The position numbers and the translations under genes were made by a program. Of a stretch of DNA of 64,000 nt, positions 1 through 64,000 are shown one piece after another (within the stretch, counting starts at the first letter, position 1; each line of letters starts with the position of its first letter). Where the stretch lies: assembly GCA_051294375.1 (NCBI GenBank), contig JBJCIZ010000239.1:6425996-6489995 (forward strand), in the 5' to 3' direction. Below the pieces are notes generated by a model. The model searched no databases and had not been told where the DNA came from. It saw nothing but the letters and a program-made list of their open reading frames with translations. The DNA comes from Paraspadella gotoi. Its lineage: Eukaryota > Animalia > Chaetognatha.

Positions 1-523
1 TCGATACTTTTCTCTTTCTTCTCGTTGGCGGTCGGGCGAACGCGGGCTGAGAATTGCGTCGGGCGTTTCCCTTTAAATTTTTAACAAATAATTTTAATAA
101 AATGACCATATTTCGGTTATTTTGTGAATAAGGCCCTTAGAATAGATAAGGCAGCTTAGAACGGGTCTCGAGATTGGAACCAGGCTTGGGGGGTCGCTAC
201 GCCCCAATGCCTCCCTAAGGCAGCTTAAGGCCGTCCTCACCCTTCTCGGAGGGCAGGTAGTGGCCATGAGCTGATGGCTTTTCGCGATGAGTCAGCGATT
301 CACGACAGAGGGATTGATAATTATTTTCGGGATGTATCTCGGTAATGCCCGCTACAATTTTAGATGATGCATAGTGAGGGGTGGTGATATTTAAAAGTCA
401 AAACAAAACAAAAACGATCGCCTCCGGAACTGACCTTGGCCGTAAGAAGGAACGGTGGACCCTAGACTGTCCAAACGTTTTGAAACGGAATGTCGAGCGT
501 AAAGAGGCGGATAAGTGCCTAGT

Positions 524-566
<43 letters not shown>

Positions 567-1735
567 TACCACCTTGAAAAAAAAAAACGAGCAAAAAGTT
601 CATAAAATTTCTTTCTCGATTTTAATCCGACGCTGATCATTTCTTTACCGACGGAATTTCCTCGGTGGGCGCGACCGGCGCCGTAATTTTCCTGAGAAGC
701 GGAGGCGGCGCCAGAGCCGACAGCGTCGGCGTCTCCGGTAATCGTCGCCATCGTCGACGCCGGCGTGACTCTCGGCCGGGCGTTCCTCGGCGGCGGAGGC
801 GGGGACGAGGCTCGCTCATCGACGGAGGGCTGGTGGGCCGCGGGCGCCGCCTCCTCGGGCGTCGATGACGTCGCCGATTGAACGACGGAAGACTCGGGAG
901 ACGCGAGGCTCGTGGACGAAGGGATCGACGGGGAAGCGGGGAAATCTAAGCGGGGGGGAGAGGAGAAGGGGGGAAATGATAGGAACTGACCCCTCCCAAA
1001 CGAAGTGATCAAATCCCCCCCTTGCCCCGGCTCCCCTTTTCCAATGAGGACTTTCACGAACCTGTAGCATCGTTGTCCGATTGAGGTAGAGGTTCGAAAG
1101 AAGGTTTTCGGACTACTTCGTCAACGGATGCGCCGAAAGATGTCGCCTTGTCGGCTTTGTCCGGTTCAAAGCCGGAGCCGACGTCCGGCTCTGCCCTTTT
1201 CTCGCCCGGCTGAGAAACATATTAAATAAATAAACGATTGAAACAATCCTTGGACTATTTATTGTACCGCTTTACTGATAAGGAAGCCAGGTACTATAGA
1301 AATAAAGAGTGAAAGAGTCTTGATTGAAAGCTAGCAGAGTCTTGGTATACTAATATTTTGTAGTAAGGACTAAGGATGGAGGACAAAGGATTAATAATAA
1401 AAGAATGGATAATTTTTATATGAGACCTGTTTCTCGATGAACGGAAGGCGCCCACAACGCCATTCCTCCTCCCCCTGAGAGTTCGCCCGTTCCTCGAGCG
1501 GCCTGGAGGCGGAACCGCCGACGGGAGGCAGGCGAACCTTGCCGCCGGCGTCCCGCTTGCGCCTGCCTCGACCGGAGGATCGACGAACGCCGCTCTGCGT
1601 CGGCGAAGGAGTCGATCTTCTCCTGGCTGCTGCTGCGGCGGCGGCGGCGGCGCTGGTGGGATGATTTGACGAGGATCCGGGACGGGAGGACTTTTTCGTT
1701 CTTTTCCCTTTGGACTGAAAGGGAGGAGAGGATGA

Positions 1736-1801
<66 letters not shown>

Positions 1802-2036
1802 AAACGGGGAAAAGGAAAAAGGAGATGAAAGCAAAACGGACAGGGGGAGAAAAGAAACGAAGGTAGGGAAAAGAACGGGGGAAAAAAAAAAGAGTAGGTT
1901 GGGTTAGGCTTGACGATTTGACGTTTAGCGCTAAGCTGAGAGAAAGCAAGAAATAACGTAAGGAGGCCGAACTGCCTCGAATCTATCCATCTCTCTCTCC
2001 CTCGAATCTATCCATCTCTCTCTCTCTATGCTTGCG

Positions 2037-2088
<52 letters not shown>

Positions 2089-4427
2089 TAGATGAGAGAG
2101 AGAGAAAGGGACATTCGATAAAATGGTTTGTCGGTTTCTTCCACAGTAGAATATTTACATTAAAAAATAAACTCCGACATCCGGCCCCACCCAACCAACC
2201 CTCCCTCCATCATTTCCAGCACCACCTTCTTAGCTTTCTTCATCGAGGCCAAGAGATTCCTCATCTTCTCCCGCGTGGCGTCGTTCTCCATCACGCGGGC
2301 GTCGATCTCTTCGTCCGTCGAGGAAGTCTCGGGAATCGGGAGCCCGTAATAACTACCGAACCAAGAGATGAATGTCATTGGTTATATAATTATACGTTAT
2401 TAGGTTATACAATTACATTATGTCATTGAAATAAATTGGTCATAAAATTTCTCGATCGTGTGGGAAGCACAGTTAAACAAGGTATGCAGTCGACGGTAAA
2501 ACTAAATTTCTTTTTCTGAAGCTCGCCTACCCCCATTTACCCACGCGCACTAGCCACTACGCACCCGTTGTGGGCTGCCACGTTTTCGACAATGGGTCAG
2601 CGTTCCGTCGCTACGTTCAACGACACGAAAGAAGTTGATGTGATCGCCTGTGAGGAATTAACGGACGAGGAAGTTGAAAACTTCGACTAAACCCCATCTT
2701 TCAAATAGAAAGAGTGAACTTTTTAAAAGAACGGAATCGATGTGAAAACATTGAACCAAGTTGGTCCAAATTGTAATTTTTTTTGGTGAATTTATTTTTT
2801 CCTCTTTTTAAATTGTAGGCATACAGGCCTACGTCAGTATATGTTCAGCTCATTTATCGATTGTATTGTTATTGTTTAAAAAGTTCACCCATTGCGAATA
2901 ATAAAAAATCAATTAAGTAACAAATATAAAGAAATATTGAATTCATTTCGAAAATCAACAACAACAACAACGACGAAACCTTTAGGTAATTCTCTTTCCG
3001 CCCCCCCCCTTTAAAACCTTCTCTGAAAACAAGGAGGGTGACTTGACGATTTCCGGGCATTTGTTCCCAGAGGTCGTCGTGCGTCGATTCCACGAACTCC
3101 GTCATCTCGCGATAAGAAGACGAATCCTCCATCGTGACTTGAAGGAAAAACAAGAGGGAATCGAAAACTAGAAGTATGGAAGGAGGATAACATTTCATAT
3201 TTTCCTTTTATCCTTTATTAAATAAATAATTAAATATTTATAAAATAAATCAAAGATACAATATACCGATTAGTAGTAAATAAAATAAAGAAAATCTTAG
3301 GCAAACTCGCCCCAAATGGAAGGTTAAATCCGCCGAGCGACGAGTTTAATTCTGGCGGTCACTCGTATGATCAGAACTGCCTTTTCTTTATCGCTAGAAC
3401 TAGTTCGGTTCTCTCAAACTTGGTCGAAATGTCTCTGTCTCTCTCGTCTCTCGTCTCTCGTCTCCATCTCATTTTAGCTCATTAAAATGTTTCCAAAGAA
3501 AGATCCCACAATCCGCTAAATAGATTGTTCGGACTAGGTTAACTTATAGCCAATCTCTCACAGCGACAAATCAAATAACGAACTAACAACTCACTTCTTC
3601 TGGTGTTGATGGGGCCTCCCCTCATGGCCAGGACCAGCTTGAGGGTGGCCCCCTCGGGAATGCTGTAGTCGTGGAGGCAGTAATCGTCCTCCAGTTCTTC
3701 CGACTGGTAGATGAGATGCTGTTGCACCAGCGGAATTCCTGGACCCGACAGAGAAAGGAGTGGAGTAGGGAGGAGGAGGGAGGAGGAGGAGGAGGAAAGG
3801 AAGATGGATCGTGTGATGTTATAATTTATGTAGGAAACAAATCTTGCAAAGAGTAAAAGTAAAATTTTGCGCAAAAGCCGCGAACCTTCCGTCCTCTGAA
3901 TCTTGGCCTTGACGCTCATGACGGTCTCGAAGGGGGAGACCCGGAGCTCGAAGACGGTTCCGGTCAACGTCTCCACGAAGATCTCCATCCCCAGACTGTA
4001 GAACCGGAAGCTGCCCGGCAGGAAGTAGGGGGAACGACGCCCACCGCCCTCCGCGCTTGGCCCGCCTGAAAGTTGGGGGGAGATAGGGGGGTGGGAAAGA
4101 CTAAATAATTTAAATAAGTACTAAAAACATTTGTTGTAAATCATTATATTTTCTCAATTCGTCCTCAGCAACTAACACGACCTGTCCCACCGCCCCACTA
4201 TCAACGAGATAAATTCCCCCCCCCTTAAGTTTCTCGGGACTTTTTAAATTTTCCTTCCAATACCTCTCTGTGTGACATTAAAGACCCCCTCTGTCTCTCT
4301 CTGTCTCACCCGTTTTGTAGTTGGCGTTTTCAATTTCCCCATCATCGTCGTCGTCGGTATCGTCGCCCGAGTCGTCGTTGCTCGAACCTTTGTCCTCCAC
4401 TTCCTCTTCTTCTTCCTCCGCAGTCAT
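1..4427 (-). CDS. ZFAND4: AN1-type zinc finger / ubiquitin-like protein 4 (ANUBL1), multi-exon, 3' end runs off the window
   Basis: Exons (minus): 4427-4310, 4065-3886, 3738-3595, 3137-3018, 2647-~2582, 2352-2226, 1714-1427, 1209-1062, 945-649, 572-435, 70-<1. The spliced product contains MEIFVETLTGTVFELRVSPFETVMSVKAKIQRTEGIPLVQQHLIY...LKLVLAMRGGPINTRR, then QVTLLVFREGDHINFFRVVERSDGTLT and ENDATREKMRNL, matching the ZFAND4 ubiquitin-like N-terminus. Phases agree except for an apparent 1-nt loss near 2594; the frame of the last partial exon is uncertain. The AN1 finger is expected left of the window. Confidence 0.88.
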
Positions 4428-5950
4428 TCTCGCTGCTGGGCGGACGGGATTCGAACCCCGGACGTTTCGGCCATCACACGTTGTCTTTTTGTTTTTCCCC
4501 CCTTAACGTTCTAACGATTTTTATGGTCTTCACTGGCCGCTTGCTCCTCGTTCATTGTTACGTTGCATCGATTATTTTATTTGAAAAAAATTTAAATTGA
4601 TTTCTAAGAAACGAAATTTTTTTTTTTTAGTTTTCAGAACCTATTAAATATAATCTGCAGCAACAAGGACACGCGATGGAATGAAAAATTGTCGCAAGAT
4701 TAAAAAAAAAAAAAAAACACGGGCTAATCGAAGAGAGATGAGAAGGAAAAAGGAAAATAGGAAAAAAATGGGAAAAGAAATTGGAACTTATGCTTATGCG
4801 ATGAAAAATGGATGGGCCGCGGTATCAATGAAAGTCAGATTGGTAAAGAGTAAAAAATCCAGAGTATCTTGAAAATATTTTCAACTAAGTACGACGAAAA
4901 TGTACGATTACGCAGCTGACGGCTAAACACACAAACAAAAAATACCCAAAAACACACACCAAAGAAATCCTGACTTCATTTTTAGCCCCTAGAGCTTACA
5001 AATTTCAATATATATATAAATTGATTTCTAATATCTATGTATAATTATCACTACCCATTTCCGTTCAAGCAAACGGAAAAAAAAATAAGGCACATGGGAC
5101 TTGTAAAAATTACTAAAAAGAAATAATAATTATAAGGACGACAATTAAGGCCCATTTTTGGGAGAAAGGAAAAAAAATGTATTTGAAAATACAGACCAGG
5201 CCATCGTGGCATGTTGCAAATGAGCAAGGACTCGAAAGCTAAACAAACAAACAAAAAAAAGCCAAAACGAAAAATGAAAATGGAATAAATTGCTAAGTCT
5301 TGATTTCCGGCTCATTTAATAAAAACAGGAAAAAAACTATCAACGCTACAAAAATAGTATTATTTTGTAAAATATTTCATCCAAACTGACAGATAAAAAA
5401 ATGATAAAATGGCGATTGTACAACTTACATTAAAATATTTTACAGCACATATTTCAGTTGGAATATCGGGATAATGGCCGCGGGGGAGGGAAGGGTTGAA
5501 GGGTTGAAGAGTGGAGAGTGGTCGGGTTGGATGAATAAAAAAAGGTGAGTTCAACACCTTGATCACAATGAAATGGCCTTTTCGTAAAAATGCTATCCAA
5601 AAAAAAGTGTCACGATATATGTAGACCATGAATATCGGAAAGACAAGAACACGCTTCAATAATCCGTCTCAAGTTAATCGTCATTACCCCGCGGAATAAA
5701 GGGGTATACCTCAAAATTAAAATTTAATTTATAACTGCACATTGTGCAGTGCACAATCTCTCCGTAGTGAAAGGTTCTATTAATCTACAGTTTTTTTGTG
5801 AAAAAAAATAAGACCTCTACCGATTTTTTGACGGCGATTGTTCTGGGCGGAGGCACTTACAAAATTACATAGCATTTATAAACTTTCTCCAAAAATTAAT
5901 AAAGCAAATTACTATAATTATATTACTATAATCGGAATCTATTTTCGTTT

Positions 5951-6947
5951 TTAAGTCCCGCCACCGTCGCCAGCGGATGTGCCGTCGCTGTCTCCGACTT
6001 GGCTACAGAGTTTTCCGTTTTTGGTGAGCAAAATATTAGAATTGACTTCGACGTTTTTGTTGAGCAAAACGTTAGAATTGACTTCGACGTTTTCCTCGGA
6101 GTCGGAATCGGATTTGGTGGAATCTCCGTCGTTGGAATCTCCGTCGGTGTCGCTTCGTGAGTCTTTCGTCAGTTCGCCTTGATCAATTTTTATCATATCG
6201 TTATATAATATATATTATTCCTTATTATGTACATTCAAGAGGGAACTGGGGACCTAACTCAGAAGAGAGGCCATTAGTAACGGTACAAGGAGATACACGG
6301 TTTGACCTCAAAGGAGTGGTTACAACACCTATATATGCTGTCCGATGGTCACGCTCAATATTTTATTATTTAGAAAAGTGCCGTTTTGTCTCTTATGAAA
6401 TTGGTACAACAAATATAAAACTTTTATAACTTTTTAAAAAAAACTTTTTCTGACGTAGTCAATAAAAATTTCTCCCCAGGATTTTGATGAATTATATTTG
6501 ACAGTATGACTATACGACTCATATTATTATCAACAATGGTCAATATGTCGAACGATGCGCTCTCTAACTCACCGTCGGTGACGGCGGCGAAGACTATCCT
6601 CAGAATCATGTAGGTCCAGAAGACGTGGAGGACCTGGAGGACGAGGAGCAGAGTGATGAAGACGTACCAGGCGCCGAAGTCGTCGAGGATCGAGCGGCAC
6701 TCGAAGGCGACAGAGTAGACTGGAAAGAGCGGGTAGACGACGAGGCGTGACACCAGCCAAATCAGCGTGAAGGTGACGAAGAGGAAGTCGCAAAGACGGT
6801 CGTAGCAACAGTACTTGGCGATCTTGGCCGCCTCAAGCCAAATGTCCACCACGTCGTGGAGCACGATGATGTAGCAGCCTGGGAGAGGATCGGAAGAGAG
6901 AGTGGGGGTGTGTGTGTGAGAGAGAGAGAGANNNNNNNNNNNNNNNN

Positions 6948-6981
<34 letters not shown>

Positions 6982-8009
6982 AAGCAAGAGAAAAGACATT
7001 ATTTCGTTTATTTATTTATTTATTTATTTATTTCTAAAAGCGACACAATACATAAATTACGCTAAACGCGTTCATCCTTTCTTCGCTATCAAATTCGAAA
7101 AGTTACAAGAACATAATCCGCTATTGGTAACGTCCAACTAACCTATCCTGACCATGTTGTTAAACCAAGAAAAGCTCAACAGTATGATGGTCACGACGTG
7201 GTGTATGAGCATCTGCCAAAAGTCCTTCCGCTGAATGTCGAAAAAGCATGAGAGAACGAGGGACCAATAAAAGCAGAGAACCCCGACGTAGTATATCCAG
7301 GCGTCGTCGCCGAGCCGGTGCTGCTCGGGAAACCCGAGCCAAAAGTGCCGCGTGTCCCAAATCCACGGTTCTCCGTAGTTGACGTAGACGCCGAAGAGAA
7401 AGGCGATCAGGTAGTAGGCGAATCGCCAGGCGGACTCGTTGAACTTGGCGATCTTCGGCGGGCGCAAGGAAGAGTTCTTGCGGCGGAACCAACGGGCGAC
7501 TCGGCGGGCGTCCAGGTCGACGCGCTTGGAGATGGCCGCGATCTCCGACGGAGACGGACGGCGGTTGGCGCGGAAGGCGAGCTCGAGGCGAGAGTCCGGT
7601 AACGGCGGGCGTTTCAAAGCGGGAGAGGCAGAGGAGATGCCGAGAGCGAGACCGAGGTTGGTGGCGACGTAGCGCTCGAACGCGTATCTGGAGAAAGAAA
7701 TCAATTAATTAATTAATTAACACCGTTTTAAGAAATTATTACGAAATTGTTCAGCTTATCCCGTTCTATTCGAACCAACCCATCTCCAAAGAATTTCGAA
7801 CCCCCCCCTCATCACCTAACCTCAGCAGCAGCACGGCCTCACCTCAGCAGCAGCATGAGCGGGGCGAAGAGGATGGGGACGAGGAGGTCTTTGCCCTGCG
7901 GGTATCTCGCCGTCGGCGTCGACTCCAGGTCTTTCCAGGTCAGATTTCCCGGGAGCCAAAAGTCCTCGTTGTACAGAGTCCACTCCAGCGTTTCCTCCAG
8001 CCACTCCAT
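5951..8009 (-). CDS. CERS: Ceramide synthase with homeodomain-like segment (CerS2-6/schlank type), 4 exons
   Basis: Exons 8009-7843, 7687-7143, 6878-6573, 6177-5951 join in frame at GT-AG sites. N-terminal 'YNEDFWLPGNLTWKDL', homeodomain-like 'RRVARWFRRK', 'KFNESAWRF', Lag1 motif 'QRKDFWQMLIHHVVT...LHDVVDIWLEAAK', and an acidic 'DSRSD' tail. Confidence 0.95.
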
Positions 8010-8644
8010 TATATTTTTTTTTTCTAAATCCAAAAACTCTAAGAGTAGAAACATGAAGATTTAAATGTCCAACGGTTTCGGAATGAAAGAAAATTTAAAA
8101 AAAAATGTTAAGACGTGGATTAAAGAGATTTGCAATGTCAGCAAGGATTACACTGGGATATAGAGAGAGAGAGAGACGATTTCAAAGAACAACGATATAT
8201 GCGGGCGAAGGTTTAAACCTTATCGTCCACGAGGTATAAATAAAGAAAATCAATATCATTTTTAAAGGAAGATACGTTTTATTGCCCCTCCCTATTTCAA
8301 AAGGGCGCCGAAGAAACTGTAGAGAAAATAAAGCAATACCATATGAAGTACTCTGCAAAGCCAGTTGAGTAACGCTTTACATAATAAATATTAAACCACG
8401 AACAAACGAATCCCCGAACAAAGAAAAAATAATTCCCGGCGTCGTCACCCGAATTAAGAGTTCAACGTCCAATAAAATAAACGGGAAAAGATGGGACCAA
8501 AAAAAAGAGAGGCTTCCTTGACAACGAAAACAACAACTACAACAACAACTGAATCGGCTCCTGAGAAGAGCGAATCGGCTCGAAAAATTAATATTTTTTT
8601 TTTTCTTCCTATTCGTCACGCGACGGAGTTCAGGTTGTTGACTC

Positions 8645-8709
<65 letters not shown>

Positions 8710-10354
8710 GCCAATGTCATAGACAATTGAACGGAGAGACAGAGGGAAATAGAGTTCGAGTTGTTTTTTTTTTAACGGGCTGCCAATTAAGAAACTAGCT
8801 AAACCCGGAGTGACCTTTTTCTTTAATGGATAAAGCGATGCGATGCATCTCCACAAGCCATAAATTTTACTCAATATCATAATAATCATAAAAAATGGCG
8901 AATCATCCCCAAAAAAACCAGGTGTAATAATGGTCGAGGCATCTTGAGATTTTCCAGTGCCAAAAACGACGCAGTAAAAGATTAAAAAGAGATAAGTAAA
9001 AATGATCAAAAGGATTTCATAAAAGGCGAGCAGATATCCCGAGATCCTTTTTCTTCGAAGACTTTCAGAGAAGAAAAGCCTCCCACTTTTTATTTCCCGA
9101 TGCGATAAAAGATAAGATCGTCGGGGACGTCTTTTCTAAATTGAATTCATCTCCTCTCTCTCTCTCTCTCTTAAATTCATTCACATTCCCAGGGTTCAGA
9201 AAACTTTCTCCCTTCTCAAAAGTCTCGACGGATGTTTTCTATTTCTGGGTCGCGTCGAAAGACGGAAACGAATTTTTACGACGTAAATTCTGTAGAAAAA
9301 AACCAATAAATAAACAATCGTGAGCGAAACGTGGTCAGAACGTTAGAATTAGAAATACAATCGTGTATGTAGCTCAAGACGTCCCGTCTTAGATTAGCGA
9401 GGGGAAACGATTGAGAAGAGAACAAGAGAATTAAAATAAATCTAAACAAAATTAATTTGAAGAAAAAAAAAAAAGAATCTTTTTTCATAAAAAATCTAAA
9501 GTAGAAATTTTATTCTAGTTTTAGGGAGGTTTTTAAGATGCTGATGCGCGAATTTGTGCTATTACTAATAAATTTAAAGGCCGAATGAGCTAATAAAATA
9601 CATAAATTTTATATTTATAAGATACACGATTTTATTAGAATAAAACAATTTTTATAGAACAAATAAAATAATATTTTACTTTAATACATTTTACCAGGTT
9701 ACGCATTAAATATTATTAATTGGGCTTCCTTTTCTCATCTCGCTTTAAAATAAAATCAAGCAAACAACATTTTTTAAAAATTATAAATAAAAATACTTTC
9801 GTCAATAATAAGTTTCAAATATAAAATATATAAGTATAGATTAAAGGAATTAATAAATGTTAAGTTAAAGGTTTCCAATTAAAAAAACTGAAAAAAACCT
9901 TTTTAATTTTAGAGTTTCAAGGGCGTAAGACATCGAGAAAGAGAAAAAAGTTTATATTACAGCATGCATTTATATATTTCACATGAAAGGGGAAAGAAGG
10001 AAAAATTAAACGTATTTTTTCTTTTTTCAATTTAAACTGTAATTTCCATTTCATTCATTGAAACTTATTTAAAAGCTCAATCACACACTTCTTTACACAC
10101 ACACAAAATTTCAAGTCAATCGCCCTATCCTATCCTATCCTATCCTATCCTTAGCGTTTACAGCTAAGGGGGGAACGGACGGACGGACATTCGATGTACT
10201 AACATGATGTAAACAAATGAACGAAAGATTGTGGTTTGGACCGACATAGTGAGCCGGCATCTACAATAAGGGCCCCATTAAGGGGGAAGGAAGACAGAGA
10301 GAGAGAGAGAGTTTTAAGTTTTTAATATAAATTTTATTCAATATTCGACGCTCC

Positions 10355-10410
<56 letters not shown>

Positions 10411-10470
10411 TAATAGTGAGAGAGAGAGAGAGAGAGAGAGAGTGTCCAAGGGCGTCCCTCATTCCCGACT

Positions 10471-11357
10471 TCAATCATAATCGTCGTCGTCGTCTCCTTC
10501 CTCTCCATTCCTCCTCCTCCCCTCCTCCTCCTCTTCCTCCCTCAGTCTCAACGCCTCTTGAGTTCTGGCCCAATCGGAGCCGATGGCGGAGCGCTCCGCC
10601 TCCCTGGCGCGGGCGAAGAGTTCCTGCTGCTGACGAAGGAGTTCCTCCTCGCTGACGCCGAGGTTCTCGAGTCTCGTGGAGGCGCGGCGCCGTTTCGCCG
10701 CCGCCTCCTTGCAGTCCCGCAGCGCCGCGGTCGCCTCCTGGCGGTAGGCGGCGAAACCGAGGGCGTCCATGGCGTCGAGGGCGTGCTCGGGGCTTATCGT
10801 CCGCTTGAGGTCCTCCTCGCAGATTTGGTTGGCGCGGGCGGCGATGAGGCGGATGAATTCGGTGCAGCAGTTCGTCACGAGGTCGCGGGCGTCGTTGGAG
10901 ACCCGGATGTTGGGGAGGGTGTCTTTTTAAAGGGGGGGTCGGTGGGAAAGGAAGGTGAGGAAGAGGGGAAATAGGGAGAGAGAATATCGGAGGGAAATTT
11001 TAATAGAGTAGAGGGGAAGATGGAGCGGAAGTAAGGTTAAGAAAATAAACAATGAAATTTAAGGAAGCGGATAAATAAATCGAAAACATACGGCGCGGGT
11101 TTGATAAATTAATTAGCCTATAAAGAAAAAGATACAAAGAACAAGGTATAGAGAAAAAGATAAAGAACTTACTGCCAAAGCCGAACCGGGTTGATAATAC
11201 ATCAGATCGCCGATGCGACCTCCCCCCCTTCCCCACTTTTCGAGGCCTCACCTTTGATCATTTTGTTGATGGCCGCGCGGGGAATGTTAAGGTCCTCGGC
11301 TTCCTCTTGGCCGCCTCCTCCAAATCCTCTGCCGACGTCACCTTCCACGTCGGCCAT
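10471..11357 (-). CDS. DR1: Protein Dr1 / negative cofactor 2-beta (histone fold), 2 exons
   Basis: Exons 11357-11252 and 10922-10471. Product reads ...DLNIPRAAINKMIK-DTLPNIRVSNDARDLVTNCCTEFI...TISPEH...RLENLGVSEEELLRQQQELFA, the Dr1 signature sequence. Confidence 0.95.
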
Positions 11358-12497
11358 CCTTTTGATGTTTTGTTTTGTTTTTTGTTTGTTTTGCTTTTTA
11401 ATTTTGTTTCTGTCCTCGTTTAATTTTCTTGTTTTTTTATTAGAACAAACTTTTATTTCCCCTGAGAAAGAAATGATTTTTGACTAGAAAATTTGTTTTT
11501 TTTTTTCTCTAAAAAACGCGGAGGAAAAAAAAAGGGGTCTCGACGTTTTGTTAGAGAATATAAAGAGAAGAGCGATGGACATTTTTAGTATATAAATTAT
11601 GAAAGCGATTTAACTGATTTCAGCGAAGAATTGTATAAAATTTACGTAATAGATGATTTTATTAATAGGATAAATAAAGGCTATATGCTTATGAGAAAAT
11701 TTTAACTACTAAAATAACTTTTATTATATTAACTACGAGCGGAATATTATTTTCTATTTCATACTGGCATACATAAAACTAGAATATCGCTGAATAAAAT
11801 ATTCCTCTCTGGCGCTAGAATAAACGCTCGTCACAAAGATACAATGTTGTCGGGTAACCTTGCGATGAGACGCCAGAGTTTTAATTAAAACGTATTATGT
11901 AAAAGATGGAATATTATTATCAAAGTACGAATCCAAAGGCAAAGTGGAAAATCCCATTTTTCAACAAGCGACGATTCAACGTTAACAACTGATAATATTT
12001 GATAAAGAACGAGAGAGAAAACTGTAAAGAATAAGATTAAAAGACGATCATTTTTCTATATTACAAACAGTAACTTGAAGTATCAGTATTTAACTATCAG
12101 TATAACATGCATAAAAAATATGCGAGTTTCTTATTTGAATCCGTAAATAGATGTTTAAATATTGAAAAATTAGCAAAATTAGTTTTCAAGTTCAGCATCC
12201 AACAAGACTAAGTTCAGCGAAGAAGGAATTGAAATCACAACTACGTAGCTTTAGAAACCGATTAGTACCAAAAGGCAAAGTCACCAACGATTATTAACAT
12301 TAAATACGAAAAGAGTTACGAACATATTTATCAATGAACCATCCGACAATTCCCCATGAGATTTACTAAGTCACAGTATGTCACCCATGGTGTTTCTAAA
12401 AATAGCAGTTTTGATTTTGTTTTTTCCTACTTTTCCAAACTTTTTTTTTCGTGGACTTCCGGCAGCGAAGCCTCGAAGCCTCGAAGCCTCGCAAGTC

Positions 12498-13688
12498 TCA
12501 TTCGGTATTGTTGACGTGCTGCGTGCCCCAGGTCCACTTGATGGCCCTGACTGTGTCGACCTTCAGGAGGGGACCGATGAGCGGGTAGAGTTGAAAGAGA
12601 AAGATCGAGAGCCAAAAGAGATAACAGCAGAAGGCCGTCAAGATCAACATGGTTTGGATCACCCCGCGGTTCGGACCCTGAGATCGGATAAATGCAGGTA
12701 GCCATTTTTAAATAAGTAGGAGGTTTAAGGTTACGATAATTAAATAATAATTTTTATTATTTTGTATATAAATATAATTTTTTTTTTTAGCCGGATCTGC
12801 TTACAGCAGATTCCGGCTCTATAATTCACTTTGTCGGTCTGTCGGTCCGCCCCCCCAATCTTGTCGGGCATTCACTTATATCATGTCAGAACATCGAATT
12901 ATGATAAATTATGCAAAAAAATAGATGTCCGTCCGTCCCACCTTAGCAAAAAATTGGATGGATGGATGGATTGGAATGAAATTTTGTGTGTGGGTACTGG
13001 GTAGGGAAGTGTTTGATTGAGCTGGATATGAAGTTTTGATAGAATCGTCCGAGTGGAAATGAGTTAAAATGGAAAAAACAAACAATCTATTCCACTATTT
13101 GATTATTATTAATAAATAAGTAATTAATTAAATTATTTGTAATTAATTAATTAATTTTGTAATCGAGATTGTTGTTTTGTGATTGAGAATCGAGACAAAG
13201 TGGAAAACGATTTTGACACGAATTAAAAAAAATAATATTAATTAATTAATTAAATAATTATCAGCTGCTTACCGCTAAGAATCGTGAGCAGATCCGGCAT
13301 TGTTTGCTCTAACTTGTTTACTCGCGAAACTCGGCGAAAGTAAAATTTTACCTCGGAAATTTTGATTTGAAAAAGCATTAGCCTAAATATTTTGATTCGA
13401 AAAAGCATTAGCCTAAATATTTTGATTCGAAAAAGCATTAGCCTAAATATTTTGATTTGAAAAAGCATTAGCCTAAATATTTTGATTTGAAAAAGCATTA
13501 GCCTAAATATTTTCTTCGCGGAGAAGGTTTGAACGTACATACTTATCATCGATTATTATAGCATATACAGTAGTAGATACAGTAGATACTCGATTAAAGA
13601 CCTTGGGGACGAGAAAAGGAATGACACCGCCCACGATGACCCAAAAGAGGGTGACGATGATGAGCGGAATCTCCACGCCTTTTTCCAT
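12498..13688 (-). CDS. ATP6V0E: V-type proton ATPase subunit e (V0), 2 exons, 88 aa
   Basis: Exons 13688-13602 (MEKGVEIPLIIVTLFWVIVGGVIPFLVPK) and 12677-12498 (GPNRGVIQTMLILTAFCCYLFWLSIFLFQLYPLIGPLLK...) give the family motif 'VPKGPNRGVI.TML...CCYLFWL'. Confidence 0.92.
12788..13318 (-). mobile_element. Complete non-autonomous Helentron/DINE-1(HINE)-like element in the V-ATPase e intron
   Basis: Minus-strand 5' end AACAAG, subterminal repeat GCCGGATCTGC (13298-13288), internal (GGAC)/(GGAT) microsatellite, and a 3' stem-loop GCCGGAATCTGC-TGTAA-GCAGATCCGGC (12817-12790) that contains the inverted subterminal repeat, followed by an A-run. Related ends occur at 19126, 25640, 27857, 53950 and 63355. 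Confidence 0.7.
13356..13513. repeat. 30-bp minisatellite, about 5 copies (AAAAGCATTAGCCTAAATATTTTGATT[C/T]GA)
   Basis: Units start at 13371, 13401, 13431, 13461 and 13491 (partial). Intronic. It explains the spurious FRLMLFQIKI-repeat ORF. Confidence 0.95.
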
Positions 13689-14208
13689 TTTTGCCTTTTT
13701 CGTTTCTGCAAATGTGATTGAGAAAGAGAGAAGATAATATAACAGGTGCTGGGCATAGACGAGGCGCCAGATAGTCTATTCATAATTATAGAAGAATACG
13801 ATCATAGAATCAATCTAAAATCCCTTTCTTTAACGGATTTAGTCAAGTGCAGAAAACCACCAACCCCAAATTATAATCAAATGAGCTTGAAATTTCTCCC
13901 CGATCCCCATTGAGGTCATATCGAATAATTGTCCTACCTGGTCGAGTCAAAAAAGTCGCATCTAAGGCACCCGTTCGGTGAGGAAGACGCGATTCACGAA
14001 TTAGCCTTTTTTAATTTCGACTACAACAAAAATATCTAAATACCTAAATATAATGATAATAATCGCGAGACAAAACTTATGAGAAAACGTATGTGGAGGA
14101 GTGTGTGAGGAGGAGGGCCAGGGGGAAACAAAAATGAAAGGGAAAAGAGGAGAGCAATTACTCAAAGAAGAGAATACGAAACGATAAATAGAGAAGAAAG
14201 ATGATCCC

Positions 14209-14901
14209 TCATTTGGTCCACGAGACTTTGGGGATGTCGTAATGCTCCGACAGTTCGTCCAAGTGTCTGTTAAAGTCTTCGACGCGCTCCTTGTGCGTCT
14301 TCTCCGCTTTCTTCATCACGCGGTCCAGTTGACGCCGCTTCTGGACAGAGTCGTAGGCTTTTTGCGCCGCCGTTCGAGTGTCCCTGGAGAAGGTGGAAAC
14401 AATTTGAAAAAAAAAAACCAAAAAAAACAAAGCGATTGCACGAACAGTTGTTGCTAAGTTTGACTACTTTGTATGTTTGTCCGAAATAGTTATTTTAAAC
14501 TGATATTCAAACTCGCATTAAATTATATTACATTACATAAAATTTTAATTACAATAACGAAAACACCAAAAGACAAAAAATGACGGGAACTTGGTTTCCC
14601 GTTCGTCCTTCGGTCCCGTCCGACCCCAAAAAGCCTCGGTTGAGAGCCCCGCCATTAAATTTTCCCAAATCCTCACCGGCCCCGCGCAAATCTCATACGT
14701 CACTCAAACTCACAGTGGCTCGTCCTCCGAGTCAGACTCGTTCTTTCCGATCTGCGGCGAGCCTCTCGCCTCCTCGCGCAGGTGTCGCTCGATCCTTTCC
14801 TTCGTCTCCTTTTTGGATTTCTTCTTCTTCTTCTTCTTGCTGGAGGATTTAAGTTTTAAGGCGCCGCTCGAGGCCGAAAAGTAAGGATCGTCGGTAGACA
14901 T
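14209..14901 (-). CDS. FAM32A: Protein FAM32A homolog, 2 exons
   Basis: Exons 14901-14714 and 14383-14209. 'GALKLK', a lysine run, and C-terminal 'KTHKERVEDFNRHLDELSEHYDIPKVSWTK*', which is nearly identical to the FAM32A terminus. Confidence 0.95.
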
Positions 14902-15388
14902 CTGAACAACGATTAATTATCACGCACGGAATATAGTTAAAATCGCGGATAAAACCTTTATTGTTTTAGATTAATAAATAACTTTTTTTTTCGTCGAATA
15001 ATCGAAAGCGGTGTAATATTTCTCGGTGTAGGAGGGATATAGAATTAACGGCTCGCACTTTTAGGACGATAACAAATATCTAAAAGATTTACTGCTGGTG
15101 TAGTTTCTAGTGATAAGATTAACAATGTAAACATCAATCACAAATTAATAAAACAGAGCCGAGTAGCACGACAGAAACCCTCGGCATTCCCTTAATAAAA
15201 AAATCAAAAATTATACCCACCCCCTGAAAATAATCATTCATCTCATCAACTAATCACAAATCATGAAAAAAATCACAAGCGTTCTTTACAAGTAAGGAAT
15301 GTATATAAATGATCCGGCAATAAAAACTCAATCCTCGCAGATTAAGAAATATTGCTACTTTTCACCATAAATCGTTTTCATATAAAAG

Positions 15389-15685
15389 CTACATAATAAC
15401 GACGCCGTCAAGAAACGTAAAGTTAGGATCCAAACGACGCCCATAATTCACGTCATCGTCGTCGTCCTCGCCGCTGCCACGCCCCTTGTCGACGTTGACC
15501 TTCTTCCTCGGATTCGGCGGCTGATCGGTGATCGTGCCCCACTCCGCGTAACGCAACGACGGCCGGCGTTCCCGACGAGCGGCGGCGTCGTCGAACCTCC
15601 CCGTCGACACATCCGAGTCGCTGGAGACTCGCGCGCTCCGCCGACGAAGCGTCGGAGCAGCGACGCCGCCGCCCGCCGCCTCCAG
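15389..15685 (-). other. In-frame 98-codon extension after the SAC1 UGA stop (candidate readthrough region)
   Basis: TGA at 15688-15686 is followed by CTG. The same frame stays open to TAG at 15391-15389, and the GC-rich coding-like composition ends at that second stop. Confidence 0.55.
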
Positions 15686-17476
15686 TCAATCCCGCTTCTC
15701 CTTGACGGGGACGAGTTTGGGCCTGTCCACGAACTCCCGGCCGTAGTGAAGAATGAGGCCCATGGAGGCCGCGGCGGCGAAGAGACAAAGAAAGAAGAAA
15801 GGGAGCATCCGGGGAGAGACTTCGGCGGGAACGTAGAGCGAGGAGACGCTGAGAGCGAAGGAGGCGAGGAGGAGAAGAGGAAGGACGGCCACCTTAGCGT
15901 CGCGGCGCCGCGACTCGAGAGGGCAGGGCTTCTGCAGACCCTCGGTCGGCTCCACCACGTAGTTGCCGAGGATGAGGTCGATCGAGTCTTGACGATTTCC
16001 GTCGGAGAAGTTGTTCTTGAAGTAACGAATCGCCGAGTTCCAACCGTCCTTCAAGAGGCCCCATTTGGTGCGGACGCCTGTCCGGGTAAAGTCGGTCTTG
16101 AGGGCAGGGGTTCCCGTGTATTGAATTCCCATGGCGTCGGCGTTGTTGGCCCAGACGTTCTTGAAGACAAACTCGAAGAGCTCTTGGTCGATGAGGTTGT
16201 CCTGAGGGTCGAGGATCCCGGCGTCCTTGAGCTGCGTCTCCAGGGAACAGCGAGCGAGGAGACTTTGCACGACGTTTGTGCGGTCGAGACAGTCGATGCA
16301 GTTGGTCCTGAAGACGCCCTCTTGCGTTTTCGAAGGCAGCGGACTTCGTGACGGCGTCACGGAAAAGTAGCCAATGGCGTCACGGTCCGCGGCCACGCCA
16401 TCGATGAGAAGGCTGAGACGGTGCCAGCGCATGCGGCTGCATTCCTTGTGAAAGTCGAAGGCGACGTACTTGACGTTCTTAGAGGCGGTGGCGGCGCTGC
16501 CGGCGAAGGTCTTTTCCAGCCGACCCTCGCCGCCCTTCTGGTCAACCAGGTTGAGCAGCACCTGCCTCCCGTAGAGCACGACCTGCGAGTCGAAATGTTT
16601 GGTGAAGGCGGCAGCGGCGACGGCGGGTCCGCCCTCAATGAGCGGCTTAGGTTTGTACTTAAGGTTCGGATATTGATTCCAATAAAATGGCATGGAGCCG
16701 CGCGTTTGTACGAAGGACGTCTTCGTCCCGTCGGGCATCTCCACGATCTGCTCCGTCTCCACGTAATTGGCGGCGTTGCCCTCCTCGTCGACGCCGCGCA
16801 TGTAGTAGCGACACCCGGCACGGAAGATGGAGCGGCGCGACACCAGGATGTAGTTGATGGTCTGCCCCTTGACGATGGCTTCTTCCACAGCAACGAAGCC
16901 CAGCATGATGGGCAGAGCGAAACGGCCCAGCTCCGGATTGGCCGTGATCGGACGCAGCAGGTGCCGGTTCCACACGAACCTCTCGTCGCTCCTCTCCCAC
17001 AGGTGGAAGGAGGCGAACTCGGGCGAGGTGTTGTGGAGCCGTTGGAGTGAATGGGTCAGGTCGTAGGAGTAGGAGAAGTAGTAACTTGGTGTCTTGAGAG
17101 CGGCCGTCACCATGGAGAGGTAGCGTCGATTGTTGTCCTGTTGTGTCTCCGACAAATGAAGCGTCGTCTTGGAAAAGGGCAGGACGGCGGCGTCCTCGAG
17201 ACGCCAGACCGTCTCTCCGTTGATGGCGCCGACCTCGGAGCGACCCGTGACCACGACGAGGTAAGGGCCGGCAATGAGGTTTATGACGCCAAAGACGCCG
17301 TAAATCGTCGTCACTTTCGCATCGAGCGGGAGTTTGGAAGGGCCGTCCTGGAGGGAGATTTCGTGGGAGACGCGGTCCACCACCAAGACCTCGCCCACCG
17401 TCGCCGCCGACGTCAGGGACGTCACGTAGTACTTATCCGCCGAGGTGTAGAGGCGGAGCGTCTCGTGGGCGGACAT
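15686..17476 (-). CDS. SACM1L: Phosphatidylinositol-4-phosphate phosphatase SAC1, intronless, 596 aa
   Basis: ATG at 17476. Sac domain 'RRSIFRAGCRYYMRG...NYVETEQ', catalytic CX5R(T/S) 'RTNCIDCLDRTNVVQ', two C-terminal hydrophobic helices, and terminal KEKRD (KxKxx). Confidence 0.97.
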   Translation of the reverse strand: MSAHETLRLYTSADKYYVTSLTSAATVGEVLVVDRVSHEISLQDGPSKLPLDAKVTTIYGVFGVINLIAGPYLVVVTGRSEVGAINGETVWRLEDAAVLPFSKTTLHLSETQQDNNRRYLSMVTAALKTPSYYFSYSYDLTHSLQRLHNTSPEFASFHLWERSDERFVWNRHLLRPITANPELGRFALPIMLGFVAVEEAIVKGQTINYILVSRRSIFRAGCRYYMRGVDEEGNAANYVETEQIVEMPDGTKTSFVQTRGSMPFYWNQYPNLKYKPKPLIEGGPAVAAAAFTKHFDSQVVLYGRQVLLNLVDQKGGEGRLEKTFAGSAATASKNVKYVAFDFHKECSRMRWHRLSLLIDGVAADRDAIGYFSVTPSRSPLPSKTQEGVFRTNCIDCLDRTNVVQSLLARCSLETQLKDAGILDPQDNLIDQELFEFVFKNVWANNADAMGIQYTGTPALKTDFTRTGVRTKWGLLKDGWNSAIRYFKNNFSDGNRQDSIDLILGNYVVEPTEGLQKPCPLESRRRDAKVAVLPLLLLASFALSVSSLYVPAEVSPRMLPFFFLCLFAAAASMGLILHYGREFVDRPKLVPVKEKRD

Positions 17477-17857
17477 GACGGGTCTTTTTATCAATTTGGC
17501 TGAGAGGAAAAGAAAAGATGCGGGATATGGTTGATCGCGATCACGAAGGACAAACAACAAAAAAAGGATTGTAATTTTAAAACTAAAATAGCAATAGAAT
17601 TTTATAAAAATATGGCAAGAGTCAAAGGATAACAAGCATAACGAGCAACAACGAAAACCGCTCTTTCCTTTTTCTCTTCAAACAAAAGAAACTTCAACAA
17701 TTGAATTAATTAATTCAATTAATTTAGGACTAATTAATTAATTCAATTAAATAAAGAGAATCTCCCAGTTTTTCACTAACAAAATTTGTAACTAACAAAG
17801 TAATCCTTGGAAGTCAAGTTAGAAAGAAAAAAGGAATCGAGGCGCCTCGGAGTCGAA

Positions 17858-18628
17858 TCACATCCCGTTCTCGAAGAGAAATTGGGTCATTTGTTCGTCG
17901 AAGATTCCCGCGAATCCGACGACGCGTTCCGCTTCGTTCACTTGCGTCTCAATGTCCGTCTCCCGTCGTCGTTCCCACGCTCTCGTCGGCGGACGCCGAT
18001 GTTCGAGGAGGTAGGACTTGGCCGCCCGGACGAAGGCCCAAATGTCGCCCTCCACGTTGCCCACGTAGGTGACTTTGAATCCGCCCTGCGCCCTCGCCTT
18101 CGTCTTCCAGGCGTCGTCGACGCGGATGTCGAAGTGATGATCCTTCTTCCGACGGACGAACCACTCCAACGTCGGGTCCGGATCCGGAGGCATCCATCCC
18201 GAGGGCGTAGGATAGGACGGATGGGGCGGCGGGGTTGGGATGGTGGGCGCGCCGAGGAGATGCTCGACGTAGGACCACTCGACGGGATCCTCGGACTCTT
18301 CGAAGTTGGTGAAGAGATCGTCGGGATGGTGGCGTGAGTAGATGGCGAGAGCCTCGTTCTCCGGCATCGCGTAGTCGGGCTCGTCGAAACGAGCGTCCCT
18401 ATAGTAACGGACGGGCGGCTCGAGTTCTTTAGCGTCTTCCGGATTCTCCGCGACTCTGTAGGGATTGTATAAATTCTCGCGGATTTCCTCGATGGCGGGG
18501 AAAGGGTGGGGCGGAGCCGGGGACGACGAAGACGCTCGCCAAGTGACGCTCGTGGATGTCGTCGCGGTTCGTTGGATTAATCGGGACAGTTTGGACGAAA
18601 CGCGAAGTCCAGATCTCAGGGACGACAT
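17858..18628 (-). CDS. MRPL49: Mitochondrial ribosomal protein mL49, intronless, 256 aa
   Basis: Presequence-like R/S/L-rich N-terminus, then 'FEESEDPVEWSYVEHLL...IPTPPPHPSYPTPSGWMPP...WFVRR...VEGDIWA...TQVNE...GIFDEQMTQFL', matching mL49. Confidence 0.9.
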   Translation of the reverse strand: MSSLRSGLRVSSKLSRLIQRTATTSTSVTWRASSSSPAPPHPFPAIEEIRENLYNPYRVAENPEDAKELEPPVRYYRDARFDEPDYAMPENEALAIYSRHHPDDLFTNFEESEDPVEWSYVEHLLGAPTIPTPPPHPSYPTPSGWMPPDPDPTLEWFVRRKKDHHFDIRVDDAWKTKARAQGGFKVTYVGNVEGDIWAFVRAAKSYLLEHRRPPTRAWERRRETDIETQVNEAERVVGFAGIFDEQMTQFLFENGM

Positions 18629-19125
18629 GGTCAAGAGCTTTTAAAACTAGGAAAAAATTAAAATTACTTAGAATTAGTCCGATTATCTTTATATTCTATG
18701 GATTAGATACCTAACCGTAATCAACCGAGCAGAATTTCTCAATAATCATATAGAAATAATAAGATAGAAGCTAAAAATAAAATATAATATTAAAAATATC
18801 CGGGACGAAATAACCAGAGCAAATTGAGGATTCCTCTGCTCTACTATTTATTCTGCTCGTGTGGCTCCCCTGGTGTTTTTAAAGAAAAACAAAAATAACA
18901 AAAGACGTTTGCAGATAATATTAATATTATTAACATACAGATAAAAAATATAACTTAATAACATGAATAAAATAACGTTTATAAACAATTATTACTAAGT
19001 AATTTTTTTGTTTTATTTCTTTCGTTAATTAAATTCGTTGTCCGAAACAAAAATAAAAACTTTTTTGGTAGAAAATGGAAAAAAGTATGGGATGGTAGGA
19101 AAGTGAAAAGAAGAATGGATACCAT

Positions 19126-19618
19126 AACAAGTTTGAGCAACCAATGTCGGATCTGCCTACGATAATTAATTAATTATTAATGATTATTAATTAATTAATT
19201 AATTAGATTTAATTAATTAATTAATTTTAATAATTATTAATTATAATTTATATTCAGCTTGTCCTCATCGATGTCCTTAAAATTGAGTCAGGACAGTTAT
19301 TAAATGTTTTGTTTACATTTTTATCAAACAAACAAATATCCTCTATTATCGATTTTGATTCGGTTTAGCTTTCGGTCACGCTTTTTTGCAATCATGGCTT
19401 CTGAAAGTGTGATATCAAAGGGAGTTGAAATTTCATATATCAAGATCTTTAAAATTCTCATGTTTCATATCAATATTCGTATTTGTTTATGTTTTATTTA
19501 CAAAACAAAAACGTTTTAATTATATGTCGCTCTCTCTCTCTCTTTCTTTTAAATATATGTCGCTCTCTCTCTCTCTCTCTATTCTCCGTCACTGCTTCTT
19601 CTGATTTCTCTCTCAGCT

Positions 19619-19669
<51 letters not shown>

Positions 19670-20104
19670 TTTTCTTTTACAAAAAAAATTTTAGATATAA
19701 TGTGGGCTCACTAATGTAAAAAAGATGCCGCGAACAGGGTGCGAACCCGGGTCCTTTGGGTAGAGAAAAGCTCACGCTACGTCCAGAGCCATGGGTACTG
19801 CTGATTCTTTTAACGAGTAAAGGGGCTGTAGAGCTTCTCTCTTTCTCTCTCTTTTAATTATTATATATTCGCTCTTTCTCTCTCTCTTTTTCTCTGCAGC
19901 GGCTGTCTCTCTCTCTCTTTTTTCTCTCTGTGTGTGTCTGTCCCTCTCTGTCCGATCTCTTTCGTGATCGTTTGTTTTTTGAAAAATTCTGATTATTTTT
20001 TTCCTTCTAAAAATTTTTTTATTATTACCATTTATTCCGCGCTTTTTTTCAATACAAAATCCCATATTTTCATCCGAGATTTTCGTGGATTTATTCTCTT
20101 TCTT

Positions 20105-20157
<53 letters not shown>

Positions 20158-21385
20158 TTCTCTCTCTTCTCTCTCTCTTTTTATGCAATAGCGACGATCC
20201 TTATGCTTTTAAGATTTTTTTAACTTGCATCATTTTTTCAACTTGCATCATTTTTTCAACTTGCATTCCGTCAAAACTTTAAATCTAGCTTCTTCACTCA
20301 CTTCCTACTGGCTCACAAAATTTCATCTCAATCTATCATGGGTTAAAATAAATAAAAGATTCAAGTAAATGTGACTCATATTTTTTTCATTTAAACTCAT
20401 TTTCCACTGGTACGTTTCCACTGAAACTTTATATCAAGCTTCGGCACACATTTTCCTACCCACACACAAATTTCATATCAATCTATCCATCAAATTATGA
20501 TTAATTAGAGTATTTATTGGTTAAAATAAGTAAAGATTTTAGTAAATTCGACTTATGTTTTTTCTTCATATTAAACTAATTTCCACTCACACGATTCCAT
20601 CGAAACTTTATATCCAGCTTTATCAAAATTTAATAATTCCAATCCAACCAGCCAATCACGAGTTATTGGAGCTTTTTGCTAAGATTAGACGGATGGACGG
20701 ATTGATTGACTAATTAATTAATTATTGATTATTTATTTACTAATTGATTAATTAACTGATTAATTATTTGATTTATTAATACATCCTGCATATACATTTA
20801 ATATAAAAGGAAAAAGAAGCATAATCAATTAGTAAAACAGGTTTTTTGTTTTTTTTCCATTTAAACTCATTTCCACTCAAACTATTCATCGAAACTTGAT
20901 TTCCTGTTCAATCACACACTTTCCTACCACATACAAAATTCCAGGTCAATCAGCCCATCCACTCATGAGCAATTGATGTTCAAATAGTGAATATATTTTT
21001 TTTTGTTTTTTCCATTTAAACTCATTTCCACTCGGACGATTCCATACGAAATTTCATATCCAGCTCAATCACACAACTTACCTATCCTCACACAAAATTT
21101 CATTAAAATCCATCCATCCAATCACAGAGTAATTGGTGTTTTTTGCTAAGGTGGGACGGACGGCGGACGGACGGACGGACGGACGGACACTTACGGACGG
21201 ACGGACGGACGGACGAACAGACAGACAGACAGAACAGACACGACAGACGGACGGACATCATTTTTTTTTCATAATTTATCATAATTCGATGTTCTGACAT
21301 GATATAAGTGTGTGCCCGACAATATTGAGGGGGCGGACCGACGGACCGAAAAAGTGAAATATAGAGGGGATGCTATAAGCAGACG
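19126..21385 (+). mobile_element. Long HINE-like composite element with ~150-190-bp internal tandem repeats and a (GGAC/AGAC)n microsatellite
   Basis: Starts AACAAGTTTGAGCAACCAATGTCGGATCTGCC. Degenerate repeats 'CATTTAAACTCATTTCCACT...CACACAAAATTTCA' lie at ~20300-21100 and a microsatellite at 21150-21260. The 3' part is the reverse complement of the 12790-13080 element. 19126-20180 recurs at 27857-29590. Confidence 0.55.
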
Positions 21386-22504
21386 ATAAAGTGAAAAAAA
21401 GATGGGATGGTAGAAAAGTTAAAAAAAATTGAGATGGAATGATAAAGAAAATTGAATGGTAAGAAAGGGAAAAAGAATAGGATGTTAGGAAAGGGAAAAA
21501 AATTGGAATGGTAGGAAAGTGTAAGAAAAATGAAAGATATGTCTAACAAAATTTCAGTGGTTGAGGACTATTTCAACTATTTTAAAACAATCGCGAGAAA
21601 CCGCGGCGCAAGTGAAAATGGAATGATAGGAAAATGAAAAAAAATAAGAAAACTAATGAAAGGAAAAAGAAAAAAAGAAAAAAATGTTAATTTGGCAAGA
21701 AAGAACCGGGTAATTTATAACGAACCTAAAAAGCAGCACCCGCAGGAGCAGGAGCTGCAGGAGAAAAAGCTGCTCCAGTCCTGAATTGTTAGCGACTTTT
21801 CCGTTGATTTTCCTTTAACCGTGATTTTCGTGAAAGAGAGAGATGTTGAGAAGAGAGAGAGAGAGCGAGGGAAGGTCACTTTGTGGGAGAGAGTTTGTTT
21901 TTCCCCAAAGATTCATTATTGGAAATTTGATCTTCGAGGGAAAGAAGAGAAAGGAAAAGGAAAAGAAAGAGGGGAAAAAGAAAAAATAAAAAAAAGGAGG
22001 GAGGACAAAGAGAGGGAAAAATGAAAAGAGAAAAGGGGAGGAAGGAAAAAAAAACATGATATATATTTAAGATTGAGTGAAATGAGGTATATTCTTTTTA
22101 ATAATAGGAAACAAATTGTTATCAGCAATGAGAAACTAGGAATTCCTAATATAGTCGTTTTAATAGTATTGCATGTACACGTGATCGACTGAATATTCTT
22201 TTCACAGTCAAATGTGATGCAGATATTGACAAAGTGACGCAAAGACATAATGGCCCAAGAATTTAATCACAAGGACAGAAAAGTGGCACCGAAATTAAAA
22301 ACTAAAGTAAAAGGAACAATATAATTTCAACATCACAATAGATCTTATATGCAGAAAGTAGAACTGACGCGTATTATGTAAAGATACAATTTTATAAGAC
22401 GCATATAAGATTTTCAATGACATANNNNNNNNNNNNNNNNNNNNNNNNNGTTATATATTATATATATACATTGAAGAGACAGTATTATTGATAGTGTTAA
22501 AGAC

Positions 22505-22712
22505 AAAACCCGTTCAAATATAAGCAGTCGCCTGTACTTTGATCAAGGCTGTTAACACCATGTTACAAGTGGGTAAGCCCCCATCCTCTTAACTGCTAGC
22601 GGGCCACCGGGCGCTAGAACGCCCGGACCTTTGGTTGGGAGGCGAATGACTTTGTGCGCTCCGGCAACCAATGGCCATGATGAACGGTTGGTGGATTTTA
22701 AGTCCACCATAC
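22505..22712 (-). mobile_element. tRNA-derived SINE-like repeat with subterminal inverted repeats (family 1)
   Basis: Alignable by eye with 22965-23175, 41125-41345, 48331-48530 and 57218-57420. Confidence 0.7.
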
Positions 22713-22964
22713 ATCCTCTCCTGTAGGGGAAGAGTCTGTTGTGTCTCTTCAGTGAAATTGTTGTTGTGGTGAAAGTTCACATCACCAAGTTTGAAAAGGC
22801 CTGTTTTTCCCCCGCTGAATTTGGGTTTTTGTTTGTTGGCCGGAAAGTGCATCTGCCAGGTTGAGGCAATGTCGCCTGAAAGTGTTTGTTGCTGTTTGTG
22901 TTCGGAAGTCGGTGCTCACCAATGAAAGATAAAGTAAATATTGATAAGAATGTTTATGACAGAA

Positions 22965-23178
22965 CGTTAATAAAGTCAGTCCCTGATGCTTCGGCATCAG
23001 GCTGTAACACCAATGTTTTATACAGGCGGGTGTTATCGCTTCCATCCCTCTTACTGCGTACGGCGGCCACCGGGCATAGAAGCCCGCGACGCTTTGGGTT
23101 GGGAGGCGATGACTTGCTCCCGGACACGCAAATGGCCACTGATGAACGGTTGGTGGATTTTAGTAGCCACCACATAAC
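22965..23178 (-). mobile_element. Degenerate family-1 SINE-like copy
   Basis: Contains 'gcttcggcatcaggctgtaacacc...ttgggttgggaggcgatgacttgc...tgatgaacggttggtggat', matching the other family-1 copies. Confidence 0.65.
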
Positions 23179-26100
23179 ATATAAGTTTAAATTTCAAAAA
23201 AACTTTTTATAATTTATATATACTTTTGAAGTTTCAGCCTTTTTTTTCCAGAACGCCCCATTTTAACTTTAATTCAGAATTAGTTTATTATTTTTAGGTT
23301 AAAGATTAGGATAGAATTTTGGCTTAAGAATTAGGTTAGGATTACGGGTTTAGGTTTAGGGACTAGCAATTTGGGTATAGAGGTTAGGGTGATGAAATAA
23401 AAGTTAGGGGATTTGTTGATGAACCTAAAAAGATATTTAGATTAAATATTAAGGTTAAAATAATTATTATTAATTCATCTTTATGGTATAATATGGTTTG
23501 AGAAATTAAATATAATAAAATGTAGGAATAGCGACTTACAGTTATGCGAATCTGATGGAGGAAGAAAAGAAAAACGATATAAACTCTGACCTCCTGTCTC
23601 TGTCTCTCTCTCTCTCTATCCAATATCTCTCTCTCTCTATCAATATCTCTCTCCTCTCTTCTCCCAAATGGACAAAAATGGAAAGGAAGAGAAAATGACA
23701 TCCTGTCTGCAGAGTGGATCAGGCGAGTTTCGGGAAAGATGAAGATATATCGGAGTTAAAGAGGAGAAGATGGAGAGAGAGAGCGTGTAGAGACGGAAGA
23801 GTCATAATCTTAGCAAGAAAGAAAATCGTAATCACAAAAAAAAACTTTAGATAATCGGATAAACAATTTTGTAGTTAAAAAAATGGTAATTACTTAAATC
23901 AATTAATAAAATTAATAGAACATATTAACACAATTCGAATCTTTTAAATGAAAATTGACAATAAATAATAAATATACGTACATTCGGAGAAATAAAAAAA
24001 TTATCTTAGAATATTTATAAAAATATAAAATGATAATGGATAATAGAACAAGATCGGTTCATCCAAATGTGTTGCGACACGCAGTGATCGTGTAATTTAT
24101 ATCCGTAAAGACATAAACATAAAAACATAAAACATGGGCCGTCACATATAAGATATGATACAAATAACTTTCTTAGGCCTGTGTATTTATGACACGTAAG
24201 TGTGCGTAGTGCATTTGGGGAAAACTTCCCATTCTTTTATTATTTCAGTTTTAGTATTTCTATCTAGTCCCCTTGAGCATTTCGAGGTTTTTTCCTGTCT
24301 CAAAGCAAAATTAGCAGGTATGTGCAAATTATGTTCATGTTTTAACATAAGTAGGACAGACCGATGGAACAAACATAAACCGCGACCGACGAGAAACCGA
24401 CAGACCGACCGACAGACCGAAGCCGAAAAGGTGAACTTATTAGAGTCGCTCTGAGAGTACTCGCGCGCAACCTAAAGACCAAGGGAGACCTTAGATTAAG
24501 GAATCATATATTATATATTAGACAACGAGACCAAAGCGAGTTCCCACCAACGAGCCGTTAAACCAAGAAGAACAGACAAAAGAAAGTACGAACAAGAAGA
24601 GCCGAAGACGAAAATAAAGACAAAAAGAGAAACCATAAAAAGAAGAGCAAAAAAAAAGCGGTTTTGTGATCGAGAATGGGCGGCTTTTTTAGCGCCATAT
24701 ATGAGGGATCCGACTCCCAAGGATGCCGAGTCGGGACAGAGGTAGAGACTTATTGAAATGTATGGCAGACAGCAAGTTCCGGTGGTTGTTTTAAGTTCCA
24801 GACCACGTTGACGGAAGAGAGAGAGAGAGAGCGGAGCGTTTAGGTGTATTTCGGAGAAACGAACACGAACGCGATGATCGACGGACGAGCGGAGAAGTGA
24901 CGCCGTCGAGAGATTGGGTGTTGCAGGACGTAGACAAGAAACAAACAAGGGGAGCCAATAATCCGAAAACGAAAGCGAAAGGAAGAAGAAAAAACTAACT
25001 TAATCACAACGACAGAAGAGAGAGAGAGAGGAGGGAGACGAGAGAGAGAAGAGAGCGAGAAGAAGAGAGAGAGAGAGAAGAGAAGAGAGAGAGAAGCCGG
25101 AGAAGAAGAGAGAGAGAGCGTAATCGGTCGCTTTGTCGACGATGTCCTGGAGTCGCGTGGTTTAAGGCGAAACTCGGTACGAGCTGAAATCGAAAGCCGA
25201 ACGAAATGACGGAACTTCGATTTTCACGCACAACAGAAAATTTTTGATTATTTTTTTGAGGCAACGAAGCCTTCGGATGTTTCTTCTGCATAATTGGCTT
25301 GTACTTTGTCACTTTCTTATCTTTTTTTTTTGTTATTTCTTTCTTTCTTGAGTATCTTTCTTTCTAAGGGGTCTTGTCTTTCTTAATCTTGTCATTTCTT
25401 TCTTGTCTTATCTTTCTTTCTTTGACTTTACTTTCTTTCATTCTAATTTTATTTCTTTCTCTATTTCTTTCTTTTTCCTTTCCTTTCCTTTCCTTTTTTC
25501 TTTCCTTTTCCTTTACATTTGTCACATTAATCCTTTCCTTTTACCTCAAAGAGTCCAGTCATAAATATCACTAACCAATTTAACTAAATATGTAATATAA
25601 ATCCAATGTTATATACAAAACATAGGTTTTGATGCTAAACCAATGTTGGGATCTGCTTTACGATATTAATTAATTATTTAATAGATATTAATTATAATTA
25701 TTAATTAAATTTAATAGATTAATTAATTATTTTAATAATTAATTATAATTTATATTTCAGCTTTTGTCATCTATCTTTGATGCTCCCTATAATTTTGAGT
25801 CAAGTCCGTTTTACCTCATTCGCTTATTTTTTAATATTGTTCTCTTTGCTCTTTCCTTTTCTTTACCTTATTTTTCCTTTCAATTTTCAATACCTACTAA
25901 ATCCTTACATTAATTTTATCCTCCTCTATTCCTTTCTTTTTTCCCATCCTTTCTTCTATCTCCGTACGCTTTCCGAGATTTCCCCTTATTTTCTTCTTTT
26001 TATTAGTTTGATTTTTGTTTCATTTTTTAAACCTTTCTCTTTTTCTCGCAGATTGAACTTTTCCAAAACCGTCTAGGAAGGGCAAAAAATCGCCGGAATT

Positions 26101-27545
26101 AGTTACGCGCTCATCCGCGGGATTTTCGTTCACGCAATTCGCCTTGCTCCTCCTCGGAACTTGATGTCGTTGATCCGCTCAGATTTTTTCACTGTTGAAT
26201 TTCGCTGCGTGATCTTTTACCTCGTTATGAACGGTTGGTGGATTTTAGTCCACCATAACATATATATTAATTCAAAAATATTATAATTTATATATACTTT
26301 GAAGTTTCAGCCTTTTTTTTCCAGAACGCCCCATTTAACCTTTAATTCAGAATTAGTTTATTATTTTAGGTTAAAGATTAGGATAGAATTTTGGCCCTTA
26401 AGAATTAGGTAAGAGGATTACGGGTTTTAGGGTTACGGGCTACTAAGCAATTTTGGGTTTAAGGAGGGTAGGCGGTGAGGACAATGAAGTTAGGGATTTT
26501 GTTGTATGAACCTAAAAAGATCATTAGATTGAAATAATTAGGTTAAAATTATTATTATTATTCATCTTTATGGTCATATGGTTTGAGAAATTAAATATAA
26601 TAAAATGTAGGATAGCGACTTACATTGATCGAATCTGATGGAGGAAGAAGAAGAAAAACGATAAAACGTGACCTCTCTCTGTCTCTCTCTCTCTCTATCA
26701 ATATCTCTCTCTCTCTCTCTCTCTCTATCAATATCTCTCTCTCTCTCTCTCCCAAATGGACAAAAATGGAAAGGAAGAGAAAATGACATTCTGCAGAGTG
26801 GATCCACGCGGTTTGTGACGGCACGAACGTTTCGGGGTTAAAGAGGGTTGAGAAAGATTGAGAGAGAGAGAGCGAGAGAGAAGGTCATATCTACATAGAA
26901 AAAAAAAAAATCGAAATCACAAAAAAAACTTTAGATAATCGTGATAAACAATTTTGTAGTAAAAAAATGGTAATTTCTAAATCATTAATAAAATTAAGAA
27001 CATATTAACAACAATTTGAATCCTTTAAAATGAAAATTGACAATAAATAAAATTACGTAATTCGGAAAAAAAAAAATTGTTAAGAATATTAAAAAAAAAA
27101 ACTGAAATGGTAAAGAAACAAGATCGGTTCATCCAATGTGTTGCGCCGCAGTGACTCGTGTATTTTTCGTGACATAACATAACATAACATGGCGCGACAT
27201 GATAAGATTACATGACTACAATAACTTTCTTAGCCTGTGTATTTATGACACGTAGTGGCGTAGTGCATTGGAATTCCATCTTTTATTATTTTCAGTTTTA
27301 GTATTTCCTGAAATCGAGTCCCTGAGATTTGAGGTTTTTTCTGTCTCAACAAATTAGCAGGTATGTGCAAATTATGTTCATTTTTAACATAAGTAGGACA
27401 GACCGATGGACAAACATACCGACCGAGAAACCGACAGACCGACCGACAGACCGACCGAAAGGTGACTTATAGAGTCGCTCTGAGAGTACTCGCGGCGCAA
27501 CTAAAAGACCAAGGGAGACCTTAGATTAAGGAATCAAATATAAAT
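23150..27545. repeat. Direct duplication: ~23150-24510 repeated at ~26225-27545
   Basis: Same order of landmarks in both copies (cagaacgcccca, TTAGG-like degenerate tract, tctgcagagtggatc, gatcggttcatccaa, gaccgacagaccga, agagtcgctctgagagtactcgc, gacctagattaaggaatca-like end), with many small indels. Confidence 0.8.
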
Positions 27546-27887
27546 ATTACAGCAAACTAAAAAAAAAAAAAACGAAAAAGAAAGAAAGAAAGAAAAAAAG
27601 ACAAAAAGAAAGAAAGAGAGAAAAAAAAGTTCGCTGGAAACCCAAGACTGGAAGGAGCAGAAAGTCGGAAGTCAGAATGTGACGGGAGAGAAGAGAGAGA
27701 GAGAGAGAGAAGAGAGAAGAGAGAGAAAAAGAGAAAGAGAGAGAGAAAGAGAAATAGAGAGAGAGAGAGAAACTCTTAAGTAAAACCAAAGAGCAGCATT
27801 AAATATCTAACCAAAATAACTAAAAAGTAAATAAAATCATGTAAATAAAAACAAAAACAAGTTTGAGCAAACAATGTCGGATCTGCC

Positions 27888-28523
27888 NNNNNNNNNNNNN
27901 NNNNNNNNNNNNNNNNNNNNNNNNNNNNNNNNNNNNNNNNNNNNNNNNNNNNNNNNNNNNNNNNNNNNNNNNNNNNNNNNNNNNNNNNNNNNNNNNNNNN
28001 NNNNNNNNNNNNNNNNNNNNNNNNNNNNNNNNNNNNNNNNNNNNNNNNNNNNNNNNNNNNNNNNNNNNNNNNNNNNNNNNNNNNNNNNNNNNNNNNNNNN
28101 NNNNNNNNNNNNNNNNNNNNNNNNNNNNNNNNNNNNNNNNNNNNNNNNNNNNNNNNNNNNNNNNNNNNNNNNNNNNNNNNNNNNNNNNNNNNNNNNNNNN
28201 NNNNNNNNNNNNNNNNNNNNNNNNNNNNNNNNNNNNNNNNNNNNNNNNNNNNNNNNNNNNNNNNNNNNNNNNNNNNNNNNNNNNNNNNNNNNNNNNNNNN
28301 NNNNNNNNNNNNNNNNNNNNNNNNNNNNNNNNNNNNNNNNNNNNNNNNNNNNNNNNNNNNNNNNNNNNNNNNNNNNNNNNNNNNNNNNNNNNNNNNNNNN
28401 NNNNNNNNNNNNNNNNNNNNNNNNNNNNNNNNNNNNNNNNNNNNNNNNNNNNNNNNNNNNNNNNNNNNNNNNNNNNNNNNNNNNNNNNNNNNNNNNNNNN
28501 NNNNNNNNNNNNNNNNNNNNNNN
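27888..28523. other. Assembly gap (N run); other gaps at ~6932, 22426, 36435, 50225, 52449 and 54104
   Basis: Runs of N in the sequence. Confidence 0.99.
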
Positions 28524-29556
28524 ATCTGCCTTACGATTAATTCATTTAATAGTAATTAATAGGATTAATTTAATTAAATAATTAATTAATTAATTTAATT
28601 AATTAAATTAATAGATTAATGAATTATTTAATTTAATATTAATGTAATTTATATTCAGCTTGTCATCGATGTCTTAAAATTGAGGAGTCAGGACAGTTAT
28701 TAAATGTTTTGTTTACATTTTATCAAAACAAACAAATATCCTCTATTATCGAGCAGGCGGGCAAAGCGCCGTCTGTTTTTGATTCGGTTTAAGCTTTCGG
28801 TCTACGCCTTTTTTTGCAATCATGGCTTCTGAAAGTGTGATATATAGGGAGTTGAAAATTCATATATGGCTTCTAAGATCAAGATCTTTAAAATTCTCAT
28901 GTATTCCATATCAATATTCGTATTTGTTTATGTTTTATTTACAAAAACAAAAACGTTTTAATTATATGTCGCTCTCTCTCTCTCTTTTCTTTTAAATTAT
29001 ATGTCGCTCTCTCTCTCTCTCTATTTCTCCGTCACTGCTTCTTCTGATTTGTCTAAAAAACGAGTTCCGGCTCTGCAGCGTCTGTCCAGCTTCTTTCTCT
29101 CTCCTCTCTCTCTTCTCTCGTCTCTTTGTTTTTTATTTTTGACAAAAAAATTTTAGATAAAATTGGGCTCACTAATGTTAAAAAAACGACATGCGCGAAG
29201 AGGCGAGACCCGGGTCCTTTGGGTAGAGAAGACTCACGCTATGTCCGGCGCCATAGGCTACTGCTGATTCTTTAACGAGTAAAGGGCTGTAGACCTTCTC
29301 TCTCCTCTCTCTCTTTAATTATTATATATCGCTCTTTCTCTCTCTCTTTTTTTTTGCAGCGGCTGTCTCTCTCTCTCTTTTTCTCTCTGTGTGTGTCGTG
29401 TCCCTCTCTGTTGCCGATCTCTTTGCGTGATCGTTTTTGTTTTTTGAAAAATTCTGATTATTTTTTCCTTCTAAAAACTTTTTTAATTATACCATTTATT
29501 CCGCGCTTTTTTCAATAACAAAATCCTAGTATTTTCATCCGAGATTTTCGTGGATT

Positions 29557-29588
<32 letters not shown>

Positions 29589-30114
29589 TCACTTTCCTTC
29601 TTCTCCCAATTGGTGAGATGCCTCTTAAATTTATTGCTTTCGGATTTAACCACTCCTATACTGGGCCCTTCCTGCGAATCTCTCTCGCGTCTACGGAGGT
29701 CTTCAGTGGGCGGGTTCGAACTTCCTGTCTCTTAACGAATACATATTCGGCAGCTGTTGCCGAGATTGGTCGGTCAGATGTGCACTGAGGTTGGTCGTAT
29801 GCGCGCTGACGGGGGAGTGGCTGGTTACGCTCTGGGCGCCACCTAAGTGATCCTCGATTTTGTCTAAATGTATGTCGTCCTCGACGATGACTTTCGACAG
29901 AGTGAAGTCGGGTCGTGCGGTTGAGGCGCTGCCACGCATGACGCCTAGGAGACACATTAACTTGCCATCACATGTCGCTGGAAATGGATGACTCGCCTTC
30001 TGCCGGATCAGACACCTTCACATCATTTTTTTTGCATAATTTATCATAATTCGATGTTCATTCAATTTCCTGGAAAAAAAAAAGAACTCGGTTTTCCTTC
30101 TCTTCTCAGCTTTG

Positions 30115-30672
30115 ATTTCAACCCCATCAGATAAACTTGATTCCAACCCAATCATCTAAACTCTATTCCAACCCCATCATAGCCAAAACTCGATTTTAAC
30201 TCCATATCTAAAACTCATATTCAACCCCATCAGCAAAACTCGATTTTCTAACTCCAATTGTCTTAAACTCTATTCCAACCCCATCAGCAAAAAACTCCAA
30301 TTCTAACTCCATCGTCTAAACTCTCATTCCAAACCCCATCAGCAAAACTCGATATTCTAACTCCATCGTCTAAACTCTATTCCAACCCCATCAGCTAAAA
30401 CTCTATTCTAACTCCCATCATGCTAAGAACTCATATGTCAACCTCATCAGCACAAAACTCAATTCTTACTCCATCGTCCTAAACTCGTATTTCCAAACCC
30501 CATCAGGTAAAACTCGATTCTAACTCCATCGTCTAAACTCTATTCCAACCCCATCAGCAAAACTCGATCCTAACTCTATCGTCTAAACTCTATTCCAACC
30601 CCATCAGCAAAACTCGATTCTAACTCCATCGTCTAAACTCTATTCCAACCCCATCAGCTAAACTCGATTCTT
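30115..30672. repeat. Tandem array of a 50-bp unit built from two alternating ~25-bp monomers, about 11 copies
   Basis: Unit AAAACTCGATTCTAACTCCATCGTC / TAAACTCTATTCCAACCCCATCAGC. Cleanest at 30510-30660 and more degenerate to the left. Confidence 0.92.
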
Positions 30673-31389
30673 ACAGAACTAAAAGTGATATTTTTTATCT
30701 AATCCAATCAATTTCACATTCACGGTTCAATTTTTTTTAAAGTTAAAATTATTATGTTTTTTATTCTTGTTTTTTGTTTTCTTGTTTTTTTTTCTTCTTG
30801 TTTTGCCAAAAAGAAAACTAGGAAAAAAAATGCGATGGAAAATCATTCATGTCTGTCTGTCCGTAGGTACTTTAATATACTTATATATCATACTTGTGAA
30901 GTCACGTGATTAATTTAAAAATAATCACATGACCCAAAATTCTATGCTGCTTATATTTTGATGCTCTTTTGTTATTTTTGCTGCCTCGAATCTAAGTGAC
31001 AACTAGCGCTAGCTTTTGTTTTTAAACAAAGTGTACAAAGAATTGTATAAAGAATAAAAGACGTTGTTCGAGGCAGTGACTGTTGAACTTTTCATGGAAA
31101 TACACGTAATAAAAAAGTCACTGCGGCCCAACACACATTGAAATCTCTATTATTGTTTTTCTTCTTTTTTTTGCCCGCGGGTTGGATAATATTAATAAGA
31201 AGGGAATTACGGTGTGAGGCGAAATTAAGAATTTGTTTTTCTCGGACGTGTCATGCGCACCATCGCGGCGTCTCACCGTGTCAGAACCCTCGACACATGT
31301 CAGTTTTGTAGATCGGCAAGTGGAGAAACGATATTATAACACTACTCGAGTCTTATCATCATTATCGACGCCAACCTTCGAGTTGAAGG

Positions 31390-33330
31390 GAACCCAAGCA
31401 CGGGGTTACACACTTGATACCAACGGAAGTAAGGCCTTGTCAAGCACAGGCCCGCGCCTCGATCCGGAGAAGCTGGCCGTCGACAAAACGGAACTCGAAT
31501 GAATGGGTACTCGAGTCGGCGTCGCAAGCAAGGAAAATCGAATGGTTCCTTGCTGCTGCATGTAGTATCCAAAACCAGACGGGGGTTCGGTGCGTGGCGG
31601 GCTATAGTTTAGGGTGGCAGTGAAATGAAAAGATTGAGTGATTGAACATTATTTTTTTGCTGCCTATGGATATATATTAAGGAATTTTAAATCCTTTTAA
31701 AATTTTTTTAGCATAACAGTATAGCAAATTCAATTATTTATGTAGTAATATCTTATAAAATCGTCAAATTTTCAAATATTTTTTTTTATTTTTAAGAACT
31801 GATTTGGATTCGCTGTAAAAAACTAAGAAACTTTTATAAAATATGTTATATGATATTATTAATGTTTAGATCATAAAAAATGACTAAAAACGTTTTAACA
31901 TATATAAGTTCTACTACAGAGAATAAAAAAGTCAGGAATGTTTTACCTTTTTCTTTATTTTAAACATTGAAGATGACAGAATTTTTGATAACATGTTTTA
32001 TATTTTGATTAACTTTTTATGAGAATCTGATTATTATATTAAAAGTTTTATTAAAAATTATTTTTAAAATTTATATTTTATAAGGATATTACTACAAATA
32101 TATTATATTTTACTATTCTGTTTCCCGAGATAATATGAATGAAATATTTTTTGTCATTGTTAATCATACTATCTACATCTAAATATCATTGTTCGATCAT
32201 TCAAATAAATTTTTTGTTCTTGAGTGCTCCACTCTACTATAGGTGACAGTGAAGTTGTTAACCGACTTTAATTCACAGTTGGAAGGAAAGACCATTTTTT
32301 CTAAAATAGATCTATTAAAAGGATATCACCAAATCCCTGTGAATCCAGAAGACATGAAAAAAACCGCCCTCATTACGCCTTTTGGGTTGTATGTTTTCCC
32401 CCGCTGTCCGTTCGGCCTCAAAAACGCAGGACAGGACTTCCAGCGGCTTATGGACGAAGTCCTGGGAGACATACCCCATACTTTTGTTTACCTTGACGAT
32501 ATCCTCGTCGCCTTGACAATGCCAGAAGAACATCTTCAGGATCTTGACCGCATTTTCAAGGCCCTCAATGCAAATGGTCTCGTGGTAAACACGAAAAAGT
32601 GTCTGTTGGGCCCGGACTCTCTGGAGTTCCTAGGGTTCTTAGTCGATAAGAACGGAATGAGGCCGCTTCCAGAACGCGTTCAAATGCTACAGGAAACTGC
32701 TCGACCCACGACGATAAAGGAACTGCAGAGATTTCTGGGGATGATGAATTACTACAGGCGTTTCATCCCCAGAGTCCTTGGCCAAACTCGCCAAAAACCA
32801 ACGCTTATGGCCTCCGTTCGATAAAGAATTTTTCAGTGCCTTCAAAACTGTCCGCCACTCCAGGCACTGGGTCGAAGGGAGATCATTTACCTTGTATACG
32901 GATCACCAAAGCCTGGTGACGGCGATTCGAAAGAAAAGCAGGTCTCAGACCGTTCGTCAGTCGTATCAGGCTCTCAGTGATTCGCTGAGTTTACGACAGA
33001 CGTGCGTTATTTAAGAGTAAGGCCAACGTTGTGGTCGACGCCCTCTCGCGGCCAAACTCAAGCGTCAAATTCGAATCGCTAGGAGTCGAAGTGGCAGGCC
33101 ACAAGCCGACGGACATTCGCTCATCAAAAACCCCGTTATCCATCTCCGACCAATCTCGACACGCCGGCTCAACACGTTTTCGTCAGGCAAGCAGGCATTC
33201 ATCCTCCACGTGCAGCGACCATATGAAGGACCTACCCTGTAGTGAATCGCAACGGCCTTAACGTCACCATCAAAATCCCAAGTAAAGGCCGCGAAATGCT
33301 AAACATCGCCCGCGTCAAACCAGCGTGGGT
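31390..33330 (+). pseudogene. Ty3/gypsy-type pol remnant (RT, partial RNase H, integrase C-terminal tail), frameshifted, internally deleted and interrupted by a MITE
   Basis: 31390-31609 encodes degenerate 'HGVTH...RLDPEKLA...LHVVSKPDGG'. 32243-32824 encodes '[15 protein letters not shown]...[11 protein letters not shown]...[15 protein letters not shown]...VYLDDILVA...[13 protein letters not shown]'. Later come 'FTLYTDHQSL', 'VVDALSR' and 'GPxPVVNR...RVKPAW'. No integrase core or LTRs were seen. Confidence 0.9.
31610..32236. mobile_element. hAT-type MITE nested in the gypsy RT
   Basis: Termini TAGGGTGG...CCACTCTA, near-perfect 8-bp TSD CTATAGTT/CTATAGGT, and an internal sequence homologous to 51032-51674. 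Confidence 0.8.
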
Positions 33331-34082
33331 TTCCAACGAGACGTTGGAGGTCGATCAGGGACAATCCTCAGGCGACGCCCAGCAGGCCGCCAGCCCGGCC
33401 TAGACGAGACGAGGAACGCCGGCAGAGAACAACTTCGGACAACTCGTTCAAATATTCAACGCACAGGGTCGCGCGCGACCGGTTTCCTCCTCCTCCTTCC
33501 CCTCCTCACTCCCAACCACCCCACCTTCCCCCAACCCACCCTCGTCCTTTTACGTCTTTTCCTCCCTCCTCTCTCCTCAGCCTCCATGCGCAGAGAGAGT
33601 CAATCCCCAGAAGCGAGAAGAGAAGAATCACAACAACAACAACAACGAAAAGGAAAAAACAAACTCACGATCGAAAGATCCTCAAAAACCAACGCCAGAG
33701 AACTTTTCTAGCAGGATGCCAATCACTAATCGGCCCCCACTTACTCTGTCGTGCTCAAGGAGATGCTTCGACGTCAAAAAAATACAGAATGACAACAACA
33801 ACAACGACGAAAGAAGAAAGACAAAAATAAAACCCCCCTGTCGACCTAATTGACAGTCGAGCATCTTCGTCCCGGCATCCTCGGTCTTCCTCCGCGTCTC
33901 CCTCGCTCCGACTGTCAATATTAACGTCGTTACCCATAGTGTTTTTGGAAATTTTGGTAAATTTTGGAAATTTTTCATTTAGATTTTGTGAAATTTATTT
34001 TTATATTTCTATATTTATTATCACATACTTTCAGTCACAACAAGATGGACGCACAACATTTTTGTTTATTATATATTACAAC

Positions 34083-34212
34083 AGGGGGGCATGAGGCCAC
34101 TTGAGCGAATCAGATCTTTTATAGAAATAATTCATCCCATGTTGGATTCGAACCATCAGAACTCAAGTTCTGAGTGACTCGAGCTACAGCTCTGGGCCAC
34201 TCAGACGGCGCT
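34083..34212 (-). mobile_element. Short tRNA-derived SINE (family 3); sister copies on plus at 34385-34515 and 36578-36710
   Basis: B-box GGTTCGAATCC in all three copies, A-box-like TGGCTCTGAGTTG, and shared tail GCCCCC-TGTT(A/G)TAAT. Confidence 0.65.
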
Positions 34213-34799
34213 GATTTTCTCAGCGATTTGTTTTCATTTAAAGCTTTAAATCTCGATTTAGAAATCTTTTGTTTTTCTTAAAACAGTTTGCTCTGTTCAC
34301 AAAAGATGTCTTGGCGCCATTTGGCGCCAACTTCGTTTTCTTGTTTTTAAAGTTTTAAATAGGTTTAGATTTGGTTGAGGAATCAGGGCTGTCTGGATGG
34401 CTCTGAGTTGTAACTCAGGTCGTCCAGAGCTCGAGTTCGATGGTTCGAATCCATAAGTGGAGGAATTATTTCTGTAATGAGATTTGATTCACTCGAGCGG
34501 CCCATGCCCCCGCTGTTATAATCCATGTTGTCGGCTTGTTTGAGAAGTTCTCCGACACGTTGGTTTTGAGAATCTTGTTCATCGTTGGCTCATTCATCTT
34601 TTTTCGTTGTTATTGTTGTTGCTTCTTTTGCTCATTTTCTCTTTGTTCGGACCCGTCTCGCGTGGAAGCTGCAGAGAAGAGGAAGAGGGAGCAAAAAGCG
34701 TAAAGGGGGGGATGGTGGGTGGGGGAGAGGGTGGGGAACTTGGGGCTGGGTCAGTGAGGGAGGGAGGAGGAGGAGAAGAAAGAAGGAGCGGCATAGAAG

Positions 34800-35720
34800 G
34801 TGAGGCCGCTTCCAGAACGCGTTAAAATGGCTACAGGAAACTGCTCGACCCGACGAGCGATAAAAAGAACCTGCAAGAGATTTCTGGGGATGATAAATTA
34901 CTACAGGCGTTTCATCCCCAGAGTCAACCACCAGATTCGCGTCCTTGTACGAGGCCCTCGCAGTGGGCAAGTCCGAAAAATTCTGGACTGGACAAACGAC
35001 TGTGAACAAGCGTTTCAGATCCAAGCGGCATTACTTCATCATCCTGGAACCGGAGCAAAACTTTGCATCAAAACGGACTGTCAGATTTGGCCATGTGAGC
35101 AGTGCTGGAGCAAAGAGGCCCAAAAGGATGGGAAGCCTCTGGCCTTTTTCTTGGCCAAGCCGGCCAAAGAAAACAACGCTTATGGCCTCCGTTCGATAAC
35201 GAACTTTTCGGCGCCTTCAAAGCTGTCCGCCACTCCAAAGCACAGGGTCCGAAGGTAGATCATTTACCTTGTATACGGATCACCAAAGCCTGGTGACGGC
35301 GATTCAAAAGAAAGAAGAGTCTCAGACCGTTCGTCAGTCGTATCAGCTCTCAGTGATCGCTGAGTTTACGACAGACGTGCATTATTTTAAAGAGTAAGGC
35401 CACGTTGTGGCCGACGCCCTCTCGGCGGCCAAACTCAACGTCAAATTCGAAATCTTGAGTCGAAGTGGGCAGGCCACAACGCCGACGGCGGACATTCCGT
35501 CATGCAAAAACGCCGTTATCCATCTCACCGACCAATCTCGACACTACACCCCTCAAACACGTTTTCGTCAGGCGAGCAGGCATTCATCTCCCCACTTACA
35601 GCACCCATTAAGGACCTTACCGTGTAGTGAATCGCAACGGCCTTAACGTCACCAATCAAAAGTCCCAAGTAAAGAGCCGCGAAATTGCTCTAACATCGTC
35701 CCGCGTCAAACCAGCGTGGG
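34800..35720 (+). pseudogene. Second gypsy pol remnant (RT thumb, RNase H, integrase tail), heavily frameshifted; a third short start at ~37385
   Basis: Homologous to 32650-33330 ('RPLPERV...[13 protein letters not shown]', 'KPLAFF', 'TDHQSL', 'ADALS', 'RVKPAW'). It retains connection sequence that the first copy lacks. Confidence 0.85.
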
Positions 35721-38700
35721 TTTGCCCAAATACGAGACGTTGGAGGTCGATCATGGGACATCTCCAGCGACGCCCGTTCAGAGGCACCCAGTCCGGCCTA
35801 CGAACGAGGACGCCCGGCAGAAACACTCGGACAAACTTCGTGTAAATATTACAACGCACAGGGTTCGCGCCCGAAACCGGTTTCTCCTCCTCCGCTCCTC
35901 CTTCCCCCTCTCATCCAAACCACCCCCATTCCCACCAACCCCAACACCTGCGTCCCCATGTTACGTCTTTTCCTCCCTCACCTCTCTCGCTGCAGCGCTC
36001 CGATGCGAGACGAGTCAAGTTCCCCAGAAGCGAGAAGAGAGAATCCAACAACAGACAACAACAACAAAAAAGGAAAAAACAAACCCACGATCGTAAGATC
36101 CTCAACAACGCCGCAGAAGACTTTCTAGCAGTGCAACACTAATCGGCACTTACTCTTCGTGGCTCAGGGAGATGCTGTGACGTGTCAAAATCAATGACAA
36201 CAACAAAACGACGAAGAGAAAGACAAAAATAAAACCCCGCTCGTCGACCTATAATTGACGACGGAGCATCTTCGTCCTGCGGCATCCTTCGGTCTTCCTC
36301 CGTCCCCGACTCCGATGTCAAATATTACATCGTACCCATAGTGTTTTTGAATTTTGAATTTTGGAATTTTTCAATTTAGATTTGTGAAATTTTATTTTTA
36401 TATTTCTATATTTTATATCATACTTTCAGTCACACNNNNNNNNNNNNNNNNNNNNNNNNNNNNNNNNNNNNNNNNNNNNNNNNNNNNNNNNNNNNNNNNN
36501 NNNNNNNNNNNNNNNNNNNNNNNNNNNNNNNNNNNTTTTAAAGTTTTAAATAGGTTTAGATTTGCTGAGGAATCAAAGCCGTCTGGATGGCTCTGAGTTG
36601 TAACTCAGGTCGTCCAGAGCTCGAGTTCGATGGTTCGAATCCCATAAGTGGAGGAATTATTTCTGTAATAGATTTGATTCCTTCGAGCGGCCCCATGCCC
36701 CCCTGTTATAATATATGGTCTTAAATATTAGAGCAAAATAATTGTTGTCGTCTATCTCGAGTGATAAATGTTGATAAATAATATAGTAATGGTACTAAAA
36801 TACAATAATATTCACAACCGGTTTAAACATGCAAAAACGTTTTCAAAATGAAAAATACCAAAATTAAAAAAATACTAAAATACATAAAGTATATATAATA
36901 AGTGTACAATTGACAGTTGGAGCGCGGAGACGGGAGGAAGACCGAGGATGCCGGGAGAAGAAGCTCCAACTGTCGATTAGGTTGACAGGGGGTTTTTATT
37001 TTTTTCAATGTTGTTGTTGTTGTTGAACTTCTTTTGTCTCTTCAGCATCTCTTTGAGGACGACTGAGTAGGCTGGTCGATTACTATTGGGCATCCATGTT
37101 GTCGGCTTGTTTGAGAAGTTCTCCGACATTGGTTTTGAGAATCTTGTCATCGTTGGCTCATTCCCATCTTTTTCGTTGTTGTTGTTGTTGTTGTTCTTTT
37201 TGCTCTTTTCTTCTTCGTTCGGACCCGTCTCGCGTGGAAGCTGCCGAGAAGAGGAAGGAGGGAGCAAAAAGCGTAAAGGGGGGGATGGTGGGTGGGGGAT
37301 AGGGTGGGGACTTGGGGCTGGGTCAGTGAGGGAGGCGGAGGAGGAGGAGGAGAAGAAAGAGAAGGAGCGGGCGATAAGAATGGAGTGAGGCCGCTTCCAG
37401 AACGCGTTCAAATGCTACAGGAAACCCTTTATCGTCGTGGGTCATTTCTTAGGTCATTTCTTAGGACGTCTCCCTATTTAATCTGTATAATTAGGTAAAA
37501 ATTATTACGACGTCTCTGATTTTTTAGGCAATAAAATACTACCAATTCTGATATACATTACAAAATTTGAGTTGAAAATTTGTGTTATTGCAGTTTTTAG
37601 AAAGGTTTAAAAAATAGGTGTTTTTAACCATTTTTAGGGCTTTTTTGGGGCTGTATTTCGTTAAAGGGTTGTCCAAATTTGAAAAAATTTATATATTTGT
37701 AATCAGTAACATTTCACCAATATTTTGGCATAAACTTTTTTTAAAAAAATATTCTTTATCAAAAAATCATATTTTGTCGTAATATATTAAAAATCACTAT
37801 TTAGTTAATTATAAAAAAAATTATAATTTGATTACAGGAATAAAATTGCCTATCAATCAACTATTAATTTCTATAATAAAAAGTTTAACTAATAAATAAA
37901 AAATAAATAATAAGCTAATTATTAAACTTAGAAACTATGCATAAATTAATAAATAAATTTTTTTTTCAGCCTAACACTTTACCATTAGACCAAGTAATGT
38001 TAGATGAATTTTTACTGAGAAAAAAAAATATATCGTTTAAGTATTTTGAGCACAGTATGAAAATTAAATTTAAAAAAAAAATGATGGTCAAAACAAAACT
38101 TCAAAATATTTTTTTGAAATATAGAATGGGGAATAGACCATACCGAGTTCCATCCCACACATGCATATCAAGTCATTCCATTCATTATTATAGAATATAT
38201 AGCTTCCCTGGACTTATGAAGGAAAGCCAAGACCGGTACTGTATAAAAATCGTGTAAAAATCAGGTTTAAGTCTTATACCTTATATGTTATGAATAGGAG
38301 AGAAAATTTCTTTATAGATTCAATCGTGGTTAAGAGGAAGAATATGGGACGGTAGGAAAAGGGGAAGGAAATGTAACTTTTGTAATTAGTGTTTAAGGTT
38401 GACGGAATTTATCTAAATCTCGTCATTTTTCGTTTTCAATCAATATATTAAAAGATTGATTTCATTCCATCCAGGTACTATTTCTGCTATATTCATTTTA
38501 TCCCCAACTTTTTCATTTATTAATTCACTCGTTCCGTCACTTTCGAAGTGGAATGGATTTATGGGTGTAGATGATTTTATTTACAATATTTACAAATTCC
38601 CAGAATCATAACAGACGACATTTTTTTTTGGTTTTTACTTTTTCTATAAACGTTTTTATTCCCTCCCCCCCCCAAAAAAAGGGGAGTTACCAAGGAGAGT

Positions 38701-39104
38701 TCGCTTCAATTAATGTTCCACTTCATCGAAAATTTTTTCTTCTCATCGAAATTCGAAAACACGTGAAAGAAAAAAACGTTTTATTCTCTGCTATTAACCT
38801 ACCCGACCAATTTTTTACTCAATACTCATCTACTTTTTTTTTTTTTTGCTAAAGAGAAAAAACAACAGTATTCGGACAATTGTTTTTTTATATTTTTTAT
38901 AAGTTTTTATTTTTTCGAATCTTAAAAAAGAGAGAAAAATAAATCATTTACAATACATACCTTTTTTGTTTGTGCTGAATACGGTTCTGTATCTGATACG
39001 TATTTGCAATCTGATTGGTGAAGATACCAAACCTATCATCAACAATTACGTATTTCTTAACTTGCCAAGAAATTAATTATAATAAATTTGTCTCAAAGCA
39101 AACA

Positions 39105-39214
39105 ATGGCGGGAATTCAGAGTTTCGAAAACAAACTCTTTCAATTTGCGTCCGAGAATCAAATCGTTCCCAACAAAAAAGACAAGAAAGATGTGGAAACG
39201 GAAAAAGGTGCATT

Positions 39215-39309
<95 letters not shown>

Positions 39310-41659
39310 CATTTCACAACGAATTTCCCTTAAAAAAACCATAACAGATGCCGAAAAAAAGGTAAAACGCGACGACGAAGACGACGACGACGACGACGTC
39401 GATCCCTCGATTGCCGTTCAACGATTTACCCTCGGATTTCTCGTCGCGATGGCGCTGATCCTCGTGGCGCAGTTGGCGTTGCTCATCGTCATTCACGTCA
39501 AAGTGAATCGGCCTCAAAAGTCGTTTAGGTGATTGGATGTTATTTGTTTATTATATTTGATTATTATTATGTATTTTATTGTAAATGTATTGTGTATTAT
39601 GCATGTTTATGACTACATCCTTCGTTTGTTGCTGTTTGCTGTTTGATGTTCTGTTACAACCGACACCGCAGGGGATTCAATACAATGCAATATAGGTAGC
39701 CATAGGCATAGCCGATGAAATTTAAATGCATAGATTATGGTATTAAAATATTTTTTGTCAAAAATGATTTCTTCAGAGGGTAATTGCCTAATTAAAATTA
39801 TTTTGTTATTATATAAAGAAAAAAAATTTGAATCTTAAATTTTTTTGATAGATTCTGATAAAGCATAAAAAGTTAAACAATAATTATAATTACAGCTTTT
39901 AAGTGAAAATATAAAAAAACTGACAAAATCATCGAAAGATGAAGATGATAACAATTTTTTACAGTTTTTCTTATTTTGGACTCACTTATTATAAAAATAT
40001 TTAAATAAGAATTATACTTTGTGTAGACAACTTTTTTTGAGCTATGTGAATCTGGTCTTAAAATTTAAAAATTCTAAAAAAAATTTTGGCCTTTTCTATA
40101 AATAAATATTAAATAATTAATTACTAGGGTATAGAGCCATATAAGAAAATTTTTGTCCATCGAAAGTATACTTAAAAATGTATAAATTTTTGTTTGAGCA
40201 TGTACTCGCTATAAATTTTTGACTGAGCCTATTGACTCAATAGTATTGAGTGAGGCTATAGGTGAACGTATTAGTCAACTGTGGAGTTCGGCTTAAAAGG
40301 ATTAATCCATTTATTGGCCGAATTTGTCTTTTGAGTAAGATAAAAGAAAAGAAAATTTTCGTTAAAAAATTAAATTTTAATTTGTAATAAAATACTATGA
40401 ATGTGATCTCAATGTGACGCTTATTGTAACACTAGTGTAACGTAATGAAATGTAATAAAATTTCTCGGCAGCGAATCGGAAGTTGATTTTACGACCCAGA
40501 TAGAGGATAACGAAGGCAAATTTCGTCGGGCCATCGATCGGCAAAAGTAATTTATTATCAATTAATTAAATTAATTAAATATCATTTTTAAAACGTCACT
40601 TTTAACTCATAATCCAACCACCAGGAGTCGGGACGAGTCTTTGCACAAAAAGTTCAACGAATTAAAATCTTCGAAAATGTCCGACGCAAAACTTCCCGAA
40701 GTATTTTACGAAGGTGTTTCTCGTTGGTGGTTTTGTATTAAATATAGTTACATTAGTAGAAAAAGTATAAGGTATGACTAAAATTGTTGTTTTCCTTTTT
40801 TCTTTTTTGTTTAGTGTGAGAAAGAAAATGTTTATTTCTGGGCTCTCTTTTCCAAAAGCGCCCAATTTTAGTTTCTTAATGCGAGAAGTTAATTTTAACC
40901 ATAATATTTAACTCTAATCTTTTACAAAACCTATAACCGAATCGGGGTTCTTACAAAGGTTAAACCCTTCAACCACCCCGAATCCCTAACCTTAATTTCA
41001 AACCCTAACCTCTAACCTTTAACCTAACCCTAAACCCAAATGCTTAATCATTAACCCAAACCCCTAATGCCAAACCTTAGACTTAAATCAATAACCATCG
41101 TAATTAACCTAATCTTGAACCTAATATGGTGGACTAAAATCCACCAACCGTTCATTCACCTCCCAATCCAAAGGTCCGGGGTTTTAGCCCGGTAATCGTC
41201 TGGCAGTTAAGAGGGACGGGGCGCTTAACCCGCCTGTAACATGGTGTTACAGCCTGATCCGAAGCTCAGGGACTGCTTATATTGAACGGTTCTGTCATTA
41301 ACACTTATTGCTTATATTGAACGGTTCTGTCATTAACACTTATTGTCTCTTTACTAATTTCATTCATTAATATTTTCTTTTTCTTTAAACTAAAATTTGA
41401 TTTAATGCCGAATTTAATGTGAAATGGGGAGCTTTTGGAAAAGAGAGCCTTTTTTTTGTTGTTTGGTTTCAGATCTAAAAAAGGAAATTACGAAGAGGAT
41501 GGAAGAAATTCACGCGAAGATAGAATCTGGAATCAACAGAAAGTTTACGGGAAAGACGCCGGTAGTAATGCCTTCTGATTAATTTATTAATTAATTCTAT
41601 GGTTGATTACATTTTAACCGTTTCATTTATTCTATATTATATATTATTTCTTTTTTTTT

Positions 41660-41755
<96 letters not shown>

Positions 41756-42761
41756 TCCTTTTTTCATTCTTTTCTCCTTTCGGTTTCTTAACCACTAAAA
41801 CCATTTATTTTTAAACGATTTTAAATTTTTAGTTCGAATTGATTTTACTCCCTCCGTCCGTCCATCCAAATATCCATCCCTCCGTCCCTCCTCTCCCGAA
41901 CCCAGGAAGTCTGCCGCCGCGTGGACGCGGATCTGAAGACGTGGAAGAGGATCGTCCGCGACGAAGCGGAGAAGGGCGTGGATAGCGGCGTCGCCAAGGC
42001 CGTCGCCAACCTGACGGAGACCTTCCGCGTCATGGAGACCGTCTTCGCCGAGATGGAACGCTTCTCCAACGAGTCGTCTCACAGCGCCGGTCTATATACT
42101 TTGTTTTTTTGTTGTTTTTTTGTTGTTTTGTTTTGAAAATGGAAAAAATACATAAATATTAAAAAATAGTCAAAAAAATTACAAACAAAAAAGAAATATA
42201 AAAACACCAAAAAAAAAAGAAAAACAGACTAACAGGAAAATTATAAAGTGAAATCACTTCGAAAATAAAAGATTGAAAAAGAAACTTGCACATAAATAGT
42301 TTGCATCTTTGGTATGGATATTTTGATATCCGTCTTTCCCTTTCCAGCTAACATTACGAAAATGATGGGCGGACTCGGCGAGGAAATCGAACGCAATCTT
42401 AACGGAACCGTTCAAGTTTTGGACGAAGTCAAAAAGTTTCGCAAAAGATTCGTCGCTTTCGTTCAGGGTTAAGTTTTTTTTTGTTTAAGGAGAATGTTTA
42501 GTCTATTATTATTTTATATTCTTTACATTGATGGGTTGGTACATCTTATTTTATTGGTAATTCTTTGTTTAACATGTTGGGTAAGTCTATGAATTTTTTT
42601 CCAGGGTAAATTCTTTAATTTGACAGGTTGGTATATCTGTTTAGTTAACAAACGATTTTTATTGTAACAAGACGTACATGTTTCGGCTTTAGAGATATAC
42701 AAGCGTTCATCAGCGTCAAAATTATTTGTGAATTTTTGAAAAACATTTGTGCAAAGGAAAG

Positions 42762-42844
<83 letters not shown>

Positions 42845-45800
42845 GTACGTCTTGTTACAATAAAGATCGTTGTTGAAATCAATTTCAAACGTCTTCTACT
42901 AATTCAAAACACAACGAAACGAAAGGAAATTCACGAAGAACTATTGTTAAACTTATTTAGGATTTTATCAATTAAAAAAAAAAAAAAATAACAAAATTTA
43001 AAAAAATTGGAAACAATTTTATGAAAAAAAAACCAATATAAGAAAAAAAAAAAACAACTTGGCCCATCAAAAGTCAGGAGGCAAAATAACTGAATAATTT
43101 TTATATTGTTTGCTCTCATTTCTTAAAAAATACCTTTGTTGAATAATATTTTACTTTCATTCTTATCCATCTTTTTCAGAGGAAAAACTTAAAGTGGATA
43201 CTCCTTCCGTTGTTAAGGTATTCAAATAAAAGATAAATTGAGTTCTTTTGTATTTGTTCATTGAGTCAAATCAATTTATTTCTTTCGCTTAGATGAACAA
43301 TTTCATCAAAGGAAATCCTCTCATCGCGATTGCGGAATGCTTGGCTGAAAAAAACGCCAGTTTGAAATTTCAGTAAGAGGCACTATATATTTTCCAAAAG
43401 CGCCCCATTTCTGTCGCTAATCCTTTAATTTAGTTTTAACTCAAATACTTAAACTAATCTTTTAACAAATATTTAAGTTCACCCTCTGCTAATCCCCAAC
43501 CCATATCCCCCACATTTATTCCCTTACCTTAAACCCTATGTCCTAATCCAAATCCTTGTCCAAATCATTAACCGACTCCTTTGCTTAATCTCTCGTCTTA
43601 ATCCTTAATTCGATTCCTATCCTTAATTCCTTAATCCTTAATTCGAATCCTATCCTTAATCCTCACCTAATTTTAAAACTTGAAAAATAATTTATTTTTG
43701 ATTTTAAGCTGAAATGGTATACGTTTAGAAACTATGGTCGAGAAAGAGTCTGATTTAAATTTTGACTTTTTGTAACAATCAAAAGTAAAAAAGCTAAATT
43801 GATTATTTTTTTTCTGCCCTTGCTAATTTACATTTCAGGTCTCTGATTCCCAACTTTTATAGCTACGATTATGACTGGTGAGAAAATTAAAGATATGTAT
43901 AAAATATAAAAATAGTCGGTAAAAGAGTCACTAACTGACAGTATGGTAAATTCTAATTTAATGTTTAAATCTTTTATAATTTGGGTAAAATTAGATCTTT
44001 ATGTTCTTTATAATTTTACGGCTAGTGTATGAACGAATGAATGAATTTTGCCATCATTTGTGGCAAATCCTAAATTCGCCTCCCGTATTGCTTGGTGAAA
44101 TTCAGCTGGTCCCAGCTAAGTACTCGATCACCAACCATGAGTTCCGGGTTCAATCCCGTCACGGTCATGCTGGTTAAAGTGTGATGGTGTCGGCATAAAT
44201 ACGCCAGTGACCTTGGGTAGTCACTGCAGGTCCAAAGCCCTGAGCGCCAGCCGTCGGGAGATGCCTTACACCCCAGGCATCACACATGTGCCCCCCCGTT
44301 GCCATACATTATCAATAAGAGTGGATCTTTTTTATTTTAATTACTAAATTAGCCACTCCCCTTAATGACCCAATAATCAGCGGGAACGTTGAAAAATGCA
44401 ATCACATGATAAGAGACGGAGGCAAGGATCTTTTCGACAATGGAAATTTCCTCAGCGTCGAAATCAAATCGGAAAACTCGACCGACGCGGACCTTTGGAA
44501 TAAAACGGTGCGTACTGTACCACCGCTCTCTTTTGGCGGGCGCGCTCTATTTCTTAATGATTAAATATTCATCAAGAAGTTTAGAATATTATCATTCTTC
44601 TTTTTTTTTTTATCATTCATCTCGTAACCAAAAAGTTTGGGAGATTGCTAATGTAGTGAGGCGACTTACCACCGGTCTTTCTCTCTAAACCCGGTGGTAA
44701 GTCGCCTCAGAAGTTTTGCAAGAACCATCCTAACCTGGACTAAGGCATCGTGAATGCAGCTTAAAAAATTAACCTACAATGTGCTATTTTGCCTTTGGTC
44801 AACGAAACAGCATTGTATTATAGGTGATATTATGTCCCTACAACCTTGCTTGGTAGCTTGGTTTAGCCTTATTTTCAAAAAGTACCCCAGCTTAAATTCA
44901 AAATTAAGTGAGGCATTTGTTGGTTAACTTAGTGCCTATTTGTTTGATCGGATTAATTTTTTTTTTTCAGGTCAGAATGGAGGAAATCACTTCTTACGCC
45001 GGCGACGCGGCATTTGTCACGTCAAAAAAATCGATGCCCTTTCAATTGGTCGGTATCGTGGGAAACGTAACTGATCCCGTCGTACTTACGGTACGGAATG
45101 CGCCAATGCTGCATTGAATGTCGTATCTCAGTATGCTTGTTGATTTGGTTTTTAAATTTTAAATTTTCGATTTTTGAATTTTAGGATCAGATTATATTAA
45201 AAACTATTAAAAACTATGTTTATTGGGCCAATTTTTTATTTTTAGTCCAATTTTTATCAACTTACGACGATCGTTTTTCCTTTACAACATTTTGCCAGAA
45301 ATTCAAAATCTAAAAATAAATATAAGTGTAAAAATTAATATAAAAAAATTTAAATCTAAATATATATATAAAATGAAATCGGCCACCGAACTTACCCGCT
45401 TCCCTACCCGCGCAGATCCAACAGTGCGCCAATTACGGCGCCGACGGAAAGGGTAAGCACCGATCCTCTTCCGGCGAATTCAACGTGAATTCACACGGGG
45501 TTCACCTCACAGTCTCATTTTATACGGAGGAGCTCTACGGAACGAGGGACGCTAGCGTCACAAAAGTGAGGAAATATCGCAGCTAGTTCTCTCTCTCTCT
45601 CTCGCTCTCTCTCTCCCTCTCTCTCTCTCTCGATTTACAATTTCACATATTGAGCATAATTAATTTCTAGTATGCATATTTCTCTACCCCCTCTCTCTTC
45701 CTAAAGTTAAATTTAAAAATATTTAGCATGATAAATAAAAAAATTAAATCTTTCTCTCTCTCTCCCTCTCTCTCTGTCAACAAAACGAAATTCACTGTCA

Positions 45801-46616
45801 AAAAAGTTCGAATCCAGCATTAATTGCTAAACTAACTTTAACCAGCCATACAATATACAATAGACAATCTAAAAAAACCCTTTATCTCTCAAACTCACCC
45901 ACAAATCTTTTCCCTTACCCATCCCCCCATCTCCCCCTTAATTTCCCTGCAGGTGTTCTACGTCGTGGAGGCTTCCTCCACCAACGACGCCGAACTTCTC
46001 GTCAAAGTCTGGCGTCCGGGAAAGAGTCTTCAGCAGAGCTGCGATTCCCTGTCGGTGCTGCAGCCCAAGAACCTCGTCTTTGGCTACACGCTGTTGTCGA
46101 GATACGAGAACAATTACTTCAATAAGAATTCCGGTTGAAAGAAGGGATGGGGAGGAGGGGGGGAGGTAGAGGGTGAGGAGGGGGGGAGGTAGAGGGTGAG
46201 GAGGGGGGGAGGGAAGGGGAGCGAGGGGGGGAGCGAGGAGGGAGGGCAGGATGAGATGAGGGAGGGAATGAAGAGATTATATATACTACATGACATAACA
46301 TTACTACATGACTACAATAACTTTTGTTTTTTTTTAGTTTTAGGATTTCCTGAAGGCGGCGCTAGCAGTCATTTAGGTTTGAGGATTTTTTCCCTTCTTA
46401 ACAAATGAGCAACTAACTATAGGCGAGTTATGATGGCGTCTGATGAATAAAACTGATTAAACTGATTAAACTGATTATGAACATTTTTAAGTGGGTCAGA
46501 CCGATGGACAAACATAGCGACCGATCGACCGACAGAGCGCTGGGAGAGGTTATGGGAAAGAGAAAATGAAAGGAAAGGAGAATGCTACAAAGGGACGAAA
46601 AGAAAGAAAGAAAGAA

Positions 46617-46674
<58 letters not shown>

Positions 46675-46838
46675 TAGAACTATATATATAGAGAGAAGAA
46701 TGAAAATAGGAGATTAAAATATAATGTAAAATAAATCAATATGCAGGCGACGCTCTCATTCAATCTGTTCTACGATCGATGACGAAGACTTGCGTCGGAT
46801 CTTTGATCGGCGAAGCTCACGCGTCGAAGAATGATTGA
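39105..46838 (+). CDS. Uncharacterised type II single-pass membrane protein, ~542 aa, 14 exons
   Basis: Exons 39105-39207, 39348-39528, 40472-40546, 40625-40713, 41473-41561, 41906-42089, 42348-42467, 43180-43217, 43293-43372, 44381-44507, 44971-45090, 45416-45565, 45953-46133, 46747-46838. All junctions are GT-AG with matching phases and no internal stops (1629 nt). Acidic cytoplasmic N-terminus, TM 'FTLGFLVAMALILVAQLALLIVIHV', a helical stalk, and a C-terminal domain with 'IRDGGKDLFDNGNFL' and 'ANYGADGKG'. Confidence 0.8.
40841..41449. mobile_element. MITE with ~27-bp terminal inverted repeats and degenerate CCCTAA-like interior; contains a family-1 element
   Basis: Left GGCTCTCTTTTCCAAAAGCGCCCAATTT; right AAATGGGGAGCTTTTGGAAAAGAGAGCC. 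A related end occurs at 43379. Confidence 0.7.
44085..44320 (+). mobile_element. tRNA-derived SINE with a CORE-like motif (family 2); degenerate relatives at ~47665 and ~56550
   Basis: B-box GGGTTCAATCCC at ~44145 and central GTGACCTTGGGTAGTCACT, which resembles the CORE-SINE palindrome GTGACCTTGGGCAAGTCACT. Confidence 0.6.
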
Positions 46839-47970
46839 AACAAACAAACTATGTACATTGTACATTGTGCAAAGGAACGAAACAACGGAACAAACTATTG
46901 GGAAGGACAAATGGAATCGTTGGATAATTGGATTAAATTAGATTGATGCTTTAAAGAATTATATCGAAATGATTACTTTTTTTTATTAACTTGTGATATT
47001 GATGAACTTTTTTTTTTCAAATAATTCTTGTCCAAGTTCAATGAGAGCTTCAGAACTTTAGTTTTATTCAGAATATTTTTAAACCTCTTTCCGCTTTAGT
47101 ACGCTAAAATCTTTGCTTTTAGTACACAATTGCTCAACTCTGCTCTGGTTAAACCTAGAAGATAATTCGGGAATTGATATAATCATCAAAGGTGGAATCT
47201 AAACCAAGGAATCGAATCGGAATCTTATCGGAATCAAACCGGATCAGAGACTCGGATGAAATCAACCAAGAACTCACTGATCGGATGAATCAACCAATGA
47301 GAAGAGGGGCTTCAAGCCATCGGGAAAAAGAACCCATGTCGATGATCCAATGGCTCTGTATAAATACTGACCATTTCTGTATTGATTCAATCTGCCTGTA
47401 AACTCTCACACCGTTCTTTGCTTGTGAAATATTTGTCAATTAATTCCACCATTGGTTTCATGTTGAAATCTCTGTCTACTTACTTAAATGTGGTTCCACC
47501 AAACGCGTACGTACGAAGCAAAAACTTATATCAAACTTATACCGACATTTTGTTCTAATATAATCTTCAAATTAACTAATTCTTAACCCTAATCCTTAGC
47601 TTAATGTTAATCGTTTACTAAAATCATCCGTCCTACTTTTCTCAATCTTTAGTAATTATTGTTTTGTGGCGAATCCTAAATTCAATTCCCGTTTAACTTG
47701 GTGAAACTCAGCTAAGTACTCATTCACCATTCACCAACCGTGAAGCCCAGCTTCAATCCCCTCACAGTCACGCTGGTTTAGTGAAATGGTGTCAGTATAA
47801 ACTAGCCAATGACATGGAGTGATCAGTCATCACTACGGGGACAGAACCCTTACAATTTTAGTAAAAAGAAAAAAAAGCCAAATCCTTTTAACCATCTCTA
47901 TATATTTCAAAATTAAAAACTACTCAATATATCACATTATACCTCGCCGCCGTTGTATATTTTTCCTCTT

Positions 47971-48294
47971 TCACAACACCCCGGCCCCTTGCTCTTGCTC
48001 GGCGACCAGCTCCAAGAAGACTTGCTCCAGCGTGCACTGGGAGAACTGATACTCCTCGATGCCGACGGCTTCCTTGTTCCGCTCCAACGCCTCGAAGATC
48101 TCCGCCAGGGACTTGACGGCGTGCTGGGGGATCTTGAGGATGATTCGTCCGTCGAAATTCTCGCGCACTTCGAAGTTGTCGCCGTAGAGAGACTCGGTGA
48201 GAGCGAGAAAGGCCACTTCTCGATCCTATTTTTAATGGGGGAGGGGAAGAGGGGGGTAGGGTTTAGGGGGGGGGTGGAATAGAGAGTGTGAAAA

Positions 48295-48326
<32 letters not shown>

Positions 48327-51300
48327 AGAACAGAACCGTTCAATATAAGCAGTCCCCTGAGCTTCGGATCAGGCTGTAACACCGAGTTACAGGCGGGTTA
48401 AGCGCCCCGTCCCTCTAAACTGCTAGGCGACCACCGGGCTAGAACCCCGGACCTTTGGGTTGGGAGGCGAATGACTTGCCTCCAGCACCAATGGCCGCTG
48501 ATGAACGTTTGGTGGATTTTCGTCCACCATATAACAAACATATAAAATTGTAGAAGACGAAAATAGTTGGAATAAAAATATGAAGAAGGTGAAGAATTGT
48601 GACGACGTAAGAGAAGTAGAAAAGAAGAAAAAAAAAAAGGGAAAATAATTAATCCCCCCCCCACCGCCCCCTTCCATTTCAACCTTTTCCTCACCTTTTC
48701 CTCACCTTAATAACCTTCTCGTCCTCCTCCTTGGGTCGGTGCAGCTTCACCTCCAGGATGTAACCCGACCCGTGCTTCTGCTTGAGATGCTGCGACGTCC
48801 CGATCGTGCGGAGCCGACCGCGCATCACGATCCCGATGCGCGAGCAGAGGGCGTCCGCTTCCTCCATTGCGTGGGTGGTGAGAATGGCGCCGCGGTGTTT
48901 GCCTGCCAAGTTTGTGGAGTAAGAGTATACATTTAAAAGTTTTAAGAAAATAACAATTTTTAAAAAAAAATTTTTGAAACCGTTTTTTTTAATTCCTTGT
49001 AAAAATGTTGATATAAGAAAATATAAAAAAAATATATAACTAGGATGAAATTAAAATTCATGGATTTAAGAAAGAGAAACGGGGCGCCATCGGAAAAGAG
49101 AGCCGTATTTCCCGACACCTGAGCAGGCGTTGTGAATCAAGTCCCACAAGACTCTCTTGGAGGCGGAGTCCATCCCCGTCGAGGGTTCGTCCAACAACAG
49201 CACTTGAGGTTCCCCCAGCATCGCGATGGCGAGAGAGAGTTTGCGACGGGTCCCGCCTTTCGAGTTTATGTGTGGGTTGGGTTGGGGAGAGGGGAGAAGG
49301 GAGAAAATAGAGGAAAATAAAAGGTAAGGACGGGCAAGGTGTAACATAGAGAGAACAACTGGTAAGTTCGGGGTGTTGCGCCGCAGTGGCTTTTATTCGT
49401 GGACGCTTTTCTAGATGATCACGTGACTAGACAACGTGATAAACATATGGACAACGAATTTCTAATGGTTTACTACTTAATTGTGAAGTTTTAACTTAAG
49501 AAAAAATTAAGTTGCTTTGATTTTTTGATAACGTGAACGTATTTTTATATGAAAATGGTACAACCAATATAAATTGATCCATTCATACAATAAATAAGTT
49601 TTCTTGCCCCGGACTTTGGACAGGCTATGGTGGTTTAAGGCCTTCATCACTCTTACAAGATAATGACTGAGCAAGCTTTCAATCAAAAGACTCTCTCACA
49701 GTCTCGTTAATTCACCCCCAGAGTAACTGGCTTCCCTATCAATGAAGTGTAATAATACTTCAAAGAATGTTTCAATTGTATAAAAGGACCACTCTATAAA
49801 GTATTAGATCGGGGAATACTATATTCTATTCCACACTAGAATCAAAATACATGTGACTGCGCAAGAAGGATTTTTAATATAATCTAATATTTAAGGGAAT
49901 CCTCTTTTCATACAATTGAAACATTCTTTGAAATATTATACCATTTGACTGATAGGGAAGTACTCTGGGAGTAAATAAACGAGACTGTGAGAGAGTCTTG
50001 ATTGAAAGCTTGCAGGGACCTGCTATATCATTATCTTGTAAGAGTGATGGAGGCCTTAAACCTCCAAAGCCTGTCCAAAGTCAGAGGCAAGATAGCTTAT
50101 TTATTAAATGAATGAATAATTTTTATATTGGTTGTACCAATTTCATACCATACCAGTATGCTAAGTATTAAGCAAAAATGACCAAGTATTTCATGAATTA
50201 CGCGGCATTTCATTTCTAAACAACNNNNNNNNNNTTATCCCCCCCCACACACAAACCAACCCGAGAGCGACTTGGCGGGCGTGTCGGCGTTCTTGGTGAT
50301 CCTCAAAGCCTCCGTGATCTTCCTGGCCAGATACTTGGCCTCCGACTTGGGGATTCCGCGGACGAGAGCGAAGTCGACGATTTGCTCCTCGACGCCGAAG
50401 TTGTCGAAGAGGGCGTCGAATTGTGGGACGTAGCCCATCGCCTTGGGGGGGGGGGGTTGGGGGGGGATGGGGAAGGAGAATTGTTTAATTCTGGAAATGA
50501 AGAGAAGAGAAGAGAAAAACGAAAATTTAAAACAAAAAATATTAAAAAATGAATAAAAGAATCTATTTTTTTTTTCTCTTTTGAAAAAGAACCCAAGCCG
50601 CAATTTTTCTCCTACATTGATAAAAAGTTTAAAGAGATGGTTATGAAATTAGATTGAATTTCTCAATCTCATTTACATATTGCAGTATAAATATCAATAT
50701 CAATTCCGTTTTGCTTCTCTCATTTCATGCATATCTAAAAGACCTCGCCCACCCCCTCTCAAACTTTTCTCCCACACACTTTAGCCCCCCCCCCCTCAAT
50801 CGTTACCTCCAACGCCCGAGCTTTGGAAGTCGTGATGGGATGTCCTCCAACGATGACCGTTCCGCTCGAAGGCGGCGTCGATCCGATGATGATGTTTTGC
50901 GTCGTGGATTTCCCGGCGCCGTTGGGACCCAAGAGGCCGAAGACCTCTCCGCGTCGAACGCAAAAGTCCATCTGATCGACGGCCTTTTTTACCTCCACCA
51001 CCTTTAGAGATTGGGTAATAGGCATGAACAGTAGGGTGGAGTGATGAAAAGATTGAGTGATTGAATATTATTTTTTTTGCTTATAATCAATTAATTTTAA
51101 ATCTTCAAATAAAACTGTTTTTGTCCTAAATTTTTTTCAAAATTTTTTTTAGCATAACAGTATAGTAAATTAAATTATTTATGGAGTAATATCCTTATAA
51201 AATCGTGAAATTTCAAAATAATTTTTTTCTTTTTAAAAACAGATTTGGATTCACCGTAAAAAACTAAAAAACTTTTATAAAATATGTTATATGATATTTT

Positions 51301-51883
51301 AATGTTTGGATTACAAAAAATGACTAAAACGTTTTAACATATATAAGTTTCTACTACAGAAAATAAAAAATCATGAATTTTTATTTTTTTCCCGTTTTAA
51401 ACGCTGAAGATGACAGAATTTTTGATAACATATTTTATATTTTTGATTCAACTTTTTATGAAAAATCTGAATCTTTATTAAAAATATTAAAAAAATTATT
51501 TTTAAAATTTACTATTTTATAAGATTATTACTACAAATATATTATATTTTACTATTCTGTTTCCAAGACAATATGAACAAAATATTTTTGTACTAATTAA
51601 TCAAACTATCTCACATTTAAATATCCTTGTTCGATTATTCAAATAATTTTTTTGTTCTTGAGTGCTCCACTCTAATGAACAGGTTAAAAACTAGAAGTTC
51701 TTTCAAATAGATAATGGTAAAGTGACTGTTAAATAATATGAAAATGAAAATAGTTTTAAGATTTATCTAATAGATAAGCGCCCACATCTATAAGCATTTA
51801 TAAGCATTTCTAAGTAATTCATCACTTTCCACTTATCATTCACTTTCTATAATATCATTTCCATTTTATCATTTTATCTTCCA

Positions 51884-51940
<57 letters not shown>

Positions 51941-52596
51941 ACACCTTCAACATCTTCCTCCTCCTAAAGTATTTCTTCAAATTCTTAACGATAACCACGG
52001 GCAGAGTCTTCGAGTCTGCGCGGAGATCCAACGCCTCCACGTAGCGTCGCTCCGCCTCCACATCCGGGTCGATTCCTCTGCCCATGTCCATGGAAGATCG
52101 GATCGAGAGCTTGCTGAAGACCGGATTGGATTGGGGGGGGGAGGGAATGTACGCAAATAGGACGGAACTCGGTCGGCCTCGTGACGTCATTGGTCGTTCT
52201 CTTTGCGAATTGAATGATAGAGAAATGAAATGAACGATAGAGACAGACTTATTTGGGCTTTTGATTATTTGGCCATTGATTTTTGGGGCTTGAACCTTCG
52301 GCCTTCGGCCATAAACTTTCGATCTAAACTCTTTCTTAGAAATGGGAAACTAGTTCGAAGGCCTTCCATTAATTGATGTAATCCATTAATTATCTTTTCT
52401 TATTACTTCTCGAATTTTATTATGAATATATATATATATATATATATANNNNNNNNNNNNNNNNNNNNNNNNNNNNNNNNNNNNNNNNNNNNNNNNNNNN
52501 NNNNNNNNNNNNNNNNNNNNNNNNNNNNNNNNNNNNNNNNNNNNNNNNNNNNNNNNNNNNNNNNNNNNNNNNNNNNNNNNNNNNNNNNNNNNNNNN

Positions 52597-52629
<33 letters not shown>

Positions 52630-53579
52630 ACCTGGCACCCTTAGCCGCATCCTTGACGGATAACGTGTTTGGATTTTGTTCGGCATTCTGCGACAAGATG
52701 AGGAAGAGGAGGAAGAAGAAGAGGAAGAATAGGAGGAAGAAGAGGAGGAGAAGAGGAGAAGAAGAGAAGAAGGAGGGAGGAAGAAGAGGAAGAAGAAGAG
52801 AAGGAAGAAAAGTAGGAAGAAGAGAAGGAAGAAGAGAAGGAAGAAGAGGATAAAGAAGAGGAGGAAGAAGAGGAGGAAGAAGAGAAGGAAGAAGAGGAGG
52901 AAAAAGAGGAGGAAGAAGAGGAGGAAAAGGAGTAGGGGACGTAATAAAAAACAAAACACGAGATATCGGATATGGTAATCGGTAGAGATTACAGAGTGAA
53001 ACCTTTTAAAACGAAATGTACAGATATCCAATGAAACTGCAAATCTCCTTTCCTCCCATCTTTTTCTTTCCTCTGTTTCTCCTCCTATTCTCCTTTCCTC
53101 CCTTCCTCCTCCCTTCCTCATCATTTTTCCTCCCATCTTCTCCTCTCTTACCTCCCTCTCTTCCACATTACTTTCTCCTTCCCTCCTCACTTCTTTCCTC
53201 CCCATCTTCTCCTCCCTTCTCCCTTCTCCCCCTCCCTTCCCCCACACACTCCTCCTCGCTCTCTCACCTTATTATCCCCGGATCTGAGTGAACGCCTCGG
53301 AAACGTTTCCAAGTTATCGGCGAATTGCAGCTTCCTTCCCGCGTTCGCGTTCACCCTCGAGCTTCCGGGAAGGATCTTTACTTTCAACTCTTTGTCGTCG
53401 TTGTTGTCGTCCTTGTCGTCGTTGTTGCTGTTGTTGTTATAAACGTTGTCGTCGTTGTTGTTGTTATAAACGTTGTCGTCGTTGATGTTGTTGCTGTTGC
53501 TGTTTTTCCTCTCTTCATTTTTACCATCGACGTAATAATCATCATCATCATCATCTTCATCTTGCTCAGTTTCGTAATT
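47971..53579 (-). CDS. ABC transporter subfamily A, 3' part (linker, NBD2, regulatory C-terminus)
   Basis: Exons 53579-53268, 52687-52632, 52113-51945, 51001-50807, 50441-50261, 49256-49119, 48902-~48707, 48225-47971. 'DVEAERRYV', Walker A GPNGAGKSTT, 'MGYVPQFDAL', signature [10 protein letters not shown], Walker [12 protein letters not shown], 'LTTHAMEEADALC', and terminal 'FSQCTLEQVFL'. Confidence 0.92.
48331..48530 (-). mobile_element. Family-1 element, best-preserved copy; 72-nt tRNA-like head at 48498-48427
   Basis: Acceptor stem GCGGCCA/TGGTCGC, T-arm CCGGG-GTTCTAG-CCCGG, anticodon loop CT-CCC-AA with a broken stem. It is flanked by inverted AACCGTTCA/TGAACG(G/T)TT and a terminal GGTGGA...TCCACC hairpin. 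Confidence 0.75.
49548..50147. mobile_element. Fold-back (long inverted repeat) MITE, TA-bounded; second copy at 58432-59032
   Basis: TATGAAAATGGTACAACCAATATAAA ... TTTATATTGGTTGTACCAATTTCATA, with ~240-bp imperfect arms. Related fragments at ~1270-1390, ~6390-6420, ~53700 and ~63120. Confidence 0.8.
51032..51674. mobile_element. hAT-type MITE in an ABCA intron with a perfect 8-bp TSD; duplicate copy at 59863-60509
   Basis: ATGAACAG|TAGGGTGGAG ... CTCCACTCTA|ATGAACAG. Confidence 0.88.
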
Positions 53580-54128
53580 CTGCCCCAAAAACAGACGACG
53601 ACAAAAAAATTAATATCATTATTAGTATAATTATTAAAAATATTAATAATTCAAAATATAAAAAATATTAGCTAGTGAGACAAATGATTTTAATATACAA
53701 TTGAAACAACTCTGGGAGTGAGTGAGAGTATTGATTGAAAGCTTGCAGAATAATTAATTAATTAATTAATAAATTGATTGAAAGCTTGCAGGATCCTGCT
53801 AAGGTATTATCTAGTGAGAGGTCATGAATAAAAAAAATAATATTAATTAATTAATTAATTAATTATCTGATCAGCTGCTCACCGCTTGTAGAAAATGTTT
53901 ATTATTTTCTATGCCAGAGTTGAGGCAAAGGATCGTGGGCAGATCCGGAATTGTTTGCTCAATCTTGTTTAACTAATGTTTAACTTTTATGCCGTTTGGA
54001 CCAATTTCATATCATAATTGCATGTATGTGATTAGTGATTAGTAGTGATTACAAATTTCATTGTCGGGCTTACAGTGGTTAACCCACGAGTCCACGTTAA
54101 CCCNNNNNNNNNNNNNNNNNNNNNNNNN

Positions 54129-57100
54129 AAAAAGAGAGAGATTTTACGACGTCGTTTTTTCCTTTAACATGTTTGCCAGAAATCAAAATCTAAAAAATAA
54201 ATATAAGTGTAAAAAATTAATATAAAAAAATTTAAATCTAAATATATATATAAATGAAATCGGCACCGAACTTACCGGCTTCCCTACCGCGCAGATCCAA
54301 CAGTGCGCCAATTACGCGCGCCGACGGAAAAGGGTAAGCCCCGATCCTCTTCCGGCGAATTCAACGTGAATTCACACGGGGTTCACCTCACAGTCTCATT
54401 TTATACGGAGAGCTCTACGGAACGAGGGACGCTAGCGTCACAAAAGTGAGGAAATATCGCAGCTAGTTCTCTCTCTCTCTCTCGCTCTCTCTCTCCTCTC
54501 TCTCTCTCTCGATTTTACAATTTCACATTTGAGCATAATTAATTTCTAGTATGCATATTTCTTCTACCCCCTCTCTCTTCCTAAAGTTAAATTTAAAAAT
54601 ATTTAGCATGATAAATAAAAAAATTAAATCTTTCTCTCCTCTCCCCTCTCTCTCTGTCAACAAAACGAAATTCACTGTCAAAAAAGTTCGAATCCAGCAT
54701 TAATTGCTAAACTAACTTTAACCAGCCATACAATATACAATAAACAATCTAAAAAAACCCTTTATCTCTCAAAACTCACCCACAAATCTTTTCCCTTACC
54801 CATCCCCCATCTCCCCCTTATTTCCCTGCAGGTGTTCTACGTCGTGGAGGCTTCCTCCACCAACGACGCCGAACTTCTCGTCAAAGTCTGGCGTCCGGGA
54901 AAGAGTCTTCAGCAGAGCTGCGATTCCCTGTCTGTGCTGCAGCCCAAGAACCTCGTCTTTGGCTACACGCTGTTGTCGAGATACGAGAACAATTACTTCA
55001 ATAAGAATTCCGGTTGAAAGAAGGGATGGGAGGAGGGGGGGAGGTAGAGGTGGTGAGGGGGGGAGGTAGAGGGTGAGGAGGGGGAGGGAAAGGGGAGCGA
55101 GGGGGGGAGCGAGGAGGGAGGGCAGGATGAGATGAGGGAGGGAATGAAGAGATTTATATATACTACATGACATAACATTACTACATGACTACAATAACTT
55201 TTGTTTTTTTTTAGTTTTAGGATTTCCTGAAGGCGGCGCTAGCAGTCATTTAGGTTTGAGGATTTTTTCCCTTCTAACAAATGAGCAACTAACTATAGGC
55301 GAGTTATGATGGCGTCTGATGAATAAAAACTGATTAAACTGATTAAACTGATTATGAACATTTTTTAAGTGGGTCAGACCAATGGACAAACATAGCGACC
55401 GATGACCGACAGAGCGCTGGGAGAGGTTATGGGAAAGAGAAAATGAAAGGAAAGGAGAATGCTACAAAGGGACGAAAAGAAAGAAAGAAAGAAAGGAGAG
55501 AGGAGAGAGAGTGAGAGAAGAGAGAGAGAGAGAGAAGAGAGAAGAGAGAGAGAAGAGAGAGATTATAGAACTATATATATAGAGAGAAGAATGAATAGGA
55601 GATTAAAATATAATGTAAAATAAATCAATATGCAGGCGACGCTCTCATTCAATCTGTTTCTACGATCGATGACGAAGACTTGCGTCGGATCTTTTGATCG
55701 GGCGAAGCTCACGCGTCGAAGAATGATTGAAACAAACAAACTATGTACATTGTACATTGTGCAAAGGAACGAAACAACGGAACAAACTATTGGGAAGGAC
55801 AAATGGAATCGTTGATAATTGGATTAAATTAGATGATGCTTTAAAGAATTATATCGAAATGATTTACTTTTTTTTATTAACTTGTGATATTGATGAACTT
55901 TTTTTTTTCAAATAATTCTTGTCCAAGTTCAATGAGAGCTTCAGAACTTTAGTTTTATTCAGAATATTTTTAAACCTCTTTCCGCTTTAGTACGCTAAAA
56001 TCTTTGCTTTTAGTACACAATTGCTCAACTCTCTCTGTTAAACCTAGAAGATAATTCGGAATTGATATAATCATCAAAGGTGGAATCTAAACCAAGGAAT
56101 CGAATCGGAATCTTATCGGAATCAAACCGGATCAAGAGACTCGGATGAAATCAACCAAGAACTCACTGATCGGATGAATCAACCATAGAGAAGAGGGGCT
56201 TCAAGCCATCGGGAAAAAGAACCCTTGTCGATGATCCAATGGCTCTGTATAAATACTGGACCATTTCTGTATTGATTCAATCTGCCTGTAAACTCTCACA
56301 CCGTTCTTTGCTTGTGAAATATTTGTCAATTAATTCCACCATTGGTTTCATGTTAGAAATCTCTGTCTACTTACTTAAATGTGGTTCCACCAAACGCGTA
56401 CGTACGAAGCAAAACTTATATCAAACTTATACCGACATTTTGTTCTAATATAATCTTCAATTAACTAATTCTTAACCCTAATCCTTAGCTTAATGTTAAT
56501 CGTTTACTAAAATCATCCGTCCTACTTCTCAATCTTTAGTAATTATTGTTTTGTGGCGAATCCTAAATTCAATTCCCGTTTAACTTGGTGAAACTCAGCT
56601 AAGTACTCATTCACCATTCACACACCGTGAAGCCCAGCTTCAATCCCCTCACAGTCACGCTGGTTTAGTGAAATGGTGTCAGTATAAACTAGCCAATGAC
56701 ATGGAGTGATCAGTCATCAACTACGGGGACAGAACCCTTACAATTTTAGTAAAAAGAAAAAAAAGCCAAATCTTTTAACCATCTCTATATATTTCAAAAT
56801 TAAAAACTACTCAATATATCACATTATACCTCGCCGCCGTTGTATATTTTCCTCTTTCACAACACCCCGGCCCCTTGCTCTTGCTCGGCGACCAGCTCCA
56901 AGAAGACTTGCTCCAGCGTGCACTGGGAGAACTGATACTCCTCGATGCGACGGCTTCCTTGTTCCGCTCCAACGCCTCGAAGATCTCCGCCAGGGACTTG
57001 ACGGCGTGCTGGGGGATCTGAGGATGATTCGTCGTCGAAATTCTCGCGCACTTCCGAAGTTGTCGCCGTAGAGAGACTCGGTGAGAGCGAGAAAGGCCAC

Positions 57101-57182
57101 TTCTCGAATCCTATTTTTAATGGGGGAGGGGAAGAGGGGGGTAGGGTTTAGGGGGGGGGTGGAAAGAGAGTGTGAAAAGGTG

Positions 57183-57217
<35 letters not shown>

Positions 57218-60200
57218 AACAGAACGGTTCAATATAAGCAGTCCCCTGAGCTTCGGATCAGGCTGTAACACCGAGTTACAGGCGGGTTAAGCGCCCCGTC
57301 CCTCTAAACTGCTAGGCGACCACCGGCTAGAACCCCGGACCTTTGGGTTGGGAGGGAATGACTTGCCTCCAGCACCAATGGCCGCTGATGAACGTTTGTT
57401 GGTGGATTTTCGTCCACCATATAACAAACATATAAAATTGTAGAAGACGAAAATAGTTGGAATAAAAATATGAAGAAGGTGAAGAATTGTGACGACGAAA
57501 AGAAGTAGAAAGAAGAAAAAAAAAAAAGGGAAAATAAATTAATCCCCCCCCCACCGCCCCCTTCCATTTCAACCTTTTCCTCACCTTTTCCTCACCTTAA
57601 TACCTTCTCGTCCTCCTCTTGGGTCGGTGCAGCTTCACCTCCAGGATGTAACCCGACCCGTGCTTCTGCTTGAGATGCTGCGACGTCCGATCGTGCGGAG
57701 CCGACCGCGCATCACGATCCCGATGCGCGAGCAGAGGGCGTCCGCTTCCTCCATTGCGTGGGTGGTGAGAATGGCGCCGCGGTGTTTGCCTGCCAAGTTT
57801 GTGGAGTAAGAGTATACATTTAAAGTTTTTAAGAAAATAACATTTTTTAAAAAAAAATTTTTGAAACCGTTTTTTTTTATTCCTTGTAAAAATTGTTGAT
57901 AAAGAAAATATAAAAAAAATATATCTAGGATGAAATTAAAAATTCATGGATTTAAGAAAGAGAAACGGGGCGCCATCGGAAAAGAGAGCCGTATTTCCCG
58001 ACACCTGAGCAGGCGTTGTGAATCAAGTCCCACAAGACTCTCTTGGAGGCGGAGTCCTATCCCGTCGAGGGTTCGTCCAACAACAGCACTTGAGGTTCCC
58101 CCAGCATCGCGATGGCGAGAGAGAGTTTGCGACGGGTCCCGCCTTTCGAGTTTATGTGTGGGTTGGGTTGGGGAGAGGGGAGAAGGGAGAAAATAGAGGA
58201 AATAAAAGGTAAGGACGGGCAAGGTGTAACATAGAGAGAACAACTGGTAAGTTCGGGGTGTTGCGCCGCAGTGGCTTTTATTCGTGGACGCTTTTCTAGA
58301 TGATCACGTGACTAGACAACGTGATAAACATATGGACAACGATTTCTAATGGTTACTACTTAATTGTGAAGTTTTAACTTAAGAAAAAATTAAGTTGCTT
58401 TGATTTTTTTGATAACGTGAACGTATTTTTATATGAAAATGGTACAACCAATATAATGATCCATTCATACAATAAATAAGTTTTCTTGGCCCGGACTTTG
58501 GACAGGCTATGGTGGTTTAAGGCCTTCATCACTCTTACAAGATAATGACTGAGCAAGCTTTCAATCAAAAGACTCTCTCACAGTCTCGTTAATTCACCCC
58601 AGAGTAACTGGCTTCCCTATCAATGAAGTGTAATAATACTTCAAAGAATGTTTCAATTGTATATAAAAGGACCACTCTATAAAGTATTAGATGCGGGAAT
58701 ACTATATTCTATTCCACACTAGAATCAAAATACATGTGACTGCGCAAGAAGGATTTTTAATATAATCTAATATTTAAAGGGAATCCTCTTTTCAATCAAT
58801 TTGAAACATTCTTTGAAATATTATACCATTTGATTGATAGGGAAGTACTCTGGGAGTAAATAAACGAGACTGTGGAGAGTCTTGATTGAAAGCTTGCAGG
58901 GACCTGCTATATCATTATCTTGTAAGAGTGATGGAGGCCTTAACCCAAAGCCTGTCCAAAAGTCAGAGGCAAGATAGCTTATTTTATTAAATGAATGAAT
59001 TATTTTTTTATATTGGTTGTACCAATTTCATACCATACCAGTATGCTAAGTATTAAGCAAAAATGACCAAGTATTTTATGAATTACGCGGCATTTCATTT
59101 CTAAACAACTTAACCACCTTATCCCCACACACACAAACCACCCGAGAGCGACTTGGCGGCGTGTCGCGTTCTTGGTGATCCTCAAAGCCTCCGTGATCTT
59201 CCTGGCCAGATACTTGGCCTCCGACTTGGGGATTCCGCGGACCGAGAGCGAAGTCGACGATTTGTTCTCTCGACGCCGAAGTTGTCGAAGAGGGCGTCGA
59301 ATTGTGGGACGTAGCCCATCGCCTTGGGGGGGGGGTTGAAAGAGAGAAGAGAAGAGAAACGAAAATTAAAAAAAATATTAAAAAATGAATAAAAGAATCT
59401 ATTTTTTTTTCTCTTTTGAAACGAACCCAACCGCAATTTTTTCTCCTACATTGATAAAAAGTTTAAAGAGATGGTTATGAAATTAGATTGAATTTCTCAA
59501 TCTCATTTACATATTGCAGTATAAATATAATATCAATTCCGTTTTGCTTCTCTCATTTCATGCATATCTAAAAGAACCTCGCCCACCCCCTCTCAAACTT
59601 TTCTCCCACCACTTTAGCCCCCCCCCCCTCAATCGTTACCTCCAACGCCCGAGCTTGGAAGTCGTGATGGGATGTCCTCCAACGATGACCGTTCCGCTCG
59701 AAGGCGGCGTCGATCCGATGATGATGTTTTGCGTCGTGGATTTCCCGGCGCCGTTGGGACCCAAGAGGCCGAAGACCTCTCCGCGTCGAACGCAAAAGTC
59801 CATCTGATCGACGGCCTTTTTTACCTCCACCACCTTTAGAGATTGGTAATAGGCATGAACAGTAGGGTGGAGTGATGAAAAGATTGAGTGATTGAATATT
59901 ATTTTTTTTGCTTATAATCAATTAATTTTAAATCTTCAAATAAAACTGTTTTTGTTCCTAAATTTTTTTCAAAATTTTTTTTTAGCATAACAGTATAGTA
60001 AATTAAATTTATTTATGGAGTAATATCCTTATAAAATCGTGAAATTTCAAAATAATTTTTTCTTTTTAAAAACAGATTTGGATTCACCGTAAAAAACTAA
60101 AAAAACTTTTTTATAAAATATGTTATATGATATTTTAATGTTTGGATTACAAAAAATGACTAAAACGTTTTTAACATATATAAGTTTCTATACAGAAATA

Positions 60201-60711
60201 AAAAATCATGAATTTTTATTTTTTCTCCGTTTTTTAAACGCTGAAGATGACAGAATTTTTGATAACATATTTTATATTTTGATTCACCTTTTTATGAAAA
60301 AATCTGAACTTTATTAAAAATATTAAAAAAATTATTTTTAAAATTTACTATTTTATAAGATTATTACTACAATATATTTATATTTTACTATTCTGTTTCC
60401 AAGACAATATGAACAAAATATTTTTTACTAATTAATCAAACTATCTCACATTTAAATATCCTTGTTCGATTATTCAAATAATTTTTTTGTTCTTGAGTGC
60501 TCCACTCTAATGAACAGGTTAAAAACTAGAAGTCTTTCAAATAGATAATGGTAAAGTGACTGTTAATAATATGAAAATGAAATAGTTTTAAGATTTATCT
60601 AATAGATAAGCGCCCACATCTATAAGCATTTATGCATTTCTAAGTAATTCATCACTTTCCACTTATCATTCTTTTCTTAATATCATTCCATTTTTATCAT
60701 TTTATCTTCCA

Positions 60712-60772
<61 letters not shown>

Positions 60773-61853
60773 TCTCTCATCTCTCCACACCTTCAACATC
60801 TTCCTCCTCCTAAAGTATTTCTTCAAATTCTTAACGATAACACGGGCCAGATCTTCGAGTCTGCGCGGAGATCCAACGCCTCCACGTAGCGTCGCTCCGC
60901 CTCCACAATCCGGGTCGATTCCTCTGCCCATGTCCATGGAAGATCGGATCGAGAGCTTGCTGAAGACCGGATTGGATTGGGGGGGGAGGGAATGGTACGC
61001 AATAGGACGGAACTCGGTCGGCCTCGTGACGTCATTGGTCGTTCTCTTTGCGAATTGAATGATAGAGAAATGAAATGAACGATAGAGACAGACTTATTTT
61101 GGGCTTTTGATTATTTGGCCATTGATTTTTTGGGCTTGAACCTTCGGCCGTTCGGCCATAAACTTTCGATCTAAACTCTTTCTTAGAAATGGGAAACTAG
61201 TTCGAAGGCCTTCCATTAATTGATGTAATCCATTATCTTTTTTTCTTATTACTTCTCGAATTTTATTATGATATATATATTAAGGCGTGTGAAAGTTACA
61301 TACAAGATCTAAAGTCAATTATGAACAACATACCATCAGTGAACATTATTTAAAAAAAATAATTTTTATTTTTTATTTCGCTAGTAGGCTATATTTATAT
61401 ATAGTACTATCCTTATAAAATGAAAAAATTTCAAATAGCTTTTCTTAATTTTGATTGCAGATTTGATTCCTCGTCAAAAGTTGATAAAAGAAATAAAATC
61501 ATTTTTAAAATTCTTTCATAGTGGGTAAAATTTAAAAAACTATATTAATATATAAAAAGTTAAATTTTCAGTTAAAATATGCTTTTTCTAATTTTTGACC
61601 CACTTAATGAAGGAATTTTTCAAAAGAGTTATATCTTTATCAACTTTTTATGACGCTCCAAATCTGCAAAAAAATCTTAGAAAAAACTGTTTGAATTTAA
61701 TATTTATTGGTTTATACAGTATAAATTGCCTACTGCGTAAATTGTAAACATTTATTCTAATTTTTTTTATTAATATAGTGTTGTCATTCCTCACTTTTAG
61801 AATTTTAATAAAGTTAAATTTAGCAATTTTACTACGCTTATATATATATATAT

Positions 61854-61896
<43 letters not shown>

Positions 61897-63515
61897 AACG
61901 GCACCCTTAGCCGCATCCTTGACGGATAAAGGGTTTGATTTGTTCGGCATTCTGCGACAAGATGAGGAAAGGAAAGAAGAAGAAGGAAGAATAGGAGGAA
62001 GAAGAGGAAGAAGAAGAGGAAGAAGAAGAGGAGAAGAAGAAGAGGAAGAATAGGAGGAAGAAAGGAAGAGAGAGAGAGGAAGAAGAGGAAGAAGAAGAGA
62101 AGGAAGAGAGGAAGAAGAAGAGAGGAAGAAGAGGAGGAAGAAAGAGAAGAAGAGAAGGAAGGAGAGGAGGAAGAAAGGAAGAAGAAGAGAAGGAAGAAGA
62201 GGAGGAAGAAGAGGAAGAAAAGAGAAGGAAGAAAGTGGAAGAAGGAAGGAGAGAGAGAAGGAAGAAGAGATAAAGAAAGGAGGAAGAAGAGGAAGAAGAA
62301 GAGAAGAAAGAAGAGGAGAAGAAGAAGGGAGGAAGAAGAGGAGGAAAAGGAGTAGGGGACGTAATAAAAAACAAACAACGAGATATCGGATATGGTAATC
62401 GGTAGAGATTACAGAGTGAAACCTTTTAAACGAAATGTACAGATATCCAATGAAACTGCAAATCTCCTTTCTCCCATCTTTTTCTTTCCTCTGTTTCTCC
62501 TCCTATTCTCCTTTCCTCCCTTCCTCTCCCTTCCTCATCATTTTTCCTCCACATCTCTTCCTCTCTTACCTCCCTCTCTTCCCACATTACTTTCTCCTTC
62601 CCTCCTCACTTCTTTCCTCCCCATCTTCTCCTCCCTTCTCCCTTCTCCCCTCCCTTCCCCCACACCACTCCTCCTCGCTCTCTCACCTTATTATCCCCGG
62701 ATCTGAGTGAACGCCTCGGAAACGTTTCCAAGTTATCGGCGAATTGGCGCTTCCTTCCCGCGTTCGCGTCACCCTCGAGCTTCCGGAAGGGATCTTTACT
62801 TTCAACTCTTTGTCGTCTGTTGTCGTCCTTGTCGTCGTTGTTGCTGTTGTTGTTATAAACGTTGTCGTCGTTGTTGTTGTTATAAACGTTTGTCGTCGTT
62901 GATGTTGTTGCTGTTGCTGTTTTTCCTCTCTTCATTTTTACATCGACGTAATAAATCATCATCCTCATCATCTTCATCTTGCTCAGTTTCGTAATTCTGC
63001 CCAAAAACAGACGACGACAAAAAAATTAATATCATTATTAGTATAATTATTAAAAATATTAATAATTCAAAATATAAAAAATATTAGCTAGTGAGACAAA
63101 TGATTTTAATTATACAATTGAAACAACTCTGGGAGTGAGTGAGAGTATTGATTGAAAGCTTGCAGAATAATTAATTAATTAATTAATAAATTGATTGAAA
63201 GCTTGCAGGATCCTGCTAAGGTATTATCTAGTGAGAGGTCATGAATAAAAAAATAATATTAATTAATTAATTAATTAATTATCTGATCACTGCTGCACCG
63301 CTGTAGAAAATGTTTAATTATTTTCTATGCCAGAGTTGAGGCAAAGGATCGTGGGCAGATCCGGAATTGTTTGCTCAATCTTGTTTAACTAATGTTTAAC
63401 TTTTATGCCGTTTGACCAATTTCATATCATAATTGCATGTTGTGATTAGTGATTTAGTAGTGATTACAAATTTCATTGTCGGGCTTACAGTGTTAACCCA
63501 CGAGTCCACGTTAAC
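54129..63515. repeat. ~9-kb near-identical tandem copy of ~45270-54103 (3' ends of both convergent genes) with many 1-nt indels
   Basis: Collinear landmark for landmark and separated by a 25-N gap. The ABCA and plus-gene exons in this copy are frameshifted, mostly at homopolymers. Confidence 0.93.
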
Positions 63516-63596
63516 CTACCCCATCCCTCCCTCCTCTCAACCCCTCCCCCTTTCCACCTCTACCCCTTCCCCCCACCACCACCCCACCACGCTCAC

Positions 63597-63793
63597 CGTG
63601 ATCTGTTCGCTTCTTTTCCTCGCAATATTCTTCTCCGCCTTCTCCACGACGGCTTCCGTCTAAGGACGACGTCGTTGAGGGAAGAACAAGTTCCTCGAGT
63701 CTTGAGATAGATCTGATGATCGGAAGTAGGAGAAGGTCCAGAAGGATCCAGAATACTGTCGTCATGTTGGCGATGATGAAGAGATGTCGTCGC
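63597..63793 (-). CDS. Probable upstream ABCA exon (last transmembrane helix of TMD2)
   Basis: CCCAG| acceptor, hydrophobic 'LFIIANMTTVFWILLDLLLLPII', and a GTGAGC donor, on the same strand upstream of the NBD2 exons. The phase join to the next exon is unresolved. Confidence 0.55.
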
Positions 63794-64000
63794 CTGGGAA
63801 GGGGGGGGGGTTGAGGGGAGAGAGTTACCGGCGGGTAGGGGGGCGGGAGTAAGAAATAGAGGGGGGGGAAAAAGGACATTGTGGCGGTATATTCAAGCTG
63901 CCTCGCCTCCAGCTTCATTCGGCCAATCCCCTTGGCTCGGAGGGGGAATGCACCATCCCTAGCGTGCGCTCTAAGCAAAGTAACGACTTCCTTCTGCCAA

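What the first reader, a model, noticed from the sequence alone, without database searches (positions are those of the whole stretch)
15389..15690. Candidate programmed stop-codon readthrough on SAC1 that would bury its ER-retrieval dilysine motif
Seen: the SAC1 stop is UGA followed by CUG. The frame stays open for 98 more codons (LEAAGGGVAAPTLRRRSARVSSDSDV...EDDDDDVNYGRRLDPNFTFLDGVVIM*). The GC/CpG-rich exon-like composition persists ~290 nt and ends at the second in-frame stop, whereas neighbouring genes become AT-rich or simple-repeat within ~50 nt of their stops. A small hairpin (GCTCCGAC-GCTTC-GTCGGCGGAGC) lies ~30 nt downstream. Known: UGA-C(U) is the leakiest termination context in animals, and the SAC1 C-terminal KxKxx (here KEKRD) is a COPI-binding ER-retrieval signal that works only at the extreme C-terminus. 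Inference: readthrough would give an extended SAC1 isoform that escapes ER retrieval, a translational switch on PI4P phosphatase localisation. I do not know of this being described for SAC1.
Basis: partly seen in the sequence, partly recalled or inferred. Interest (0 to 1): 0.8.

Follow-up and report, generated by a model that had tools for sequence, protein, structure and literature searches.

The report
Conserved stop-codon readthrough tail on SAC1
The lipid phosphatase gene SAC1 in this marine animal is followed, in the same reading frame past its UGA stop, by a 98-codon tail that relatives conserve as protein; so some ribosomes very probably read through the stop and make a longer SAC1 whose ER-retrieval signal is no longer at the end.

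Summary
SAC1 is a single exon on the minus strand (17476..15689) ending KEKRD-TGA-CTG. The frame stays open for 98 codons to TAG at 15391..15389, and exon-like GC content ends exactly there.

The window alone proves little: an open frame this long has a chance probability of about 0.06 at this GC content. Relatives decide the matter. Seven related lineages on marine plankton contigs (71-78% SAC1 identity to the window) carry the same arrangement:
- UGA is always the first stop, and CUAG always follows it.
- The extension runs 102-152 codons, is always in frame 0, and has no in-frame stop.
- All end in LDRVVI[M/I]-stop and share the motif W-x-x-ITDQPPNP.
- dN/dS is 0.09 in the closest pair, and invariant residues use 2-4 synonymous codons.

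The best explanation is programmed UGA readthrough. It would add a disordered cytosolic tail and make the KxKxx COPI signal internal.

Vertebrate SACM1L is a published readthrough candidate, but with a different context (UGA-A plus stem-loop) and a different 19-38-residue tail. This case is a new, clade-specific member that uses the known UGA-CUAG motif, weakened to UGA-CUGG in the window. Translation and localisation remain untested.

The parts
15689..17476 (-). SAC1 (phosphoinositide phosphatase) main ORF, 596 aa, single exon; catalytic CX5R(T/S) motif CIDCLDRTN at 16300..16274
   Evidence: Pfam Syja_N E 3e-85. 71-78% identical to the SAC1 ORFs of the plankton relatives and 50-53% to named animal SAC1. 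Coordinates.
15743..15898 (-). Two C-terminal hydrophobic (transmembrane) segments, 15898..15830 and 15808..15743. They would place the tail after them on the cytosolic side.
   Evidence: Hydrophobic stretches AKVAVLPLLLLASFALSVSSLYV and MLPFFFLCLFAAAASMGLILHY. The topology is inferred from established SAC1 knowledge and was not computed.
15689..15703 (-). KEKRD, the C-terminal KxKxx dilysine (COPI retrieval) motif of the short isoform
   Evidence: Sequence. KEKxx is kept in all clade members. The COPI role of SAC1 KxKxx is cited in PMC6563779.
15682..15688 (-). Leaky stop and its 3' context, UGA CUG G. Relatives have UGA CUA G.
   Evidence: TGA in 9 of 9 lineages. CTA is the next codon in 8 of 8 relatives although CTA makes up 3% of Leu codons in their SAC1 ORFs. 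Motif literature.
15392..15685 (-). Readthrough extension, 98 codons, in frame 0 with SAC1
   Evidence: Open frame. Homologous in-frame extensions of 102-152 codons in 7 relatives. pN < pS in all 28 pairs, and omega 0.09 in the closest pair. Predicted disordered.
15611..15646 (-). Basic then Ser/acidic stretch RRRSARVSSDSD (RRS-x-S-E-S...D-D in relatives); a possible phosphorylation site cluster
   Evidence: Alignment A4: S36 is invariant and an R-R/K-S core is kept in most lineages. The kinase-site reading is inference.
15509..15541 (-). Conserved block 1, W-G-T-ITDQPPNP
   Evidence: W and ITDQPPNP are invariant in 8 lineages and encoded by 2-4 synonymous codons per residue.
15452..15469 (-). 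Acidic tract EDDDDD
   Evidence: An acidic run precedes block 2 in all lineages.
15392..15430 (-). Conserved block 2 and new C-terminus, DP-N-F-TF-LD-G-VVIM
   Evidence: D, P, F, L, D, V, V, I are invariant, with synonymous codon variation at every degenerate position. In all lineages the second stop follows directly.
15389..15391 (-). Second, terminating stop (TAG). GC-rich exon-like composition ends here.
   Evidence: The second stop varies among lineages (TAG, TGA, TAA), unlike the first.
15635..15658 (-).
   Evidence: Not part of the MFE fold, and z = +0.28 against shuffles. No conserved pairs in the alignment of 8 lineages.

Best explanation
A fraction of ribosomes decode the SAC1 UGA stop (15688..15686) with a near-cognate tRNA and translate 98 further codons. 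This would yield two proteins from one mRNA.

- The short form ends in KEKRD, a terminal KxKxx signal that COPI uses to return SAC1 to the ER.
- The long form carries a disordered cytosolic tail. In it KEKRD is internal, and therefore presumably inactive, and a new conserved C-terminus is exposed: an acidic tract followed by DP-x-F-x-x-LD-x-VVIM, plus an upstream W-x-x-ITDQPPNP motif.

Readthrough is driven by the stop context and not by an RNA structure. Relatives carry the known high-readthrough motif UGA-CUA-G. The window species keeps the core UGA-CU and the following G but has G in place of A, so its readthrough is probably lower.

What is shown: the tail is a protein-coding sequence under purifying selection, always in frame with SAC1 and contiguous with it, and the stop and its context are conserved at the nucleotide level. 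What is inferred: that readthrough is the decoding mechanism, how efficient it is, that the long form escapes COPI retrieval, and that the hydrophobic C-terminus acts as an anterograde or PDZ-type signal.
For: (1) Frame and openness. Eight lineages (window, L002/L003, L004, L007, L008, L009, L010, L014) have extensions of 98, 102, 102, 102, 122, 152, 109 and 111 codons. All have 0 stops in frame 0, against 1-9 stops in each other sense frame. The chance of such openness given composition is 0.0016-0.017 per relative.

(2) Protein-level selection. The closest pair, L002 and L007, shows 3/4/23 differences at codon positions 1/2/3 (binomial p = 1.5e-6) and dN/dS = 0.09. pN < pS in all 28 pairs. 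Every invariant residue with a degenerate codon uses 2-4 synonymous codons.

(3) Nucleotide-level selection on the signal. The first stop is TGA in 9 of 9 lineages, while the second stop varies. The next codon is CTA in 8 of 8 relatives, although CTA is 3% of Leu codons in their SAC1 ORFs. UGA-CUAG gave 7-31% readthrough in four human genes. UGA-CU alone is a sufficient core motif in Ustilago and HeLa cells.

(4) No alternative decoding route.
- No SECIS or other Rfam hit at E <= 10.
- No conserved AUG. The window tail has no internal ATG at all.
- Conservation starts at the first codon after the stop, with L-E invariant.
- The organism's real intron is AT-rich with GTGAGT...Y-tract-CAG, and nothing like it flanks the stop.
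- The junction is identical in type on DNA contigs (window, L001, L014) and on RNA-derived contigs (L010, which has spliced FAM32A).

(5) UGA is an ordinary stop in this genome, since both neighbouring genes end in TGA.

(6) The tail family occurs nowhere else. An exhaustive profile search of 1.84 billion representatives returned only these ORFs, so it is not a fused foreign gene.

(7) There is precedent in the same gene: vertebrate SACM1L.
Against: - There is no direct evidence of translation: no ribosome profiling, no peptides, no reporter assay.
- The window species has UGA-CUG-G, not CUA-G. In the OPRL1 context all four nucleotides after UGA mattered, so readthrough here could be weak.
- One nested lineage (L005/L006) keeps TGA-CTAGAG but has lost the tail, leaving 30 codons and then another gene. 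The tail is therefore dispensable in at least one species.
- GC3 of the extension is lower than that of the main ORF. That fits low-level translation, but it also means weaker coding signatures.
- Vertebrate SACM1L gave <1% readthrough in HEK-293T cells and about 1% in yeast.
- The localisation consequence is entirely inferred.
- The identity of the organism was not established.
Confidence: 0.85

Rival explanations
1. A minor alternatively spliced mRNA removes the stop codon. One candidate is the in-frame 27-nt GT...AG segment GTCAAG...TGACTGGAG, which would join SAC1 directly to the tail.
For: Val codons supply a GT upstream, and CTAGAG/CTGGAG supplies an AG downstream. Their conservation could in principle reflect an acceptor site (sequence). 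Short-read assemblies report only the major isoform.
Against: - The segment is GC-rich and has no polypyrimidine tract or donor consensus.
- The one verified intron nearby is about 330 nt, AT-rich, and reads GTGAGT...CAG.
- All contigs, including the RNA-derived ones, retain the stop.
- The L-E residues directly after the stop are conserved as codons in frame.
- UGA identity would not need to be conserved for splicing.
Confidence: 0.04
2. The tail is an independent small protein, translated as a downstream cistron by reinitiation, an internal start, or trans-splicing in an operon-like SAC1-FAM32A unit.
For: Gene callers did-135-aa ORFs from internal ATGs in relatives. L010 looks bicistronic with FAM32A.
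Against: - The window tail has no ATG before its last codon.
- ATG positions in relatives are not aligned.
- Conservation and the open frame begin at the codon after the UGA.
- The tail is in frame 0 with SAC1 in 8 of 8 lineages despite length changes, about (1/3)^7 if frames were free.
Confidence: 0.04
3. The UGA is recoded by another route: selenocysteine insertion, or A-to-I editing of UGA to UGG.
For: UGA is the Sec codon. A small hairpin includes the stop in L002, L007 and L010.
Against: - No SECIS-family match at E <= 10 in the window 3' region or in four relatives' contigs.
- UGA-CUAG is the readthrough context, not a Sec context.
- The stop-spanning hairpin is 5 bp and is absent from the window, L004, L008 and L009.
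- A 5' G is the neighbour ADAR disfavours most (general knowledge).
- All assemblies show TGA.
Confidence: 0.04
4. The GC-rich segment is an untranslated 3' UTR or chance ORF, or it codes on the opposite strand.
For: In the window alone, openness has p of about 0.06 and one antisense frame is also open.
Against: In relatives only frame 0 of the sense strand is open. Substitutions are third-position biased in that frame, and the motifs are conserved as amino acids with synonymous codon turnover.
Confidence: 0.01

Closest known systems
Vertebrate SACM1L (SAC1) stop-codon readthrough candidate (Jungreis et al. 2011, as cited in Loughran et al. 2014, PMC4132726, and Chan et al. 2013, PMC3609751)
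   Same: - It is the orthologous gene.
- The UGA stop is conserved and lies directly after the KxKxx tail (KEKID in human, KEKRD here), with Asp as the last sense residue.
- There is a protein-coding signature downstream of the stop.
- Conservation of the extension is concentrated at its extreme C-terminus.
   Different: - The vertebrate context is UGA-A with a conserved 3' stem-loop. Here it is UGA-CUAG (UGA-CUGG in the window) with no conserved structure.
- The vertebrate tail is 19-38 aa and ends ..NWSLY. Here the tail is 98-152 aa and ends ..LD-x-VVIM.
- I saw no sequence similarity on inspection; this was not tested formally.
- Published conservation reaches back only to cartilaginous fishes.
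- Three invertebrate phyla sampled here lack the long tail, so the two cases look independent.
UGA-CUAG high-readthrough genes (OPRL1, OPRK1, AQP4, MAPK10, MDH1, LDHB; PMC4132726, PMC4207609, PMC12233894)
   Same: Relatives carry the identical heptanucleotide UGA CUA G, conserved against codon-usage pressure. No RNA structure is needed. AA at positions -9/-8 and G at -3 are also present here (sequence).
   Different: The window species has G instead of A at the third position after the stop. It is a different gene, and the extension is far longer than the 13-31-aa tails of most of these cases. Efficiency is unmeasured.
Readthrough-generated targeting switches (peroxisomal PTS1 on LDHB/MDH1 and on fungal glycolytic enzymes; PMC4207609)
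   Same: One mRNA gives a major isoform and a minor isoform that differ in a C-terminal sorting signal, using a UGA-CU(A) context.
   Different: Those cases add a signal (PTS1). Here the main predicted effect is to disable a position-dependent signal (terminal KxKxx) and perhaps add another. This is untested.
KxKxx/COPI retrieval of SAC1 (Blagoveshchenskaya et al. 2008, as cited in PMC6563779)
   Same: The short isoform has Lys at positions -3 and -5 of a cytosolic tail after two transmembrane segments, as in mammalian SAC1.
   Different: Nothing is known about regulation of this signal by recoding. The known regulation of SAC1 ER-Golgi shuttling in mammals is post-translational.

Membership tests
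Functional translational readthrough at the UGA-CUAG motif | First stop is UGA and is conserved as UGA among relatives | tested here: met
   TGA in the window and in all 8 related lineages, while the second stop varies among TAG, TGA and TAA.
Functional translational readthrough at the UGA-CUAG motif | CUAG immediately 3' of the stop | tested here: inconclusive
   Relatives: CTAG in 8 of 8, with CTA otherwise 3% of Leu codons. Window: CTGG. It keeps the core UGA-CU (sufficient in Ustilago and HeLa cells) and the G, but lacks the A that was critical in the OPRL1 context.
Functional translational readthrough at the UGA-CUAG motif | In-frame second ORF with a protein-coding evolutionary signature | tested here: met
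   Frame 0 open in 8 of 8 lineages; omega 0.09 in the closest pair; third-position bias p = 1.5e-6; synonymous turnover at invariant residues.
Functional translational readthrough at the UGA-CUAG motif | Extended protein is actually made (reporter, ribosome footprints or peptides) | not testable with these tools
Vertebrate-type SACM1L readthrough | Orthologous SAC1 gene with UGA directly after the KxKxx tail | tested here: met
   Syja_N domain; 50% identity to vertebrate SAC1; KEKRD-TGA here against KEKID-TGA in human.
Vertebrate-type SACM1L readthrough | Conserved stem-loop 3' of the stop | tested here: not met
   RNAalifold on 8 lineages gave 0 consensus pairs. The window's local fold has z = +0.28.
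Vertebrate-type SACM1L readthrough | Extension of 19-38 aa with a conserved four-residue C-terminus (..WSLY) | tested here: not met
   The tail is 98-152 aa and ends VVIM or VVII. The vertebrate terminus was read from the paper's supplementary alignment.
Selenoprotein (UGA = Sec) | SECIS element in the 3' UTR | tested here: not met
   No SECIS-family hit at E <= 10 in window 14400..16000 or in L002-L005.
Dilysine (KxKxx) COPI-retrieved membrane protein | Lys at -3 and -5 from the free C-terminus of a cytosolic tail | tested here: met
   True for the short isoform: K-E-K-R-D-stop after two hydrophobic segments. In the long isoform these lysines lie 98 residues further from the C-terminus. COPI binding itself is not testable here.

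The most novel reading that the evidence does not exclude
Readthrough of the SAC1 stop codon is a recurrent, or possibly ancient, bilaterian device. On this reading it arose or was remodelled separately in three groups: vertebrates (UGA-A plus stem-loop, tail ending WSLY), this plankton clade (UGA-CUAG, about 100-residue tail ending VVIM), and perhaps nemerteans. Both sampled nemerteans, Lineus and Tubulanus, have UAG-CUAG and 10-12-codon tails ending in Val.

The common selected function would be to produce a minor SAC1 pool whose KxKxx is masked and replaced by a hydrophobic C-terminal export or PDZ-type signal. That would be a translational set-point for how much PI4P phosphatase sits beyond the ER.
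Probability: 0.3. Interest if true: 0.75.

Novelty: new member of a known kind. Interest (0 to 1): 0.6.

Why it matters
Vertebrate SACM1L has been an unexplained readthrough candidate since 2011. It shows a strong evolutionary signature, yet gave <1% readthrough in cell lines, and no function has been proposed in the papers I could read.

An apparently independent case in an invertebrate clade bears on this. It sits on the same gene at the same position, directly after the position-dependent KxKxx signal, but uses the well-understood UGA-CUAG motif and an unrelated, longer tail. That argues selection acts on what the two cases share: removing the dilysine from the C-terminus in a fraction of molecules.

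This turns a vague candidate into a testable hypothesis about how cells set the ER/Golgi distribution of the main PI4P phosphatase. It also supplies two sharply conserved short motifs, W-x-x-ITDQPPNP and acidic-DP-x-F-x-x-LD-x-VVIM, for partner hunting. Finally, the window species' CUA-to-CUG change in a GC3-driven genome is a natural experiment on the motif.

Tried and rejected
- **Window-only statistics.** Open-frame probability is about 0.06 and the fold z-score is +0.28. These are not significant, so I did not rely on them.
None was found. A 5-bp hairpin pairing UGACU with AGUCA occurs only in L002, L007 and L010.
- **SECIS or Rfam elements.** None.
- **Pfam on the tail.** Only a sub-threshold DTHCT hit, E 0.07, judged low-complexity noise.
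- **Two scans of JGI metagenome contigs** with tail and junction alignments returned nothing confirmable.
- **Exhaustive profile search.** It found no members outside the same ORF family apart from one weak hit in a 2785-aa protein (E 1.2e-4), which I judged a low-complexity match without inspecting it.
- **Long tail in named invertebrates.** Absent in Lineus, Tubulanus, Owenia and Glandiceps.
- **FFAT motif reading of block 2.** Rejected because the position that must be aromatic is T, Y, N, S or R.
- **CaaX box.** Rejected because there is no Cys.
- **PTS1.** Rejected because the terminus is not SKL-like.
- **LIR-type (F-x-x-L, W-x-x-I), delta-COP W-x(n)-F, PDZ class II, and C-terminal hydrophobic ER-export readings.** They remain untested ideas from memory. 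Support from the papers read is limited to C-terminal valine signals.
- **AlphaFold on the tail.** pLDDT 57, pTM 0.12, no secondary structure. This is consistent with disorder, but the model is low-confidence.
- **Organism identity.** Not resolved. The relatives are Tara-type marine plankton contigs, and no named genome exceeds 53% SAC1 identity. No common 5' leader was seen on the contigs.
Full report
**What is in the window**

On the minus strand a single uninterrupted ORF encodes SAC1. It starts at ATG 17476..17474 and is 596 aa long. It matches Pfam Syja_N at E 3e-85, carries the catalytic CIDCLDRTN motif, and has two C-terminal hydrophobic segments. The protein ends K-E-K-R-D (15703..15689), followed by TGA (15688..15686) and CTG GAG. 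The same frame then runs 98 sense codons to TAG at 15391..15389.

GC in 50-nt bins stays at 0.56-0.80 for 250 nt past the first stop. It drops to 0.24-0.36 immediately after the second. The two same-strand neighbours are an MRPL49/Img2-like gene upstream and FAM32A downstream. Both end in TGA, and both become AT-rich at once.

**Is the window alone convincing?**

No. At 65% GC a 98-codon open frame has a chance probability of about 0.06. One antisense frame is equally open. The 103 nt after the stop fold no better than dinucleotide shuffles, with z = +0.28, and the proposed hairpin at 15658..15635 is not in the minimum-energy structure.

**Relatives settle it**

A protein search with SAC1 plus the extension found six close but unnamed relatives (72-74% identity in that search, 596-598 aa). 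They lie on marine plankton contigs of Tara Oceans type. The best named hits reach only 50-53%: nemertean, annelid, hemichordate, echinoderm and spider sequences.

A profile of the tail alone found nine short ORFs and nothing else. An exhaustive HMM search of 1.84 billion representatives gave the same family only. Reading the contigs shows that each of these ORFs lies immediately after a SAC1 ORF.

Seven further lineages share the same arrangement (L002/L003, L004, L007, L008, L009, L010, L014):
- SAC1 ends KEKxx-TGA-CTAGAR.
- The tail is in frame 0 with SAC1.
- There is no in-frame stop for 102-152 codons.
- The tail ends ...DP-x-F-x-x-LDRVVI[M/I]-stop, after an acidic run and an upstream W-x-x-ITDQPPNP block.

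The other two sense frames hold 1-9 stops each. The probability of such openness given composition is 0.0016-0.017 per relative.

**Selection acts on the protein in that frame**

The closest pair, L002 and L007, differs at 30 nucleotides in the tail. These are distributed 3/4/23 over codon positions 1/2/3 (binomial p = 1.5e-6), giving dN/dS = 0.09. The main ORF of the same pair has dN/dS of about 0.01. In all 28 pairs pN is below pS.

Every invariant residue of the two blocks that has a degenerate codon is written with 2-4 different synonymous codons across lineages.

The window lineage branches first in a neighbour-joining tree of SAC1, and synonymous sites are saturated against all the others. 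Yet it keeps all 18 invariant tail residues. Constraint therefore also acted on the lineage of the window.

**The signal is conserved at the nucleotide level**

The first stop is TGA in 9 of 9 lineages, whereas the second stop is TAG, TGA or TAA. The codon after the stop is CTA in 8 of 8 relatives, although CTA makes up only 3% of 434 Leu codons in these SAC1 ORFs and is absent from several of them.

UGA-CUA-G is the published high-readthrough context. It gave 7-31% readthrough for OPRL1, OPRK1, MAPK10 and AQP4 in HEK-293T cells and about 3.5% for MDH1. All four nucleotides were critical in the OPRL1 context. UGA-CU alone is a sufficient core motif in Ustilago and HeLa cells, and A at the next position stimulates further.

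The window has UGA-CUG-G. Its SAC1 uses no CTA at all among 64 Leu codons, so the A-to-G change fits the genome's strong GC3 pressure. It probably lowers readthrough without abolishing it. That last point is inference.

**Alternatives examined**

- Selenocysteine: there is no SECIS-family or other meaningful Rfam match at E <= 10 in the window's 3' region or in four relatives.
- Independent cistron: the window tail contains no ATG before its final codon, ATGs in relatives do not align, and conservation (L-E, then an RRS-x-S-E-S stretch) begins at the first codon after the stop.
- Splicing around the stop: the only candidate is a GC-rich 27-nt GT...AG segment with no polypyrimidine tract. The organism's verified intron, in FAM32A at about 14715..14386, is roughly 330 nt, AT-rich, and reads GTGAGT...Y-tract-CAG.
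- Contiguity in RNA: contig L010 carries FAM32A without that intron, so it is RNA-derived. It still carries the SAC1 end, the stop and the tail contiguously.
- Structure-driven readthrough: RNAalifold finds no consensus pair after the stop.
- Sequencing error or recent nonsense mutation: excluded, because the TGA is conserved and SAC1 orthologues of other phyla end at the same position.

**Nature of the tail**

The tail is rich in Arg, Asp, Gly, Ala and Ser. AlphaFold gives pLDDT 57, pTM 0.12 and no secondary structure. It looks like a disordered linker carrying short conserved motifs.

From established SAC1 topology it follows the second membrane segment on the cytosolic side. This is inferred and was not computed.

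Making KEKRD internal follows directly from the sequence. Loss of COPI retrieval follows from the established requirement that dilysine signals sit at the extreme C-terminus, and from the reported role of KxKxx in returning SAC1 to the ER.

A hydrophobic C-terminus such as VVIM or VVII could act like the C-terminal valine-type ER-export or GRASP-PDZ signals described for other membrane proteins. That remains a hypothesis. I considered FFAT, CaaX and PTS1 readings and rejected them on sequence.

**Comparison with what is known**

Human SACM1L is one of the four original PhyloCSF readthrough candidates. Its extension is conserved back to cartilaginous fishes, is 19-38 residues long, has a conserved last four residues, follows a UGA-A context, and has a 3' stem-loop. 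Measured readthrough was below 1% in HEK-293T cells and about 1% in yeast.

The present case shares the gene, the UGA, and the position right after KxKxx. It differs in context, in lacking a structure, and in a much longer tail with no similarity that I could see.

The long tail is absent from a heteronemertean, a palaeonemertean, an annelid and a hemichordate. It has also been lost secondarily in one nested plankton lineage, L005/L006, which still keeps TGA-CTAGAG. I therefore file it as a new, clade-restricted member of known UGA-CUAG-type functional readthrough. Its origin is probably independent of the vertebrate SACM1L case.

I found no paper linking SAC1 readthrough to COPI or dilysine masking. 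That search covers open-access text only.

**Verdict**

The readthrough interpretation is supported as strongly as comparative sequence analysis allows. The hairpin and the claim of complete novelty are not supported. Translation itself, its efficiency with CUG, and the localisation switch remain to be shown experimentally.

Noticed in passing
L011 (Lineus longissimus) around 8713; L015 (Tubulanus polymorphus) at the SAC1 stop: Both nemertean SAC1 genes end KxKxx-TAG-CTAGA. They have short in-frame tails, LESRGPGGPFLV* (12 codons) and LDYLSEIKVV* (10 codons), both ending in Val. Stop-CUAG occurs in 2 of 2 distant nemerteans, whereas Owenia and Glandiceps have TAA and no such context. This may be a further case of SAC1 readthrough.
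   Followed up: partly
L005 1835-2528; L006: One nested lineage keeps TGA-CTAGAG but has only 30 in-frame codons with no tail motifs. A reticulon-homology (RETREG/ARL6IP1-like) gene starts 115 nt after the SAC1 stop on the same contig. This looks like secondary loss of the tail through a change of downstream neighbour.
   Followed up: partly
window 14209-14901 (minus strand); L010 1131-1490: FAM32A lies about 490 nt downstream of the tail on the same strand, both in the window (two exons, about 330-nt GTGAGT...CAG intron) and in L010. In L010 it is intron-free and sits on one contig with the SAC1 3' end. That suggests a bicistronic or read-through transcript, that is, operon-like organisation. 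An MRPL49-like gene lies about 380 nt upstream of SAC1, also on the same strand.
   Followed up: partly
window 15686-17476: SAC1 has no introns here or in the plankton relatives. In Lineus, Tubulanus, Glandiceps and Owenia the gene spans about 4.6-89 kb with many introns.
   Followed up: no
window ~45680-54000 and ~54560-63420: A tandem segmental duplication of about 9 kb (start-to-start spacing 8832-9419 nt). The matching blocks are mostly 91-100% identical, with one at 82%, and include several GC-rich exon-like islands.
   Followed up: partly
L002 2091-2106; L007; L010 (stop codon region): A 5-bp hairpin pairs the stop and the next two bases (UGACU) with AGUCA nine bases downstream. It gave a chance-level Rfam hit to a small stem-loop family. 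It is absent from the window and from three other lineages.
   Followed up: yes
window 15392-15685 and the relatives' extensions: GC3 of the extension is consistently lower than in the SAC1 main ORF: 0.74 against 0.80 in the window and 0.47-0.61 against 0.57-0.77 in relatives. This is what one would expect for a region translated at low frequency.
   Followed up: no
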